Shown here piece by piece: positions 1 to 64,000 of a stretch of 64,000 nt of DNA. Source of the DNA: Candidatus Omnitrophota bacterium (GTDB lineage Bacteria; Omnitrophota; Omnitrophia; Omnitrophales; Aquincolibacteriaceae); the NCBI GenBank assembly GCA_903884815.1, contig CAISGE010000070.1, positions 22,080 to 86,079 of the forward strand, given 5' to 3'. Under the pieces are notes generated by a model. The model made no database searches, was not told the origin of the DNA, and saw only the letters and a program-made list of their open reading frames with translations. Numbering within the stretch: position 1 is the first letter of the stretch; every line of letters starts with the position of its first letter. The position numbers were made by a program, and so were the translations under genes.

Positions 1-2
1 AA

Positions 3-80
3 CAAAAGGGCTCATTCGGCATGATCGTCAAGGCCACCAAGTCCAAGCTGGCGCTTTACCTTCCCAAAAAGCCCGCCTGA
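3..80 (+). CDS. 3' end of an upstream gene, running in from before the window (frame 3: ...GSFGMIVKATKSKLALYLPKKPA*); product unknown
   Basis: Open frame from the window start to TGA at 78-80, with high-GC3 codon usage typical of this genome. There is no recognisable domain in 26 aa. Confidence 0.25.
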   Translation, partial: QKGSFGMIVKATKSKLALYLPKKPA

Positions 81-128
81 TATTAAAATAGCAGGGTGTA
101 TCGAGTAGGTCTTAGAGGAATTCCCAGT

Positions 129-914
129 TCAGAGGGTGCTTTTTTCCTCGATGAAGCCCTGCAGGCTTCGGATCAACCTTTCGGAGGTTCCACAGACAAA
201 AACGGGAAATACAGACGGAACATTCTTCCGAGCCTCCTCCGCAAGGGGAGGCTGACAAACGGCCGCAAATCCCGCGTTCTTGCGCAGCGCCGTCCCGGAA
301 AGCCCCGCCAGGATCTTTTCGATGTCGGACGCCTCGGTATCCTCCCGGTACTGCGTCAGGAAAAAGTCGGGACGGAAATCCGGGATCCGGGCGATCGCGT
401 CGGCTTCATCACTTTCATGCAGGACGGTATGGCCCTGGGACCTGAAAAAATCCGCCACCCGCTCAAAAGTGAAATCCTTTGCGGCGCGGAGAATGATCCT
501 CTTCCGCTTCTCAAAGGCCTTGAGCCGGGCCGCCCTTTCTTCCGCTTCCGGGCCGATCACCTCGTAAACTTTCGCCATCAAGGTCTCCGCATTAAAGGGC
601 TTGCTCAAGAAACTGCAAATATCCCACGTGTCAAAAAAGGCCCGCATGTCCTCGTGCGCCGAAATGATGATGATGGGGATCTGCTTCCGCTTCCCGGCGT
701 GGATCTTCTTGAGCTCATTCCAGAACTCATACCCGGTCAGCCCCGGCATCCTGACATCGGAGATGATCAGGTCCGGCTCTTCGCGCAGGGTCATCGCCAG
801 GGCTTCGGCCCCGTTGCCCGCCTTGAGCACCTCAAAACCGTTGTCCAGGAGGACGTATTCGATGGACTCCACGATCTCCGCCTCGTCATCCACCACCAGG
901 ACCTTATATTTCAT
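129..914 (-). CDS. Response regulator: N-terminal CheY-like receiver domain plus an uncharacterised C-terminal domain
   Basis: Internal start MKYKVLVVDDEAEIVESI...ISDVRMPGLTGYEF...KPF is a canonical REC signature with a phospho-acceptor Asp in ISDVRMP. The upstream 79 aa of the ORF-track ORF lack any signature, so the start was moved to the MKYK Met at 914. Confidence 0.8.
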   Translation of the reverse strand: MKYKVLVVDDEAEIVESIEYVLLDNGFEVLKAGNGAEALAMTLREEPDLIISDVRMPGLTGYEFWNELKKIHAGKRKQIPIIIISAHEDMRAFFDTWDICSFLSKPFNAETLMAKVYEVIGPEAEERAARLKAFEKRKRIILRAAKDFTFERVADFFRSQGHTVLHESDEADAIARIPDFRPDFFLTQYREDTEASDIEKILAGLSGTALRKNAGFAAVCQPPLAEEARKNVPSVFPVFVCGTSERLIRSLQGFIEEKSTL

Positions 915-1189
915 CGCACACGTCTCTCCCGTTATTACAGAATCATCCAAATGACTTCTCCCTCCGAAACAGTCCTTTATCGGCCAACAGCACCCTAAAA
1001 TAGACCTCCAATTTAAACAGGCGGGGTCTGGCTCTATTTTTGATCCTAAGAAATGGTACCTGCCCCTTTTTTTTGATCCCCGGCGCACCGCCTTCCCACC
1101 CCCAAAAACCCCAATATATGCTATAGTTTTCTCGGGAGAATGGCATAACAATAAGGAATAAATTCTATCATCCTGGGAGGGGATCGTTT

Positions 1190-1693
1190 ATGAAAAGCAT
1201 CAAAAAGGGATTCACGCTTGTTGAAGTCTTGATCGTGGTCGTAATCATCGCCATTCTCGCATCACTCATCGTCCCGCGCATGCTGATGCAAACCGAAAAA
1301 GCCAAAGCGGCGGAGGCCATGCAGGCAGTTGGTATTATCAAGCGTGCCGCGGAAAGACTCTACGACTTTTCCGGATCTTTCAATATCCCCAGCCAATATA
1401 ACAGTATTTACACATACCGTCCGGGAATGGGCACTAACACGGGCGATTTCGTGGACCTTGGAGTTACAGGGATGGAGAAGTCACAAAGCTGGGACTTTCA
1501 CTATTGGGTCACCGGTACCGGTACAGGAATGGGAATTCGAGCGAGTAACAACAGCCCTGACGGCACCTACAATGCAATGGTGTACACATATCCTCCCAAT
1601 GCACTGGGTAGCTGGGCCTGCAGCGGCGTATTCAAGGCTATTAATGCCACCGCCAACCATCCTGATAATTCTGATATAGGCTGCACGATTTAA
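1190..1693 (+). CDS. Type IV pilin-like / type II secretion pseudopilin (prepilin N-terminal cleavage/methylation domain protein)
   Basis: MKSIKKGFTLVEVLIVVVIIAILASLIVP: the G|FTLVE prepilin peptidase site with Glu at +5, followed by a hydrophobic helix. RBS GGGAGGGG lies 7 nt upstream of the ATG. Confidence 0.85.
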   Translation: MKSIKKGFTLVEVLIVVVIIAILASLIVPRMLMQTEKAKAAEAMQAVGIIKRAAERLYDFSGSFNIPSQYNSIYTYRPGMGTNTGDFVDLGVTGMEKSQSWDFHYWVTGTGTGMGIRASNNSPDGTYNAMVYTYPPNALGSWACSGVFKAINATANHPDNSDIGCTI

Positions 1694-1766
1694 TAAGATA
1701 GGCTGAATTTGGGCTTGCCTGCCAGCAGGTAGGGATTTGGATTTTAAAAAATAGTGCCTCCCCCCT

Positions 1767-2417
1767 TTAAACCGCAAGGACGTAGAGGAGCATTCCGAGG
1801 CGAGAGCCGAAGAGCTTTTCGGGAGAGAGGCGCAACGGCAGGACGTTCAGGCCACCGGTTTTGAGGATTCGCATACCGTTGTGGAGTTCTTTGAGACGTG
1901 AAGGCGTAAATGGCACTTCCTTGATCCCCGGCATCACAAGGGGCCGGACAAATTCCCACCAGGAATAGCAATTCGGTACAAAGGTCGCAACAATCCCGTT
2001 CTCTTTTTTGAGCATCCTGAAACGATCCATGAGGCGCTGCTGGTCCGCGCTCGAAAAATGCTCGAAAAGTCCGTCCGTAAAAATCAGGTCAAACTTCCCC
2101 GCATAGGACTCCGTCCAACCCTCGCGAAAAAGATCTTCCTGAAGATAGGCCTCGCACTTTCCGTGGGTGTTCTTGCGCGTGATCTCAAGCGAAGCCGCCG
2201 AATGGTCCAGAGACCATACGCGGCAGCCTTTGTTCATAAAATAGGACGAAAAAAATCCCGAGCCGCAACCGGCGTCCAAAACTTCCATGCCTTCGCGGAC
2301 AACATCGTCCAGGACTTCCATGATACGAACCTTGCTCCAGCTTTTTTGAGTAAAACGCCGAGTCCCCGTCGCGCTCCAAAAGCGATCCCAGTTCTCCCTC
2401 TTGACGCCGTGTTCCAT
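1767..2417 (-). CDS. Class I SAM-dependent methyltransferase
   Basis: VLDAGCGSGFFSS (motif I, GxGxG) and DLIFTDGLFEH (motif II region). The start was trimmed to MEHGVK at 2417 so it abuts the stop of the upstream GT2 gene; the longer ORF would overlap that gene. Confidence 0.8.
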   Translation of the reverse strand: MEHGVKRENWDRFWSATGTRRFTQKSWSKVRIMEVLDDVVREGMEVLDAGCGSGFFSSYFMNKGCRVWSLDHSAASLEITRKNTHGKCEAYLQEDLFREGWTESYAGKFDLIFTDGLFEHFSSADQQRLMDRFRMLKKENGIVATFVPNCYSWWEFVRPLVMPGIKEVPFTPSRLKELHNGMRILKTGGLNVLPLRLSPEKLFGSRLGMLLYVLAV

Positions 2418-2418
2418 A

Positions 2419-3393
2419 CTATCTCCGGACCTTAAACCCGAAGCGCAGCACGCCCTGCATCGCGCCCCAGCCCCAGGCAAAACAGCGCGCAAATTGCACG
2501 GGAATGCCATACACCGCCGCTGCCGGATCTCGTTTAAAGATAAAACCGAAATTGTTCAAGCAGGAGACAAAAAGAAAGAAAAAGAGCAATGCCGGAATGA
2601 CGCAAAGGCCACGGACAGGCAACAGGAGAAGCGAAAGCGGCAAAAGACCCGAAGCCAGGACCTGATATTTCGCGAGTCCTCCGGTATATACATCGCCGTT
2701 TCTTTTGTCGGGATGATCATTATAAAGTTTGATACGGTCAAATCCACGGCGCGCCTGATTTTTCATGTAAGGCCAGAACGCCTCGGGATGCTCATGCGCG
2801 ACAATCGCCTCCGGCGCGAACAAAATCTTGTAGCGGCGCGAGATCCGGTAGGTCAGATCCCAGTCCTCCCCGCTCGGAGCTTTGTAGGATTCCTCAAAAC
2901 CACCCATTGCCTCGAGGATCTTTTTCCTTATGGCAAGATTGTAGGCCCCGTGCGCGTCCACCACACCCCGGACATTGCGATAACGCCACGCGATCTCATG
3001 TCCTGCGAAACGGGCGAGGACATTTTCTTCGTTGAAGGTCCGGTAAGTCCCAGCGACACCGGCAATGTCATCGGAGGTGAAAGAGATGAGCAATTTCTCA
3101 ATCCAATCCTTATCCGGGACACAATCCCCGTCGGTAAAGATCACGACATCTGCCTGCGCAGCGCGCCAGGCAATATTACGGGAAGCCGCCGGACCTTGAT
3201 TGGTGTTGCGTATGAGACGGATCAGGGGATGCTGCTTCGCGTAGCTTTCGATCACGCCCGCCGTCCCGTCTTTTGAACCGTCATCCACGAACACGATCTC
3301 CTCCGGCATGCGGGACTGGGCCAAGAGGCTCTCGATAAGCCGAGCTATATGCTTTTCTTCGTTGTAAACCGCGGAGACGACCGCAATTCTCAT
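2419..3393 (-). CDS. Family 2 glycosyltransferase (GT-A fold)
   Basis: MRIAVVSAVYNEEKHIARLIESLLAQ...VFVDDGSKDGT...TDGDCVP is the GT2 signature (DXD/DGD). Start chosen at MRIAVV (3393), which forms an ATGA 4-nt overlap with the upstream B12-rSAM stop. There is a C-terminal TM segment. Confidence 0.85.
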   Translation of the reverse strand: MRIAVVSAVYNEEKHIARLIESLLAQSRMPEEIVFVDDGSKDGTAGVIESYAKQHPLIRLIRNTNQGPAASRNIAWRAAQADVVIFTDGDCVPDKDWIEKLLISFTSDDIAGVAGTYRTFNEENVLARFAGHEIAWRYRNVRGVVDAHGAYNLAIRKKILEAMGGFEESYKAPSGEDWDLTYRISRRYKILFAPEAIVAHEHPEAFWPYMKNQARRGFDRIKLYNDHPDKRNGDVYTGGLAKYQVLASGLLPLSLLLLPVRGLCVIPALLFFFLFVSCLNNFGFIFKRDPAAAVYGIPVQFARCFAWGWGAMQGVLRFGFKVRR

Positions 3394-4886
3394 GACGCCT
3401 TTTCCCGTGTGAGTAGTTTTTTGATGAAGAAGCCGAACCCGTAAAGGATCCGGGAACACTCCTGCGGAGAAACCAGGCATTGCCACAGTTTTCGCAGCAT
3501 GAATAACGGGCGCAGGTAGAACTCATGGTAAGCGCGGTCCGTGAACTTCGCGATTGCCTCGCCGGTCAGTTCGCCCCGGTGGACTTGGGAAGCGTAATAG
3601 CCGCTGCCCCGTAGCCACTCGTCATAATTCTCGGAATCCAGCTCTCCACTCGCCTTCGCTTCTTCATAAGCACGCGTCCCGGGATAGACCATGATCGGGA
3701 AAAACTGCGCGGTGTCGAGATTCATACGCTTGGCCATTTCCAGTGTTCCCCGCATCGTCGCGGGCGTTTCATTCGCGCCGCCGAAAAGGAAACAACCATG
3801 GATCATGATCCCGGCCTCGGCGCAGGCCTTCACGAAACGTTCCCGTATTTGGATCGTGGCGCCGCCTTTTTTCATCTCATCCAGGATCGCCTGGTCCGCG
3901 GACTCGAATCCCACGCAGAAAAGCCGGCAACCTGCTTTTTTCATAAGCTTGAGGAGCGCCACATCGTCAAAATCTGCGCGCGCGTTTCCGGACCACGTCA
4001 CCTTGAGGCCACGTCGCAAGATCTCTTCCGAAAGCTGGCGCATGCGGTCCTTATCGACGGTCAGCGTGTCATCTTCGAACATGATCTCTTTATTGTGAGG
4101 CCAGGTCTTTTGGATAAATTCCATCTCATCGACGACGTCCTTCACGGAACGCGGCCGGTAGCGTTGGCCGGTGATCGTCTGGGGGAAGACGCAGAACGTG
4201 CACTGATAAGGGCAACCGCGGCCGCTGACGATCGTCACCTCAGGATGGAGTTGTGCGCCGTAGCTGTAATGCTCGATCTTTAGAAAATCACGATAGATCA
4301 GACTCGCCCAAGGAATCTCATCCAGATTCTCGTGCCAGGGACGGCGTTCGTTGAGAATAAGCTGTTCATCCAAGCGGTAGGCGATCCCCTGAACGCCGGA
4401 AAGCCCCGCGCGACTCTTCCCCTGATCAAAATGCCGAACAACTTCAAGGATTGTAAAATCGTACTCCCCCACCGCTACTATATCCAGCCTCGACGACATC
4501 TTGAGGGTTTCCAGAGGACGTGCGGTGGGATGCGTCCCCACGAGCATCGTCATGGCCCCCGTCTTTTGAGCCAGCCGTTCCATCGCCTGAACATCATGAA
4601 AGACCGAGGCGGTCACGGTGGTGGCCACGATAAGATCCGGTTGGAATTTCTCGACGCGCTCTTCGGTACGCGCGAGATCATAATCTTTCGCCGGGGCGTC
4701 CAGAAAATCGATCGTAAACCCGTGCTTACGGACCAATCCCGCGGCCAGAGAAAGATAGATGGGATAATAAAGGGTCCCGGAGGGCGCCACACCCGGAGAG
4801 CGGCTTTCCCTTGTGAAACGGGAGTGGTAAGGGATATTCAAGAAAAATACTTTCACGCGTTTGTCCTTTCGCGAGACTGATGCCAC
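3390..4886 (-). CDS. B12-binding domain radical SAM protein (class B rSAM; putative methyltransferase or other C-C chemistry)
   Basis: N-terminal Rossmann-like B12-binding region (LIVATTVTAS...MLVGTHPT), then a radical SAM core GRGCPYQCTFC (CxxxCxxC). GTG start at 4886, with an alternative GTG 10 codons in. Confidence 0.85.
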   Translation of the reverse strand: MASVSRKDKRVKVFFLNIPYHSRFTRESRSPGVAPSGTLYYPIYLSLAAGLVRKHGFTIDFLDAPAKDYDLARTEERVEKFQPDLIVATTVTASVFHDVQAMERLAQKTGAMTMLVGTHPTARPLETLKMSSRLDIVAVGEYDFTILEVVRHFDQGKSRAGLSGVQGIAYRLDEQLILNERRPWHENLDEIPWASLIYRDFLKIEHYSYGAQLHPEVTIVSGRGCPYQCTFCVFPQTITGQRYRPRSVKDVVDEMEFIQKTWPHNKEIMFEDDTLTVDKDRMRQLSEEILRRGLKVTWSGNARADFDDVALLKLMKKAGCRLFCVGFESADQAILDEMKKGGATIQIRERFVKACAEAGIMIHGCFLFGGANETPATMRGTLEMAKRMNLDTAQFFPIMVYPGTRAYEEAKASGELDSENYDEWLRGSGYYASQVHRGELTGEAIAKFTDRAYHEFYLRPLFMLRKLWQCLVSPQECSRILYGFGFFIKKLLTREKAS

Positions 4887-4928
4887 CTTGAGATTCCGGA
4901 AGAACCTGCCTCAATTTTTTGTTATTAT

Positions 4929-5567
4929 ATGCTTCCGGAGGATAAAATCCAAAAGATGAATGCCGCCATGATCTTCCAACCTCTCCTTGCGGGTCTCTCG
5001 GTTGGTGCCTTCTGTCTCACTTACTGCTTCCCCTTCATGGGCGCGTTCTTCGGCGCCGAGCCGCGGGGCCTAAAAAAAGACTTCCGTGTGCTTCTGGAAT
5101 TCTTGTTGGGACGCCTTGCCGGCTATCTTTGCTTCGGACTGCTTGTGGGTTATCTTGGAGAAAGATTCGACCCCCGGTGGCTGCGCCTGGCCACCAACAT
5201 TTCATTCGTTGTTTTATCGCTCGCGCTTTTTCTCTACCTCCTCGGCCTGGTCCGTGAAATCCCTCTTTGCAAAACACCGCGCTGGCTTGAGGGCAAACAC
5301 CCGGCGCTTATGGGGTTCCTGATGGGGATCAACCTTTGCCCCCCGTTCCTCCTTTCTATCACCTATGTTTTTTCACGGCAGAGTCCGCTGTACGGGATGC
5401 TGTACTTCGCGATTTTCTTTCTCTCGAGCTCGGTTTATTTCTTGCCGCTCGTGTTCATCGGACTGGCTTCGCAGGCAAAAGCCTTCCGGAGCATGGCCCG
5501 CACAAGCGGCTTTCTCGTCGCCGGGATCTTTTTCATTTACGGGATCTATTCCCTGATACGGAGTTAG
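4929..5567 (+). CDS. Polytopic membrane protein (about 6 TM; TauE/SafE- or DsbD-like transporter fold), function unknown
   Basis: Hydropathy shows six hydrophobic helices. There is a CxxxC pair in TM1 (FCLTYCF). Assignment rests on ORF length and codon usage only. Confidence 0.55.
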   Translation: MLPEDKIQKMNAAMIFQPLLAGLSVGAFCLTYCFPFMGAFFGAEPRGLKKDFRVLLEFLLGRLAGYLCFGLLVGYLGERFDPRWLRLATNISFVVLSLALFLYLLGLVREIPLCKTPRWLEGKHPALMGFLMGINLCPPFLLSITYVFSRQSPLYGMLYFAIFFLSSSVYFLPLVFIGLASQAKAFRSMARTSGFLVAGIFFIYGIYSLIRS

Positions 5568-5577
5568 GAGACCTTTT

Positions 5578-5883
5578 ATGTGGAAATGGTTTGCCTCAGT
5601 CGACCGTCATGCCCGGTGGATCCTCGCCCTGATCATGCTGCTTTTCATTATCACCGGCCTCGGGATCACCAAAGGCCTCATGGACACGCGGTTGGCTAAA
5701 GAGCTGCATGAGAATATCCTACCGATCCCGTTTTATATTCTGATCATCCTGCATATTTTCTACTCCCTGCCATCGCAACTGCTCCGGTGGAGAGTTTTCA
5801 GAAACGAGCGCACCGCGGAGGCCTATTCACTCCTGACGGCGGCGATCCTGCTCGTCCTCTTCTTCTGGCTGCACTTCCGATGA
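5578..5883 (+). CDS. Small 3-TM membrane protein, hypothetical
   Basis: RBS AGGAGA 8 nt upstream of the ATG. It has three hydrophobic helices. Its TGA overlaps ATGA-style with a possible start of the downstream radical SAM gene. Confidence 0.5.
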   Translation: MWKWFASVDRHARWILALIMLLFIITGLGITKGLMDTRLAKELHENILPIPFYILIILHIFYSLPSQLLRWRVFRNERTAEAYSLLTAAILLVLFFWLHFR

Positions 5884-7016
5884 ATTCCGACAACAGGAAT
5901 CCGCAGCCCCTAGCCTTCTTGCTCCTGTTCCTCCTCCTCGGGACATCGGTCTTTTTTATTTATACCCGTGAACGAGCCCTGCAGGCAGAGCGCACCGAAT
6001 CAGCCACCGCCCATGAAGCCCGGTATTATGAGCCGATACCCCACAGCAACATGCTCCAATGCTTTCTTTGCCCGACACGGTGCGTCCTTTCCTCGGGCCA
6101 GTGGGGCGCCTGCAAGGCGAGGAAGAATATCGGCGGGAAGCTTTATTCGATGGTCTACGGCAAGCTTCCGACCGTGCACGTCGACCCTATCGAGAAAAAA
6201 CCACTTTTCCACTTCCTCCCCGGGAGCCTGGCCTTTTCGATCTCCTCGACAGGGTGCAACATGCGCTGCCTTTTTTGCCAAAATGCCGATATTTCACAGT
6301 GTTTTCCGGGCGACATTCCCACGGAGAACTGGACTCCGGTAGAGGTTGTCAATCGGGCCCTCGCCTCCGGAGCGCAATCGATTGCCTTTACCTACAATGA
6401 ACCCGTGATCAACTATGAGTTCATGCTCGAGACCGCGAGGCTCGCAAAAGTCCGAGGACTCCGTACCGTCGTTATTTCAAATGGCTACATCGAGGATAAA
6501 CCGCTGCGGGAACTCTTGCCATACCTCGATGCCTACAAAGTGGATCTCAAGTCGTTCAGCCAGCATTTCTACAGGAAATACACGGGAGGGACTCTGGACG
6601 CCGTCCTAAAGAGCCTCAAGATCATCAAGGAAAGCGGCGTCTGGCTTGAAATCGTCACGCTCCTTGTCCCCGGAGAAAATGACAGCCCGCAAGAGATCCG
6701 CGCCATGGCTCAATGGATCCGTAAGAATCTCGGCGACAGCGTGCCGCTTCACTTCAGCCGGTTCTTCCCGCAGTACAAATTGCAGAACCTGCCGCCCACG
6801 CCGCCGGAGACGATCGTCAGGGCGCGACGGATCGCGATGGAAGAGGGCCTGAAATTCGTTTATACCGGCAACGTCGCTTATCCGGAAGGTGAGGCGACCT
6901 ATTGCCCCGACTCGAAGGAACAAGTGATCGTCCGCCAAGGTTATTTCATCCTCGCCAACCATTTGAAAAACGGAGCCTGCCCCGATGGAGAAAAAATCCC
7001 TGGTATCTGGAAATAG
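5880..7016 (+). CDS. AmmeMemoRadiSam system radical SAM enzyme (AmmeMemoSam_rS; PflA-like activase family)
   Basis: CFLCPTRCVLSSGQWGAC...GCNMRCLFCQN is the N-terminal Cys cluster plus CxxxCxxC core characteristic of this rSAM family. The start is ambiguous. ATG 5880 overlaps the upstream stop (ATGA) and would add an N-terminal hydrophobic segment (LAFLLLFLLLGTSVFFIY). ATG 6051 (MLQCFLCP) gives a canonical cytoplasmic enzyme of about 321 aa. Confidence 0.85.
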   Translation: MNSDNRNPQPLAFLLLFLLLGTSVFFIYTRERALQAERTESATAHEARYYEPIPHSNMLQCFLCPTRCVLSSGQWGACKARKNIGGKLYSMVYGKLPTVHVDPIEKKPLFHFLPGSLAFSISSTGCNMRCLFCQNADISQCFPGDIPTENWTPVEVVNRALASGAQSIAFTYNEPVINYEFMLETARLAKVRGLRTVVISNGYIEDKPLRELLPYLDAYKVDLKSFSQHFYRKYTGGTLDAVLKSLKIIKESGVWLEIVTLLVPGENDSPQEIRAMAQWIRKNLGDSVPLHFSRFFPQYKLQNLPPTPPETIVRARRIAMEEGLKFVYTGNVAYPEGEATYCPDSKEQVIVRQGYFILANHLKNGACPDGEKIPGIWK

Positions 7017-8598
7017 ACCTGAAATCTCAAATCTCAAATTTCAAATAGCGCTTCTGACCGCCATTCTTTCCCTGGCCTTCACACTCCCGTCCCCCGCGGT
7101 GAAAGCGGCGCCGGAGCCGTCCCGCGTCCGCAAGGCCGCCGTGGCCGGAGGCTTTTATCCGGGGACCCCCAAAGAACTCATCGATTTTGTAGACGCCATG
7201 CTCCGCCAGGCGAACCCGCCCAAGATCGAGGGCCCGATCCTCGCGATCATGGTCCCACACGCCGGATATATCTATTCTGGACCTGTCGCCGCTTATGCCT
7301 ACAAAGAACTTGAGGGCCGCGACATCCGCACCGTGATCCTGATCGGCAACAGTCACCGCCATTATTTTGACGGCATCGGGATCGATGCGAAGGGCGCCTT
7401 CGAAACACCGCTGGGTCTCGTCCCTATCGATGAGGCCTTTGCAGAGAAGCTCCTTGCCGCGGATCCCGCCATCGTCGACCGCCCCGATATTCATGAAGGC
7501 GACCATGTCCTGGAGGTGCAACTTCCCTTCCTCCAGCGCGTTCTGAAATATTTCAAGATCGTGCCTATTCTCTTCAGCGGTGATTCACCCGAACTCGCCC
7601 GGAAGCTCGCCGGAGCCCTTGCCCCACTTCTGGATGAAAAAACACTGGTCGTCGCAAGCACCGACATGTCTCATTATCCGCCGTATGCCGAGGCCGGAGC
7701 CGCCGACAAGAAAACGCTCGACGCCATTCTGACCGGAAAAATGGAGAACCTGGATACCGATCTGAAGTCTCTCGAAACTCAACATGTCCCGCAAGCCGAA
7801 ACCTTTCTCTGCAGCCCGAGCGGCGTCCGTGTCGCGATGCTCCTGTCGCAGAACTTGGGGAAACTTCAGCCCGTTCTTTTGAGATACGCCAATTCGGGAG
7901 ATTCCCCAGCCGGCGAGAAGGGCCGCGTGGTCGGGTACGGCGCGATCGCTTTCGTTGCCCAAACCAGTGCGACACCCGCAACGCCCTCGCCCGCCGCCGC
8001 GGAAAAAGATACGCCCCACCCCCAGAAGCCCGAGGAAGGCATCTTGAAGAAATCCGAGCAAGACGAGCTCCTCCGGATTGCACGCTCGACCGTGGAGAGT
8101 CTCATCAAAACCGGGAAAGTACCAGATATCTCTCCCTCTTCCCCGGCCCTTCAACAACCACTCGGAGCCTTCGTCACTCTTAAGGAACGCGGCCAACTTC
8201 GCGGATGCATCGGCCGGTTTGAACCCACAGAACCACTTTACAAGATCGTTCAACAAATGGCGGTCTCCGCGGCGACCGAGGATCCCCGGTTCAGGCCCGT
8301 GAGTCCCGGTGAGCTGGATAAACTCGAATATGAGATCTCCGTCCTGAGCCCTTTGAGAAAGATTCCTGATGCGAACGCGATCGTGCTTGGAAAACACGGC
8401 GTGACGGTCTCAAAAGGATTCCATCACGGTGTATTCCTCCCTCAGGTTGCGACCGAAACGGGATGGAATAAAGAAGAATTCCTCGACGAACTTTGCAGCC
8501 AGAAAGCCGGCCTTCCACGTGATTGCTGGAAGGATCCGGCGGTGGACCTACAGGTTTTTACAGCCGAGGTCTTTACGGAAGAGAAAAAGAAGAACTAA
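6985..8598 (+). CDS. Fused AmmeMemoRadiSam system protein B (Memo/MEMO1 family) and protein A (AMMECR1 domain), with an N-terminal Sec signal peptide or signal anchor
   Basis: Memo motifs AVAGGFYPG and MVPHAGYIYSG...H. After a Pro/Ala-rich linker comes the AMMECR1 motif GAFVTLKERGQLRGCIGRFEP. The N-terminus (IALLTAILSLAFTLPSPAVKA|AP) looks like a signal peptide. The 5' end overlaps the rSAM gene by 32 nt, and there is no alternative in-frame start. Confidence 0.85.
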   Translation: MEKKSLVSGNRPEISNLKFQIALLTAILSLAFTLPSPAVKAAPEPSRVRKAAVAGGFYPGTPKELIDFVDAMLRQANPPKIEGPILAIMVPHAGYIYSGPVAAYAYKELEGRDIRTVILIGNSHRHYFDGIGIDAKGAFETPLGLVPIDEAFAEKLLAADPAIVDRPDIHEGDHVLEVQLPFLQRVLKYFKIVPILFSGDSPELARKLAGALAPLLDEKTLVVASTDMSHYPPYAEAGAADKKTLDAILTGKMENLDTDLKSLETQHVPQAETFLCSPSGVRVAMLLSQNLGKLQPVLLRYANSGDSPAGEKGRVVGYGAIAFVAQTSATPATPSPAAAEKDTPHPQKPEEGILKKSEQDELLRIARSTVESLIKTGKVPDISPSSPALQQPLGAFVTLKERGQLRGCIGRFEPTEPLYKIVQQMAVSAATEDPRFRPVSPGELDKLEYEISVLSPLRKIPDANAIVLGKHGVTVSKGFHHGVFLPQVATETGWNKEEFLDELCSQKAGLPRDCWKDPAVDLQVFTAEVFTEEKKKN

Positions 8599-10809
8599 AA
8601 GCATATTCACGGCCCCCAAAAGTACCAGCGTATTCAAAACGCCCCAGATCGGGATAAGGAAGCCTGCTGTCAGAAGAGCGCCCAATGCCGAGCCCCCAAG
8701 ATCGGCGGCATAAACGCTTCCGAGAAACTTCCCCTGGCCCTTTAACAGATAAAGGCGATTCGCCACCGGAAAGACCATGCCGGCCCAAAATCCCCCAAGA
8801 AGCGCCACGCCTAAAAAGATGAACTGGGACTCCGCGCGGAGGGAGAACAGGCCGGAGAAAATTCCCTCACAAAGCGGTAGCAGCAACAAGAAGAACGCGG
8901 CATTCGCGAGATGAAGCGCCGCCAAAAGCGGCCTTTCGGATATCTTTCCTGACTTCAGAGCAAGCCAAGTCCCGGCACCGAGTCCCGCCATGAATGCCGT
9001 AATGAGCCAAGCGAGACGATAATAGAGATCTCCGAAGGCCGCCTGAAAGAGATAGATCCCCAAGATCTCGGAAGCCATGAGAGAAAAACCAGCCGATCCC
9101 ATGCTCAAGAGGGCAAGCCGCTGTGTCCGTTTTTCAAAACCTTTTGCCCAAGAACCAAAGAACAAGATCACGAGGAGAAACAGACCCAGGATAGCGGAGA
9201 ATGGAACCCCGCCCAAAACAGAGAATCCCCCGGAAACATGGGGATCAAATTGGCTGAGCCACCTGAGGAAGGCGAAATAACAAACCCTCGGCCGCAAGTC
9301 CGTATTCGTGATCTTCACCGCTGCGTTCCTAAAAACCGCAGCAACCCGCGCCACCCGGTCATTCTCCAACCGGTAACGGATAAAGTCCGCCGTCACGAAA
9401 TCCGTCCGAACTTTTCTCTCTAAAAGTCGCCCGGCCATGACCTTCGCGTCCCATGCAAGCGAGGCATTCGCCGAAGCGATAAAAAAAAGCGTATCCTCGG
9501 GAAGGATGCGGACGAAGGGAAAGACCTGCCGGAGCGTCGCGTCAACCGAGGCACCGAACCGCGCGAGAACCGGCGTCGTAAAATCTGCCGCGAAGGTAAT
9601 GTGAGTCGCAAAAATACCGTCCGGCGCAAGATGCGAACGCACCAGGCGGAAGAACCGTTCCGTGTAATTGCGGTTCACGAGAACAGAAACGGGATCCGGA
9701 AAATTCGAAATGATAACATCGAAAATTCCGCCTTCCGTCCTGAGAAAATCGAGAGGGTCCCGGCTACGGAACTTCACCCGGGGATCGATCAGAGCCTTCT
9801 TAGGCCCCTCAGAAAGGAAGCCGGCGGCGATCTTCGCAATTGCCGGATCAAGCTCAACGGAAACAACCTCCGCGGGCGCGTGCTTCAAGATCTCCTCAAG
9901 CGGTCCGTTAAAACCCGTTCCAAGTATCAGTATCCTGCGGGGAGAGGAATGCGCGAGCATCGGGAAATGCACCAGATATTCACTCGCGAGATCCGCCTGA
10001 TCCGCCCCCAAAAGCAGTCCGTTTTGATAGAAGTCGTGCTGACGCCCCAGGCGTGTGACGGACACATTCCCATGGATGGTGTTCCGGGTTACCAGAAGTT
10101 TTTCATTCGGAAACCGGAACTGGGATGTTTTCTGCTGAATGGCCGAGCTGCCCACCACAAGCCCTATAAGAAAAATAAGCCCTAAAAGGGCCATCGCTAG
10201 CTGATGGGATCTTTTCTCTCCCGCGAGATTGAGGATGAGGGACGCGGCAGTGAAATTCAAAATGGCCAGGATTGCCGCAACACGGAACTCGTTGGCGAAA
10301 ACTAGAAAAAAACTGAAAGCAATACCTCCCGTGACGAACCCCAGGCATTCCCAAAGGTAGGCCCCGCCAACCATTTGAGCCGCATCACCCCTCGAGTCTC
10401 CCGACGCCCGCACTCGGGCCGCAGCTGTAAATTGAATTCCCATCACCCCGCAAAGGGGTACAAGCACCGCGAAAGAATAAATGAGCGACGGAGAAAGTGC
10501 GGGAATGGAGCCGGGCGGTGTGGCAAGTATCATCTTGCCGGAACGAACTAGGAAGATCGCGAGCGGGAAAAGGAGGGCGGACAGGCCATGGCAGAGTCCG
10601 AGAAGTCGGGAGAGGCTCCGTACCTCCGCAGTCGCCCTTGATCCCAACGCGCTCCCGACAGCCGTACCGATGAGCCAGCAAAAGAGTATCCACCCAATGA
10701 AAAACTCGTTGCCGTAGAAACTCATCGCCAGTTCTCGGGTCACCACAACCTGAGAAACGAGGGAAGAGAATCCGAGGACCGTAAAAGAAAAAATGAGGAT
10801 CTTTTTCAT
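8548..10809 (-). CDS. Fused polytopic membrane (MFS-like) domain and spermidine synthase-like (PABS-fold aminopropyltransferase/methyltransferase) protein
   Basis: N-terminal half has at least 8 TM segments. The middle has ILILGTGFNGPLEEILKHAPAEVVSVELDP, a spermidine-synthase-type Rossmann motif. The C-terminal block has additional TM segments. Its 3' end overlaps the convergent Memo-AMMECR1 gene by 51 nt. Confidence 0.8.
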   Translation of the reverse strand: MKKILIFSFTVLGFSSLVSQVVVTRELAMSFYGNEFFIGWILFCWLIGTAVGSALGSRATAEVRSLSRLLGLCHGLSALLFPLAIFLVRSGKMILATPPGSIPALSPSLIYSFAVLVPLCGVMGIQFTAAARVRASGDSRGDAAQMVGGAYLWECLGFVTGGIAFSFFLVFANEFRVAAILAILNFTAASLILNLAGEKRSHQLAMALLGLIFLIGLVVGSSAIQQKTSQFRFPNEKLLVTRNTIHGNVSVTRLGRQHDFYQNGLLLGADQADLASEYLVHFPMLAHSSPRRILILGTGFNGPLEEILKHAPAEVVSVELDPAIAKIAAGFLSEGPKKALIDPRVKFRSRDPLDFLRTEGGIFDVIISNFPDPVSVLVNRNYTERFFRLVRSHLAPDGIFATHITFAADFTTPVLARFGASVDATLRQVFPFVRILPEDTLFFIASANASLAWDAKVMAGRLLERKVRTDFVTADFIRYRLENDRVARVAAVFRNAAVKITNTDLRPRVCYFAFLRWLSQFDPHVSGGFSVLGGVPFSAILGLFLLVILFFGSWAKGFEKRTQRLALLSMGSAGFSLMASEILGIYLFQAAFGDLYYRLAWLITAFMAGLGAGTWLALKSGKISERPLLAALHLANAAFFLLLLPLCEGIFSGLFSLRAESQFIFLGVALLGGFWAGMVFPVANRLYLLKGQGKFLGSVYAADLGGSALGALLTAGFLIPIWGVLNTLVLLGAVNMLLVLLFLFRKDLGCKNL

Positions 10810-10876
10810 CTTTCCCGTTACCCCCGAAGAATCCGCAGAGGCCCGATGCGAAAAAGTTCTAAATCAGACGGCCATT

Positions 10877-11764
10877 TCAGGAGGCTTTCCCTGAAATAAT
10901 ATGGACATCGCTTTGCGGGTAGGGCATGGTGAGTTTTGCCGCAATGAGCGCCTTATGGATCGCAAGATTGATCGCGCAGAGACTCTGGAAATATTTCGTC
11001 GACGGGATCCAGTAGCGGCAGCCGATATCGATCGAGGAGTCCCCAAATTCCTGGAGGCCGACTTGTGGTTTTGGCGTTTGCGCCACATCCTTAAAACTGT
11101 TGATCGTCTTTTCGATCACCTGGATCGCCTTCTCAGGATCATCCGAATAGCTGATCCCCACCATATTCTCCACGATCTTGTACTTGAAGGAATTGTGAAT
11201 GATCTCGCCCACTATATGCTTGTTGGGAATGGTGATCTTAACCCCATCTTCATCCGTCAGGATTGTGGAGGATAACGTGACCTCCTTGACGATCCCGGTC
11301 TGTCCCTGAACCTGGATGTTATCTCCCACGACGAACGGACGGCCCAAAATGATCGAGATACCGGCGCCGTAATTCGAAAGAGGTCCTTGAAGAGCCATGC
11401 TAACCCCGAATGCCCCGGCACCGATCATGGCGATAAAGGGTGTGATCGTGATGCCGAATTTCCCGAGAGCGATGAGGATCGCAAATCCCAGGATCATGAT
11501 CTTTACACAAGATGCAATAAACTTGGCGAGGGTAATATCCACTTTCTTCGCATTGCAAAGCTTTAGAATGACCCTCAAGGCCCAATTCGCGATAAAGTTC
11601 CCGATAATAAGGACAAGAATGGCGCCAATCACTTGAAAACTGTAATTGGTAAGGAACTCCACTGCCGTTTTGATGAACTGTTGCACCGTGCTCATCTCTT
11701 TTTCCATAAATTTCCCCTCTAGAACTTTATGTGCCGTTGTTTGAAGCGCGGAAGATACAGCCAT
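10877..11764 (-). CDS. Mechanosensitive ion channel, MscS family
   Basis: Three TM segments followed by the MscS beta-domain signature (FVVGDNIQVQGQTGIVKEVTLSSTILTDEDGVKITIPN). A strong RBS AAGGAGGT lies 7 nt upstream of the ATG at 11764. Confidence 0.85.
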   Translation of the reverse strand: MAVSSALQTTAHKVLEGKFMEKEMSTVQQFIKTAVEFLTNYSFQVIGAILVLIIGNFIANWALRVILKLCNAKKVDITLAKFIASCVKIMILGFAILIALGKFGITITPFIAMIGAGAFGVSMALQGPLSNYGAGISIILGRPFVVGDNIQVQGQTGIVKEVTLSSTILTDEDGVKITIPNKHIVGEIIHNSFKYKIVENMVGISYSDDPEKAIQVIEKTINSFKDVAQTPKPQVGLQEFGDSSIDIGCRYWIPSTKYFQSLCAINLAIHKALIAAKLTMPYPQSDVHIISGKAS

Positions 11765-11825
11765 GTCATACCTCCTTCATTTTATCACTATTTTGTGAGG
11801 GAAAGAAGCTTCCCAGCGGCGATCT

Positions 11826-13016
11826 TCAGGCTTTCGCTTGAAGAGGTAGTGTAAAAATAAACTTCGATCCTTTACCGAGTTCCGACTCAATCCATATCTT
11901 GCCGCCGTGAAGGTCCACAATATCCTTGGCAATGGAAAGGCCAAGGCCCGTTCCTTCCGCTTTCTCCGTCAGAATGCGCTCGAACTTGTCGAAAAGCTTG
12001 CGCTGATTCTCCGGGCTAATTCCCCCTCCGGTATCCTCCACTTCCACGCGGGCCTCCCCTTCCACTGCAAGAAGCCGCAACACAACCTTACGGCCCTCGG
12101 GCGTGTATTTCAAGGCATTGCTCGTCAGATTCACCACCACCTGGGTCAAACGGTCTTCATCGGCAAGCACTGTCACCGGTTCGGCTGGGATCTCAAGACC
12201 AAACTGGATATTCTTTTTTACCGCCTCCTCCACAAAAGATTCGCGCGTGCCTTTCAGGACGCTCCCGAGATCCACCGTTCCGAGCTCGAGCTTCATTTTC
12301 CCGGCCGCGATCTTGGAAACATCCAGAATATCCTTGATCAAGCGTAGGAGGCGTTTGATGGTTCGAAGCATGATCTCGATCGTCTCCGTTTGCTTCGTCG
12401 TCACGGGCCCGTAAAAACCATCCTGCAGGTTGTCAGCAAACCCTTTCATGATCGCAAGCGGTGATTTGAGTTCGTGGGACACATTGGCCACGAAAGCATC
12501 TTTCTTCTCATCCAGTTCTTTCAGGCGCGTCACATCGAGATAAAGCTGGCGGTCCAAAAGCTGGGACAGTGCAAGAACGATCTCGGTCTCGCTCATAGCT
12601 TTCGGCGCATTGACCGCGGGAGCACTTTCGCGAGCCGGCGTTTTCTTAAGATACATCTCCACCGCAGAGATCAGCGCGGCGCCTTCATCCTTGCCGTAGA
12701 AACCATCCGCACCGGTCTGAAAGCTCCATTTCTGGGGATCCTGGACCACGCCTACGGCATCGCGGGCCGTCATCATAACGATTGGAATGTCCTTCGTGGC
12801 AGGATGATCTTTGAGGAGTCGGCAGACTTGATAACCGTTGATCTTGGGCATATGAACATCGAGAAGGATGAGGTCGGGAATGCGGGAAAATACGGTATTG
12901 ATCGCTTCGATCCCATCCACGGCGGTCAAAACCTCATAACCGCCGTCCTCAAGCTGCACTTTGTACATCTCTCGCACAAGAGAACTATCATCCACCACGA
13001 GAATAATTTTTTTCAC
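11826..13016 (-). CDS. Hybrid sensor histidine kinase with an N-terminal receiver domain (REC-HisKA-HATPase_c)
   Basis: REC: [18 protein letters not shown]...[13 protein letters not shown]. HisKA H-box: [15 protein letters not shown]. HATPase: G-boxes ([19 protein letters not shown]). Confidence 0.85.
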
Positions 13017-13035
13017 AGAGTCCCCCTCGGGTATC

Positions 13036-14040
13036 TCAGCGTACGGACCGGTTTATTTCATCCGCCATAGAATCAAGAGACAGCACGCAGGCGATCGCGC
13101 CTTGATCCACCGCCACTTTATTCATCCCGTAGATCGCGGAGGTCTTCTCATCCTGCGCGATCGTGTGGCCCCCCGCCGCTCGAATAGCTGCAATCCCCTC
13201 CACACCGTCCCGTCCCATACCGGTCATGATCACACCCACCGCCCTGTCCTTATAAATCTCTGCCGCTGAGAGCATCATCACGTCGATCGAGGGAACATGA
13301 AGCATTTTCCGGGACCCATCTTCCTTAAGAACGATCTTCTCTTCCTCATTGACGGTCATATGAACCCCATCCGGCGCAAAATAAACGGTTCCGCTTTTAA
13401 GTGGATCGCCCGCTTTAGCTACCCGGAGACTGAGCGCCGAGGTTAAACTCAACCACTCCACAAGCCCTTGAATGAACCCTGTGGAAATATGCTGGACAAT
13501 AAGAACGCATGCCGGAAGATCGGCGGGCAGTTTTGCGAGAAGGGCTTGCAGCGCCTGAGGCCCCCCTGTTGATACACCCAGGGCCACCACCCGCGTGGCA
13601 GCTTCTCTGTTCGTGACAAGCCTCTTCACTACCGGGCGGATATGCATCCTCCGGAGAGCTTTCACCCGGGAAGCGATCTTCACCTTCAACAGTACTTCCC
13701 CCTTGATCTCATCGAGGTCCCCGGTACTTGCCACAAAATCCATGGCTCCAAAGCTAAGCGCCTTGACGATGATCGGAACTTCCCGGCTGCTGACGATCAC
13801 GATCGGAGTCGGGCACTCTTCCATGATCAGCTCCGTCGCTTCCAATCCTCCCATCACCGGCATGGTTATATCCATGGTGACCACGTCCGGCCTCAAGGCT
13901 AACGTCTTTTCATAGCCTTCTTTCCCGTTGCGGGCCTCGCCAATCACTTCGATCTCAGGGTCCGCACTCAAAATGGTATTCAGCGCCTGGCGCACCAGCG
14001 TCGAATCATCAACAATCAAAACACGGATATTTTTCGGCAT
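13036..14040 (-). CDS. cheB: Chemotaxis response regulator protein-glutamate methylesterase CheB
   Basis: REC domain ([14 protein letters not shown]...[11 protein letters not shown]) plus the CheB methylesterase catalytic domain ([31 protein letters not shown]). Start set at MPKNIRV with RBS AAGGGAA. Confidence 0.9.
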
Positions 14041-14101
14041 AATTCCCTTTATGTTGAAATTCAAAACGCATGCATTGAACTTTTATCTCTAACGCTGCGT
14101 T

Positions 14102-16255
14102 CTACCCCAGCAACCGCTCCATGGTCTCGAGAAGACCTTCGGAGGTGAAATCGCTTTTGAGAAGGTACGCGTTAGCGCCCGCCTCCATTCCCTTGCGTTT
14201 ATCTTCATCGCTTTCGCGGGTGGTCACGATAATGATCGGGACCTCTTTGTAATTCTTTTCCCGGCGCAAGCGCGTCACAAGTTCGAATCCATCCATCCGG
14301 GGCATCAAAACATCCGAGATGACGAGATCGAATTTTTCCTGCGCTGCCTTTTCAAGCGCCTCCTTGCCGTCCCGGGCGATCACCACCGCATAACCCACGG
14401 ATTCGAGAATATTCTTCTCCAGCATGGCGGTAGTCAGTGTGTCCTCAGCGAGCAGAATAGTTTTCTTCTTTTTTCCCGGAGCGGCTTTGGGCTTTGCGGT
14501 CGTCTGGCGAACCACGCCTCCTTCGGCCGAATGGATGATCGAAGGAATATCCAGGATCATAACGACCTTCCCACTCCCCAGGATCGTCGCACCCGCGATG
14601 TGCTTCACGTGCTTCAAAGGGTCGCCCATGCTCTTGGAGATGATCTCCTGACGCCCCATCAGCTCATCCACCAGGATCCCGATCCTTTTTTCGACCGACT
14701 GAACGATCAGTACCGGAAAGAATTTCTTCTCCAAGATCCCTTTCGCGGGAAGCCCAAAGACATCATGCAATTTGACGACCGGCAGGATATGCCCCCGCAC
14801 CGTGATCACATCCTTGGTCTCCACGGTCTTGAGATCCGCGAGATTGATCCGCACCGTTTCGATCACAGAGTCGACCGGGATTGCAAAGATATCACTGCCC
14901 GCCACCACCAGGAGACTTTCGGTGATCGCAAGCGTGAGCGGCAACCGTATGATAAAACTGGTTCCTCGAGCAGGATCGGAAGAAACCTCCACCATGCCCT
15001 TCAACTTGATCACAGTGTCGCGCACCACATCGAGCCCCACCCCGCGCCCGGAAATGTCGGAAACTTCTTCGCGCGTACTGAACCCTGGAGTGAAAAGCAG
15101 CTGAAAGATCTGTTCATCCACCATCGAGGAAATATGTTCCTGGGACACAAGATCCCTGGCCACAGCGATCTCCCGGACCTTGGCAACATCGATACCGCAT
15201 CCGTCATCGGTCACCGAAATGACCACCTGTGAACCTTCTTGGGTTGCCGAAAGCTTGATCCTGCCCGAGGCAGGCTTATTCTGCCTTTTTCTTTCTTCCG
15301 GAGATTCGATCCCGTGGTCCACGGAGTTCCTTAAAAGATGCATCAGGGGCACCTTCATTTCATCCAGGATCGCCTTATCAAGCTGGGTATCCTGACCTTC
15401 GATCACCAGATCAACCTGCTTTCTTTTTTGCTGCGCGAGATCTCTCATCGCCCTGGGAAAGGAGTTGAAAAGATAAGCGACCGGAAGCATGCGGACTTTC
15501 ATCATTTCATCCTGCATGTTCTCCGTCAGAAGATCGATGCGCTCCGTAACCGAGGTCAGATCCTTCATCACGCCACTGAAAACAGCGTAAGCCTCTCCTT
15601 GCGCCTCCGCTTTCACCAGAAGTTCCTTCGAAAGCTCTTCAAGGCGGATCTTGGAGATAAGCAGCTCGCCCGAAAGATTGATCAAACGATTAAGCTTCGC
15701 TATATCCACCCGGACGCTGTCCTCAACAGGTGCCGCAGGAGCAGAAGGAGCCTCGATGGTTTCGGCTTCAGAGATGCCTGAAGCCGGTTCCGGCTTAACC
15801 GAAGGCTCCGTAGCATCAGGAGCCGGGGCCACCGGAGACCGAGGGAGTTCCCCTTCAAATTTTCCGGAAAAAACCTTCTCTGCTAAGGCGCACAAATCCT
15901 CTGTAAGGTCACGGTTGATCCCGCTATCGTTCCAGGTCACTTTGTCTTGAAGCAGCGGCTCGACCACATCGAGACACTTGAATAACATTTCAAAGCAGGT
16001 TTTACTGAGAGAAAGTTCACCGTTTAGGGCCCGCTGGAGACCATCCTCCATTTTGTGAGTGATGTCGGCGATGCGCTTGTAGCCCATCATGGTGGCACCG
16101 CCCTTAATGCTATGGGCCTCGCGCATCATGGAATTCAAAAGTTCACGGTCCGAAGGGGATTTTTCGAGCTTCAACAGCCCCAGGCTGAGGGCCTGGACAC
16201 GTTCTCGTGTCTCGGTCTTGAACTGATCGATGAATTTCGATTTATCAAACGCCAT
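14102..16255 (-). CDS. cheA: Chemotaxis histidine kinase CheA fused to a C-terminal CheY-like receiver (CheA-CheY)
   Basis: Hpt domain with the phospho-His (REAHSIKGGATMMG), dimerisation domain, HATPase (HLLRNSVDHGIE...DDGCGID...GRGVGLDVV) and a CheW-like domain. The C-terminal REC is KTILLAEDTLTTAML...ISDVLMPRMDGFEL...KSDF. Confidence 0.9.
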   Translation of the reverse strand: MAFDKSKFIDQFKTETRERVQALSLGLLKLEKSPSDRELLNSMMREAHSIKGGATMMGYKRIADITHKMEDGLQRALNGELSLSKTCFEMLFKCLDVVEPLLQDKVTWNDSGINRDLTEDLCALAEKVFSGKFEGELPRSPVAPAPDATEPSVKPEPASGISEAETIEAPSAPAAPVEDSVRVDIAKLNRLINLSGELLISKIRLEELSKELLVKAEAQGEAYAVFSGVMKDLTSVTERIDLLTENMQDEMMKVRMLPVAYLFNSFPRAMRDLAQQKRKQVDLVIEGQDTQLDKAILDEMKVPLMHLLRNSVDHGIESPEERKRQNKPASGRIKLSATQEGSQVVISVTDDGCGIDVAKVREIAVARDLVSQEHISSMVDEQIFQLLFTPGFSTREEVSDISGRGVGLDVVRDTVIKLKGMVEVSSDPARGTSFIIRLPLTLAITESLLVVAGSDIFAIPVDSVIETVRINLADLKTVETKDVITVRGHILPVVKLHDVFGLPAKGILEKKFFPVLIVQSVEKRIGILVDELMGRQEIISKSMGDPLKHVKHIAGATILGSGKVVMILDIPSIIHSAEGGVVRQTTAKPKAAPGKKKKTILLAEDTLTTAMLEKNILESVGYAVVIARDGKEALEKAAQEKFDLVISDVLMPRMDGFELVTRLRREKNYKEVPIIIVTTRESDEDKRKGMEAGANAYLLKSDFTSEGLLETMERLLG

Positions 16256-16288
16256 CCGTAGGCCCCAAGATCAAAGCTTAGCTTAATT

Positions 16289-17806
16289 TTACAATTCGAA
16301 ATTGGAAGCGAGTTGCTTCAACTCACCAGCCAAGGCTCTAAGTTGTGTCACTGAAACTTGAGACTGATGGGCACCCGCTGAAATCTGCTTCATGGCTTTG
16401 TCGATACCCATCATGGCATCCGAGATTTGCTTAAAGCCGGAGATCTGCTGGTTCGAGGACATCTGGATCTCCCTAGCCCTTTCCGTGGTCTGCTGCGCAA
16501 GCCCTGCCTCTTCATCCACGCTCAGGATGCTTTGTTCCATGGACATGATCGCGTTCGACATTTCGTGCTGGATCAGCTCGATCAGCGCCGTGATGTCTTT
16601 CGTGGATTTCGCCGTCGAATCAGAGAGCTTCCGGATCTCATCCGCCACCACGGTAAACCCGCGACCCTGTTCCCCGGCGCGCGCCGCCTCGATCGATGCG
16701 TTCACCGCTAAAAGGTTCGTCTGGTCGGCCACGTCATCGATAAGATCCGTGATCTTGCCAATCCGTTGGGATTTTTCACCAAGGGAATTCAGCATCCCGT
16801 TCGTCTTGTCGATGGCCTCTTTGATCTTCGTCATCCCGGCCAGCGCGTGAGCCGCGACCTGCGCGACCTTTTTGATGCTTTCTCCAACGGATTCAGAAGT
16901 CGTCGAGAGCTCCTTTGCCGCCGCCGCGGTCTCCGTAACCGCTGATGACTGCTGAAAGGCGGTGGAAGCCTGTTCCTGAGAAGCCGTAAGTATCTCCTGG
17001 CTTGAAATCGTCATTTGATGCGTGGCATCCTGGACTTTTTTGATAATGGTCCTCAACCCCGCTGTCATATCATTAAAACTTGCCGCCAGAGCGCCAATTT
17101 CGTCGTTCGATTCCACCTTTACTTCTTTTGTAAGATTTGCATTGGCGACCAGATTCACCACGGCAGCCAAGGAATCCAGGGGATTCACGATGAGCCTGTT
17201 AAGGAGAAGAAAAATAGCACCGATCACCGCCAACAGGATCAGAGCCTGCATCAATCCGGCCTTGATCAGATCCCGTCGCATCGCGTCAAGGCTCGGCTGA
17301 AAGACAACCGTCGTCCTCAAGAGCGCCATCACATCACCCACTTGAATGCCCGCGTGACAAGCCATACAGTCCTTCCCAGCGATCAGCGGTGAAATGATAC
17401 GAATGGCTGCACTCCCCCCCACACTTATTGTTTGGCGTATGGGTTGACCGGAATTAAGCGCCTGCAGGTCAAGGTCATCCTTCGTTGGGCTATTCTTGCG
17501 TTCGCCAAGTTCTTTTTCGAGCAACGGAGATCGAACCACGCGGATCTCAGCCACCGACTGAAGCTTGCTTCCCTTATCAAGATAGGCTTCGAGATCGCTT
17601 TGCTGACCGGTCCTCATGAATCCATAGACAGCTTCATGGATCGAATCGGATAAAACATTCGCTCCCTGGATCGCCTGGCGTTTTACGTTCTCATGCGAAG
17701 AGTAAAAGAGCCAACCCATCATCAAAACGCCCCCCAGGAAAAGAATCCCAAATAGCGCGATCATGAACTTGGCGCGAATTCCCATCGCCCCTGCTTTTTT
17801 TGCCAT
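16289..17806 (-). CDS. Methyl-accepting chemotaxis protein with a periplasmic sensor domain carrying a CxxCH heme-c binding motif
   Basis: TM1 (aa 15-35), a periplasmic domain of about 140 aa containing GKDCMACHAG, TM2, HAMP, and the MCP signalling domain (LAVNASIEAARAGEQGRGFTVVADEIRKL). Confidence 0.9.
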   Translation of the reverse strand: MAKKAGAMGIRAKFMIALFGILFLGGVLMMGWLFYSSHENVKRQAIQGANVLSDSIHEAVYGFMRTGQQSDLEAYLDKGSKLQSVAEIRVVRSPLLEKELGERKNSPTKDDLDLQALNSGQPIRQTISVGGSAAIRIISPLIAGKDCMACHAGIQVGDVMALLRTTVVFQPSLDAMRRDLIKAGLMQALILLAVIGAIFLLLNRLIVNPLDSLAAVVNLVANANLTKEVKVESNDEIGALAASFNDMTAGLRTIIKKVQDATHQMTISSQEILTASQEQASTAFQQSSAVTETAAAAKELSTTSESVGESIKKVAQVAAHALAGMTKIKEAIDKTNGMLNSLGEKSQRIGKITDLIDDVADQTNLLAVNASIEAARAGEQGRGFTVVADEIRKLSDSTAKSTKDITALIELIQHEMSNAIMSMEQSILSVDEEAGLAQQTTERAREIQMSSNQQISGFKQISDAMMGIDKAMKQISAGAHQSQVSVTQLRALAGELKQLASNFEL

Positions 17807-17827
17807 TTTGTTCCCGGATCTTTTCAG

Positions 17828-19369
17828 TTAGAGTTTAAATTTTGAGGCAAGCGCCTTGAGTTCTCCGGCCAGAGAGGTGAGCTGCTTGACGGAGACCTGG
17901 GACTGCTGCGCTCCGGCGGCCACCTGCTTCATGGTCTCGTCGATATTCATCATTGCGTCGGCGATCTGCTTGGCGCCCGAGATCTGCTGATGCGTGCTCA
18001 TCGCGATCTCTTTGGATTTTTCGGTTGTCTGCTGCGCAAGCCGGGATTCCTCTTCCACGCTCTGAATGCTGGTTTCCATGGACATGATGGCGTTCGACAT
18101 CTCATGCTGAATGAGCTCGATCAGCGCGGTAATATCCTTCGTGGACTTCGCCGTCGAGTCCGCGAGCTTGCGAATCTCATCGGCCACCACGGTGAATCCG
18201 CGGCCCTGTTCGCCGGCTCGCGCGGCTTCGATCGAAGCGTTTACAGCCAAAAGGTTCGTCTGATCCGCCACGTCATCGATCAGTTCGGTGATCTTTCCGA
18301 TCTTCTGAGACTTTTCGCCCAAAGAATTCAGCATCCCGTTCGTTTTGTCAATCGATTCCTTGATCTTCGACATCCCAGCGAGCGCATGGGCCGCGACCTG
18401 CGCGACCTTTTTGATGCTCTCGCCGACCGTTTCGGAAGTTGTCGAAAGTTCCTTCGCTGCTGCCGTCGTCTCGGTCACCGCAGAGGATTGCTCACGCGCT
18501 GCGGCGGCCTGCTCTTGCGACGCCGCGAGGATCTCCGTGCCGGCGGAAGTGATCTGGCCCGTCGCCTCCTGCAACTTTATGAGTATGATCCTCAGGCCCG
18601 AAACCATATCTGAAAAACTTTTGGCCAGATCCCCGATCTCATCATTCGATGTAGCTTTGATCTCCATCGTCAGATCTGCCGCGGCAAGAGCCTCTGTGGC
18701 TTTCATGAGCAACTTCAAAGGATTTGTGATAGAGCGGGTGATCAACCACGTTAGGACCATGCCCACCCCGAGCGTGAGCAAGGCGAACACGATCAAGACG
18801 GTCCCCAAACGATGGGCTTTAGCATCCTGTTCTTTGATCAGTTTCGCCGTGTGTTCGATGGCGGCCGCGCTGCTATCATCGATCAGCTTCAGGCACTCCG
18901 CGTCATCCCCCGTCGTATCAGCGTCTATCTGCACGACATTGGCACCGGCCGCCGTGACATAGCTTTTCAAAGATTCAAAGTAGCCCTCATTGAGCTTCTT
19001 GTAGGCCTCGTCGAATTTCGCCAGGCGCTGTTTATTCCCCTCACTCAGGAAACAGTACGGGCCATCGGTCAGTTCTTTGGCATCCTTCTGAACCCGCGCG
19101 ATCTGATCCTCAAATTTTGCTTTATAAATAGCCAATTTCTCAGGGTCTTTCCCCTTAAGCAGAAGGTTCTTCCACTCTTTCACCTGCGTCTTGAACTCCG
19201 CCTCCATATTCAGAACGAGGTTGAGCTGTCCAACGCGTTTTTCGGTGAACTCATGGTAATCTCCCACCGTCTGGAGAAAGATCACGACAGAAAAAATCGT
19301 CGCTGCGAACATTAACCCAAATACGCCCCCGAATCCAAACGTCAACTTCTTTCCGATCGTCACACGCAT
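17828..19369 (-). CDS. Methyl-accepting chemotaxis protein with a four-helix-bundle-type periplasmic sensor; tandem paralogue of the upstream MCP
   Basis: TM1, a helical periplasmic domain of about 160 aa, TM2, HAMP, and an MCP signalling domain about 90% identical at the protein level to the neighbouring MCP. Confidence 0.9.
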   Translation of the reverse strand: MRVTIGKKLTFGFGGVFGLMFAATIFSVVIFLQTVGDYHEFTEKRVGQLNLVLNMEAEFKTQVKEWKNLLLKGKDPEKLAIYKAKFEDQIARVQKDAKELTDGPYCFLSEGNKQRLAKFDEAYKKLNEGYFESLKSYVTAAGANVVQIDADTTGDDAECLKLIDDSSAAAIEHTAKLIKEQDAKAHRLGTVLIVFALLTLGVGMVLTWLITRSITNPLKLLMKATEALAAADLTMEIKATSNDEIGDLAKSFSDMVSGLRIILIKLQEATGQITSAGTEILAASQEQAAAAREQSSAVTETTAAAKELSTTSETVGESIKKVAQVAAHALAGMSKIKESIDKTNGMLNSLGEKSQKIGKITELIDDVADQTNLLAVNASIEAARAGEQGRGFTVVADEIRKLADSTAKSTKDITALIELIQHEMSNAIMSMETSIQSVEEESRLAQQTTEKSKEIAMSTHQQISGAKQIADAMMNIDETMKQVAAGAQQSQVSVKQLTSLAGELKALASKFKL

Positions 19370-19392
19370 GATGTCTCTCCTTGTTGTCCGGA

Positions 19393-19911
19393 TTAGGCTT
19401 TTCTTAAATTCCGCATTTCTTCACATTGCAGGACCTTTTCGAGGTCCAGATAGATCAAAATATCGTTGCCATGCGCCACTTGTCCTTTGGTGAAACCGGC
19501 AAGTTTTCCATGAAGGGTCGCGAGCGGTGCCTGGACCTCAGCTTCGTCGATCTCGAGGGTGTCTTGCACACGATCCACCCGGAGGCCAACCGCCTCGCCG
19601 CTCAGATCGGTCACTATGACACGGACTTCGTGGGACTTTCCCACAGGCTCCAGTCCGAAAAAATAATGCAGGTCGAGAATGCTGATGATCTCACCCCGGA
19701 GATTCGCGACGCCGATCACAAAAGAGGGGACATTCGGAACTCGGGTCGTCTCCGGCATTTTCATGACTTCCTTGGCCTGGCGGACATCGATGCAGTAATT
19801 CTCTTTACCGAGTGAAAAGACCAGCACCCGGTGAAACTTCTTATGGGTTACGTCCTCGTAAAGTGCATCCTCTTCGGGATCAATATAAATCTTGTCCTGA
19901 TCCCCGGTCAT
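19393..19911 (-). CDS. cheW: Chemotaxis coupling protein CheW
   Basis: CheW-like domain (FSLGKENYCIDVRQAKEVMKMPETTRVPNVPSFVIGVANLRGEIISILDL). Start trimmed to MTGDQDK (19911), overlapping the upstream cheW stop by 4 nt. Confidence 0.85.
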   Translation of the reverse strand: MTGDQDKIYIDPEEDALYEDVTHKKFHRVLVFSLGKENYCIDVRQAKEVMKMPETTRVPNVPSFVIGVANLRGEIISILDLHYFFGLEPVGKSHEVRVIVTDLSGEAVGLRVDRVQDTLEIDEAEVQAPLATLHGKLAGFTKGQVAHGNDILIYLDLEKVLQCEEMRNLRKA

Positions 19912-20375
19912 GGAGTGTCCTTTTTCTTGATCTCCACACGCTCGTGAACTTTTTGAAGCCCCTCGGACTCCTCGCCGCGCAAAAAGCCGGTGAGATCCAC
20001 CAGAAGCACGAGCTTTCCCTGCCACTTCGTCATCCCCATAAGATAGGCCGCGCTCTGGAGCAAGTCATCAGGTTTCGTGATGTCCTCTGGTTTGACCGTC
20101 ACCACGTCCCTCACCTGATCGACCAGGATGCCGGTCCAATGGTTCTGTATCGTGGTGACCACGATACGGTTCGAGGGAACTTCCTGGGATTTCATGCCAA
20201 GCTTTTTGCGGAGATTGATGAGGGGAATCACGCGGCCGCGAAGGCTGATCACGCCTTCGACAAAAGAGGCGGCCTCGGGCACAGGCGTCACTTTTCGTTT
20301 GCGGATGACTTCGCGGACCTGGGTAATATCCGCCCCGTAATCTTTTTCGCCGACCGAAAAAACGAGGATCTTCAT
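19908..20375 (-). CDS. cheW: Chemotaxis coupling protein CheW (second copy)
   Basis: MKILVFSVGEKDYGADITQVREVI...VISLRGRVIPLINL is a CheW domain. Confidence 0.85.
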   Translation of the reverse strand: MKILVFSVGEKDYGADITQVREVIRKRKVTPVPEAASFVEGVISLRGRVIPLINLRKKLGMKSQEVPSNRIVVTTIQNHWTGILVDQVRDVVTVKPEDITKPDDLLQSAAYLMGMTKWQGKLVLLVDLTGFLRGEESEGLQKVHERVEIKKKDTP

Positions 20376-21895
20376 CAGGACTCCAATTTCAAACGTTCCA
20401 GATTATCGCAGCAAACACTTTTTAGGGTGGCCAGGTTGAACCCGCTGCTTTGCAGGATCATCTGGCTTCTCGGACCGGGCGTTCCTTTGGCAAGCGCCGC
20501 CAGCGTGTTCCGGTACTCCCGGATAGCATCTCCCGTCCGTCCCTCGGTACGTAAGACCTGCGCCATATAAAAGCGGGCCATGACAAAATCCTTGTCGATA
20601 TAAAGCGCCCGGTTCAGATGCTCCTTGGACTCGGCGATCTTCCCCTCTTCAAGGTCCATGCAACCGAGAAGGTAATACGCCGGAGCAAAGAGCGAATCAA
20701 TCGCAAGGGCCTTCCTTAAACGGGCCTTCGCCTCTTCGTGGCGGTTCCGATTGGCACAAATATCCGCCGCCAGGTAGTGTATATCGGCCATCCGGGCCCC
20801 TTCTACAGAGACTTTTTCGATCAGGGCCAACGCCTTGCCATATTCCTTCAGATAGATGAAACGGAGGATCTGCTGACGCACCGACTCGAAATCTTCGGGC
20901 TTCAGCTCCACAGGGTCCTGCTGCTCAATGATAGACGTAAGAGCCGGAAGGGGTATCTCCTCTACGTATTCCTCGATCTCAGGCTCCGATTCCTTCGCCG
21001 TCCAGGACGGAAGGGACTTAGCTTCATCGGACTTACCGACGACTTTGCGGTAATAGATGCCGTCCTGCCAGCTGGCCATACGGAATTTATCTGTCAGGTA
21101 CTGCAGGCTCTCGGAATATCCGAGGAAAAGGTAGCCGGGATCGGTCATGGCCGCGGCGAAATCCTCCATAATCCTGATGGTCGTCTTTGTTTCAAAATAG
21201 ATCGTCACGTTGCGACAGAAGACGATATCTAAACAGGGAGGGTAAGGGTCCCCGACGAGATTCAGAAAACCAAAACGCACCATCCTCTTGATCTCTTCCG
21301 AGATCTTCCATTCTCCACTCTGTTTGGAACCGGCCACCTTTGTAAAATATTTACTGCGATACGGTTCTTCGACGAGGCGCATGGAGTTCTCGTTATAGAT
21401 GCCGCGTTTGGCCTTTTCCATGGCCTCGGAAGAAGCGTCCGTGGCAAGGATCTCAATATCCCAGTCCTCCGGATGAGGAATCGTTTTCATCAAGACCATC
21501 GCGATCGTGTAAGGTTCTTCCCCGGTAGAGCATCCCGCGCTCCAGATCCTGAGAAGCGGTTTTTTTCCATCCCGGCGTTCGAAAGTCTCGCCCATTTTCC
21601 GTTCGATCAGTTCCGGAAGCACTTTATCTTTGAGCGCCAGGAACTGCGGCTCATTACGGAAAAAATAGGTGTGATTGATGGTGAGAAGATTCAGGAGTTC
21701 GCGGAATTCACTTTCTTTCTCTTCGGAGGTCGTCAGATAAAGATAATAGGAGTGAACGGAATCAAAGCCCCGGGACATCATTCTCTGGCTCACTCCGGTC
21801 TCGAGATTGCGCAGGTCATGGTCCCGGAAGTAAAGACCGCAACGGTCGGCAATATGCGTCTTGATCTGATTGCGGAGGTCTTCCGGAAAGTTCAT
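20375..21895 (-). CDS. cheR: Chemotaxis protein methyltransferase CheR with C-terminal TPR repeats
   Basis: CheR N-terminal and SAM-binding domains (HTYFFRNEPQF...RIWSAGCSTGEEPYTIAMVL), followed by three or four TPR-like repeats (YLAADICANRNRHEEAKARLRKALAID...AYYLLGCMDLEEGK). Start set at MNFPEDLRNQ (21895), which avoids overlap with the upstream small gene. Confidence 0.85.
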   Translation of the reverse strand: MNFPEDLRNQIKTHIADRCGLYFRDHDLRNLETGVSQRMMSRGFDSVHSYYLYLTTSEEKESEFRELLNLLTINHTYFFRNEPQFLALKDKVLPELIERKMGETFERRDGKKPLLRIWSAGCSTGEEPYTIAMVLMKTIPHPEDWDIEILATDASSEAMEKAKRGIYNENSMRLVEEPYRSKYFTKVAGSKQSGEWKISEEIKRMVRFGFLNLVGDPYPPCLDIVFCRNVTIYFETKTTIRIMEDFAAAMTDPGYLFLGYSESLQYLTDKFRMASWQDGIYYRKVVGKSDEAKSLPSWTAKESEPEIEEYVEEIPLPALTSIIEQQDPVELKPEDFESVRQQILRFIYLKEYGKALALIEKVSVEGARMADIHYLAADICANRNRHEEAKARLRKALAIDSLFAPAYYLLGCMDLEEGKIAESKEHLNRALYIDKDFVMARFYMAQVLRTEGRTGDAIREYRNTLAALAKGTPGPRSQMILQSSGFNLATLKSVCCDNLERLKLES

Positions 21896-21927
21896 TCGGG
21901 GATGCGTTCTGTCTTGGTCATGAAAAT

Positions 21928-22257
21928 TCACTGCTTGGGGGCGTTGAAGGACTTGTTGAAATCTTGCAATTGTTGTTGAAACTGCTTCTGGATCTGCCGC
22001 GTCTTTTCCTGGAGCTGCCTGGCGAGCACATCCCATTGCTGCTGCAACGTCCTCAAAGTATCCTGGACTTCCGTTTCCACTTTCTTGGAGGTTTCGGTCA
22101 CCTTCATAGCTCCGGTCGAAAGGCTTTCGTCGGCCGTCCCCTTCAACTCCCGGGCGGCCTCACCCGCCTGAGAGCCCAGAGAACTCTGGTCATCGGCATA
22201 GAGTCCTCCTCCCAGGATTCCCATCGCAAGCATCAAGAGTGCCAGCATCCGCTTCAT
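21928..22257 (-). CDS. Small secreted coiled-coil protein (signal peptide plus Gln-rich helix), hypothetical. It is the first gene of the che operon
   Basis: MKRMLALLMLAMGILGGGLYA signal peptide followed by QQQWDVLARQLQEKTRQIQKQFQQQLQ. Its stop is 30 nt from the cheR start on the same strand. Confidence 0.5.
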   Translation of the reverse strand: MKRMLALLMLAMGILGGGLYADDQSSLGSQAGEAARELKGTADESLSTGAMKVTETSKKVETEVQDTLRTLQQQWDVLARQLQEKTRQIQKQFQQQLQDFNKSFNAPKQ

Positions 22258-22340
22258 ATTCGCCCCTCTGGTTATAACCGGGTACGTGTAGGGATCACAG
22301 CATCGATGTTTTCGAGCAACGCCTTACGCCTTGCGCCGTA

Positions 22341-23132
22341 CTAGCCTTTATAGTACCTTTCCGCCTCGGGGATCTCCTTTTGGATATCCGCTACCCGGCG
22401 CGAATCAGCGGGATGGGTCGAAAGAAGCTCCGGCGGTTTTGCCCCTCCCAAAGCGCTCATCCGCTCCCAAAAGGCAACGGCGGTCTTAGGATCGTAACCC
22501 GCCCGCGCCATCAGAATCAAACCAATATGATCCGCCTCGGACTCGTGGCTGCGGCTGTACGGTAAAAGGATGGCGTACTGGGTCCCGGTGCCATAGGCCT
22601 GCATCAGGATCTGCTGCGCAAGAGCCGGCTTCGATTTTGTGAGCTGCGCAAGTCCCATCCCACCCGCCTGAACCACGAGCTCCTGGCTCATGCGCTCGCC
22701 GCCGTGATTCGCAATCGCGTGCGCCACCTCATGGCTCATCACGGTCGCGAGCCCGTTCTCATCCTGGACGACCGGCAATATCCCGGTATAGACCACGATC
22801 TTCCCCCCGGGCATGCAAAAGGCGTTGACGGTCTTGGGATCCTCGATCAGGTTGAATTCCCACTTATAATTAGCCAGATCCTTTTCCATCCCATTCTCTT
22901 TCATGAAAGTCTCCGCCGAGGTCGCGATTTTCTGGCCCACGTCGGTAACCTTCTGCTTCGATGCTGCATCGGTCGAAAGGGTGGCCTTGCTCAAAACATC
23001 TTTGTACCCCTGATCGCTCAAGGTCATAAGTTCCCCTTGGGGGATAAAAGAAAGTTGCTTGCGTCCTGTGATGGGAACCGTGGAACAGCCGATGAGGAAT
23101 AAAAGTGCGGCAAGGCGGGCAATTTTTTTCAC
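22341..23132 (-). CDS. M48-family zinc metallopeptidase lipoprotein
   Basis: HEVAHAIANH (HExxH) plus a downstream E (ESEADHIG). GTG start with RBS GGAGA gives MKKIARLAALLFLIGCST, a lipoprotein signal with lipobox LIGC. Confidence 0.8.
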   Translation of the reverse strand: MKKIARLAALLFLIGCSTVPITGRKQLSFIPQGELMTLSDQGYKDVLSKATLSTDAASKQKVTDVGQKIATSAETFMKENGMEKDLANYKWEFNLIEDPKTVNAFCMPGGKIVVYTGILPVVQDENGLATVMSHEVAHAIANHGGERMSQELVVQAGGMGLAQLTKSKPALAQQILMQAYGTGTQYAILLPYSRSHESEADHIGLILMARAGYDPKTAVAFWERMSALGGAKPPELLSTHPADSRRVADIQKEIPEAERYYKG

Positions 23133-23233
23133 AGTGCATCTCCGTTCATGTGAAGAAGATACGATTTTGGACATTCTCTATTACGAGTGCATATTATACA
23201 ATACGCTTCATTCATCAGGAGAGCAAAATTCAT

Positions 23234-24580
23234 ATGAATTTCCAGCGAAGAGCCGATCGTTCCCTAAGCCTTTTCCTGGCTCTCACTCTTGTTTTTTCCG
23301 GCTGCGTCCACTACCACCCTCGAACCTCGGAGAGGGGGTCTTTTATGAAGCGAGCGCAGACCCAGACCCAGGATGGCGTAACGGTCACTTTGGCGGTCCT
23401 GAGCAATAAAGAAGCGAAAAAATTCTTCGGCACTTCCCTAGCCAAAAGAGAGATCCAACCGGTCTGGCTTGAGATCGACAACCGCAGCAAAATCCCTTAT
23501 TTCCTGATCCCGAGAAACATGGACCCCAACTATTACTCGGCCGAAGAAGCCACCTACCGGGCTCATTTCCGACAAACCCGTCAGTTCCTGGAGGCAGGTC
23601 TCATCGCGATCTTCTTTTTCCCGGCTCTCGCCATGATCCCTGTCAATTATTTCATGATACGCAGGGCCAATCATAAGATGGACAAGGTCTTTGAGGATGT
23701 CTCCATGCATCGCTTCGCGATCATGCCGGGAGAAACACATTCAGGATTCCTTTACACCTCTGTGGACCAGGGCACGAAGCACGTCAAGGTCGACCTGCTC
23801 GGGGAAGGAACACGCAAGATCTTTGATTTTGTCGTCCCGATCCCGGGGATCAAGCCCGATTACACCACCAAAGACCTCGCGGATCGCTATCCGGGTGTAA
23901 AGAACGTGGATTACCTCGAAAAAGAATTGCCCGAACAGCTCGCCAAGATTCCCAGCTGTACAACGGACAAAAAAGGAAAACACAACGGGGACCCGATCAA
24001 CTTGATCGTGATCGGAGAACTCGAGGACCTGGTCACCATCTTCACATCCGCCGGTTGGGATGAAACCTCTTCTCTGACGATGGGTTCAGGATTCGCGATG
24101 GCCAAGGCTTTTTTTACGGGAGATAACGACCGCTATTCTCCCATCAGTCCCCTTTACTATGAAGGGCACTCCCATGACATCGCCTTTCAAAAAAACCGCG
24201 GGAATATCAACCAACGGCTTCACTTCCGTCTCTGGTACACCCCCATGCGTTATGAGAAGAAACCGGTATGGGTGGGTGCCATCAGCCGGGATATCGGCGT
24301 AAAATTCACTCTCAAGACATGGTACATGACGACGCACAGGATCGATCAGAATGTGGATGACTCACGTGATTATCTCCTGGAGGATCTCATGGAGGCGCAA
24401 AAGGTCTCAAGATATGCATTCATCGAAAACAAGGCCCTTGGAGCGACCTCAAAACCGCGAAAAAACCTTACGAATGACCCTTACTTCACGGATGGCCGAC
24501 GACTCGTGATCGAGATCTCCACAGAGGTCAGCCAGCTCAAGTCTTTCGGGTGGGGTACAAAAGCGGAAGCTGTTCTTTAA
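23234..24580 (+). CDS. Lipoprotein of unknown function (about 448 aa; possibly an LssY-C-like domain)
   Basis: Start at MNFQRRADRSLSLFLALTLVFSGC (lipobox FSGC) with an upstream AGGAGA. No catalytic signature recognised. The longer ORF-track N-terminus (from 23105) overlaps the divergent M48 gene. Confidence 0.65.
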   Translation: MNFQRRADRSLSLFLALTLVFSGCVHYHPRTSERGSFMKRAQTQTQDGVTVTLAVLSNKEAKKFFGTSLAKREIQPVWLEIDNRSKIPYFLIPRNMDPNYYSAEEATYRAHFRQTRQFLEAGLIAIFFFPALAMIPVNYFMIRRANHKMDKVFEDVSMHRFAIMPGETHSGFLYTSVDQGTKHVKVDLLGEGTRKIFDFVVPIPGIKPDYTTKDLADRYPGVKNVDYLEKELPEQLAKIPSCTTDKKGKHNGDPINLIVIGELEDLVTIFTSAGWDETSSLTMGSGFAMAKAFFTGDNDRYSPISPLYYEGHSHDIAFQKNRGNINQRLHFRLWYTPMRYEKKPVWVGAISRDIGVKFTLKTWYMTTHRIDQNVDDSRDYLLEDLMEAQKVSRYAFIENKALGATSKPRKNLTNDPYFTDGRRLVIEISTEVSQLKSFGWGTKAEAVL

Positions 24581-24614
24581 GTCCATTTTCCCGATTCTAA
24601 TTCCCCCGGAAGAC

Positions 24615-24652
24615 AAAAAAAAGGCCCGGCAGCTTTCGCTACCGGGCCTTTT
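24615..24652. terminator. Bidirectional intrinsic terminator between the convergent lipoprotein gene and the csp gene
   Basis: A8 run, then GGCCCGG-cagctttcgcta-CCGGGCC hairpin, then TTTT. On the minus strand it reads hairpin + T8 immediately after the csp stop. Confidence 0.6.
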
Positions 24653-24667
24653 CACCTAAGTTGTGCC

Positions 24668-24868
24668 TTAGATCTTCACAACGTTGGAGGCTTGTTCGCC
24701 TTTGGGGCCCTGGGTCACATCGAACTCAACCGAAGCGCCTTCTTCCAAAGACTTGTATCCCTCGCCCTGAATCGCGGTGTGATGAACGAACACATCAGCA
24801 CCACCCTCGCGGGAGATGAATCCATAGCCCTTTGAATTGTTAAACCACTTCACTTTTCCTTGTACCAT
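24668..24868 (-). CDS. Cold-shock protein (CspA family, single cold-shock domain)
   Basis: [34 protein letters not shown] carries the RNP1/RNP2 motifs (KGYGFI, VFVHH). 66 aa. RBS AAGGAG upstream. Confidence 0.9.
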
Positions 24869-24893
24869 GATTGATTTTGCTCCTTTCACTTGA

Positions 24894-24919
24894 ATTATAG
24901 TAACGCATGACAAGTTCAA
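24894..24919 (-). promoter_or_regulatory. Candidate sigma70 promoter for csp (TTGAAC, 14 nt spacer, TATAAT)
   Basis: A perfect -10 TATAAT (reverse-complement of 24894-24899) and a -35-like TTGAAC (reverse-complement of 24914-24919). The spacer is short, so confidence is low. Confidence 0.3.
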
Positions 24920-25008
24920 CCTTCACTACGGTGCAAAAATCAACCTGGTGCAGTTGGAACTAGCCCGCTTTGTTGTCCCCTTCCGGGGTTTGAAAACAGG
25001 GTAAAAAC

Positions 25009-25043
25009 AAAAAAAACCGCAAGGCAAACATTCGACCTTGCGG
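25009..25043 (-). terminator. Intrinsic terminator (minus strand) in the csp upstream region
   Basis: CCGCAAGG-caaacattcga-CCTTGCGG, a perfect 8-bp stem preceded on the plus strand by A8 (equivalent to T8 after the hairpin on the minus strand). Confidence 0.5.
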
Positions 25044-25143
25044 TACAAATCATGTTCTACCTCTTGCTTACTACACCAGGAATATGCATCATCCCGCTCT
25101 TTTTGTCAAATTTTATTTGAGAGTTTTAAGCCATTCGTATTAC

Positions 25144-25176
25144 AAAAAAAGAGGAGACGGCATAAGCCGTCCCCTC
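25144..25176 (-). terminator. Intrinsic terminator for the Ala/Val-rich lipoprotein gene
   Basis: GAGGAGACGGC-ataa-GCCGTCCCCTC, an 11-bp stem with one mismatch, preceded on the plus strand by A7 (T7 after the hairpin on the minus strand), 20 nt past the stop. Confidence 0.55.
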
Positions 25177-25198
25177 TTCTCACAATCCTTGAAAATTT

Positions 25199-25768
25199 CT
25201 ACTGCGCAGCCACAGCATTCACGGAATCTGCCGCCACCGGTTCCGTAACCGCCTCCGCGCCACCTTCCGCCATATCGGTCGCAACAGTTTTCACTTCATC
25301 AACATTACTGGCCACAGGCGCAGTCTCTGCCACAATGGGCTCAGAAACCACCGCTTGAGCCGCGCCGCCAACAACCTCAGTTCCCGCGACAGGTTCCGTC
25401 ACAACGGGTACGGCTTTGGTAACGACCCCCGCCTGCTCAGCGACGCTGGACTTCACATTATCAAGCACAGCACCGGCATCCGCCTTAACTCCTTCGGTCG
25501 CCACGGTCGTATCCGTCACCTGGTCCTGCGACGTTTTGACAGCCTGAGCCGCCTCATCCGCCGCGAGCTTTGCATTTACTTCAGCCTGGGCCCGGGCTTG
25601 GTCGGCGAGTTTCTGCGCATCATCCGTGACCTGCGCGATGTGATCCACCAGAGGCTGCTGCACAGCAACGCTTGCCTGCTCCTGGATAGGTTGTTCTGAT
25701 CTTGAACAGCCTGACAGAACTCCCATGGTCAACGCCAACACCATACAAACGATCAGCACCTTCTTCAT
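25199..25768 (-). CDS. Low-complexity Ala/Val/Gln-rich lipoprotein, hypothetical
   Basis: Start MKKVLIVCMVLALTMGVLSGCS (lipobox LSGC) with RBS AAGGAGA. The mature part is compositionally biased (AQAEVNAKLAADEAAQAV...), consistent with an extended periplasmic linker or tether protein. Confidence 0.6.
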   Translation of the reverse strand: MKKVLIVCMVLALTMGVLSGCSRSEQPIQEQASVAVQQPLVDHIAQVTDDAQKLADQARAQAEVNAKLAADEAAQAVKTSQDQVTDTTVATEGVKADAGAVLDNVKSSVAEQAGVVTKAVPVVTEPVAGTEVVGGAAQAVVSEPIVAETAPVASNVDEVKTVATDMAEGGAEAVTEPVAADSVNAVAAQ

Positions 25769-26042
25769 GGTCTTTCTCCTTTGTTTAATTACAAACCTAA
25801 GCGAGCGATTCTCCGGAACGAACAGCCTAAAAAGGCAGAGGCAAATCATCCAATGCTGTCATAGGCTAACCGATATTTTTTGATATTCAAAGACTTTTCC
25901 GGATTCTCCGGCGCGGGGAAAGCCCCCCTCGATCCATCACTCCAATCCGCTGAAAGAATTTAATCCCAGGCGAGATGAGACGGGTATATAATCCCCGTGT
26001 CCCCCTAGAAAACACTGAGAGCATCTTTAACATCGAAGGAAC

Positions 26043-27047
26043 ATGACCGTGACCACTCGCCGGGAGAAACTACGGAAGAGATTTGCCGCATTCCGTGCTA
26101 AATTCGCGGGCCATTTACTCAGAACTCACCCGCGGGTCATCTTGAAGATCCTTGCCGGCACCCTTCTCTTATTTCCCTGGCTTGTTGTCTCACTCCTCAT
26201 GAGTTTCTCCCGGGTCGCGCACTGGCGCAAGATCTCGGTCTGCAAGGATTTTCTCAAACGACACGCACTCGCTTTCGACGGCGTGGATCGTGAATCTCTA
26301 ACCGTTGAATCCGTCTCGGGCGGAGTCAGTAACTCCAATCAGATCTGGCACTGCCATAAATCCAATGGTGAAGAGATCCGTTTTTTCGTAAAGATCTTTC
26401 TCGCGGCCGGCAGCTTCTGGGCCAAACACCTCGCCTTTGTCAGCCCCTTCCCCGCCATTTACGGCGGAAAAACCCATGAGCGCTTCACGGTGGATATGGT
26501 CAGCCGCGTTCAACTCACCGAGCTTGGCGTCCCGGTCCCCCGCCTCATCGCCTACGACGCTGTCGAAAAAGTCATGGTCACGGAACATATCGTGGGCGAG
26601 ACCGTGGATTCGATCTTGGAGCGGATCGGCGTGCGCCAAACGCTTGGACCCGGTGATGAAGCTGTGATACGGCAGTCCGCGATCGGCCTGGCCAGGATCC
26701 ACCGGGCGGGCTATTCGCTTATCGACACGCAACCCGTCAACTGCATCTGGGTACCGGTAGAGCAGAAGGTCTATTTCACGGATCTGGAATTCTGCGGCCG
26801 CCAGGACAAACGCGTATGGGATATCGGATTCTTCCTGTGCTTTATCGCGGTCAGGCTCTCAGGAAGCGTGAGACAAGAAGTCCGCAGTCTCTTTCTCGAA
26901 AGCTACAAGAATGAACATAAGATCGACCTTGCCAGCGTCTCAGAAGCCGGCGCCCAATTGCAGGAATACATGCCTATTTTCCAGGCCATCCTCGACATCC
27001 GCAGCTTCACCCCGGAAGAACTTTTCGAAGGCCTTATCGCCCCCTGA
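26043..27047 (+). CDS. Membrane-anchored protein kinase-like fold protein (LPS-kinase/Kdo-kinase/RIO-like)
   Basis: N-terminal TM (ILAGTLLLFPWLVVSLLM), then a kinase-like catalytic loop IHRAGYSLIDTQPVN and a DLE(F) metal-binding motif. Assignment by motif only. Confidence 0.55.
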   Translation: MTVTTRREKLRKRFAAFRAKFAGHLLRTHPRVILKILAGTLLLFPWLVVSLLMSFSRVAHWRKISVCKDFLKRHALAFDGVDRESLTVESVSGGVSNSNQIWHCHKSNGEEIRFFVKIFLAAGSFWAKHLAFVSPFPAIYGGKTHERFTVDMVSRVQLTELGVPVPRLIAYDAVEKVMVTEHIVGETVDSILERIGVRQTLGPGDEAVIRQSAIGLARIHRAGYSLIDTQPVNCIWVPVEQKVYFTDLEFCGRQDKRVWDIGFFLCFIAVRLSGSVRQEVRSLFLESYKNEHKIDLASVSEAGAQLQEYMPIFQAILDIRSFTPEELFEGLIAP

Positions 27048-27154
27048 GTCTCCGCCTTAGGATAACGCTCCTGCCCGGGAGTCCCCGGCCCCGAAAATAG
27101 TCCCTTTACCTTTTCCATCCGTTCGAGGATGGACCGCAAAGACTGGAGAAGGGG

Positions 27155-28255
27155 CTACTGGATTACTGTCTTTTGAAGCTCAGGCGCTTCCAGAAGACTC
27201 CCGTAATGAAAAACAGCGCAGAGGCCCGCCCCGGACGCTTCACAAGACTGGAATTCTTTTTTAAAAATCCCGGGTAATTTCAGCAATTTGTAGGCCCCGA
27301 CCCCAAAGTACAATTTGTGAAGATCCGTGACTTTGCTTTGGGCGACCGCGTTCCACCGTCCATATTCCCCCGGGTCCGCGGAATAATTCATCACCGTCAC
27401 AAAATCCACAACTCCCGTGTTGATCCAGGAAGGCCAGTCCTGAAAAGCTTCATAAAGCGCGCGAGAATAGGACATACATCCGGTCGATGACACCTGGATC
27501 GTGGGGCGGATTTTATGCGCGGTCTTGACCAAAAGCTTTAGGAGTTCTGTTACCTGCGCGCGCTTCCAGTCTTTCCAGATCTTGCTTTCCTCTTCGATGG
27601 TCTGAAGCCCTGTCGCTTTCTTGAAGCGAGTTATGTTGATCTCCGTGTAGCCATACCGGGGATGGCTGTCCGGATAGCGGATATAATCAAACTGGATGCC
27701 ATCCAATCGCGGGTGGGCCCCAAGGATCTCCCCGACCATGGCGACAAGCTCCTTGCCTACCCGGGGGTCCCCGGGTTCCAAAAAATACTGATTGTCAATT
27801 TTGTAATCTGCGAGGGTCTTCTTGGTGTCAAGATTCCGGGTCAGAATACTGGGCCCGTATTTCTTGAGGAGTGGGGCATTCTCGTTCGTGCTCAGCGTCA
27901 GGACATTGAGCCAGGCATGCACCTCGATCCCCTCCCGGTGCGCCTCGCGAATGAGAAACTCCAGAGGATCCTCTCCCAAAGCCTTGACGGCCGCATCGTA
28001 GGCGACAACATCACCGATTTTGGAGGGGAACCAGGCCTGGTTGGCGCGATAAATCTGCACAAAAAGGATCCCCACTTGGGCCTTCTTTGCAAAAGCAACC
28101 AACGCCAGCATGTCTTGACGACTTGAAAGTGTCGGTGGACTCTGGATCAGAGAAACAAAAAGGCCGCGCCGCGGAACTTTCGTGCTCCATGCCGGGGACG
28201 TAAAAAGAAAAAGGCTCAGCGCGCATAGAAAGAGAACGAGTATATTTTTTTTCAT
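27155..28255 (-). CDS. Glycoside hydrolase-like family 10 (GHL10/DUF187, YngK-like) secreted protein
   Basis: Signal peptide MKKNILVLFLCALSLFLFTSPAWS. TIM-barrel motifs include HAWLNV and the GHL10-typical DGIQFDYIRYPD. Confidence 0.75.
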   Translation of the reverse strand: MKKNILVLFLCALSLFLFTSPAWSTKVPRRGLFVSLIQSPPTLSSRQDMLALVAFAKKAQVGILFVQIYRANQAWFPSKIGDVVAYDAAVKALGEDPLEFLIREAHREGIEVHAWLNVLTLSTNENAPLLKKYGPSILTRNLDTKKTLADYKIDNQYFLEPGDPRVGKELVAMVGEILGAHPRLDGIQFDYIRYPDSHPRYGYTEINITRFKKATGLQTIEEESKIWKDWKRAQVTELLKLLVKTAHKIRPTIQVSSTGCMSYSRALYEAFQDWPSWINTGVVDFVTVMNYSADPGEYGRWNAVAQSKVTDLHKLYFGVGAYKLLKLPGIFKKEFQSCEASGAGLCAVFHYGSLLEAPELQKTVIQ

Positions 28256-28274
28256 GGAATAGGGCGAGACCACT

Positions 28275-29681
28275 CTAAGCGCCGCTGCGGATCACTTGAA
28301 TGAAAGCATTCACCACATCGGAGCGGAATTGGGTACCACTTACACGATTCAATTCGACAATGGCGGCTTCCATCTTGACAGAGACTCGATAAGGGCGCGT
28401 CGAAGTCATGGCGTCATAGGCGTCCGCGATCCCCACGATCTGGGACGACAGATCGATCTCGTCCCCCTTGAGCCCATCGGGATATCCTTTCCCGTCGACG
28501 CGTTCATGATGGGAGCGGATCACCCGAAGCAGCTCTTCATCGAGCACCGACTTCAGGATTTTCTCGCCTGTCGCGGGATGATCCCGGAGGGCCTGCCATT
28601 CCGAGTCCTCCAATTTTTCTTTCTTGGTCAGAATACTTTCATGGATCATGAGCTTCCCGATATCGTGAAGTTCGGCGACGTAGCGGAGCAGTTCGGCCTT
28701 ATCCAACTCCATCCCGAGCTTTAAGGCTGTCTTGTAACTGAGTTCCGCCACGCGCGCGGAATGGCCCTGGGTGTAGGGATCTTTGGCTTCAAGGGCACGC
28801 ACAAGCGAATGAGTAACTTTAAAAAAATAATCCCGCAGGCGCTCGCGCGATTCTCTGAGCTTTCCCGCCATAATATTGAAGGAATGGGCAAGCTCCCCGA
28901 TCTCATCGCGGGAAGTAAGCTTCACCCGATAGTCCAGATTTCCCGCGCTTAATTGACGCGTTCCCTCCACAAGGCGTCGCACGGGCCCTGAAACGCTTTC
29001 CGAGATCAAAATCCCAAGAACGCAACAAATCAGGATCCCTATAAGAAATACCACCAACATGCGCCGCTTAAGTTCGTCCTGCATCCGGCCTATGTCGTCG
29101 GCCATGATATCCACACCCAGGATCGCCACCGTCTTTCCCGACCGATCCAGAATGGGCGCATACCCCGATAACGTCATCCCCCAAGCATCATGTTCCACGG
29201 CCCGATCCGAAGTGGCGGACATGAATCCCTGTATCATTTCAGGAAAAGCGCGCGCGTCGTATAGATCGCCGGGCCGCGCCGGTTTTCTTTTCCTGTAAGC
29301 CCGGCGCCCGCGGTCGGAGGAAGATTCGACATCGACCAGAAAACGAAGGGCCCCCTCGGTTTCAGTCTTCGAAAGGATGTAGATGTATTGGAGGGGCTCG
29401 TTCATATCAAGAATCTTAATAAGATGCCGGGCGACTTCCCGATACGCGGGGCTTTGAACTCCTCCCCTCTCCATCGGGATCTCCCGAAGATTCTCGGGAT
29501 TAACCGCTACAGCGGCCGTTCCGGCAATCACTTTGAGGAAATTGCGCAATTGCTCGAACTGGGTATTGAGTTCACCTTTGAGAGTGTAAAAATTATGCAA
29601 TCCCATGACCAAGACCATCGCAAGGATCAAAACGAGCGTCACCTTGGTCTTAAAACTGTAAAAAAACGCGTGCCGCATCAT
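28275..29681 (-). CDS. HD-GYP domain c-di-GMP phosphodiesterase with a periplasmic sensor domain and HAMP
   Basis: TM1, a periplasmic domain of about 170 aa, TM2, HAMP (LSAGNLDYRVKLTSRDEIGELAHSFNIMAGKL), and an HD-GYP domain (HSARVAELS...LHDIGKL...SHHERVDGKGYPDGL). First ATG at 29681 with RBS GAGGTG. Confidence 0.85.
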   Translation of the reverse strand: MMRHAFFYSFKTKVTLVLILAMVLVMGLHNFYTLKGELNTQFEQLRNFLKVIAGTAAVAVNPENLREIPMERGGVQSPAYREVARHLIKILDMNEPLQYIYILSKTETEGALRFLVDVESSSDRGRRAYRKRKPARPGDLYDARAFPEMIQGFMSATSDRAVEHDAWGMTLSGYAPILDRSGKTVAILGVDIMADDIGRMQDELKRRMLVVFLIGILICCVLGILISESVSGPVRRLVEGTRQLSAGNLDYRVKLTSRDEIGELAHSFNIMAGKLRESRERLRDYFFKVTHSLVRALEAKDPYTQGHSARVAELSYKTALKLGMELDKAELLRYVAELHDIGKLMIHESILTKKEKLEDSEWQALRDHPATGEKILKSVLDEELLRVIRSHHERVDGKGYPDGLKGDEIDLSSQIVGIADAYDAMTSTRPYRVSVKMEAAIVELNRVSGTQFRSDVVNAFIQVIRSGA

Positions 29682-29705
29682 CAACACCTCACGTGGAAGA
29701 AATCC

Positions 29706-31106
29706 CTACTGCTTGGACTCCTGCTGCCAACCGCCACCAAGCGCGCGATAGAGTTGGACATAATAGAGCAGCTGGGAACCTTGGGTGCGAGCAAGTGCCG
29801 TCTGCGCGCTGTAATACTGCTGGTCGGCATCCAAGACTTCGATGTAACTGGAAAGTCCGCTTTCATATCGAATCAGTGAGAGTTTGGCGGACTCTTTCAG
29901 CGCTGTAACTTGCTTTTCCTGTTCTTCGCGAACTTTCTTTACCTTCTCAATACCCACCAATGAATCCGCCACCTCATGAAACGCGGACACCACCGTCTGT
30001 TTATAGACTGCGACGGACTGCTGCCATTTCGCCTTGGCGCCCTTGTAATTGTAAACATTCTTCCCGCCTTCAAAAAGCGGCATCTTGACATCCCCGCCGA
30101 TCGTCCAAGTATAACCTTCCGAATTAAAAACCTGAGAAGGATGTTCGCCCGCACCGCCCACAAAATTGTTCATATTTAAAAGCGGCATGAACTCCCCCAC
30201 CTTGACGCCCACAGTGGCATTGGCGGCTCGCACGAGTTGTTCCGCTTCCATAATGTCAGGCCGCCGCTTCAATATTTCGGAAGGAAGACCCGAGCCAGGC
30301 ATCTCCGGCACAAAAGATTGCTTGGATAAAGGAGCCGTCCTCTGAATGGGACCCGGATTGCGCCCAAGCAAGGCTGAAAGTTTGTTTTCCAGGATCGAGA
30401 TCTGGCGCTCGATCTCGGGAATATTCGCGGCAGTTTGCTGATAATCGGCCTCGGCCCGGGCCACTTCAAGCCCGGAAGCAGTGCCTCCTTGAAAACGCTT
30501 CTTGAAAAGATCCAGATTGTCGCTCCTCGTCTTCAGGGTCTTCTGGGCGATATCCAATTCAAGATCCAACTCGAGGATCGTGAAGTAGGTTTGAGCCGCA
30601 TCGGCCACAAGGGTCACCATCACGCCGCGACGCGCATCTTCCGTGGCTAAAAATTCCGCTTGGGACGCGTGAATGGACTGACGGATTTTCCCCCAAAGAT
30701 CCACTTCCCAACCTGTGCTGAACCCTCCGTTAAAATTCGAAGTCACATGATCCAAAGTCGGATTAAGAGCTTCCGAATTCCGGTCCCTCGAAGCACCGGT
30801 TGTCAGATCCGTATGAGGCATGATCTGAGACCGTGTCACACCGACTTGAGCGCGCGCCTCATCCACGCGTGCCGCCGCAGCTCGCAAATCGTAATTGTTG
30901 GCCAGAGTTTCACGGATCAATTCCTGCAAATTGGCGTCATTAAAAACTTTCCACCAAGGCAGATTGACCATCGATTCCCCCTGCTCCAGGGTTTTGTAAC
31001 TGCGGTAGCTCTGAGGCAGCTCCATGGCCGGCTCATGATAGCGCGGTCCGATCGCGCAACCGGAAGCGAATAGAACGATGGCAAGAAAGAGGATCACACG
31101 TTTCAT
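29706..31106 (-). CDS. Efflux transporter outer membrane factor lipoprotein, NodT/OprM family
   Basis: Lipoprotein signal MKRVILFLAIVLFASGCA, then the two-repeat TolC-like architecture with NodT-family motifs (LPWWKVFNDANLQELI, ADYQQTAANIPE...). Confidence 0.85.
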   Translation of the reverse strand: MKRVILFLAIVLFASGCAIGPRYHEPAMELPQSYRSYKTLEQGESMVNLPWWKVFNDANLQELIRETLANNYDLRAAAARVDEARAQVGVTRSQIMPHTDLTTGASRDRNSEALNPTLDHVTSNFNGGFSTGWEVDLWGKIRQSIHASQAEFLATEDARRGVMVTLVADAAQTYFTILELDLELDIAQKTLKTRSDNLDLFKKRFQGGTASGLEVARAEADYQQTAANIPEIERQISILENKLSALLGRNPGPIQRTAPLSKQSFVPEMPGSGLPSEILKRRPDIMEAEQLVRAANATVGVKVGEFMPLLNMNNFVGGAGEHPSQVFNSEGYTWTIGGDVKMPLFEGGKNVYNYKGAKAKWQQSVAVYKQTVVSAFHEVADSLVGIEKVKKVREEQEKQVTALKESAKLSLIRYESGLSSYIEVLDADQQYYSAQTALARTQGSQLLYYVQLYRALGGGWQQESKQ

Positions 31107-31136
31107 TGGATATTCTCCTATTAAAGTGACCGGAAC

Positions 31137-32261
31137 TTACTTCGTCACAGCGATTGATTTTCTAAAAAGCACAAGACTGTACAAAAAGAATCCGAGCCCC
31201 GTCGCCCCCACCATCAGGAACTGGGACCAGACCGCGCGAATCCCGCCGCCACGGTAAATGATGATCTGTGAAAAACTGACAAAATGTCTCGAGGGCAAAA
31301 AGAAAGTCAAGCGCTGCAGCCATTGAGGCTGGCTTTCAACGGGCGTCGACCCTCCCGAGAGCAACATCAGCATGAGGATCACCAGAATGATCAAAAGCGC
31401 GAATTGCGCCATCGACCGCGAGGTCGTCCCCAGAAAGATCCCGAGCGCCGTCGCGAAGAAAAGATAAAGGATCACGCCCAAAAACCACAGCAGATGCGAA
31501 CCCGCGAAAGGCACCCTCAAGGCCATCTCGACTACGCCAAAAAGTGAGGCGGCGGTCGCGATCAGAATCACCAGACCGTTGGCCCAAACCTTCGCCACCG
31601 CGATCTCAAATGCGGTCAGAGGCATCACAAGTAAGTGCTCCAGCGTTCCGTGCTCGCGCTCCCGGATTACCGCGGCGCCGGTCAGCACGATCGTCAGAAG
31701 AGAGATCTGATTAATGATGGCCACCACGCTCAGGAACCAGGAGGATACACCGTTGGGATTGAAGAGCTTGCGAACGATCAGATTGACGGGCAAGGCAACC
31801 TTCTCGTCCGTGCGCTTGAGAAAGTTAGAGATGCGCTTATTGATGATATTCTTAATGTAATTCGAACCGATACTGGCCTGTTGCATCGCCGTGGCGTCGA
31901 TATTGATCTGGATCTCCGGATTACGGCCGGCGCGAAGATCGGACTCAAACTGAGGCGGAATGACGACCACAAACATGAACTGCCCTTGATCCATGGTATT
32001 TTCGATCTCGTCGGCATTGATCTTCTTGGGGATCTGGAACCGCGGCGGATAGAACGCATTAAAGATCTCCTTCGACAGGGCCGAACCGTTCTCGTCCACG
32101 AAGGCGATCGAAGCGTTGTTGACTTCATTCGACGTCCCTGTCGCCTGGACATAAACCGCCATCGTGAACGCATAGATGACGAACAGAAGCATGACCTTAT
32201 CGCTCACCAGACTGCGTATCTCCTTCAAGCCCAGCCAAAAAATGTTCTGCAGTGACGCCAT
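31137..32261 (-). CDS. ABC-2 type transporter permease (YhhJ-like)
   Basis: N-terminal TM, a large periplasmic loop, and five C-terminal TM segments with the ABC-2 signature region. It lies immediately downstream of the RbbA-like gene. Confidence 0.85.
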   Translation of the reverse strand: MASLQNIFWLGLKEIRSLVSDKVMLLFVIYAFTMAVYVQATGTSNEVNNASIAFVDENGSALSKEIFNAFYPPRFQIPKKINADEIENTMDQGQFMFVVVIPPQFESDLRAGRNPEIQINIDATAMQQASIGSNYIKNIINKRISNFLKRTDEKVALPVNLIVRKLFNPNGVSSWFLSVVAIINQISLLTIVLTGAAVIREREHGTLEHLLVMPLTAFEIAVAKVWANGLVILIATAASLFGVVEMALRVPFAGSHLLWFLGVILYLFFATALGIFLGTTSRSMAQFALLIILVILMLMLLSGGSTPVESQPQWLQRLTFFLPSRHFVSFSQIIIYRGGGIRAVWSQFLMVGATGLGFFLYSLVLFRKSIAVTK

Positions 32262-32262
32262 G

Positions 32263-35058
32263 TTATTTCTCCTGCTTTCTGAGTCCCAGCATACTGCACC
32301 CCCATAAGATCGGAATACAACAGGCCAGATAAATAAGGTCCGGCATCATGAGCCAGATACTGATCCCCTTGGTATAGGCGCCCACGCTCGAGTGCATGTA
32401 ATAAGTGGTCGGCCAGAACGTACCGAAGAGCCGGGCCCGTCCTATCAGCGTCGAGACCGGCTGCAATAGGCCGGAGAACTGGACAGTCGGCGTGATGGTA
32501 AGGATCGCAGTGACAAAAACCGCCGCGACTTGACTGCTTGTAAACGTCGAGATGACCATCCCGATCCCGGTGGTCGTCGTGACGTAAAGCAACGTACACA
32601 ACGTCAGGAAGAGAAAACTGCCTTTGACCGGCACGCCGAAAATAAACCGCGCCATTGCTGCCAAAATAAAAAAGTTGATCAGTGCGATCGCGATATAGGG
32701 CAATTGTTTTCCAAGGAGATACTCCAGCTTTCCCGTCGGCGTGACATAGAAGTTGATCATGGAGCCAAGCTCCTTTTCCCGTACAATGCTGACCGCCATA
32801 AGGATCGCCGGGATCAGAACGAGCAACAGGGCCGGAACGCTCGGCACGATCGCGAACACGCTTTCAAAAGTCGGATTGTACATGAACCGTTCCTGAAAGG
32901 TCGCGGTGTTCTTCGGCGGGCCGGTTTGCAGTCCCATCGCCGGATTCTGAAGCATCTTATCGTTGACCCCCTGAACATACTGGGCCACGGTCTCGCCGCG
33001 AAAGGTCATCGCACCATCCACCTGTGCCAAAACATCGGGGGCATTCCCTCTCCGGAAGTTCCTGCCAAAGCTAGGAGGGATCTCGAGAAGTACTGAAATA
33101 TCGTCCGCCTGGAGACGGAGCAGGCCCTCGTCAGCCGAACGGACCGGCGGTGTATGTTTAAAATAACGCGGCGATCCGGCGAACTGCTCGAGATAAGCGC
33201 GGCTTTCCGGCGACTGATCGAGATCGTAGGCCGCATAGCGGACGTGTTCGACATCCGTGGTGATCCCAAAGCCGAAAACAAGCATGAGGAGCGCCGATCC
33301 AAAAAAAGAAAAAACAAGTCGCACCGGATCACGCAGGATCTGCATGGTTTCATTGCGGACGTAGGCGAACATACGCACAAGCCGCAACCGGAGCGCAGAC
33401 GGCTTTGAGGCCGTTTTTGAAAGCGCCGGCTGACCGGCCGCCGAGGCAGGACTGGCGGCTTTTTCCTTGTTTTTGATGCCGGCTGCGTCTTCAGCGGCGG
33501 CATCTTCCATGTACCCGATGAACGCATCTTCCAGATTCGTGGCGCCGCGCGTTTCGATCAACTTCTGCGGCGCATCACACGCAAGCACCCTCCCCGCGTT
33601 CATCAGTGAGATCCGGTCACAGCGCATTCCCTCGTTCATGAAATGCGTCGTGATGAAGATTGTCACACCCTGCTTCCTGGAAAGATCGATCAAGAGTTCC
33701 CAGAAGCTGTCCCGGGCGACCGGATCGACGCCGGAAGTGGGTTCATCCAGGATCAGTATTTTGGGTTCATGCAAGACGGCGACCGCCAGCGAAAGCCGCT
33801 GCCGCAGACCCATCGGCAAAGATTCGGCCAGAGAATCAAGATGTGCCCCGAGCCCAAACTTTTCAACAAGCTCCTTGATGCGTTCTTCTGACTTCTTCGA
33901 AGGAATGTGATAAAGGAGCGCGTCCAGAACCAGGTTCTGACGGACGGTGAGTTCGCCGTAGAGAGAGAACGACTGCGTCATATAACCCAGCTTCTTGCGT
34001 ACCTCGATACTGCCGGCCTCCACCGAACTGCCGAAGAGCGTCGCCGTTCCCTCGGTGGGAGGCAAGAGCCCCGTCAGCATCTTCATGGTGGTCGACTTGC
34101 CGCAACCGTTGGAGCCGAGGAATCCGAAGATCTCCCCGCAACCGATCGAAAGGCTGACGTGATCCACGGCGGTAAAACTGCCGAACCGGCGCGTCAGCCC
34201 CTTGGCATCGATGACAACTTCCGCTCCTTCCGTCACAAGCGGCGGTATCGTTAACTCGTTATGCCCTTTGCGTTTTTCTTCCGGGAGCAACCCGATAAAA
34301 CATTTCTCCAGATCTTCCGTGCCTGTCCGCTTCATCAATTCCTTCGGCGTTCCGGTCGCCAGCACGCGTCCGGCATCCATCGCCACGATCCAGTCCCACT
34401 TTTGAGCCTCATCCATGTAAGCCGTGGAGATAAGGACGCTCATACCGGGACGGCCCGCGCGTATATCATCAATAAGCGTCCAGAATTGGCGGCGGGAAAG
34501 AGGATCGACCCCGGTAGTGGGTTCATCAAGAATGAGCAGATCAGGGTCATGGACCAACGCGCCGCAAAGCCCGACCTTTTGCTTCATGCCGCCTGAAAGC
34601 TTGCCTGCGGGGCGACTGGCGAAAGGGCCAAGTCCCGTGGCCTCGAGCAGTTGCTTCACACGGATCGGACGTTCCTCGGCGGATAATCCGAAAAGCTGCG
34701 CCATAAAATCGACGTTGTCATAGACACTGAGTTCCAGATAGAGATTTTTTCCCAACCCTTGAGGCATATACGCGATCCGGGGGCACACAACATTCCGGTG
34801 GCGGATATCGGCCATATCCCCATCGAGAACCGAGACGGTTCCCTGTTGCATCTTTTTGGATCCGGCGATCAGGGCCATGAGTGTCGACTTACCGACGCCG
34901 TCAGGGCCAATAATGCCCACCATGATACCGCTGGGAATATCCAGGGAAATACCGTCCAGCGCGACAGCCTTGCCATAACGGTGAGTGACGTCTTTAACGG
35001 AAACTACAGATTTTCCGGCGGGCACGGTCGAATGCGGCTGAGAAGCGGGAGACACCAT
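32263..35058 (-). CDS. Fused double ABC ATPase and ABC-2 permease (RbbA/YhiH-like ribosome-associated ATPase / exporter subunit)
   Basis: Two complete nucleotide-binding domains: Walker A GPDGVGKST and GSNGCGKST; signatures LSGGMKQK and MGLRQR; Walker B LLILDEPT and ILILDEPT. The C-terminal domain has six TM segments of ABC-2 type. 931 aa, the same architecture as E. coli RbbA. Confidence 0.85.
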   Translation of the reverse strand: MVSPASQPHSTVPAGKSVVSVKDVTHRYGKAVALDGISLDIPSGIMVGIIGPDGVGKSTLMALIAGSKKMQQGTVSVLDGDMADIRHRNVVCPRIAYMPQGLGKNLYLELSVYDNVDFMAQLFGLSAEERPIRVKQLLEATGLGPFASRPAGKLSGGMKQKVGLCGALVHDPDLLILDEPTTGVDPLSRRQFWTLIDDIRAGRPGMSVLISTAYMDEAQKWDWIVAMDAGRVLATGTPKELMKRTGTEDLEKCFIGLLPEEKRKGHNELTIPPLVTEGAEVVIDAKGLTRRFGSFTAVDHVSLSIGCGEIFGFLGSNGCGKSTTMKMLTGLLPPTEGTATLFGSSVEAGSIEVRKKLGYMTQSFSLYGELTVRQNLVLDALLYHIPSKKSEERIKELVEKFGLGAHLDSLAESLPMGLRQRLSLAVAVLHEPKILILDEPTSGVDPVARDSFWELLIDLSRKQGVTIFITTHFMNEGMRCDRISLMNAGRVLACDAPQKLIETRGATNLEDAFIGYMEDAAAEDAAGIKNKEKAASPASAAGQPALSKTASKPSALRLRLVRMFAYVRNETMQILRDPVRLVFSFFGSALLMLVFGFGITTDVEHVRYAAYDLDQSPESRAYLEQFAGSPRYFKHTPPVRSADEGLLRLQADDISVLLEIPPSFGRNFRRGNAPDVLAQVDGAMTFRGETVAQYVQGVNDKMLQNPAMGLQTGPPKNTATFQERFMYNPTFESVFAIVPSVPALLLVLIPAILMAVSIVREKELGSMINFYVTPTGKLEYLLGKQLPYIAIALINFFILAAMARFIFGVPVKGSFLFLTLCTLLYVTTTTGIGMVISTFTSSQVAAVFVTAILTITPTVQFSGLLQPVSTLIGRARLFGTFWPTTYYMHSSVGAYTKGISIWLMMPDLIYLACCIPILWGCSMLGLRKQEK

Positions 35059-35165
35059 AGGTCAGATTTCCCAATTGACGTCGTTCATAAGATCAATCGC
35101 GAGAGCCGTCCGCACGCTTAAGCCTTTTCGTTCTCTGTGATGTTTCGACAGGATCGTTAGGATTC

Positions 35166-36206
35166 TTATTTAACCGCTGTTGCGGATTTTGGAACGGCCG
35201 GCTGAGCGTCTGGGACCCAGAGATTCTGCAACCAACTCGGCCAAACCGCGGAATCCGTCAGCTTCACATAACCCACACCACGGATCCCCGTCTTGACACG
35301 ATCAATGCGGGAAGCGATCAACTCCTTAGGGACTTGGATCTTGACCCGGAACATCAGCTTGTCGCGCTCACTGAGCGTCTCGACCTGTTTGGGAGTGAAT
35401 TGTGCTTCCGGGGACACAAAACTGACAAACCCTTGAGCGGCGCGTCCCGGAGCAAAGTCCACCGTGAGCCTCGCCTCAGCGCCCACCTTAAGGCCGGCCG
35501 CTTGTTGCGAGGGCAGATAGATCTCCATATAGACATCTTCCAGATTGACCAGCGTCAGCGCCTTTCCACCGGCCGCAAGCATTTCGCCGGGCTCAGCCAG
35601 GCGATAAAGAACTCTTCCCATGACCGGGGACTTGAGCGTTGCATCATCGATATGCGTCTGGATCGTCGTTACGTTCGCCTTCGCAACCTCCACTTCCTGC
35701 TTGGCCGTGTTCATCTTCGCTTCCTCTTCCGAGAGGGCAGCCGTATTGGTCGCTAAGGATGTCGTGCGGGCGTCAAATTCACGCTGGGACAGGGCATTTT
35801 GTTCGACAAGTTTCTTCGTGCGGTCATACTCGAGCTTCGCGTTGTCGAGCATGCTCTTCTGTTTGATAGCGGAAAAATTCGCGCTCGCCATACGTTCCTG
35901 TGCCGCTGCGACCCTCAACTTCGCCTCAGCCAACTGGGAATCGAAGGTCGAGGTATCCAGAACAACCAGTACCTGGCCCGGTTTGACGAGGTCCCCTTCG
36001 TCAACGAGGATCTCCTTGACCCTGAGAGCATCCTTGGCAACCGCATCCACCAATTTGGCCTCAATCCTGCCATTCCCCGAGGCGAATCCTTTCGGAAGTT
36101 CCGATTGTTTCGCTTTCAAGTATTGAAAACCAAAAAACGCAATTGCCACAACAGCAACCGCTAGAATGATCCTCTTCAGAGATTTTTTTGAAATGGCTGG
36201 GGACAT
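35166..36206 (-). CDS. HlyD-family membrane fusion (periplasmic adaptor) protein, YhiI-like
   Basis: N-terminal TM anchor, a biotinyl-lipoyl-like hairpin (VKPGQVLVVLD), a long coiled coil, and a C-terminal beta-barrel domain. Confidence 0.85.
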   Translation of the reverse strand: MSPAISKKSLKRIILAVAVVAIAFFGFQYLKAKQSELPKGFASGNGRIEAKLVDAVAKDALRVKEILVDEGDLVKPGQVLVVLDTSTFDSQLAEAKLRVAAAQERMASANFSAIKQKSMLDNAKLEYDRTKKLVEQNALSQREFDARTTSLATNTAALSEEEAKMNTAKQEVEVAKANVTTIQTHIDDATLKSPVMGRVLYRLAEPGEMLAAGGKALTLVNLEDVYMEIYLPSQQAAGLKVGAEARLTVDFAPGRAAQGFVSFVSPEAQFTPKQVETLSERDKLMFRVKIQVPKELIASRIDRVKTGIRGVGYVKLTDSAVWPSWLQNLWVPDAQPAVPKSATAVK

Positions 36207-36426
36207 GGGAGGCTCCTTAAGGGTTGACGATCAGAAGAAACAATCAGCATTTAGCGGCTCGTTGCAAGTGAGTCCTAACTGTCTTTGTATACAGATCGAG
36301 TTACAAGGAGAAACTTAACGACATACTAATCACAAGTGCTTTTGCACACAAGCTGAAAAGTCATGAGACCGCGAAAAATACACGGAAAGGAAAGAGGGCC
36401 AGTGTGTCAGGCGAGGGTCGCACTGA

Positions 36427-37176
36427 TCAGGCGGCTTTTTTTGTTGCGAGGGCTTCTATTTTACGGAGAAGATCACTGCTTTCCTTATAAGAAAGGATCT
36501 TCTCCCCGTCAAAAGACTTCATTGCTTCAAGGGACAGCGACTCTTTACAATAAACAAAAAAAGGAGTCTCCGCAACGGCGGGGCTTAGGCGAACCTCCAG
36601 AGCGATTTTGCGGGGATCAAAGATGTGCTCGTCTTCCCAGAACTGGCAAAAAACCATTTGGGGCTTTGATTTCTTGATCAACTGTGCCGCGTCCGCCTCG
36701 TGAAGGGCGGTGAGTACCTGAAAGTCGAACTTCCCCAGAAGATCCCGGATCTTGTTGACCAGAAGATCCTCAACCCCGGCAAGTACCACACATTTGGCCG
36801 AGTCTCCCCCCGGCTGCGCGCAGCCGATCAGGGCCTCGATCCGGCTGATAAGGAGCTTGCTTTCAAGAGGTTTTGGCAGAAATTCGATGTTACTGATGCC
36901 ATCAAAAAAATCCCGCATACCGCCGCGCGAAGAAATAATGATGGCCGGAATGTCCTTCGTCAGAGGATCCTTGCGGAGGATTTGCATTGCTTCGTAGCCA
37001 CTCATGATCGGCATCAGGACGTCCATGACGATCAAGTGGGGCTTCTCTTGCCGGGTGATCCCAAGGGCTTCTTCCCCATTAAAGGCAGAACAAACCTCAA
37101 AACCCGCGGCAGTGAGCCTTGGGGCGAGCAGTTGCACCATGAGGGGATCATCGTCAACGACCAGTATCTTCTTCAA
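36427..37176 (-). CDS. Response regulator with tandem receiver-like domains (second one degenerate), no output domain
   Basis: REC1: MKKILVVDDDPLMVQLL...VMDVLMPIMSGYE...KPL. The second half is REC-like in length and periodicity but lacks a clear acceptor Asp. Confidence 0.8.
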   Translation of the reverse strand: MKKILVVDDDPLMVQLLAPRLTAAGFEVCSAFNGEEALGITRQEKPHLIVMDVLMPIMSGYEAMQILRKDPLTKDIPAIIISSRGGMRDFFDGISNIEFLPKPLESKLLISRIEALIGCAQPGGDSAKCVVLAGVEDLLVNKIRDLLGKFDFQVLTALHEADAAQLIKKSKPQMVFCQFWEDEHIFDPRKIALEVRLSPAVAETPFFVYCKESLSLEAMKSFDGEKILSYKESSDLLRKIEALATKKAA

Positions 37177-37215
37177 AACGGCCCGTCCTTTACGAAGGGT
37201 TTAAAAAATGTCTTT

Positions 37216-37650
37216 TTACTTTTTTTCGCGCAAGCTCTTAAGGAAAAGGTAAAGAATGTCGGTAACGGTCGTGATCCCGACCACGCGCTTGCTGTCATCC
37301 ACGATCGGCATGCAGCCCAATTTATTTTGGGCCATGACCTCCACGGCTTTCTCGAGGGAGTCATCCGGCCCAAGCGAATAGACCTTCTGAATGACATGCT
37401 GTTTCAGAATATACTTGGTCAACTCCACGGGATCATATAAATACGCGCCATCAGGCGCCTTCTTCGGGGACGCAATACGATTCAGGTCCCGCTGGGAAAT
37501 GATCCCCAGGATCTGTCCCTGAGCATTCACGATCGGGAGATGCCGGATATCCCTTTTTTGAAAGATCTCCGCGACCTTGCAAAAGGGCTCATCGATATTT
37601 AAAGTGACGGGATCTTTGGTCATGATGTCTCTTAAGAGGATATTTTTCAT
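37216..37650 (-). CDS. CBS domain pair protein
   Basis: Two CBS motifs (IMTKDPVTLNIDEP...HLPIVN; VYSLGPDDSLEKAVEVMAQNKLGCMPIVDD). Confidence 0.8.
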   Translation of the reverse strand: MKNILLRDIMTKDPVTLNIDEPFCKVAEIFQKRDIRHLPIVNAQGQILGIISQRDLNRIASPKKAPDGAYLYDPVELTKYILKQHVIQKVYSLGPDDSLEKAVEVMAQNKLGCMPIVDDSKRVVGITTVTDILYLFLKSLREKK

Positions 37651-37887
37651 GATGTCCTTTCCTTGGCCCGATCTGGACTGTATCCAGAAGAGGGATTGAT
37701 TTTTTCACTATAATTATAGCACTTCAATCTTAATCGTCCGTGATAATTTCAAGAATGATATTTCTTACGGGACACGAAGGATTATCGTCCGCTTGCCGCA
37801 AGAGTTAAGAAGTTTCTATGCGGCGTTCGAGAAACCCTTAACTTTTTCGATAAACGCTCCCAACCCCGCCGGGCGCTCGATCCAATC

Positions 37888-39369
37888 TCAGGAAAGAGAA
37901 TCGATCTGTTTCTCGAGGGCCAACAGGGTTTCTTCAAGATATTTCGAACGGGCCTGAGCCTTCGCGAGCATTTCTTTTCCCCGTTTCAACTCTTCTTCGA
38001 GGCGAACCTTTTCATCAAAGCTGCTCCGAAGCTGAGCCGCTTCGTTCTCGAGCTCCACGCATCGTTTCCGAAGCTCCTCCAATTGCGAGACTGTCTGGTT
38101 CGCGCTTTCTTCAAGCTCCTTGATCCTCGCCTCAGCGAGGGCTGCCGCTTCGCTCATTTTGGCGACTTTCTGAGAAAAAAGTTCCTTTTCTTGCTCCAAC
38201 GCAGCGATGCGCTCGGCGCGATCTCTGATTTCCATCCCGAGATGCTGATTCTCCCCTTCAAGAACGAGGATCTGATCCCTCAAGGCCACGACCGGCGCGA
38301 CAGCCTCTTTCAGATGGGACTGAAGTCCCGCAATTTCGGCATCCTTCCCGGTAAGCGCTGCGGCAATAGTTTGTTTTTCATTTTCCGACCGCTCTTTTTC
38401 CGACCGCGCCATTTCAAATCGTCCGTTCGCTTCTTGAAGACTTGCTTCCAGGGCGAGGCTTTGAGCCTTCACCGACTCAACGGATGCGAGCGCCTCTTGC
38501 AACCGGGACTGAAGTCCCGCAATTTCGGCATCTCTCCCAGCTAGTTCCTCAGCAAAGTTTTTTCTTTCGAGATCCCAACGCTCTTTCTCATTTTCAGACC
38601 GTTGCTCTTCTCTCGCGGCCAGACCGCGGAGTCGCTCCTGCTCGAGGAAATCAGCTTCTCTCTCGGAGCGGGCCTTCTCCAACCGCGCAATCTCGTTTTG
38701 ATATTCCGCGCATTTTTGCTCGAGGGCCGACACCTGGGCGCGCGGCGCCTCGATCAAGATCTCGAGACCGCCTATTTTTCGCGCAAGACGCGCTTCCTCT
38801 TCGTGAGCATGCTTGAGTTCTTCGGCAAGGCGATGGTTCTCGGCCTCGAGGGATTTCCTTTTGCCTTCCTCGTCGGCCTGAGCTTGTCTTCTTTTTTCCT
38901 CCGCGTCCGCGAACCGCTTGGCGTAAGCAAATTCTTTTTCGGAAAATTCCGCGTGGGCCTTTTTCTCAGCGGCAAGCTCCGCCTCGAGCCCCTGGCACTT
39001 CTTTTCCAATTCCTCGTACGGACTTACGATTTTCGAATGCCCGGAACGCTCCTGGGGTAAATCCGGGGGCAATTCGGGCGGAGCTTGATCCTCCGGAAGG
39101 AATGGCTCGGGGAGGCCCGAGGCTTGCACGCTCGGAGCAGACGGTGCCTCATGAGGAATGGCAGGGTGCTGCACACCCTCTTTTTTCTCCAAAAGATCGA
39201 TGAGATTCATCAGTTCCATCAGATCCACGGAGACGGGAACATCCCCCGATCCTTTTTTGGAAGGATCGGCTTGTTTGGAATAATGATCAAGAAGGGCGTC
39301 CGCCATCGGCTTCGAAATGCGTCCGTTTTGAACCCATTCACGGATCTGGTCGTCGTAGGAGGCGGTCAT
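37888..39369 (-). CDS. Coiled-coil protein with internal tandem repeats, hypothetical
   Basis: Heptad-rich sequence of about 490 aa. It contains repeated LAGRDAEIAGLQSRLQEA / LTGKDAEIAGLQSHLKEA units that are also repeated at the DNA level. The N-terminus is unique. No enzymatic motif. Confidence 0.6.
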   Translation of the reverse strand: MTASYDDQIREWVQNGRISKPMADALLDHYSKQADPSKKGSGDVPVSVDLMELMNLIDLLEKKEGVQHPAIPHEAPSAPSVQASGLPEPFLPEDQAPPELPPDLPQERSGHSKIVSPYEELEKKCQGLEAELAAEKKAHAEFSEKEFAYAKRFADAEEKRRQAQADEEGKRKSLEAENHRLAEELKHAHEEEARLARKIGGLEILIEAPRAQVSALEQKCAEYQNEIARLEKARSEREADFLEQERLRGLAAREEQRSENEKERWDLERKNFAEELAGRDAEIAGLQSRLQEALASVESVKAQSLALEASLQEANGRFEMARSEKERSENEKQTIAAALTGKDAEIAGLQSHLKEAVAPVVALRDQILVLEGENQHLGMEIRDRAERIAALEQEKELFSQKVAKMSEAAALAEARIKELEESANQTVSQLEELRKRCVELENEAAQLRSSFDEKVRLEEELKRGKEMLAKAQARSKYLEETLLALEKQIDSLS

Positions 39370-39600
39370 GATGTTGGTATATTACCTTGCTATGCCATTC
39401 TTTCAAACAAAAATGGCTTAGAGACAATGCGGGGCAAGTTAAAACATCCGCGAAGAGCGTCCCCTCTTTTCCCCGTGTGGGAGAGGATTAAGGTGAGGGG
39501 GGAAATGCCCGTTGACCATTGTTGGTCATGGCGTTTTGTGCCTAGCCTCTGTGCGGGGAGCGTCGTCATCATGACTCCGTACGCCTTACGCCGTACGAAA

Positions 39601-41310
39601 TTAAGGCGCCGTCCTCCCAACCCGGCCCCCGAAGTTGCCGACACGGGTGGCGTCCTCGAGGGCCGCGGTCTCGCGGTCCGAGACTCCCGCGCTGTCGGCA
39701 CCGCTGTAACCATCCCCGCCGCGAAACCCGGAGCCTGCGGCACCGGTCACTTCGCCGGAACTATAGCCCGGCCAGTCCGCGACATCGGCGTTGCCGTTCG
39801 TACTCAGCGCCCCGTCCCCATGCGTGCCCGTGAATGCCCGCCCCGTGGCATTCCCCACCGTCACGGTTCTCTCGCTTTCATTGCCGGTCAGGTCCAGATT
39901 GCCGTAATAACCCGCGCCGGATTTCTCGCGTGTATCAGACGACCCTGTTGCAAAGATACCCACGCGTAAGGGACCAGAATCCCCGTCGCCATTGGTGAAG
40001 CCTGCATAGTTGTAATTGCAGTTAGCGCCCCCAGTGGCGCAGTACTCGGTGCCGTCTTCCGTGCCGCTGATCGTATCGCATGCCGTGATATTCGTCGTGC
40101 CCCAGGCATATTCCCCCGCCACGGGAGCCTCGGGACCGCGCGCGGCCTTCTCGAATTCTAGCTCCGTGATCGGCCTTAAGCCCGCCCAGTCCGCGTACGC
40201 CATCAGATCCGGCCAGGAGATATCACTCGCCGCGCGGGAATCACGGGAGCCGGTATTAAAGATCACGCGGGCCGGCGAAGTGCCGTTCCCCGTCGTCGGG
40301 CACTGTATCGTGTTGCGGTTAGGGGAGCCATCGCTATCGACCATCACGAAGTTATTCGCTACGGCGTCTCCGGAAATATCGGACGCTACGCGCGTTTGCT
40401 GCTGGGTGCGGGTGAGTGTGTTCAGAAAGCGGACGTACTGGCCCTGGGACATTTCATATTTCATGAGATAAAACGCGCCGTAGCCTTTCGGGAATGCCGC
40501 GGGGATCGTAAAAATTTCGTCGGTGTTGGCTTCTCCTGAATTGCCCCCGCTTTGGTACTGCCAGTTGCCCGAGGAATTCGTGGTCGTGATCTCACTCTCG
40601 CTTGTGATGCCCCAGAGACTGTTGCCTGCCAAACCTAAAGAATTAGCAGAAGCACCGTCTCCCGCGGTAAAAGAACCTTCGGGGATATACACCATCTCGA
40701 TCGCGAAAAGGCGGAACTTCATGCCCGATTGCGTCGCCTGCGTGTCGCTCACCCCGTCCGCGCCGTAATCCCACACGAGTTGCGTGCCGGTCTTGGAAAC
40801 CGTCCCGGTGTCCCCAAAATTCTGAAGCTGAACAAAGGCGCCTTTCTTGTCGCTCGGAACAAAAATATCAATGGAAGGACTACCGGAGCCATGGGTAAAA
40901 AGCCCACCGATCGTCATGTGATGCCAGGTGCCGGTACCGCCGTCGGCGCAATCCGAGAGGCAATATTTTCCGAACACCCACACCGCGTCGTTACTCGTCG
41001 CATTGTACCAGGCGTTGTCCCAGGAAATATCGAACTGAACCGCGATGGTGTTCAGGAGGGCGTTCTTGTTGAGAAGTTTGGCGTTGGCGAAAGCAACGTT
41101 ATTGGCGGAAGCCACGGGGGAGAGAAAGAAACAAAGCGCGACGGCAAGAATCGAAGGTTTAAGAGACCCAAGGAAATACCCGTCATTCTGACCTATTGTT
41201 TTCTTGCAAAAGCAAGAGAGAGGGAAAAATCTCTCTTGAGATCCTTCGCCCTCTGCGGGGCTCAGGATGACGGCGGTTTCGCTTTTTCCCGCGCCACGAA
41301 CGAGACTCAT
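39601..41310 (-). CDS. Secreted FGE-sulfatase (SUMF1-like) domain protein with a Gly/Asp-rich C-terminal region
   Basis: Hydrophobic signal-like segment at aa 49-69. FGE-fold motifs MKYEMSQGQYVRFLN and RPITELEFEKAARGPEAPVAGEYAWG. C-terminal G/D/S-rich low complexity. The only in-frame ATG is at 41310; there is no SD upstream, and the (GA)15 repeat lies 11 nt upstream. Confidence 0.75.
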   Translation of the reverse strand: MSLVRGAGKSETAVILSPAEGEGSQERFFPLSCFCKKTIGQNDGYFLGSLKPSILAVALCFFLSPVASANNVAFANAKLLNKNALLNTIAVQFDISWDNAWYNATSNDAVWVFGKYCLSDCADGGTGTWHHMTIGGLFTHGSGSPSIDIFVPSDKKGAFVQLQNFGDTGTVSKTGTQLVWDYGADGVSDTQATQSGMKFRLFAIEMVYIPEGSFTAGDGASANSLGLAGNSLWGITSESEITTTNSSGNWQYQSGGNSGEANTDEIFTIPAAFPKGYGAFYLMKYEMSQGQYVRFLNTLTRTQQQTRVASDISGDAVANNFVMVDSDGSPNRNTIQCPTTGNGTSPARVIFNTGSRDSRAASDISWPDLMAYADWAGLRPITELEFEKAARGPEAPVAGEYAWGTTNITACDTISGTEDGTEYCATGGANCNYNYAGFTNGDGDSGPLRVGIFATGSSDTREKSGAGYYGNLDLTGNESERTVTVGNATGRAFTGTHGDGALSTNGNADVADWPGYSSGEVTGAAGSGFRGGDGYSGADSAGVSDRETAALEDATRVGNFGGRVGRTAP

Positions 41311-41318
41311 GAGTTTTT

Positions 41319-41352
<34 letters not shown>

Positions 41353-41465
41353 GCGTGCTGATCATAAACAGAATCTCCTAAGGATCGTGTACTAAGAATG
41401 ATAAGTTCACCTGCCGGCGCCGAAAATCCAGACTATGCCGACATACTAACGAAGGATAGACACCT

Positions 41466-43061
41466 CTACAAGGGAGATTCCCGGAGTGTGATCTCGGGGC
41501 GGTTCTCCTGAAAATTCCGGAGAAGCCATTCGCTTAAGAAAAGCACCACCCGCCGCCCCTGCTCATCCCGGGCCAGTGCAACTCCGTACGAAAGAGAATC
41601 CGCCAAAGCGGCGTCGCTCAGATCGCTTTCCGCCCACCGAAGTATTTTCCAAGGAAGCATCTCCAGCGTCGATTCGGCGCCATATTCCTCCTTCAAGCGA
41701 TACTGCAATACCTCATACTGAAGAGGACCCACGGCCCCGAGAAGCGCGGCATTCGGATTGAACGGCTTGATCCAGCTGAACACCTGGACGATGTCTTCGG
41801 CCAGCAAATGCTCCACTCCTTTGCGGAAGGGCTTGTACTTTCCCGGAGAGGGATTACTGATCTGAGCAAAGCATTCGGGCGCAAAACGCGGAATGCTGTT
41901 AAAGGTGATCGTGGGATCTTCGCTCACCGTATCCCCGACGCGAAAATCGGATTTCACCGCGAAGCCGACGATATCGCCTGGATAAGCTTCATTCACGGTC
42001 TCGCGGCTTTGGCCAAGAAGCGTATGCGATCCCGCGATCCGGATGCTTTTGCCCGTGCGTGTGTGATAAACATCCATGTCCCGGAGAAACTTCCCCGAAC
42101 AAATACGCAGAAACGCGATCCTGTCGCGGTGGAGAGGGTTCATATTGGTCTGGATCTTGAAAATAAAACCGGAAAAAGCCTTCTGCGTCACGGGGATGAC
42201 ACGATCCCCGGCTTTTCTTTCTGCCGGTCCGGCGGAATATTTGATAAAACCATCAAGCAGGAGTTGGACGCCGAAATTATTGGCGGCACTTCCAAAAAAT
42301 ACCGGTGTAGTCTTGCCTTGCAGCACGGACTCCGGGGAAAAACCGACATGGGCCGTGTCGAGAAGTTCCAATTCCTCGGCCGCATGGGCATACGATTGCT
42401 CGTCGATGATCGCCTTGACCGAGGGATCATTAAAACCGTGGATCGACACCGGCGCTTTGTAGGCACCACCCGGGACTTTCTCAAAAAGATGCACCTCCTT
42501 ATGGAGACGATCGTAAACCCCTTTAAACTCCCTGCCGCTTCCGAGAGGCCAATTCACCGGATAAGCGTGGATCCCCAGGACGGTTTCCAACTCATCGATC
42601 AGCGCCAAAGGCGACAGGCCGGGACGGTCAAGCTTGTTCATGAAAGTAAAGATCGGAATCCCCCGGTGCCGGCAGATCTCAAAAAGCTTGCGGGTCTGGC
42701 TCTCGATGCCTTTACCGGAATCGATCACCATCACGACGGCGTCGACCGCCATGAGTACCCGGTAGGTGTCTTCGGAGAAATCTTTGTGTCCCGGTGTGTC
42801 AAGAAGGTTCACGCGCCAGGGACCGTAATCGAACTGAAGCAGGGTGGAGCTGATGGAGATACCGCGCTTTTTCTCCATCTCCATCCAGTCAGAGGCCGTC
42901 TCCCGCTGCTGCTTGCGGGCGGTCACCGAACCCGCGAGCTGCACCGCTCCTCCATAGAGAAGGAATTTCTCGGTCAACGTCGTCTTTCCGGCATCCGGAT
43001 GCGAAATAATGGCAAACGTCCGCCGTCGGGTGATCTCGTCTTGCATATTTCCTGGCTGCAT
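41466..43061 (-). CDS. prfC: Peptide chain release factor 3 (RF3), translational GTPase
   Basis: EITRRRTFAIISHPDAGKTTLTEKFLLYGGAVQLAGSV...DTPGHKDFSEDTYRVL...NKLDR gives G1-G4 motifs and overall RF3 colinearity. 531 aa. Confidence 0.9.
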   Translation of the reverse strand: MQPGNMQDEITRRRTFAIISHPDAGKTTLTEKFLLYGGAVQLAGSVTARKQQRETASDWMEMEKKRGISISSTLLQFDYGPWRVNLLDTPGHKDFSEDTYRVLMAVDAVVMVIDSGKGIESQTRKLFEICRHRGIPIFTFMNKLDRPGLSPLALIDELETVLGIHAYPVNWPLGSGREFKGVYDRLHKEVHLFEKVPGGAYKAPVSIHGFNDPSVKAIIDEQSYAHAAEELELLDTAHVGFSPESVLQGKTTPVFFGSAANNFGVQLLLDGFIKYSAGPAERKAGDRVIPVTQKAFSGFIFKIQTNMNPLHRDRIAFLRICSGKFLRDMDVYHTRTGKSIRIAGSHTLLGQSRETVNEAYPGDIVGFAVKSDFRVGDTVSEDPTITFNSIPRFAPECFAQISNPSPGKYKPFRKGVEHLLAEDIVQVFSWIKPFNPNAALLGAVGPLQYEVLQYRLKEEYGAESTLEMLPWKILRWAESDLSDAALADSLSYGVALARDEQGRRVVLFLSEWLLRNFQENRPEITLRESPL

Positions 43062-43078
43062 TGCTTATCTTCTTTCGA

Positions 43079-43249
43079 TTATTTTTTGTTATCGCTGCTC
43101 TGCAAAAGAGAGACGACCGTATCCAACTGCGCGGATATCTTCTTAAGCGCGTCGAGCTGCTCCCGCGCCATCCGCTCCTGTTTTTCCTGCATCTGCTTGG
43201 CTTCCCCCGCAAGTTTCGCCATATCACCCAGCTTGCTCATATCGAACAT
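43079..43249 (-). CDS. Small 56-aa ORF, not in the ORF track; hypothetical, with a YbaB/EbfC-like N-terminal motif
   Basis: Reverse-complement translation gives MFDMSKLGDMAKLAGEAKQMQEKQERMAREQLDALKKISAQLDTVVSLLQSSDNKK*. RBS GGGAGG lies 5 nt upstream of the ATG. Coordinates may be off by +/-1. Confidence 0.3.
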   Translation of the reverse strand: MFDMSKLGDMAKLAGEAKQMQEKQERMAREQLDALKKISAQLDTVVSLLQSSDNKK

Positions 43250-43341
43250 AGAACCTCCCGTAAATAGATTTAAATACGATTCGGCTTATACTGGAAAAGA
43301 GAGACAGTGTAAGTGATTCCAAAGGAACTGAGGAAGAAACT

Positions 43342-44538
43342 TTATCCGCCACCGCTCTGTTTTTTCAGGGCCACCTGGAGCTGTTCCGGGGTGATCGCCC
43401 CTTCCGCGGTGAGGATCTCCCCAAGCTTCTTACGCTCGGGGGAATCCTTGGGAAGGGTGAAAAAGAACGTGGTGCCTTTTCCAAACTCGCTTTCGACCCC
43501 GATCTTCCCGCCATGGCGTTCCACGATCTCTTTACTGATCGAAAGCCCCAACCCAGTCCCTTTTTCAACACCGAGGGCCGGCTTGCCAAACTGCTCAAAT
43601 TTACTGAAGACCTTGCCTAATTCCTCAGGCGCGATCCCGCAGCCCGTATCCTTCACGGCGCACCGGACTTCCGCCGGAGACTCCGAGACAGAGATCTCCA
43701 CAAAACCTTCCTGGCAAAATTTCAGAGAATTGCTCAAGAGGTTCGTGAACACCCGCGTGATCTTGTCTTTATCCGCGCAAACCTGCACGACCTCCGCAGA
43801 CAAAGCGGTCTTAAGTTGCAACCCCTTTTTCCGCGCCACCTCTTCAAAGAGACCCGCGACTTCCCGGACAACATCGTTGATATTAAAAAGGGTTTTCACT
43901 TCCTTGGCTTTTCCCGCTTCCAGTTTCGCGATCGCCAACAGATCGTCCGTGATCCTGAAGAGGCGCGCCACCGAGTTCATGACCATCTCGAGAATATTCT
44001 TTTGATCCTCAGGCCCCTTCGCTGCGACACTGTTATAAACGATCCGAACCAACTCCTGGATCGCGAACAAAGGATTCCTGAGCTCATGGCTGACCACGTT
44101 CACAAAATGATCACGCATGCCCATCAGTTTTTTTCGCTCGTTCGCGTAAGCCAGGGCACGCAAAAGCCCCCGTTCATCCACCTGCCCCTTGATCAGATAA
44201 TCCTGGGCGCCTTTCGAAACGGCCTCGATCGCCACCCCTTCGTCCAGGACATTCCCGGTCCACAAAATGATCGGAAGCCCGGGAGCGTTCTTGGCGAAGG
44301 CCTGATAGATCTCAAGACCAAAGGCATCCGGCACCTTGAGGTCGCTTAAAATAATGTCGAAGGTTTCTTTTTTAAGGAGCTCCAGGGCCTGGGCGAGGGT
44401 TTCGCCGCGGGAGACCACATACTTCAGTGTCTTGGAATGGCGTAGAGAGCGCGTCACCCACTGAGCGTCCACTTCATCATCCTCGAGAAGCAGGAGACGC
44501 AGCGGAGCGTCTTCTTTCTTTTCCGCATCCTCACTCAT
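43342..44538 (-). CDS. Hybrid histidine kinase: REC-HisKA-HATPase_c with a C-terminal T2SSE_N/MshEN-like module
   Basis: REC: LRLLLLEDDEVDAQWV...LSDLKVPDAFGLE. H-box: VSHELRNPLFAIQ. HATPase: [19 protein letters not shown]. The final 25 aa, LGEILTAEGAITPEQLQVALKKQ, resemble the MshEN/GspE N-terminal c-di-GMP-binding motif. Confidence 0.85.
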   Translation of the reverse strand: MSEDAEKKEDAPLRLLLLEDDEVDAQWVTRSLRHSKTLKYVVSRGETLAQALELLKKETFDIILSDLKVPDAFGLEIYQAFAKNAPGLPIILWTGNVLDEGVAIEAVSKGAQDYLIKGQVDERGLLRALAYANERKKLMGMRDHFVNVVSHELRNPLFAIQELVRIVYNSVAAKGPEDQKNILEMVMNSVARLFRITDDLLAIAKLEAGKAKEVKTLFNINDVVREVAGLFEEVARKKGLQLKTALSAEVVQVCADKDKITRVFTNLLSNSLKFCQEGFVEISVSESPAEVRCAVKDTGCGIAPEELGKVFSKFEQFGKPALGVEKGTGLGLSISKEIVERHGGKIGVESEFGKGTTFFFTLPKDSPERKKLGEILTAEGAITPEQLQVALKKQSGGG

Positions 44539-44587
44539 CTCGATGCCACCCTTTCAGGATCTCTTGTTTATCGCAGGTCGAACTCGT

Positions 44588-45001
44588 TTAGGAGGGAAGC
44601 TCGCTCGTCCGCCAATAGGCCGCGATAGTTTCCATGACGGAAAGATACTTGCCCGCGTCCACGGGCTTGATCATATACCCCGCGACCCCCAGCTTGAAAG
44701 CCTTCGCGCGGTCCGACTCCTCCCGGAACGTGCTCAGGATCACCACGGGGATCTTCAGCAGATCGGGATCGTGTTTAAGCTTGTCCAGAAATTCCAGCCC
44801 GTTCATGACCGGCATATCGATGTCGGAAAGGATCACCGCCGGAAGCGCGTTCAGATTGGCACGAAGCCACTCCAGCCCCTTGGCCCCGTTCTCGCAAACG
44901 ATCAGAGGGTTCTTGATGTTCAGTTCCTTCAAGGCGCGCTTGATCGCCGTCACATCGATCTCATCGTCTTCCAGTAAAAGAATAGACCTTCCGTCCTTCA
45001 T
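44588..45001 (-). CDS. Single-domain CheY-like response regulator
   Basis: SILLLEDDEIDVTAIKRALKE...ILSDIDMPVMNGLEFL...KPV. 137 aa. Confidence 0.85.
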   Translation of the reverse strand: MKDGRSILLLEDDEIDVTAIKRALKELNIKNPLIVCENGAKGLEWLRANLNALPAVILSDIDMPVMNGLEFLDKLKHDPDLLKIPVVILSTFREESDRAKAFKLGVAGYMIKPVDAGKYLSVMETIAAYWRTSELPS

Positions 45002-45025
45002 CGCACGCTCCTATGCATCCCGCAG

Positions 45026-46906
45026 TTATTTAGGCCAGGTAAAGAAAAAACGGCTTCCCTCGCCGAGCTTGGATTCTATCCAAACGCGTCCGCCCCGCAA
45101 CTCAATAATTCTCTTCACAAGCGCCAGGCCCACACCGGTGTTTTCAGTCCCCACTTCCGCGCCCAGCGTCTGGAATAATTTGAAGATCTTTTCGAAATTC
45201 TTGGGATCGATCCCCGTCCCGTTATCCTCGACACAGAATTGCCACGCGTCCTTCTGCTCTTCGCAGCGGACCTTGATCTCACCTTGCGGTTTGTCCGAAA
45301 ACTTCATGGCATTCGAGATCAGATTTTGGAAGACCTGATGCATCCTGACCCGAGGACACTTCACGGTCGGCAGCGTTCCGTCGATCGCGATATGGATGCG
45401 CGGAGGCGGGTTCAAGTTCTCAATGATCTCCTTGACCAGAAGATTCATGTCGGCCAGTTCCTCGTCGCCTTCCACATTCCCGACCCGGGAATATTGCAGG
45501 ATCCCGCTGATCAGGGCATCCATCCGGAGAGCACGACTCCTCAAGAGATCGAGTTGATGTTTGCCTTCGTCATCGAACTTGTCGGCGTAATCTTCCTTGA
45601 GCCAGGTCGATACGGAAGTGATCCCGCGAAGAGGCGCCTTGAGATCGTGAGAAACAACATACGCGAAATCCTCGAGTTCCTTGTTCGAACGCTGCAGTTG
45701 CAGGGCCATCGCATTCAACTGATCCCGTGACGCCGTCGTTTTCGCCAAGTGAGCCGTCATCCGGTCGAAGGAGCGCGAAAGATCGCCGATCTCATCACGC
45801 GAACTCATGGCCACGGTGTAGTCCCAATTCCCGTTTCCGATAATTTCGGTCCCCTTCTGTAGTATCTGGATGGGGTTGGAGATCGAACGTGAGATCAGGA
45901 TCGACGCGAAAATGGTCAAGCCCATGGTGATCACCAAAATAGTAATGAGATTTTTCCGCAATAGATTGATCGGGGCAAACACTTCCTCGGCGTCAACCTT
46001 CACGATGATCCCCCATCCAAAGAACGGGACGTAGCGCCAAACCTCCAGGACTTCTTTCCCCCGGTAATCGATAGAGATCCCCTGACCTTTCTTACCCTGA
46101 ACGGCCTGAACCAAGGGGGCCTCCGGATCCGCATCAATATTTACCTTGCGCTTAAAGACCGCGGAGGGATCATGCCGGGTCGGGGCCACAAAGACCACCT
46201 GATTCCCGACCTTGGTGCCGATCACGGTCTCGCCTGTTTCCCCCAACCCGCGGTAGTCGCTTGCCAACGCGTAGATCTCCTTCGTATTCAACCGGACCAT
46301 GGCGATCCCGATCATTTTCCCGGATTTCAGGAACGGGGTCGCCATAAAGACCTCGGGCTCGTTCATCCCGCGGAGAAATTCAAACTCCGAAACCTCGGTC
46401 GCAAGCAGCGTGCTGGCCAGGTCAAAGACTTTGGCGGCGGCAGAATCGTGCAAGGGACCTATTTTGTAATTCACACCGAGATCCTGTTTCCGGTTGAGGG
46501 AAAAAATAACCACCCCGTCCGGCGTGATAAACGAGAGATCCTGAAATCCCGTGATCGCCTGGTAGCGGGAAAAACCGGGCCGGACCTTTCCTTCCACGAC
46601 CGCATAGTCGGGAGACTTCAAGCCGCTTTGCTGAGCTGCCTCTTCCAATATCTCCAGCGCCCGGATGGCGGAGGGCTGCAGGACAAGCAGTTCCAAAGTC
46701 CGCTGTGTCTCGCGGATATAAGTCTCAATGTTACTGACACGCTCAACCGTCATGACCACCAGCTTGTTCATGATCTCATGCTGGAGCTGTTCCTTGCCCC
46801 GGTCATTCGCCAGATAGACGATCACCGCCAAAGGCACCAGAGTGATCAACAAAAACCAGCCGGTGAGCTTGGTCGCGATCTTCGGCTTGAGAAAATCCTT
46901 GAGCAT
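45026..46906 (-). CDS. Sensor histidine kinase with a large periplasmic (Cache-like) domain, HAMP, HisKA and HATPase_c
   Basis: TM1, a periplasmic domain of about 290 aa, TM2, HAMP, H-box VSHDLKAPLRGI, and HATPase N/G boxes (NLISNAMKF, DNGTGID, GVGLALV). Start at the second ATG (46906), with RBS GGAGA 5 nt upstream, overlapping the upstream TGA. Confidence 0.85.
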   Translation of the reverse strand: MLKDFLKPKIATKLTGWFLLITLVPLAVIVYLANDRGKEQLQHEIMNKLVVMTVERVSNIETYIRETQRTLELLVLQPSAIRALEILEEAAQQSGLKSPDYAVVEGKVRPGFSRYQAITGFQDLSFITPDGVVIFSLNRKQDLGVNYKIGPLHDSAAAKVFDLASTLLATEVSEFEFLRGMNEPEVFMATPFLKSGKMIGIAMVRLNTKEIYALASDYRGLGETGETVIGTKVGNQVVFVAPTRHDPSAVFKRKVNIDADPEAPLVQAVQGKKGQGISIDYRGKEVLEVWRYVPFFGWGIIVKVDAEEVFAPINLLRKNLITILVITMGLTIFASILISRSISNPIQILQKGTEIIGNGNWDYTVAMSSRDEIGDLSRSFDRMTAHLAKTTASRDQLNAMALQLQRSNKELEDFAYVVSHDLKAPLRGITSVSTWLKEDYADKFDDEGKHQLDLLRSRALRMDALISGILQYSRVGNVEGDEELADMNLLVKEIIENLNPPPRIHIAIDGTLPTVKCPRVRMHQVFQNLISNAMKFSDKPQGEIKVRCEEQKDAWQFCVEDNGTGIDPKNFEKIFKLFQTLGAEVGTENTGVGLALVKRIIELRGGRVWIESKLGEGSRFFFTWPK

Positions 46907-46908
46907 GC

Positions 46909-48150
46909 TCATCTCCTGGGGTTCGCCCACTTTTGCCCCCAACTCTGATAAAGATCTTCCATAAACTTCTCCCACTCCGCCTTAAGCTTACTCAGCGGGT
47001 AGGGCACGGGACGAACCGGCTTCCCGGAAGTCCAGACGATCGAGAACTGCCCGTCTTCCTTAATGACCCCGATCCTCACCGTTTTCCAGGTATGCTGCGT
47101 CCCGGGATCGACGTACACAATGCCTTCCGGGGCCGAGAAGCTTTGGCCCTGGATGGTTTTGCGCACGGCGTTCACATCTTCTGTCGCCGCATCCTCCACG
47201 GCCTGGGCCCACAAGTACACCCCCACATAGCCCGCTTCGACCGGATCATCGATCACGCGGTTTGCTCCGTATTTCTTCTTAAAGGCCGCCACAAAAACCT
47301 TATTTTCCTCTGAGGCAATACTCTGGAAATAATTCCGGGATCCGTAATTACCGGCGACGGTCTTCGGATCCATCCCTGTGAGTTCCTGTTCTCCGAGACT
47401 GAAGGAAAGCGTGGGGAGCCTGTCCGGTGTCACGCCGGCCCTGCGCAACTCCGTAAAAAAAGCGGCATTCGTATCCCCGGTCAGGGTATTGAGAATGACA
47501 TCCGGCTTTGAGTTGAAGATATTCTGAATCACGCCCGCGACATCCTTGGTGCCGGGCAGAAGATAGTCTTCTCCCACGATCTCCCCGCCCAGCGCGTTCG
47601 CCTGAGCTTTGATGATCTCATGGGCCGCGTGTGAAAAAAGGTAGTCGGAACCGACAAGAAAAAGACGCTTCCACCCCTTGTCAAAACACCACTTCACTGC
47701 GGGAAGGATCTGCTGGTTGGGGGCCGCTCCGGTGTAAATGATGTTCGGGGATTGCTCAAGGCCTTCATATTGGACAGGATAGATCAGAAGATGATTGTAT
47801 TTCTCAAAGAGAGGCTTGAGGGCCTTGCGGCTTTCCGAGGTCCAGCCGCCAAAGACCACGCAGACTTTTTCTTTTGTGATCAGCCGCTCGGCCTCGGCGG
47901 AAAAAGTAGCCCAATCGGATCTTCCATCAGCGATAACGGGTTGGATCCTGCGCCCCAGCAGGCCGCCCCGGGCATTGATCTCCTCGATGGCCATGAGCGT
48001 CGCGTCCTTGACAGAGGTTTCAATGGGCGCCATCGCCCCGCTCATCGAGAAAAGAACCCCCACCTTGATCGGCTCCCCGATCGCGACCTTCCCGCAGCCG
48101 AGGCTCCCCAAAAGCACCGCGAGCACTGCGGCGATGACCTTCAAACGCAT
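46909..48150 (-). CDS. Periplasmic solute-binding protein, LivJ/UrtA/AmiC-type (type I PBP fold), first gene of the phosphorelay operon
   Basis: Lipoprotein-type signal MRLKVIAAVLAVLLGSLGCG with RBS GGGAGG. Type I PBP motifs include KVGVLFSMSG, VVFGGWTSESRKA and a UrtA-like C-terminus (TQHTWKTVRIGVIKEDGQFSIVW). Confidence 0.8.
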   Translation of the reverse strand: MRLKVIAAVLAVLLGSLGCGKVAIGEPIKVGVLFSMSGAMAPIETSVKDATLMAIEEINARGGLLGRRIQPVIADGRSDWATFSAEAERLITKEKVCVVFGGWTSESRKALKPLFEKYNHLLIYPVQYEGLEQSPNIIYTGAAPNQQILPAVKWCFDKGWKRLFLVGSDYLFSHAAHEIIKAQANALGGEIVGEDYLLPGTKDVAGVIQNIFNSKPDVILNTLTGDTNAAFFTELRRAGVTPDRLPTLSFSLGEQELTGMDPKTVAGNYGSRNYFQSIASEENKVFVAAFKKKYGANRVIDDPVEAGYVGVYLWAQAVEDAATEDVNAVRKTIQGQSFSAPEGIVYVDPGTQHTWKTVRIGVIKEDGQFSIVWTSGKPVRPVPYPLSKLKAEWEKFMEDLYQSWGQKWANPRR

Positions 48151-48249
48151 GCTTGAACCTCCCGCTCCGTGGACCTTGCGTGCCAAACGTTTACCTTTAT
48201 AGAACCGGATCATAGGAAATTCAAGCGGTTTTAGAGAAAAATGCCGCAT

Positions 48250-50040
48250 TTATTTCTCCTTTTGAACTGTAAACCCAGAAACCATCCGGCCAGGCACCCT
48301 CAGCCTTAAGTGCGCGTCAAAATAGGGGGTGCAAGGCAGCGGCGAATCCCAACATGCATCCCCGCGCCTTGGAGTGTACACCGCGAACCCGGAGACTGTG
48401 ATTCGTCTATTTAAAGATGCGGCGGGGATCACATGCCATCCCGCGTTCGAAACCTGCAGAATCTTCCTATTGTGAATGAACGCGTTGCTCAAAAGAAGAA
48501 CGCTCCCCATACAAAAAATAGTACCCACTGTCACAATAAACATTCCCCTACGGATATTCCCCTGGGCGGCCACAAAAAATAAAAGGATCGAACTTATTGC
48601 AGCCAGAAAAAAACACGCGGCAGAAAACCTTGGGTCAGGGGCGGTAAAGAACCAATAGACCAGGGATGCCACGGGAGGAAGCAAAATGGCCCATTCCAGA
48701 TCATACGGCCGCCTCGCTTTTGTGAGACGGGCCACACCCGCAGCGATCAGGCAAAAGGAAGCGGTCCACAGAACGGGATAAATCACGTCGATCCTGTGAT
48801 ACTTCGCTATTCTGTGAAGCCAGGGGTTCAGCCATGCCCAACTGCTCAGGACATCCTGCCAGGGGACCCTCGGCATCCGGGCCCAACTATAGACCCAATT
48901 GGCTGTATCTATGATTTTCTCTTTGGGCACGGCCCAATCAACAGCCACCCAACCGATCGTGGATGGAAAAAGCGGCACTCCGGAAAGGATAATACCTCTC
49001 AGGCACCAGACCGGGATCGCGAGAACCGCAGGCATAAGGAAACGAAAAACGCCTTTCAAGGAAGAAGGGTGTGATGTTCTCCACGCGTAGGCAGAAGTAA
49101 AACCGAGGATCACTGAGGAAAAAGCCAGATTGCTCAGTTTTACCGTCACAGCCGTCGCGGCCAAGACGACGAGAACCGTCGCTCGATAGCGCTGAGCTTT
49201 TTGTCCCTGGAGCCATTCGGCGATCCCGTGGGCAAGCAGGATAAACATAGTCAATTGCAGAAGCGCCGAGGCCAGATCCGCCGTCGCTGAAGCGATCCCG
49301 TCTGAGAACAACGCAATAAACACAAGGATCGGCAGCAAGAAAAGATCCGAAATATACCGGAAAGGATGTTCTAGCATGAGCCGTGATGGCTGACGGATGA
49401 CGGACGCGACAGAGGGAAAAAGGGTTGCCAAAACAATCAGGAAAAGGAAGCTATTGGCGAGTGAACATCCGTGTCCAAAGTAGGGATATAAGTTGAGCGC
49501 GGCAACATACGTGAAAAATGAGTGATTGAAAGCCAGTCTCCCATGAAGGTTGCCAAGTCCGGGAACGATCGGGTAAGTGTTGATCCAACGGATCGTATTC
49601 AAGTAATACAGCCCCAGATCCCAGTGCGTCGGGGGCAGCATGGATCTCGAAGCAATCCAAACGGCAACCCCCAGAAACAAGACCACGCCAATCGCGAGCA
49701 AGATCAGCTCCCCCTGGCTAACAAAATAACTCCGCACGCCCGGCCGAGTCTGAAGGATCGCAAAAACAAAGCCCAAGGCAAACACAGGGATGGAAACATA
49801 AGCTGTGAGGGAGAAGAAAAAATGCGCTATCTGAAATAGCAAAAGCGTGAAAGCCCAACCCAGCCAAACGGGAAGTGCGAAGGATTCAGGCTTTTCATTC
49901 GAAACACCTAAGCAGAACGCGGCGACTCGCCCCCAACCGTAATAGGAAACGCCAAGAAGCAGATAGGCAAAAAGCATGCAACAAAGCGCCGAGATATGCG
50001 TCATGTGGGGCATCGTAGGCCACTCATCCTTTAAAATCAA
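48250..50040 (-). CDS. Large polytopic membrane protein (at least 12 TM), hypothetical; possible GT-C-type glycosyltransferase or polymerase
   Basis: Hydropathy only. No conserved catalytic motif identified. It is in an operon with the downstream GT-C gene. Confidence 0.55.
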   Translation of the reverse strand: MILKDEWPTMPHMTHISALCCMLFAYLLLGVSYYGWGRVAAFCLGVSNEKPESFALPVWLGWAFTLLLFQIAHFFFSLTAYVSIPVFALGFVFAILQTRPGVRSYFVSQGELILLAIGVVLFLGVAVWIASRSMLPPTHWDLGLYYLNTIRWINTYPIVPGLGNLHGRLAFNHSFFTYVAALNLYPYFGHGCSLANSFLFLIVLATLFPSVASVIRQPSRLMLEHPFRYISDLFLLPILVFIALFSDGIASATADLASALLQLTMFILLAHGIAEWLQGQKAQRYRATVLVVLAATAVTVKLSNLAFSSVILGFTSAYAWRTSHPSSLKGVFRFLMPAVLAIPVWCLRGIILSGVPLFPSTIGWVAVDWAVPKEKIIDTANWVYSWARMPRVPWQDVLSSWAWLNPWLHRIAKYHRIDVIYPVLWTASFCLIAAGVARLTKARRPYDLEWAILLPPVASLVYWFFTAPDPRFSAACFFLAAISSILLFFVAAQGNIRRGMFIVTVGTIFCMGSVLLLSNAFIHNRKILQVSNAGWHVIPAASLNRRITVSGFAVYTPRRGDACWDSPLPCTPYFDAHLRLRVPGRMVSGFTVQKEK

Positions 50041-50145
50041 CAGCCGTTGCCCTTATAAATCGGGAACCCTAAATAACTCCTTGTACGAAAGGGCCTGATC
50101 TTGTAACAAGAATCCGCGATCCCCTATTTCGGAATGATGAACCTT

Positions 50146-51834
50146 TCAAGTCGTGGGCACAGCTTTGCCATATTTTTTCACTTTTACTACGGCGCAGATA
50201 GGAACCCCATCCACCGTGACCGTGTGCACCGTCCCAGGCGGCGGCCACCGCCCCTGACGAAAATCTTCGGGAGAAAGATATCTCGAAAGTTTGATCACAT
50301 AATCTGCGTCGTCCTTGGAATGACTCAGAACATACCTTCCGGCGAGCCCGCGCAATAGATAATAGGCCACTTGGGGGGGTTCTCCGTCCGAGGCAATACG
50401 GACCGGTCCGGTCCCTCCTTGTTTCTGACAATCGCTTGCCAGCCACTGCGCCGCTTGCTTCAAACCATTCCCCCAATAATCAGTCTCATAGCGCCCATAA
50501 GCACCCCGTATCCCGCCCACCCAAGGATTAAAATAAACGTATTCATTCGGATGATTCCTCACCATCCACCCCACCGGCTCCACCGCGAACACCATAAGCA
50601 GCAACCCTCCGAGGATCTTCTCCCGCCGGGTCTTGAACCACGCGAAAAGCTCCTGCCATCCCAGCACCGACAGGATCACAAGCGTCGGGTAAATAAAAAG
50701 AAAATGACGCCAGCTATCATAAAGGATCGATCTCCGGAGCATCGCGTAAATAACCGGGAGGACCGTCACCATAAGGATCAGCAGCAAATAACGGCCCGGG
50801 ATCTTTTTCAAAACAGAACCGAAACGGATCGCCGACAGCACTAATCCCGCCTGTACGAACAAAGGAATGGTGATCAGCATCCAAACGGGGATATAAAACC
50901 AGGGAGCTGCGTTCAGCCAGACTGTCTGACCGTTGAAGAGCATGGATCCCTGGACGGCGGCCCGGAAGTAAGAAAGTTCCTCAAGCCCCTTCAACGGGTG
51001 GTGTATCGGATCGATCAATCCGTAAGGCCAAAAGATAAATCCCAGAAAATAACCGGCTCCAAGGACCCACAGGACTTTCAGAAAGGTATTCCGCGGCACA
51101 CGGAATTCCTTCTGCCTCAGGACACCTAGAAGCCACGATACAAAGAGAAAGAAAAACAAGAAGCAGAAGAGAATGAATGCCGCGCTAGCCCGGATATTGA
51201 CCGCTATCGCGATCCCGAGGGCAAGCACGGAAGCGGCTGCGAAGGAGGGTCGGGGCCAAGCTTTTAAAAAGCGTGTCATGCCGTAGATAGAAAAAATATA
51301 CGCGGCGGCAAACGGTATGTCCTTGGGATTATTCATCGAGTGCCCTAGGAAACAAGGCGTGACGATCAGGAACAAAAAGGTCAGAGATGCCGCCCGCCAT
51401 CCGGCCAGTTCCTTGGCCAGAAGTCCCGCGAATAGCATGGCAGACCACCCAAAGCAAGCGTTAAGAAAATGCCGGGATTCATAATAATATGGCAGGTAGA
51501 GCTCGAACGGAGGGTTGGAGAAGATCATTTGGGAAAGGTTATGATGCCAGAGGCCGTAGAGAAGATTCGCCATGGCATCGAAAAGAGCCCCATAGAGATA
51601 TTGGACGCCGAAGAAAACAAAACACTCTTTCGCCGCCCCTCCCGTGGCAAGAAAGCGAAGCACAAGCCTCCCGTAGTGGTCGCTGATCCAGTCATCCCAG
51701 GTGATTCCGAAATCCCGCGAGATGAAAAGCATGAATATAAGCGCCACTCCGGCAAGCGCCCAAAAAAGAGCCTTAGAGAAAGACTCTTGGGAAAGTCCTG
51801 GGGATATATTCGTTCTTTCGATTTGTGCCAGCAT
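50146..51834 (-). CDS. GT-C fold membrane glycosyltransferase (PMT/ArnT-like, GT39/GT83 type)
   Basis: An N-terminal TM bundle with an acidic first periplasmic loop (RDFGITWDDWISDHYG), at least 11 TM, and a C-terminal soluble domain of about 150 aa, the PMT/ArnT-like topology. Confidence 0.7.
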   Translation of the reverse strand: MLAQIERTNISPGLSQESFSKALFWALAGVALIFMLFISRDFGITWDDWISDHYGRLVLRFLATGGAAKECFVFFGVQYLYGALFDAMANLLYGLWHHNLSQMIFSNPPFELYLPYYYESRHFLNACFGWSAMLFAGLLAKELAGWRAASLTFLFLIVTPCFLGHSMNNPKDIPFAAAYIFSIYGMTRFLKAWPRPSFAAASVLALGIAIAVNIRASAAFILFCFLFFFLFVSWLLGVLRQKEFRVPRNTFLKVLWVLGAGYFLGFIFWPYGLIDPIHHPLKGLEELSYFRAAVQGSMLFNGQTVWLNAAPWFYIPVWMLITIPLFVQAGLVLSAIRFGSVLKKIPGRYLLLILMVTVLPVIYAMLRRSILYDSWRHFLFIYPTLVILSVLGWQELFAWFKTRREKILGGLLLMVFAVEPVGWMVRNHPNEYVYFNPWVGGIRGAYGRYETDYWGNGLKQAAQWLASDCQKQGGTGPVRIASDGEPPQVAYYLLRGLAGRYVLSHSKDDADYVIKLSRYLSPEDFRQGRWPPPGTVHTVTVDGVPICAVVKVKKYGKAVPTT

Positions 51835-51867
51835 TCAATCCAACCCTTTATCTTTCGAAACCACGCC

Positions 51868-51947
51868 TCTCGGACACACGATCACGCCCTAGTTATCGGC
51901 TGCCTCAGAACATGAGATTAGGCACATTCTAAGCAAAAGATCCCGGA
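51868..51947. repeat. About 75-bp intergenic repeat element, copy A (upstream of the GT-C gene)
   Basis: cacgccctagttatcggctgcctcagaacatgagattaggcacattctaagcaaaagatcccgg matches 59596-59678 at about 90% identity. It contains an imperfect palindrome ctcagaacatg...cacattctaag. Confidence 0.6.
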
Positions 51948-52068
51948 AAAGCATCAAAGTTGGCCGTAGCCTGGCCAAGAACAATTGGAAGAGGTTTTCA
52001 ATTAATGGGAAGGTCAGCATATTGAGCTGATATTCGTAAATTTCTACACATCCGAACGATGTTCTTTT

Positions 52069-55000
52069 TTAATTCCCTTTGATCTTCCGACTGGCTTCCC
52101 CGGCCGCGGCATCAACCTGCATGATGAATTCATCTTCGCTCAGGCCACCCAATATCTGCTTCACTTGTTGAGGATTCGCACGAATAAGTCTGGCCTTCTC
52201 CAAAAGTGCGGGGTCGATCCTGGCGATCTTGTCGAGATCCGCTACCTTGCCACCTTTCTTTAGGATCTCCAGATTTTTAGCGGCCTCTTGAAGAGCAAGC
52301 GCTTTATCGGCCCTCTCAAGAGCCTTGGACGCTTTTTCAGCCGTAAGTTCATCCGTTTTGGAAAGGGCCTCTTTTTGCTTTTTCATGATACTTTCTGCTT
52401 CTCCAGGCTTAACCTTGGGAGAATCTTCTCCGGCAAGCTCAGTCAGCTCTTTCTCAAGACTTTGTTTCTTCGCCGCTACGGAGTGGGCCTCACGGGGGCT
52501 TGCGCCCGGCATCGATTCGTCAAGCCTCTTGATCTCCTTTTCAAGAAGATCTTTCCGGATAAGAAGGTCCTGGTCCGTCATCGCCTGCCCGGAGGTCTTG
52601 TAAGATTTAATCTCACCTTCCTCCACTTTGAAAAACTTTGTCTTCCCCTGAACAGCCTGCCGTGTCTCTACGAATCCCCTTGCATAAGCATCGCCTGGGC
52701 CAGCCGACAGCCCAGAGCCGTTATAAATCTGGGATCGCACATCGTGAGCACTCAGACCCCTGGCCCTCAGGCTCGTATCCATAAAAGATTCTTGAGCCTC
52801 TGCGAGTTTTTTACAGAGCTCCCTGTCGGCCTTCATGAGATCCCCGCCATGATATTTGTCGGCGTAAACCTTTAAGGTCGATTCTTCGAAATTCGGACGC
52901 ACTGTAAAATCCGCGTCCGTATTGATCGAGGCGACCCTGCCGGTAGCGCTTGAACCGCTGTCTCCCGCCATCACTTCTTTGATCTGCACGCCTTCTTTTC
53001 CCTGGAACTCCTTTATCGTTTTCTTCATGCCCTCATCAAAGGCCTCGTTGACTTCTTTGTTGATCACGCTATTTATCTTTTTCACTTCATTTTTTCCAAG
53101 CTGGCCCAGACCCTCGAGTTGTATCATTTCGCCCCTTCCCGCGCCCGGGAAAAGCTCTTTGATCGCCTTGGCTTGCGTCGCTTCGTCTTTAATGCCCAAG
53201 GCTTTTTGAATTGCCATCTTTTTTCTAACAAGTTCTTTACTCAAGCCTTCTGTCCCAACCTCAGGGGCCATGCCGAGCGCCTTCCGAACCCCTCGGGATG
53301 CCGCGCCGCCCGCCCACGTGAAAAGACCCGAGGCCATCTGTCCGCCGGCCTCCTGTCCGATCATCGTAAGAGCCGTAATAGCAGCAGAGTCCATGATCGA
53401 CCGACCCTTTCGGAGATTATCGACCATGGTATAACCGGCGCCTGCTCCGGTATACGCGACTTCCGACCATCCCAGCGTTGCACCCCCAATAAGCATCCGC
53501 GCGGCCATCGATTTGATCGACATCCCTCCTTCGGCATCTTCACCCGTCACGATCTCACGGGCGGTCATCTGGGCCGTAGCCGTCATGGTCGACCGGGAAT
53601 ACCAGCGCGAATCGCGCGCGGCCTGGTCCATATCCTTTTCAAGCCCGTTCAGCTTGTCACGGAGCTCATCCTCTTTTTTGCGAAGGGCCGCAGTCTGCGC
53701 ACGCCTTGTCTCCGCTTCCCTTATCTCCTGTTTTGTCTTTCGGATATCTTCGGACATTTGTTTGAGTTCAGCCTGGCGTTTCTGGTCCGAGGCCTGATTG
53801 GCGGCCTGGAACTTCTGGTAGTTCGCATCCCTTTCTTTGGCTTCGCTTTCGCTGACCCATCCCCATTGATCCGTATACACTTTCCCTTCCTGGATCATTG
53901 CAAAGTCGGTCTCATAAATCTCGGGCTTCACCCATCCTCCGCCGGCCACGGGCGACCAGACAAGCCCCTGCTCATTCCTGTCTCCGGATTGCGGACCGGT
54001 TGGGACTGGTGCAGCGGCCTGAGGCTGCGAAGGACCGCCTTGTAACGTAATCGGCGGTAATTTTTCGCTATTGTCAGGTTCCGGATTCCAAAAATCTTCC
54101 GCCAAAGTCAGCGGCGGCGGCACATCAGCCTCGGGCTCAGACATTTCATCGGCTAATGTTTTTTGCGCTTCCGAAGAAGCAGCTGATTTAAAAAATACGG
54201 AAGTGTCCATATTTTTCAATTCGTTGAACACCGCCATAATTTGTTCTTCTGCTCCTGGGGTCATCTCAAGGACACTTACCCTATCAACGACATCGGGATT
54301 ATATTCACACCGAAAATAAACATTCTTGAAGCGAATGGCCCACCTCACACCCGATAACTGCCTATGCGGCCAAGTACCGCGGGTCCCAGGGTCAACAAAC
54401 GTGGCAATGGCACCACTGTCCCCGAGTCCGGGATTGTTATTGATGTTGGTTTCAAAATACGTGTCCGTTTTGCGCCAATCATCAATCTGCCAGCCGATCT
54501 CTTTTTCGATTCTTTCTTCGCTTTCTTTTCCTGGGGCTCGAAAAGAAATATCGAAATGGAGCACATAACTATCCTTTTTCCAGCCGGACGCCGCATTAAA
54601 AAGCGGCAAACTGCGGGCCGAATAGCGAAGCTCCATTTCCGGGGAGGCGCCGTCAAAGCCTCTCACTTGAAGGTTGATGTCATCCGCCCTGATGTATCCG
54701 ATATTTTTAACGAGCGGCTTAAGAGAATTTGGTAACCGGTCATAATGGGGGTTATCCGATCGAAAGATCTTTTTCCAATCCTCGGTCTGCATGGCCTTCT
54801 GAAGAGGCTCGTACACTGTTTTATTAGGGTCGAAAGACTGCCCATTGTGAGCTTCTTGGTATAGTTTAGGACTCTCATCGATCCTGATCCGGGCCACGAT
54901 CCCATTATTCCGGATATAACAAAAATGTTCTTTCCCATTGTAATTGGTAGCCGTCCACTGAAACACCTGACTTTCTTCAGCGGGAAGCGGCGCAGACCCT

Positions 55001-57408
55001 ATAAAAACAGGCTTTTTCCAATCGTTCGCTAAATGATGCCCTCCCGTCGCTTCGTCGTAATCGTGTTTATCCATGTGGCCCCATAGGGCTCTCGGACTGT
55101 AAAAATGGACTAATACGCTCGCGTTCCATGTGGTCACTGCAATTGTTTTGGGAGCTATTTCTTGTACGGTATAGTCGATGTCCGCCACTCCATCATAAGT
55201 GTCTTCCGCACCAGTCGACTGGATTTTGGACTTGCCAGGTATAACGAAATTTTTCAGCACATTAGGGACGCGATAACCTTCAAATAAATTTGCATCAACA
55301 ACCGGGTCACGGTTCTCCCATGTTTTTCCGGACATATCAAAAGTGAAATCTTCGACGACTTCTTGCCCGGGCTTTCCGGTAGTTTTTCCGACTTTGAGTG
55401 ACACCGGAAACGACTGAGCCGCATTCCCTGTTTGAATGTCGATCACTTGCAATGCAGCCTGGTAATCGCCGAGCTCCAGCATCGCAAGATCACAGGAAAC
55501 CGTTGCTTTCAATTTTTGGCCCGGGGCAATGGATCCCTTTTCGGAATTAACGGTCACCCATTTTTCGGAAGCCTTCCATTGATATTCCAGGTTCTTGCTT
55601 CCTTGATACAGCATTTCAAATGTTTGGGGTTGGACTACGCGGCCGCGTGTTCCAGCAAACGCCAGCTGTGCCGGCACAAAAATTATTTTTTTTTCTTCCT
55701 TAAGAACTAAAACAGCTTCAACCGTCAGCGTTTGCTTTTCACCGTATTCAATTACAATACGCCCGGGCTGCGGTCCGGCCGGAAGGTCCCCGGGCTTGAA
55801 CGCGACTTCGATCGTCTGCTGCTGTCCGGCATTGACCTGGCCCACGGCAGGAACTTCCATCCATGGAACATCCGAGCTGATCTTGTACGAAACGGTTTCA
55901 TTGCCGGAATTTCTCAGCACAAGAATTTTCGTCGGGACCGTTTCTCCCTTTTTAGCTTCGACTTGAAACTTGGCCATATCCAAAGACAAGGCTCCTCCTG
56001 CAACAATGATCAATTTCACTGGAAGTTTCTGCGGGCTGTTCTCGGCGTTGGGATCCGTGACCTGGATCGTGGCCAGATGTTCGCCAACCGGGAGGCCGGA
56101 AGTATGGACCTTTATATCGATCTGCGCCGAATCACCTTTTTCGAGCTTTCCGGAAACAGTGCCGAGCTCCAGCCACGGAGCGTCTTTGACGCATTGGAAA
56201 TTCAATGTTCCGTCACCGTCGTTTTTGATGACAAAATTGCCGCTTCCTTCGAGAGCTTTTCCGGCTTTGGCCTTGAAATCCAGTTTTTCCGCATCGATCG
56301 CTATCACCGGCGGCACGGTAAGCTTGAACTTGACTGGGATCTTCTTCAAAGTTTTCGCGGCTTCGTCCGTGATCACGATTTCACTGGTCTGCTCGCCGGG
56401 TTGAAGCTGTTTTGTTTCATAGTTGATCGTGAGAACGACCTCCTCTCCCCCCTGCAGCGTCTTCGAGGCGGGCATCACAGAAAACCAGGGATCTTTTGCT
56501 GTAGCTTTAATCGTAACAACGGAAGAACTTGTGTTTACAACGCGGAGGATCTGAGGATTGACCGGTTTTCCCTTTACTCCCTCAGCGGACAATTCCTGGG
56601 CGCTTAGCGAAAGAACATCGTTCGTCATCACAAAAGCCGTTACCTGGATATTTTGCGGACTGTTCTCTGCGCCCGGAGCAGTTACCGTGATCGTAGCAAC
56701 GTGAGCTCCGGCGGACATCGCGGAAGTTTTCATCTTGATTGTTGCGGAAGCGGACTGATTGCCGGAGATCTGCCCATTCGCAGGTTCCGCTGCCATCCAC
56801 GCACTCCCATCGTCCGCCGAGAAAGCCAAGCGAAGCGAATAATTCAACATCCCGGCTCCCAGGTTCTGGATCATGAACGTCTGATCGCTCGCGTTTTCTC
56901 CTTGACGGAATTTTGCACTCAACTGTTTTTGATCCAGCGCGAGCACGGCTCCGGGAAGCATCTCCAGCCGCACAAGCACGGTACGGGGACTGTTCTGGGC
57001 GTTCGCATCTTCGATCACGACCGGCGCCACATAATTCCCCTCTTTAAGATCCGCGGTCTTGAAGCGAAGGTTGATCTTCTGCTCCGATCCGGCCGAGGAA
57101 GTTCCCTGTTCCGGGATCACTTCGAGCCAGGACATCGTTGACTTGACCGTAAAATTGAGCGTGCCCGCTCCGGTATTTCTAACGCTGAAGCTCGCGTCCT
57201 GGGTATTCTCTCCGATAACCCCCCGCACTTTGACTTCTGGAACGCTCGTTTCAATAAAAGACTTGGAAGCGTCTGGAGGCGTACCCGAGGTGGCAGTTTT
57301 CAGCACCTGTACCGCTTTATCCAAAAAACTAGAAAAACCCGGCGGCAGGATCATAAAAAAACATACTATTGCGGCGAAAAAAAACGGGATCGTTTTGGGA
57401 ACTTTCAT
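52069..57408 (-). CDS. Giant secreted protein (1779 aa): signal peptide, at least 5 tandem Ig-like (BACON/ASH-type beta-sandwich) repeats, then a C-terminal region of about 1000 aa of unknown function with coiled-coil and Gly-zipper segments
   Basis: MKVPKTIPFFFAAIVCFFMILPPG signal. Repeated units of about 100 aa share ...NxGAGxLNF..K....WLE.....G.L..G....I.......G.Y.A.V.I...NA.NSP... motifs. The C-terminal part has a charged coiled coil (QKRQAELKQMSEDIRKTKQEIREAETRR) and GxxxG-rich segments. Confidence 0.8.
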   Translation of the reverse strand: MKVPKTIPFFFAAIVCFFMILPPGFSSFLDKAVQVLKTATSGTPPDASKSFIETSVPEVKVRGVIGENTQDASFSVRNTGAGTLNFTVKSTMSWLEVIPEQGTSSAGSEQKINLRFKTADLKEGNYVAPVVIEDANAQNSPRTVLVRLEMLPGAVLALDQKQLSAKFRQGENASDQTFMIQNLGAGMLNYSLRLAFSADDGSAWMAAEPANGQISGNQSASATIKMKTSAMSAGAHVATITVTAPGAENSPQNIQVTAFVMTNDVLSLSAQELSAEGVKGKPVNPQILRVVNTSSSVVTIKATAKDPWFSVMPASKTLQGGEEVVLTINYETKQLQPGEQTSEIVITDEAAKTLKKIPVKFKLTVPPVIAIDAEKLDFKAKAGKALEGSGNFVIKNDGDGTLNFQCVKDAPWLELGTVSGKLEKGDSAQIDIKVHTSGLPVGEHLATIQVTDPNAENSPQKLPVKLIIVAGGALSLDMAKFQVEAKKGETVPTKILVLRNSGNETVSYKISSDVPWMEVPAVGQVNAGQQQTIEVAFKPGDLPAGPQPGRIVIEYGEKQTLTVEAVLVLKEEKKIIFVPAQLAFAGTRGRVVQPQTFEMLYQGSKNLEYQWKASEKWVTVNSEKGSIAPGQKLKATVSCDLAMLELGDYQAALQVIDIQTGNAAQSFPVSLKVGKTTGKPGQEVVEDFTFDMSGKTWENRDPVVDANLFEGYRVPNVLKNFVIPGKSKIQSTGAEDTYDGVADIDYTVQEIAPKTIAVTTWNASVLVHFYSPRALWGHMDKHDYDEATGGHHLANDWKKPVFIGSAPLPAEESQVFQWTATNYNGKEHFCYIRNNGIVARIRIDESPKLYQEAHNGQSFDPNKTVYEPLQKAMQTEDWKKIFRSDNPHYDRLPNSLKPLVKNIGYIRADDINLQVRGFDGASPEMELRYSARSLPLFNAASGWKKDSYVLHFDISFRAPGKESEERIEKEIGWQIDDWRKTDTYFETNINNNPGLGDSGAIATFVDPGTRGTWPHRQLSGVRWAIRFKNVYFRCEYNPDVVDRVSVLEMTPGAEEQIMAVFNELKNMDTSVFFKSAASSEAQKTLADEMSEPEADVPPPLTLAEDFWNPEPDNSEKLPPITLQGGPSQPQAAAPVPTGPQSGDRNEQGLVWSPVAGGGWVKPEIYETDFAMIQEGKVYTDQWGWVSESEAKERDANYQKFQAANQASDQKRQAELKQMSEDIRKTKQEIREAETRRAQTAALRKKEDELRDKLNGLEKDMDQAARDSRWYSRSTMTATAQMTAREIVTGEDAEGGMSIKSMAARMLIGGATLGWSEVAYTGAGAGYTMVDNLRKGRSIMDSAAITALTMIGQEAGGQMASGLFTWAGGAASRGVRKALGMAPEVGTEGLSKELVRKKMAIQKALGIKDEATQAKAIKELFPGAGRGEMIQLEGLGQLGKNEVKKINSVINKEVNEAFDEGMKKTIKEFQGKEGVQIKEVMAGDSGSSATGRVASINTDADFTVRPNFEESTLKVYADKYHGGDLMKADRELCKKLAEAQESFMDTSLRARGLSAHDVRSQIYNGSGLSAGPGDAYARGFVETRQAVQGKTKFFKVEEGEIKSYKTSGQAMTDQDLLIRKDLLEKEIKRLDESMPGASPREAHSVAAKKQSLEKELTELAGEDSPKVKPGEAESIMKKQKEALSKTDELTAEKASKALERADKALALQEAAKNLEILKKGGKVADLDKIARIDPALLEKARLIRANPQQVKQILGGLSEDEFIMQVDAAAGEASRKIKGN

Positions 57409-57411
57409 GAT

Positions 57412-57840
57412 TTAAACTCCGAGAAGTGAGTAATGAAAGGTGTAACCCATGGCAACCGCCAGGGCTTCGATCTTTTGTCGGATGCAAGCATAATCGAATT
57501 GGTAAGCGTAGTTTTTCCCGAAGAGCGCGGACTGCTCTTCGATCGTGCCTTCCCGGGGCTTCCCCCAACCGGTTTTATAGGTTTCCGTCTTAAATCCAAA
57601 ACCGGGCGTGTCGTCAACGTTTCCCATGGATAATCCGGATCCGCTCTCCTTGAGCATCTCCGTAAAGCGAAGTTCTTTTTTGGATTCATCGAAACGGAAC
57701 CGGGCAAGGTAGGTAATTTTCTTGCTGCTCAAAAACGCCTTCCGCTCGGCAAGAAGGCCGTCCAGAATAAAAATATTTTTTTCTTCTTTAAGGGTTAATG
57801 GCAGGTCCGCGATGGCCTTCCGGATCTCTTCTTTCAACAC
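57412..57840 (-). CDS. Small 142-aa protein co-transcribed upstream of the giant protein, hypothetical
   Basis: Its stop lies 4 nt before the start of the giant gene. It has no signal peptide and no recognised motif. Confidence 0.5.
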   Translation of the reverse strand: MLKEEIRKAIADLPLTLKEEKNIFILDGLLAERKAFLSSKKITYLARFRFDESKKELRFTEMLKESGSGLSMGNVDDTPGFGFKTETYKTGWGKPREGTIEEQSALFGKNYAYQFDYACIRQKIEALAVAMGYTFHYSLLGV

Positions 57841-58092
57841 ACCGCCTCCCTTTTCCCCGATAAAAAATCGGATGGAGCGACTATGCTATACCGTGCACCC
57901 ACAGCCATCTCATTGACACAGTGCTAGTTATCGACAACTCCAAATCTGATATTGATGAAATCCAAGAAAAAAAACCTCGCGAAAAAAGAAAGCGATAAAA
58001 ACGCTTACAACGGCTTCGCTGTAAGCCTTTTATCTGCAAAAAGAACAAAATCGGGGCAAAAGGATTGGGACCTTCGACCACGCGCACCCCTT

Positions 58093-58101
58093 CCCCCCCC
58101 C
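58093..58101. repeat. C9 homopolymer (G9 on the minus strand) in the intergenic region upstream of the giant-protein operon
   Basis: ccccttCCCCCCCCCtactc read directly from the sequence; it is about 250 nt upstream of the start of the small partner gene. Confidence 0.9.
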
Positions 58102-58118
58102 TACTCTCAACTGACTCG

Positions 58119-58532
58119 CTACCGCTGAGGAGGATGCAAGAACCGGAATTGCCCCCTGGCAGGCCCCGACGTTGCAATCGCGACCATTTCGCCCTTCTTA
58201 TTGAAACGCACCGTGACCTTACTCTTTTCCTCGCTTGTAGTGGAGGTTGCGGCGAATGTCCCGAACGCCCCCATTTGCCCCGTTGTCGTAGTATCGCCGC
58301 GATCCACTACATCATAAATCCATATTTCGCCGCCATCTTCGACCACTTCTTTGGCTGTCGGTTGCCCCACCTGCATGATCAGTTCGCTTTTTGTCATCCC
58401 CTGAGCAACGCATGCATTGAGATTGGTGTTGAGCGCCACTTGGGATTCTTTGTTCCATGTATCCATGTTGACACACCCAGCGCTAAAGAAAGGCAACATC
58501 AAACATGCCACAATAAAAGCCGATGTTCTCAC
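58119..58532 (-). CDS. BamE/SmpA-OmlA-like outer membrane lipoprotein
   Basis: Lipoprotein signal LMLPFFSAGC, then GMTKSELIMQVGQPTAKEV...GEIWIY resembling the BamE fold motif (G-x-TK-x-x-V-x-x-x-G-x-P). Similarity-based, moderate. Confidence 0.55.
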   Translation of the reverse strand: MRTSAFIVACLMLPFFSAGCVNMDTWNKESQVALNTNLNACVAQGMTKSELIMQVGQPTAKEVVEDGGEIWIYDVVDRGDTTTTGQMGAFGTFAATSTTSEEKSKVTVRFNKKGEMVAIATSGPARGQFRFLHPPQR

Positions 58533-58705
58533 ATGCGCCTCCCATTATTTATATTGGCAGCAATCTGGGGATAATCCATTTCCTCGTCGTTCCCCATTCC
58601 GATAAGTCTTTGCAAGGTTTTCTTTGTATCAATTTCCACCCTATTGCTCATACCTTTTATTGCCCTTAAACAGCCTCATCCCCAACCGCTCGAACCCCAA
58701 CTCTC

Positions 58706-59521
58706 TTAGATTCGCAATGTGATCCCGGCAGAAACTGAATTTTCATCAACAAATCGTCCTTCCACAGAAAGGCTCACGAATTTCCCGATCCCGATATCCA
58801 TGCCGACGAATGGCCCGAATTTATATTGGCTTTGATCTCTCGATTTACCATTGATTCCCGATCCCGATGCGGTAAAAGCAGCGCCTTTTGAAATGGCATC
58901 CATGTCTGAATACTTACCCCCGAAGTAGGGAGTCACTGTAAAATCCTTACTGAGTTTGAATTCCTGAGACACGCCCAGGGCAGTTTGCCATTCTAACCAT
59001 GTTGCATTTACGACTCCGTCTGTTATGTCCTGGCCTATAAACTTGTCCAGTTGAGTTCGTGTTCGACGGAACTTCGAATCAGAAAAAATCTGCAGGTCCT
59101 TAGCTTGACTCGAGAAAACCTTCTGTTTGAAAAGAATTACTTTCGCCCCGAGGCCCCAAGCAAAACTAGCCCCATATTCAAAAGAATCCCGGGTTGCTCC
59201 GACCGGTGCACGCGCTGCCATCTTCGCACTACCAAGTTCGATATAAGGCTCCACCCGATCCATGATGTCGCAGGAGATCTTTGCGAGGAACCAGTGCACA
59301 TGAGCTTTAGGATCACCTGTCTTGGGCCTCAAATCACGGTTCTCGTAATCGTAAACAAAACTTGCCTTCAAAGGGCTCTTCCCAATCTTCGGGATCTCCA
59401 AAAGGCCTCCCTCGGGTGTCGCCACATCGCTCGTGGGACCAACGGAAGCGGCTAGGGCTGACCCAATGGAACAGTGCGCAATGAGCAGCGACGCGCCTAC
59501 AAATACAATCAGTTTTTTCAT
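58706..59521 (-). CDS. Outer membrane beta-barrel protein (porin/OMP-like), hypothetical
   Basis: Start MKKLIVFVGASLLIAHCSIGSALA with RBS GGGAGG 4 nt upstream. It has alternating amphipathic beta-strand pattern throughout and an aromatic/hydrophobic C-terminus (ITLRI). Confidence 0.65.
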   Translation of the reverse strand: MKKLIVFVGASLLIAHCSIGSALAASVGPTSDVATPEGGLLEIPKIGKSPLKASFVYDYENRDLRPKTGDPKAHVHWFLAKISCDIMDRVEPYIELGSAKMAARAPVGATRDSFEYGASFAWGLGAKVILFKQKVFSSQAKDLQIFSDSKFRRTRTQLDKFIGQDITDGVVNATWLEWQTALGVSQEFKLSKDFTVTPYFGGKYSDMDAISKGAAFTASGSGINGKSRDQSQYKFGPFVGMDIGIGKFVSLSVEGRFVDENSVSAGITLRI

Positions 59522-59595
59522 TTTTCCTCCCAAAAGATTGGTCTAATTGGAATACGTTTGTATCATTTCAAAGTCGAATACCAACGTTAATGATT

Positions 59596-59678
59596 CCCGA
59601 TCCACACCACGCCTTAGTTATCGGCTGCCTCAGGACATGAGATTAGTCACATTCTAAGCAAAAGATCACGCGAAACCC
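59596..59678. repeat. About 75-bp intergenic repeat element, copy B (upstream of the OMP gene)
   Basis: cacgccttagttatcggctgcctcaggacatgagattagtcacattctaagcaaaagatcacgcg. See copy A. Confidence 0.6.
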
Positions 59679-59994
59679 AACGGGCAATAAAAAAGCTCAC
59701 AGCGGATAAGCTGTGAGCCTTTTAATTGCGATGGGAACCATCGGCCGCACGTACCCCACGTGAGACGCTCCCGCTTTCTGCAATTTCACAACACGCATGT
59801 CGACTCGACCAAGCCCTCGGCAGATCTGATTTTCGACTGCATCCTCAGAAGGACTGAGCAACGTTTGATGAACCAGAAAAGGTCTTGAGGTAATCAAACA
59901 AGATATCACTCCGGTGCGGCGCGCACATCTCAACCACGAATAGCCGCGCCGTGGAAATGCTTCAGGGAGGGGGCTGCGCCAGCAGACCGGCTGG

Positions 59995-60705
59995 TCATTT
60001 GTTTTGCACAGGCTCTTCAGCAGGCTGTCGGTCCAGGACGTTCGCGGGATCAAATTCAATGACCGCTGCCTGCCATACACTACCCCGAACCCTCGTTTCT
60101 TCCTTTTTGAAGGATTGGGGGTCGGGATCGAACTCAATCTTGAAATGACGCGGACTTTCTTTTATATCTTCCCTTACGATCAGGCGAAGGGTTTTCGGCA
60201 TTCGTGGAAAGTCGGAGATCTCGAACTTTTGATCATCGGATCTACCTGAATCAAAATTGCCCGAGGTTCCATCATATCCGTGATAATCAAGGCGAATAAT
60301 ATTCGGATCCTCGGATTCGAAATACTTTCTGAAAGAACGACACGCCTCAGCCGGCTCACATTCGAAAGAGTCAATAAGCAGGCGCACGGACCGATAGACG
60401 GGGAAAATGCCATAGGTGCATTTCGTGCTTGCCCATCCCAACAGGCCGTAGTCCGTTTTGCACCGTCTCAAGGTGATTCCTTTCAAGGCGCGAAGCAAGA
60501 TAGTGTACAGGTGCATCTTCGGTACGTCTTTACTTAGGGTATCCGGAGAATGTGGATTTTTAAAGCAAGGTACTGCGTGCTCATAATAAACACGGATCAC
60601 TTCCTTGGCCGACCCATCGAATGGGAAGCTGCAAAGAAGGCATCCGAAAAGTAACAGAATCTTCAGGGACAAAGGTGCCGATGCAGAAGCGTTCCAGGGG
60701 ATCAT
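59995..60705 (-). CDS. Hypothetical secreted protein (236 aa) in the lower-GC segment
   Basis: N-terminal hydrophobic signal (LSLKILLLFGCLLCSFPF). No motif recognised, and codon usage differs from the core genes. Confidence 0.45.
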   Translation of the reverse strand: MIPWNASASAPLSLKILLLFGCLLCSFPFDGSAKEVIRVYYEHAVPCFKNPHSPDTLSKDVPKMHLYTILLRALKGITLRRCKTDYGLLGWASTKCTYGIFPVYRSVRLLIDSFECEPAEACRSFRKYFESEDPNIIRLDYHGYDGTSGNFDSGRSDDQKFEISDFPRMPKTLRLIVREDIKESPRHFKIEFDPDPQSFKKEETRVRGSVWQAAVIEFDPANVLDRQPAEEPVQNK

Positions 60706-60835
60706 ATCAAGAATGCCAAGAAATCAGCCGCACGCGCGCACTTGCCCTAAGAAGACAAGGCTTATCGAGGTCGGCATAACTCTTGGCAGACAAAATGGAG
60801 AGAATGCTCACGGAAGATCAAAAAGCCTTTCCCGT

Positions 60836-62425
60836 CTAATTCGGCCGCATATCCAGAGATTTAACATGGTATTTAAAAATCCTCAGCCCGCTTAAAGTAG
60901 TTTTTGTTAAAAACTCAAAACGGGCATCACTATCCGCCGCTTTTTTGAGGGCATCAAAATTCATTTTCCAATAAACATCTTCGATTAAATAAAAAACCTT
61001 CGTCTTCTGTCTTCGGACAAGGGAGTAAAGACTTCCTTTGCGATATCTGAAAATACGCAAATCAGGAAATTTCTTTTTTGATTTTTTAAACTGTTCCTGA
61101 TGGTAACGAAGGCTGATAGCGGACGCGGTCGTGAGAACGACAACAGGATCCCCTTCCACGGACTGGTCTTTATCAAAATAGTCGACGGCTGAGCGCCAAT
61201 CTTCATTGGGTTTATACACCGACCAAATTTCCTTCGAACCACAACTCAAACTTCCATCCATCGCGGCCGCACCCAAAATCGCCAACAGGGTGTAAGCGGA
61301 AAAACGGAGCCACCGACGCTTAAAGTGAGTCGCTCCTTTGCCTACAGCGATATAAAAGAACGGCAAAAGAATCAAAGCATAACGTTCTATGTAAAGATGA
61401 GGCCATTGAAGCGATAAGAGGATCAGAGTCAGAGGCAGCGCAAAAAGGTAAAGGCACAAATCGATTCTCCTGGTCTCCCTGACTTGAGCAATAAGGCCCT
61501 TCGTGAAAAGATACGCGAAGAAAAACTGCGAAAAAAGCAAATAAGGCTGCCCCAGCAGACTCTTCAGTTGTTCGTGCGAATAAGGGTTGATCGGCCAAAT
61601 GGCGTTGCCCATTGAAAACCAGTTAAAAAAAAGCATCCATCCCTCAAAAGGTGTAAATGCTCTTAAAAAAAAGGCTCCCGACAAAATCGGGACAAGCGTA
61701 ATCTTCGATTTAACGATTAAAAAACAAAGCGGGAAAATAAAAATAGAAGAATTCAAACCCCAAACCAGGAATTTCACGCGCTTGTTCTTTTCGGACAACA
61801 CCAGGCATGAAAACACTACGACAAGAACAATAACGAACCAATGCGTAAAAACCGCGATGAGCAGAGAAAGAAAGTAAACCGCGCACCAACCCCCAATGCG
61901 ACCTTTTTCTTTGATTTTGTAAAATGAGTAAACACTCATCAAGGCGAGCAATAAAAGCATCGAGTAAGGCACGGCTTCACGAGAGTACCAAACATGAACA
62001 GGCGAGAGGGCTAACAAAAATGAAGCGATCATCGCGCTCAGTCGATCTGTCAATTTTAATGCGACAAGGTAAATCAACACGATCGATAAAATGCCGCAAA
62101 GAAAAGGAAGCATTCTCACGGAAAGTTCGGAGTCGCCAAACAGTCGGACCCAAAAAGACATCAGGAGTGGATAAAAAGGTGCCGCGGGGTCCTCCCAAAT
62201 CCGATTCCACATCCCCCCGAACAAGGTTCGAAACCCCACAAGCGTTGAATACCCCACTTCGTCATACCAAAAGCTTCGTGTTAACCCCTGCATCCGAAGA
62301 ACCACTCCGAGCAGAATAATTCCGACTAAAAGAAACTTTGAATGTTTACTCAAAATGGAGTTATCGTCTGTCATTGTTCCATTCCGCGATTGCACAAAGC
62401 CCCAACTTCTTTCTTGAAGATTCAT
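60836..62425 (-). CDS. GT-C fold membrane glycosyltransferase of the PMT/ArnT (GT39/GT83) family
   Basis: First periplasmic loop RSFWYDEVGYS carries a PMT/ArnT-like Asp-Glu (DE) motif. Multiple TM segments follow, then a C-terminal soluble domain. The real start may be the internal MTDDNS (62374). Confidence 0.75.
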   Translation of the reverse strand: MNLQERSWGFVQSRNGTMTDDNSILSKHSKFLLVGIILLGVVLRMQGLTRSFWYDEVGYSTLVGFRTLFGGMWNRIWEDPAAPFYPLLMSFWVRLFGDSELSVRMLPFLCGILSIVLIYLVALKLTDRLSAMIASFLLALSPVHVWYSREAVPYSMLLLLALMSVYSFYKIKEKGRIGGWCAVYFLSLLIAVFTHWFVIVLVVVFSCLVLSEKNKRVKFLVWGLNSSIFIFPLCFLIVKSKITLVPILSGAFFLRAFTPFEGWMLFFNWFSMGNAIWPINPYSHEQLKSLLGQPYLLFSQFFFAYLFTKGLIAQVRETRRIDLCLYLFALPLTLILLSLQWPHLYIERYALILLPFFYIAVGKGATHFKRRWLRFSAYTLLAILGAAAMDGSLSCGSKEIWSVYKPNEDWRSAVDYFDKDQSVEGDPVVVLTTASAISLRYHQEQFKKSKKKFPDLRIFRYRKGSLYSLVRRQKTKVFYLIEDVYWKMNFDALKKAADSDARFEFLTKTTLSGLRIFKYHVKSLDMRPN

Positions 62426-63033
62426 TCATCATTTCCAGGATTATTCTGAGACTACGCGGCTGAAAGTAGCTTTCATGATCAAATGAGTTTTTAAAAAGGA
62501 TCCACTCCACGGGAACTTCACGCCAAAATAGCCTGTTAGAATTGCCATCCTCAAATAAAACAGCGGATGGTTTTCACCCACCCGTTGCTTGGGCAATCTG
62601 AGACATAGGTTACACCATATGCTGGAAACATCGGTAGGACTTTTGGGGAATGCTGGCATAACGGAGTGGACCATGTCCTAAGAGAGAATGTTCTCGCGGC
62701 CACCCATGAAATCTGTCGGACGGGTATTGCTGATTGAAAAATCACTCCTCTTTGCAAGGAGTTTGGCATTCTGAGAAAGGAAGATTATAAGTTTTGGGGC
62801 CGTTATCACGAAGCGAACCTGCACTGTTCAATGGATCGGACGTTCTGATACGCCCATCGGCTGCCCATGCAGGTCAAGAAAGAAATTTTTCAAGTTAAGA
62901 GAGACAAACCTTCCCAGCGTACGCCAAAGACCCGGGAAATCCGCAAAAGAAAATATCCCGAGGTAAAGGCTCCGCAAGTAGACCGGCCGGGAATGAGATC
63001 TGGAGAAAATTTGAAAGGCTCGGCGTGTGTTTT

Positions 63034-63687
63034 TTAAATAGCGGATCGGTTTAAGAAAAAATCGTGGACAGTTTCCAACCCCTGAAACGGAAAATAGGAC
63101 TTCCCTTCACGCTCGAGATATTGCGCCAAGTCACTCTTTGCAAATACAATTTCCGCCTCCATCGCCGGACAAACATCCGACATCCCGTCGCCTACGTAAA
63201 TCCGGGTTTTACCCGCGTTTTTCAGAAGATGAATTTTTTTACAATGCGCACATTTGGGGCAATCCGGCGAGAGAAAAGGAAAGGAAGGAATTAGCCTGTC
63301 GCGCTCAAATTCCAAACGATTGGCAAAGACAGGAATGTCCGGAATGCCATGGTGATTCAAAACGGTCTGAATAAGCCATGAGAAGCTATCGCTAACGATC
63401 ATGGACGGTATCTGATTTTGGTTCAGATATCCAAGAAGTTTCACGAAGGAATGATCGATGGGAATATTGGTGATCAATCGGATCAAATCTTCCCGTTTGA
63501 CGCGAACCCCTTTTAGCTGAATTTCTAGGCACTCGCGAGATCCTATTTGCCCGGACCGCCAGGCAACCTCAGCGGGTTTCCAATCGTTATTGATCGAAAA
63601 TCTTTCGATGACGGCACCTAACACATCCACGCATGTGATCGTATTGTCGAAATCAAAAAAAATGATCGGTTTATTAAGGAAGGCCAT
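63034..63687 (-). CDS. HAD-superfamily phosphatase (MtnX/phosphoserine phosphatase-like subfamily IB) with a Cys4 cluster
   Basis: Start MAFLNKPIIFFDFDNTIT (HAD motif I, DxDxT) with RBS AAGGGG. Motif III is GDGMSD. It also has a CPKCAHC plus upstream C cluster. Confidence 0.7.
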   Translation of the reverse strand: MAFLNKPIIFFDFDNTITCVDVLGAVIERFSINNDWKPAEVAWRSGQIGSRECLEIQLKGVRVKREDLIRLITNIPIDHSFVKLLGYLNQNQIPSMIVSDSFSWLIQTVLNHHGIPDIPVFANRLEFERDRLIPSFPFLSPDCPKCAHCKKIHLLKNAGKTRIYVGDGMSDVCPAMEAEIVFAKSDLAQYLEREGKSYFPFQGLETVHDFFLNRSAI

Positions 63688-64000
63688 TAGAACGCCCCTT
63701 GTCTCCCGTGGCATGCAGGCAACACGGCTTGATCCGAAAGAGGCAGGCACTCATTAAAGAAATCCACCATTTTCTGAGCTGCTTTTTCCCTTTCTTGATC
63801 GGCCGTGATCACGTGATAAGAATCATACAAGTACATGATCTCTTTCTTTAAAGATCCGACGCGATCATAAATGTATTTCGAATTTTTGATGCTGGTCATA
63901 TCATCTTCATAGGCTTGGACCATCAGCACGGGAGCCTTCACCCTCGGAAGTCTACCCTTCACGCGGTTGATCACTTTTCTTAGCTCGCAATATAAAGTCA
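63687..64000 (-). CDS. Alpha/beta hydrolase (esterase/lipase-type), C-terminal part only; the gene continues beyond the window end
   Basis: The frame stays open to position 64000. ...KAPVLMVQAYEDDMTS...YDSYHVI is the typical C-terminal acid and His region of alpha/beta-hydrolase carboxylesterases. Confidence 0.55.
   Translation of the reverse strand, partial: TLYCELRKVINRVKGRLPRVKAPVLMVQAYEDDMTSIKNSKYIYDRVGSLKKEIMYLYDSYHVITADQEREKAAQKMVDFFNECLPLSDQAVLPACHGRQGAF

Follow-up and report, generated by a model that had tools for sequence, protein, structure and literature searches.

Two unrelated envelope genes of a bacterium of the phylum Omnitrophota are preceded by almost the same short stretch of DNA, which raises the question of what this stretch does there. 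We analysed the 64,000-nt piece of the genome on which both genes lie (hereafter the window), from a phylum that, to our knowledge, is without isolates. The original prediction left the choice between a shared regulatory architecture and a small mobile repeat; shared regulation is supported, with boxes conserved in orthologous upstream regions, and the mobile repeat is not. As judged from its sequence, the element is probably (at a probability of roughly 0.7) a duplicated promoter cassette of the sigma-28 class, the class read by the group-3 sigma factors FliA, SigD and WhiG. What we observe is that the copies are nearly identical, that their boxes are conserved, where they are placed and that they persist in orthologues; the sigma factor involved, the point at which transcription starts and the functions of the upstream A/T segment and the conserved tail are inferred.

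Extent and placement of the element

A repeat search of the window aligned 51883-51950 with 59608-59675 over 68 nt at 91% identity, and a scan with a 54-nt consensus matched only 51889-51942 (0 mismatches) and 59614-59667 (1 mismatch), with 0 matches in 100 shuffles. This confirms the predicted element of about 90% identity upstream of a GT-C and an OMP gene. From the two consensus matches and the repeat coordinates, the shared block is therefore 68 nt long, not about 75 bp with spans of up to 83 nt as first described. Both copies, A and B, are oriented with the minus-strand genes downstream, and nhmmer found them at E ~1e-30 with nothing else significant in the window.

51883..51950, minus strand: copy A, 68-nt shared block, with 91% identity to copy B and the GT-C-like (PMT_2) gene downstream
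50146..51834, minus strand: GT-C gene downstream of copy A, encoding a 562-aa GT-C/PMT_2-like membrane glycosyltransferase
59608..59675, minus strand: copy B, 68-nt shared block, upstream of the OMP gene
58706..59521, minus strand: OMP gene downstream of copy B, encoding a 271-aa exported protein with distant Chlam_OMP (PF01308) relatives
57928..57935, minus strand: copy C, with GTCGATAA as a weaker -10-like box, CTAG directly after it and TCAA at the -35 position
59695..59718, strand not assigned: hairpin and T-run about 20 nt ahead of copy B, forming the intrinsic terminator of the minus-strand gene before it
58003..58026, minus strand: intrinsic terminator that closes the OMP transcription unit and lies about 70 nt ahead of copy C

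The partial third copy proposed near 57924 holds up in its core and not as a whole. The core CTAGTTATCGRC recurs at 57924-57935 (3 matches in the window at up to one mismatch, against 0.22 expected), and the full element has no significant match there (nhmmer E=3.5, window). Copy C lies upstream of a gene for a 142-aa protein (57412-57840) and of the gene for a 1779-aa BACON-domain protein (52069-57408); its box matches the -10 consensus at 7/8 positions and is not accompanied by the -35 feature. As had been noted, all three sites lie upstream of minus-strand starts in the same orientation, and the G of the GCCGATAA or GTCGATAA box is 66 nt from the start codon of the GT-C gene, 104 nt from that of the OMP gene (ATG at 59521) and 95 nt from that of the 142-aa gene at the head of the giant-protein operon. 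Terminators stand directly upstream of copies B and C, and a promoter is therefore needed at these places. In the arrangement that we propose, each copy would come after the terminator of the preceding gene and open a new transcription unit, these units being the OMP gene with a small gene, the 142-aa gene with the giant BACON protein (from the weaker copy) and the GT-C gene with the genes after it.

A probable sigma-28-type promoter

The published sigma-28 consensus consists of a -35 element TAAA and a -10 element GCCGATAA (PMC12784957, PMC8325347), and in the fliC promoter of P. aeruginosa TCTAAAG occupies -36 to -30 and GCCGATAA occupies -15 to -8, with a T-to-G distance of 19 nt (PMC12784957). 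On the minus strand, copies A and B both contain GCCGATAA, matching the -10 consensus at 8/8 positions.

51893..51900, minus strand: -10 box GCCGATAA of copy A, 8/8 against the sigma-28 consensus of PMC12784957 and PMC8325347
59618..59625, minus strand: -10 box GCCGATAA of copy B, 8/8 against the sigma-28 consensus
51917..51922, minus strand: -35-like box CCTAAT of copy A, with the T of TAAT 20 nt upstream of the -10 G
59642..59647, minus strand: -35-like box ACTAAT of copy B, T-to-G distance 20 nt
51926..51940, minus strand: upstream A/T-rich segment TTTTGCTTAGAAT of copy A, kept in A, B, L023a and L023b
51883..51887, minus strand: predicted transcription start of copy A, around G 51885, by analogy with the -15 to -8 numbering of the -10 box

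Along the minus strand the promoter would thus read as an A/T-rich stretch (GATCTTTTGCTTAGAAT), (C/A)CTAAT, a 16-nt spacer, GCCGATAA and a conserved tail, CTARGGCGTG, in which the discriminator and the transcription start would lie. By the same analogy, transcription is predicted to start about 8 nt past the -10 box, near 51885 and 59610. The segment TTTTGCTTAGAAT may be UP-element-like or a look-alike of a sigma-70 -10 box (TAGAAT).

Copies A and B carry the -35 feature in a form that is one base, and usually one nucleotide of spacing, off the consensus, TAAT matching TAAA at 3/4 positions. A point against the sigma-28 reading is that the -35 box is TAAT or TAG where the consensus has TAAA, at a distance from the -10 box that usually exceeds the one in P. 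aeruginosa fliC by 1 nt. The combination TAA-N17-RYCGATAR occurs in the 64 kb at copies A and B only (0.12 expected). A loose search of the window for TAAA and GCCGATAA with 2 mismatches was unspecific (23 matches against 13.7 in shuffles), and a sigma-70 consensus scan of the window passed over the element. By eye we also considered sigma-32-like (CCCCATnT) and ECF-type readings and dropped them for want of a -35 box to match. The 5 kb beyond the window on either side hold no sigma factor and no further copies. Also against the sigma-28 reading, a chemotaxis-like operon in the window is without such a promoter, and no sigma-28-family or anti-sigma gene was found in L001, L045 and the scanned ORFs of the window, together about 75 kb of the genome.

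Conservation in related Omnitrophota

From metagenomes of this clade, Omnitrophota, we tabulated 20 related copies, 10 of which were picked with a pattern that included the tail after the -10 box, so that in these ten the tail is conserved by construction. The -10 box GCCGATAA is exact in 16/20 and has one mismatch in 3 more, and TA is found 18-20 nt upstream of the -10 G in 17/20. All lie in sense, 39-138 nt before a start codon, and the genes that follow mostly encode exported or membrane proteins. In loci fetched through OMP homologues, independently of the motif, six of the eight occurrences of GCCGATAA lie in sense 20-120 nt upstream of a called start, a space that makes up 5.3% of positions (binomial P = 5e-7). 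Among close copies the 10 nt after the -10 box (CTAGGGCGTG) and the spacer part CCCATCC are conserved beyond the promoter norm, which could reflect an extra function or simply recent duplication.

The regions upstream of OMP orthologues show which parts are retained over longer distances. Upstream of an 86%-identical orthologue (L037) CCTAAT and GCCGATAA are unchanged and the spacer keeps about 5/16 bases, and TAGAAT has become CAGCTT. This loss is the reason why TAGAAT was rejected as the -10 box of the main promoter. A 72% homologue (L040) has the canonical CATAAAG-N14-GCCGATAA with a T-to-G distance of 19 nt and is without the lineage-specific tail, and a 59% homologue (L012/L013) has TTTAGG...GCCGATAA, 39 nt before the ATG. 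Across these orthologous upstream regions (copy B against L037; L040 and L012) the boxes are kept and the spacer is free to vary. Homologues of the GT-C protein are at most 48% identical, and no orthologous footprint is therefore possible for copy A.

Wider scans gave no further true copies. Around prfC, no true copy was present in two loci (43 kb) of more distant Omnitrophota, and one GTCGATAA there lies in a terminator loop. In the contigs of representative genomes a 19-mer scan yielded two chance matches only (Muribaculaceae and Dehalococcoidia), from which it follows that the species is not among the representative genomes. Scans of viral contigs returned one chance match in apparent coding sequence, and 0 matches for the -35/-10 composite.

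Alternative explanations

The conserved part might instead be a 5'-leader RNA motif, transcribed from TAGAAT just upstream, in which CUAAUC...GCCGAUAACUAGGGCGUGG would be structured or protein-bound and would control the stability or translation of envelope-protein mRNAs. Many copies indeed have TAGAAT, TAAAAT or TAAATA-like boxes 5-12 nt upstream of CTAAT, a few of them with TG one or two bases before, conservation is unusually high in the tail CTAGGGCGTGG and in the CCCATCC motif of the spacer, there is a 3-bp spacer hairpin with a few compensatory changes, and long-range pairings such as GUUACC/GGUAAC in L030 could be drawn by hand in several copies. We nevertheless consider a leader RNA unlikely, given that the OMP orthologue keeps CTAAT and GCCGATAA and loses the TAGAAT from which it would be transcribed, and that RNAalifold, applied to 11 copies, returned only two 3-bp hairpins (-5.8 kcal/mol), the GCC/GGC one invariant. 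Single-sequence folding z-scores were -0.08 and 0.25 (both copies, both strands), and Rfam gave 0 matches at the gathering threshold for the whole window and 0 at E up to 10 around copy A. In the most distant copies (L040 and L012) only TAAAG/TTTAGG and GCCGATAA are kept, in unrelated surroundings, which fits a promoter and not an RNA fold. In a second reading the element is chiefly an array of direct GCTAAW-like repeats about 11-12 bp apart, to which an activator overlapping the -35 region, such as a winged-helix response regulator, would bind; this could be so with or without the sigma-28 box. Such an array reads GCTAAT-N5-GCTAAA-N5-CCTAAT in L027b and GCTAAT-N5-GCTAAA-N6-TCTAAT in L041a, the third box is less regular in L018, and the window has a pair, GCTTAG-N6-CCTAAT; response regulator genes are numerous in the window and its neighbours. 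The upstream boxes vary, however, and several copies, including L037omp, L040 and L012, have none. The sole invariant block, GCCGATAA, is not repeated. An A-rich box at the place of an UP element (about -46 to -38) is a simpler account, and we regard the array as rather improbable.

The near-identical 68-nt copies before unrelated genes, here and in the related L023 species, would also be expected if the element were a MITE-like or REP-like mobile repeat with no role in regulation. What speaks against such a repeat is that no terminal inverted repeats or target-site duplications were seen, there are 2-3 copies only in 64 kb, every true copy faces a gene start, scans of viral contigs gave no true copy, and conservation between species is concentrated in two boxes and not even; the small mobile repeat of the original prediction is thus very unlikely in view of the missing repeat ends, the sense placement upstream of genes and the box-like conservation. 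The same prediction had pointed to a sigma-54-like GG-N10-GC spacing and an imperfect palindrome, which together would make the element a sigma-54 promoter with a palindromic operator. On the plus strand copy A does read AGGCAC-N5-AAGCA, and by eye the spacing can also be found in L023 and L037, but this strand is opposite to all downstream genes, so that such a promoter would fire away from them and run into the upstream terminator. In copy B, which reads aGTcacattctaaGCa, GG is changed to GT, leaving the match to copy A alone of the two; the spacing is absent from more distant copies, and a Pfam scan of ORFs in the window turned up no Sigma54_activat (EBP) domain. Copy A has the palindrome (11 positions on the plus strand, 3 of them non-Watson-Crick) and copy B has it with one more mismatch, but it is not conserved: in five close copies 66% of cells pair, with no compensatory change, and shuffles do equally well, and we rejected it as a conserved feature. 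We give a sigma-54 promoter hardly any credence.

Discussion

The reading of the element as a sigma-28-class promoter cassette is in line with several properties of known sigma-28 (FliA/SigD/WhiG) promoters, namely a -10 box identical at 8/8 positions, TAA or TAG at 19-20 nt compared with 19 in P. aeruginosa fliC, a spacer that varies between orthologues and a site less than 150 nt before the genes. There are also differences. The consensus -35 is TAAA(G) with a spacer of about 15 nt, whereas here (C)CTAAT or CTAG is found, often followed by CCCAT; close relatives also conserve the 10 nt that follow the -10 box (CTARGGCGTG); and the genes are non-flagellar, encoding GT-C glycosyltransferases and small exported proteins as well as an OMP, a giant BACON protein and a PilZ-like protein. 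In its proposed role, a FliA-family alternative sigma factor would co-regulate cell-envelope and surface genes in this Omnitrophota bacterium. Literature searches on FliA or sigma factors in Omnitrophota gave nothing useful; a survey paper on the phylum describes type IV pili and makes no mention of flagella.

Use of this promoter specificity outside flagellar genes has precedents. WhiG in Rubrobacter controls type IV pili and c-di-GMP enzymes (PMC8325347), and Chlamydia sigma-28 controls hctB and tsp. The Streptomyces and Rubrobacter WhiG and Chlamydia sigma-28 systems resemble the present case in having FliA-type promoter specificity before non-flagellar genes, but there the sigma factor, anti-sigma factor and start sites were established by experiment, whereas the evidence here is promoter-like sequence.

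Mobile promoters are homologous promoter sequences upstream of non-homologous genes, and the present element is similar to them, with its 68-nt block, 91% identical, before two unrelated genes 7.7 kb apart and very similar blocks before two other genes in the related species L023. It differs from them in that no transposition mechanism is evident, and local duplication or gene conversion could account for the copies.

A more specific version, which we offer tentatively, is that in Omnitrophota, which are not described as flagellated, a FliA-family sigma factor recognizes a lineage-specific extended promoter, with CTAATCCCAT at -35 and GCCGATAA followed by CTAGGGCGTGG, and switches on a surface and envelope regulon. 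If this were true, the regulon would comprise the major OMP, GT-C glycosyltransferases, the giant BACON adhesin-like protein, small exported proteins and PilZ proteins, and could serve attachment or a host-dependent lifestyle, and a further level of control beyond plain sigma recognition, for instance by an operator or 5' leader, could reside in the conserved tail and spacer.

Most likely, the element is a signal of a known kind, found here in a phylum that has been little studied, and not a new mechanism. If the sigma-28 reading is correct, it would add a further non-flagellar use of the 'flagellar' sigma clade to those in Chlamydia and the WhiG systems, and would provide a first handle on gene regulation in Omnitrophota, with the promoter marking co-regulated envelope and surface genes, among which the major OMP and the giant BACON-domain protein are candidates for cell-cell attachment. 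The motif would be directly usable for regulon prediction in Omnitrophota MAGs.

Results

Only two places in the 64-kb window (51889-51942 and 59614-59667) match a 54-nt consensus of the repeated element, compared with none across 100 shuffles, and a repeat finder aligned 51883-51950 (copy A) with 59608-59675 (copy B) over 68 nt at 91% identity, which confirms the two-copy element of the original prediction. The partial third copy proposed there holds for its core, given that the 12-mer CTAGTTATCGRC recurs at 57924-57935 (copy C; three sites with at most one mismatch vs 0.22 expected), but not for the element as a whole (E=3.5, not significant) with an HMM built from copies A and B, which found no further significant match in the window. 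A sequence that resembles the promoter core GGCAGCCGATAACTAGGGCGTGATCG minus AACTA, GGGCAGCCGATGGGCGTATCAG, stands at 62850-62878 (minus strand), roughly 430 nt ahead of the PMT_2 gene at 60836-62425; it may be what is left of a decayed copy, or the resemblance may be due to chance.

Every gene of the region lies on the minus strand, in the following order.

Order of features around copies A-C
60836-62425, minus: PMT_2 GT-C glycosyltransferase gene
minus: 236-aa gene
59695-59718: intrinsic terminator
59608-59675, minus: copy B
58706-59521, minus: OMP gene (271-aa exported protein with distant Chlam_OMP relatives)
minus: small gene
58003-58026: terminator
57924-57935, minus: partial copy C
minus: 142-aa gene, without a family match
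52069-57408, minus: 1779-aa BACON-domain protein
51883-51950, minus: copy A
50146-51834, minus: 562-aa PMT_2-like GT-C gene

Copies B and C each directly follow a terminator and all three copies directly precede a new transcription unit, and these are positions at which a promoter is needed. The 1779-aa protein carries repeated BACON_2 and Ig-like (HYDIN/ASH/Cep192-type) domains and is a candidate surface adhesin. The same locus with identical copies is present in many lake metagenomes. The release factor 3 of the window (G+C 52.8%) is 84–85% identical to proteins labelled Candidatus Omnitrophota or Omnitrophica, and the closest named GT-C homologues are likewise from Omnitrophota.

On the minus strand, copy A reads GATCTTTTGCTTAGAATGTGCCTAATCTCATGTTCTGAGGCAGCCGATAACTAGGGCGTG. 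Promoters of sigma-28 (FliA/SigD/WhiG) have an established -10 box of GCCGATAA and a -35 box of TAAA, and in the P. aeruginosa fliC open complex TCTAAAG lies at -36 to -30 and GCCGATAA at -15 to -8 (PMC12784957; PMC8325347). The TAAT of copies A and B starts 20 nt before the G of GCCGATAA, compared with 19 nt in fliC, and the pattern TAA-N17-RYCGATAR matches these two copies only in the window (0.12 expected). We read the element as a sigma-28-type promoter that has been duplicated as a cassette in front of envelope genes (probability roughly 0.7).

Related copies were sought in metagenome loci (numbered L0xx, followed by the position). An nhmmer match in a strain-variable island (L003:570-625) is a diverged copy that keeps GAGCCGATAGCTAGGGCATGGTGG. 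Scanning with AGCCGATARCTARGGCRTG returned 22 loci; in 12 of these (10 distinct copies) homology clearly extends past the pattern (L015, L018, L020/L028, two copies in L023, L024, L025/L031, L027 and L030); from their sequence, the rest look like chance. More important are the copies in loci retrieved through OMP homologues, for which the motif was not used.

Motif-independent copies
L037:3566: ahead of the 86% OMP orthologue
L037:1685
L041:2983 and L041:3678
L040:739: ahead of a 72% homologue; CATAAAG-N14-GCCGATAA, by its sequence a canonical sigma-28 promoter
L012:136 (same site as L013:627): ahead of a 59% homologue

In these loci, six of eight GCCGATAA sites fall in sense 20–120 nt upstream of a called start, a space that makes up 5.3% of positions (binomial P 5e-7). 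An HMM from all copies added two more (L030b and L027b). Across the 20 copies tabulated, GCCGATAA is exact in 16 and has one mismatch in 3 more, 17 have TA 18–20 nt before the G of that box, and all are in sense orientation with a start codon 39–138 nt downstream.

Aligning the upstream region of the window OMP gene with that of its 86% orthologue gave a footprint in which CCTAAT/ACTAAT and GCCGATAA are both preserved, approximately 5 of 16 spacer positions are retained and a TAGAAT box has become CAGCTT. Conserved boxes and a free spacer fit the prediction of a two-box promoter. The predicted OMP 5' untranslated region (59522-59610 vs L037:3580-3659) is approximately 88% identical, with the proteins at 86%, which suggests that this leader may be functional, acting for instance on the stability of the mRNA or on its translation. 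A tRNA gene and terminator immediately precede the orthologue (L037:3330-3410; also L038 and L039), unlike the window gene, which follows the 236-aa gene; the promoter cassette is thus kept despite the different upstream neighbour.

In L003:1-2300 (also L020 and L028), one strain has a different stretch of approximately 2.3 kb adjoining a tRNA 3'-end fragment (GGTTCAAATCC...), encoding several small exported proteins and an Inhibitor_I42 protein. The diverged promoter copy there precedes one small gene and has an extra ~40 nt between its upstream TGCTAGAATGCTGCTAAT box and the CTTAAT/GCCGATAG boxes.

Elsewhere in the window, two 145-nt direct repeats (38256-38589; 70% identity, 189 nt apart) lie within a 493-aa ORF that matches no Pfam family. 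A Memo-AMMECR1 fusion protein (6985-8598) adjoins a radical SAM gene, with a B12-binding radical SAM gene (3390-4886) upstream; contig L045, which is related, keeps this pairing.

Discussion

A plain promoter does not account for the spacer CCCATCC, the tail CTARGGCGTGG or the A-rich or GCTAAW-like upstream boxes, and for this reason we retain two other readings. The tail is imposed in part by the search pattern, and close copies free of this bias carry it too (TTAAGACGTGG, GTAAGGCGTGA and CTAATGCGTAA). The upstream boxes lie approximately 11–12 nt from the -35 box, where an UP element would sit. These features could mark a leader RNA, but this is unlikely, given that Rfam has no match, folding energies equal those of shuffles and RNAalifold gives just two 3-bp hairpins, one of them invariant. 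They could also belong to a transcription-factor array, to which we give slightly less credence still. GCTAAT/GCTAAA/CCTAAT-like boxes recur every ~11–12 bp in a series that takes in the -35 box and extends upstream from it (L027:1532-1600, L041:2940-2995 and L018:1020-1070; clearest in L027b and L041a), a spacing that resembles response-regulator direct-repeat sites or stacked UP/-35 elements.

The mechanisms suggested in the original prediction fare less well. The sequence that fits sigma-54, aGGcacattctaaGCa, lies on the plus strand, facing away from the genes and into the terminator upstream; copy B has GT in place of its GG, more distant copies lack it, and an EBP check found no Sigma54_activat domain among the scanned window ORFs. 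For the proposed palindrome (CTTAGAATGTG/CATGTTCTGAG), 66% of cells pair in five close copies, with no compensatory change and with shuffles equal. A small mobile repeat is not supported: terminal repeats and target duplications are lacking, conservation is box-like and all copies face a gene. Whole predicted promoter cassettes have, however, been duplicated ahead of unrelated genes, as the very high identity of A, B and the L023 pair shows.

The ~75 kb of this genome that were read yielded no sigma-28-family gene. The window has a chemotaxis-like cluster (13036-22036, minus: CheB, a CheA-CheW-receiver hybrid, two MCP genes, CheW and a CheR-TPR fusion) that lacks a sigma-28-like promoter upstream and has no flagellar genes nearby; its role may be in pili or in some other process. 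Its MCP genes (16289-17806 and 17828-19369) are tandem paralogues with approximately 72% nucleotide identity over 300 nt.

Sigma-28-type promoters are of a known kind, and the probable new member here belongs to an unstudied phylum. An Omnitrophota survey describes type IV pili as common and leaves flagella unmentioned. A sigma-28 factor, if there is one, would probably control non-flagellar genes. Non-flagellar regulons have precedents in Chlamydia sigma-28 and in Rubrobacter WhiG (PMC8325347).
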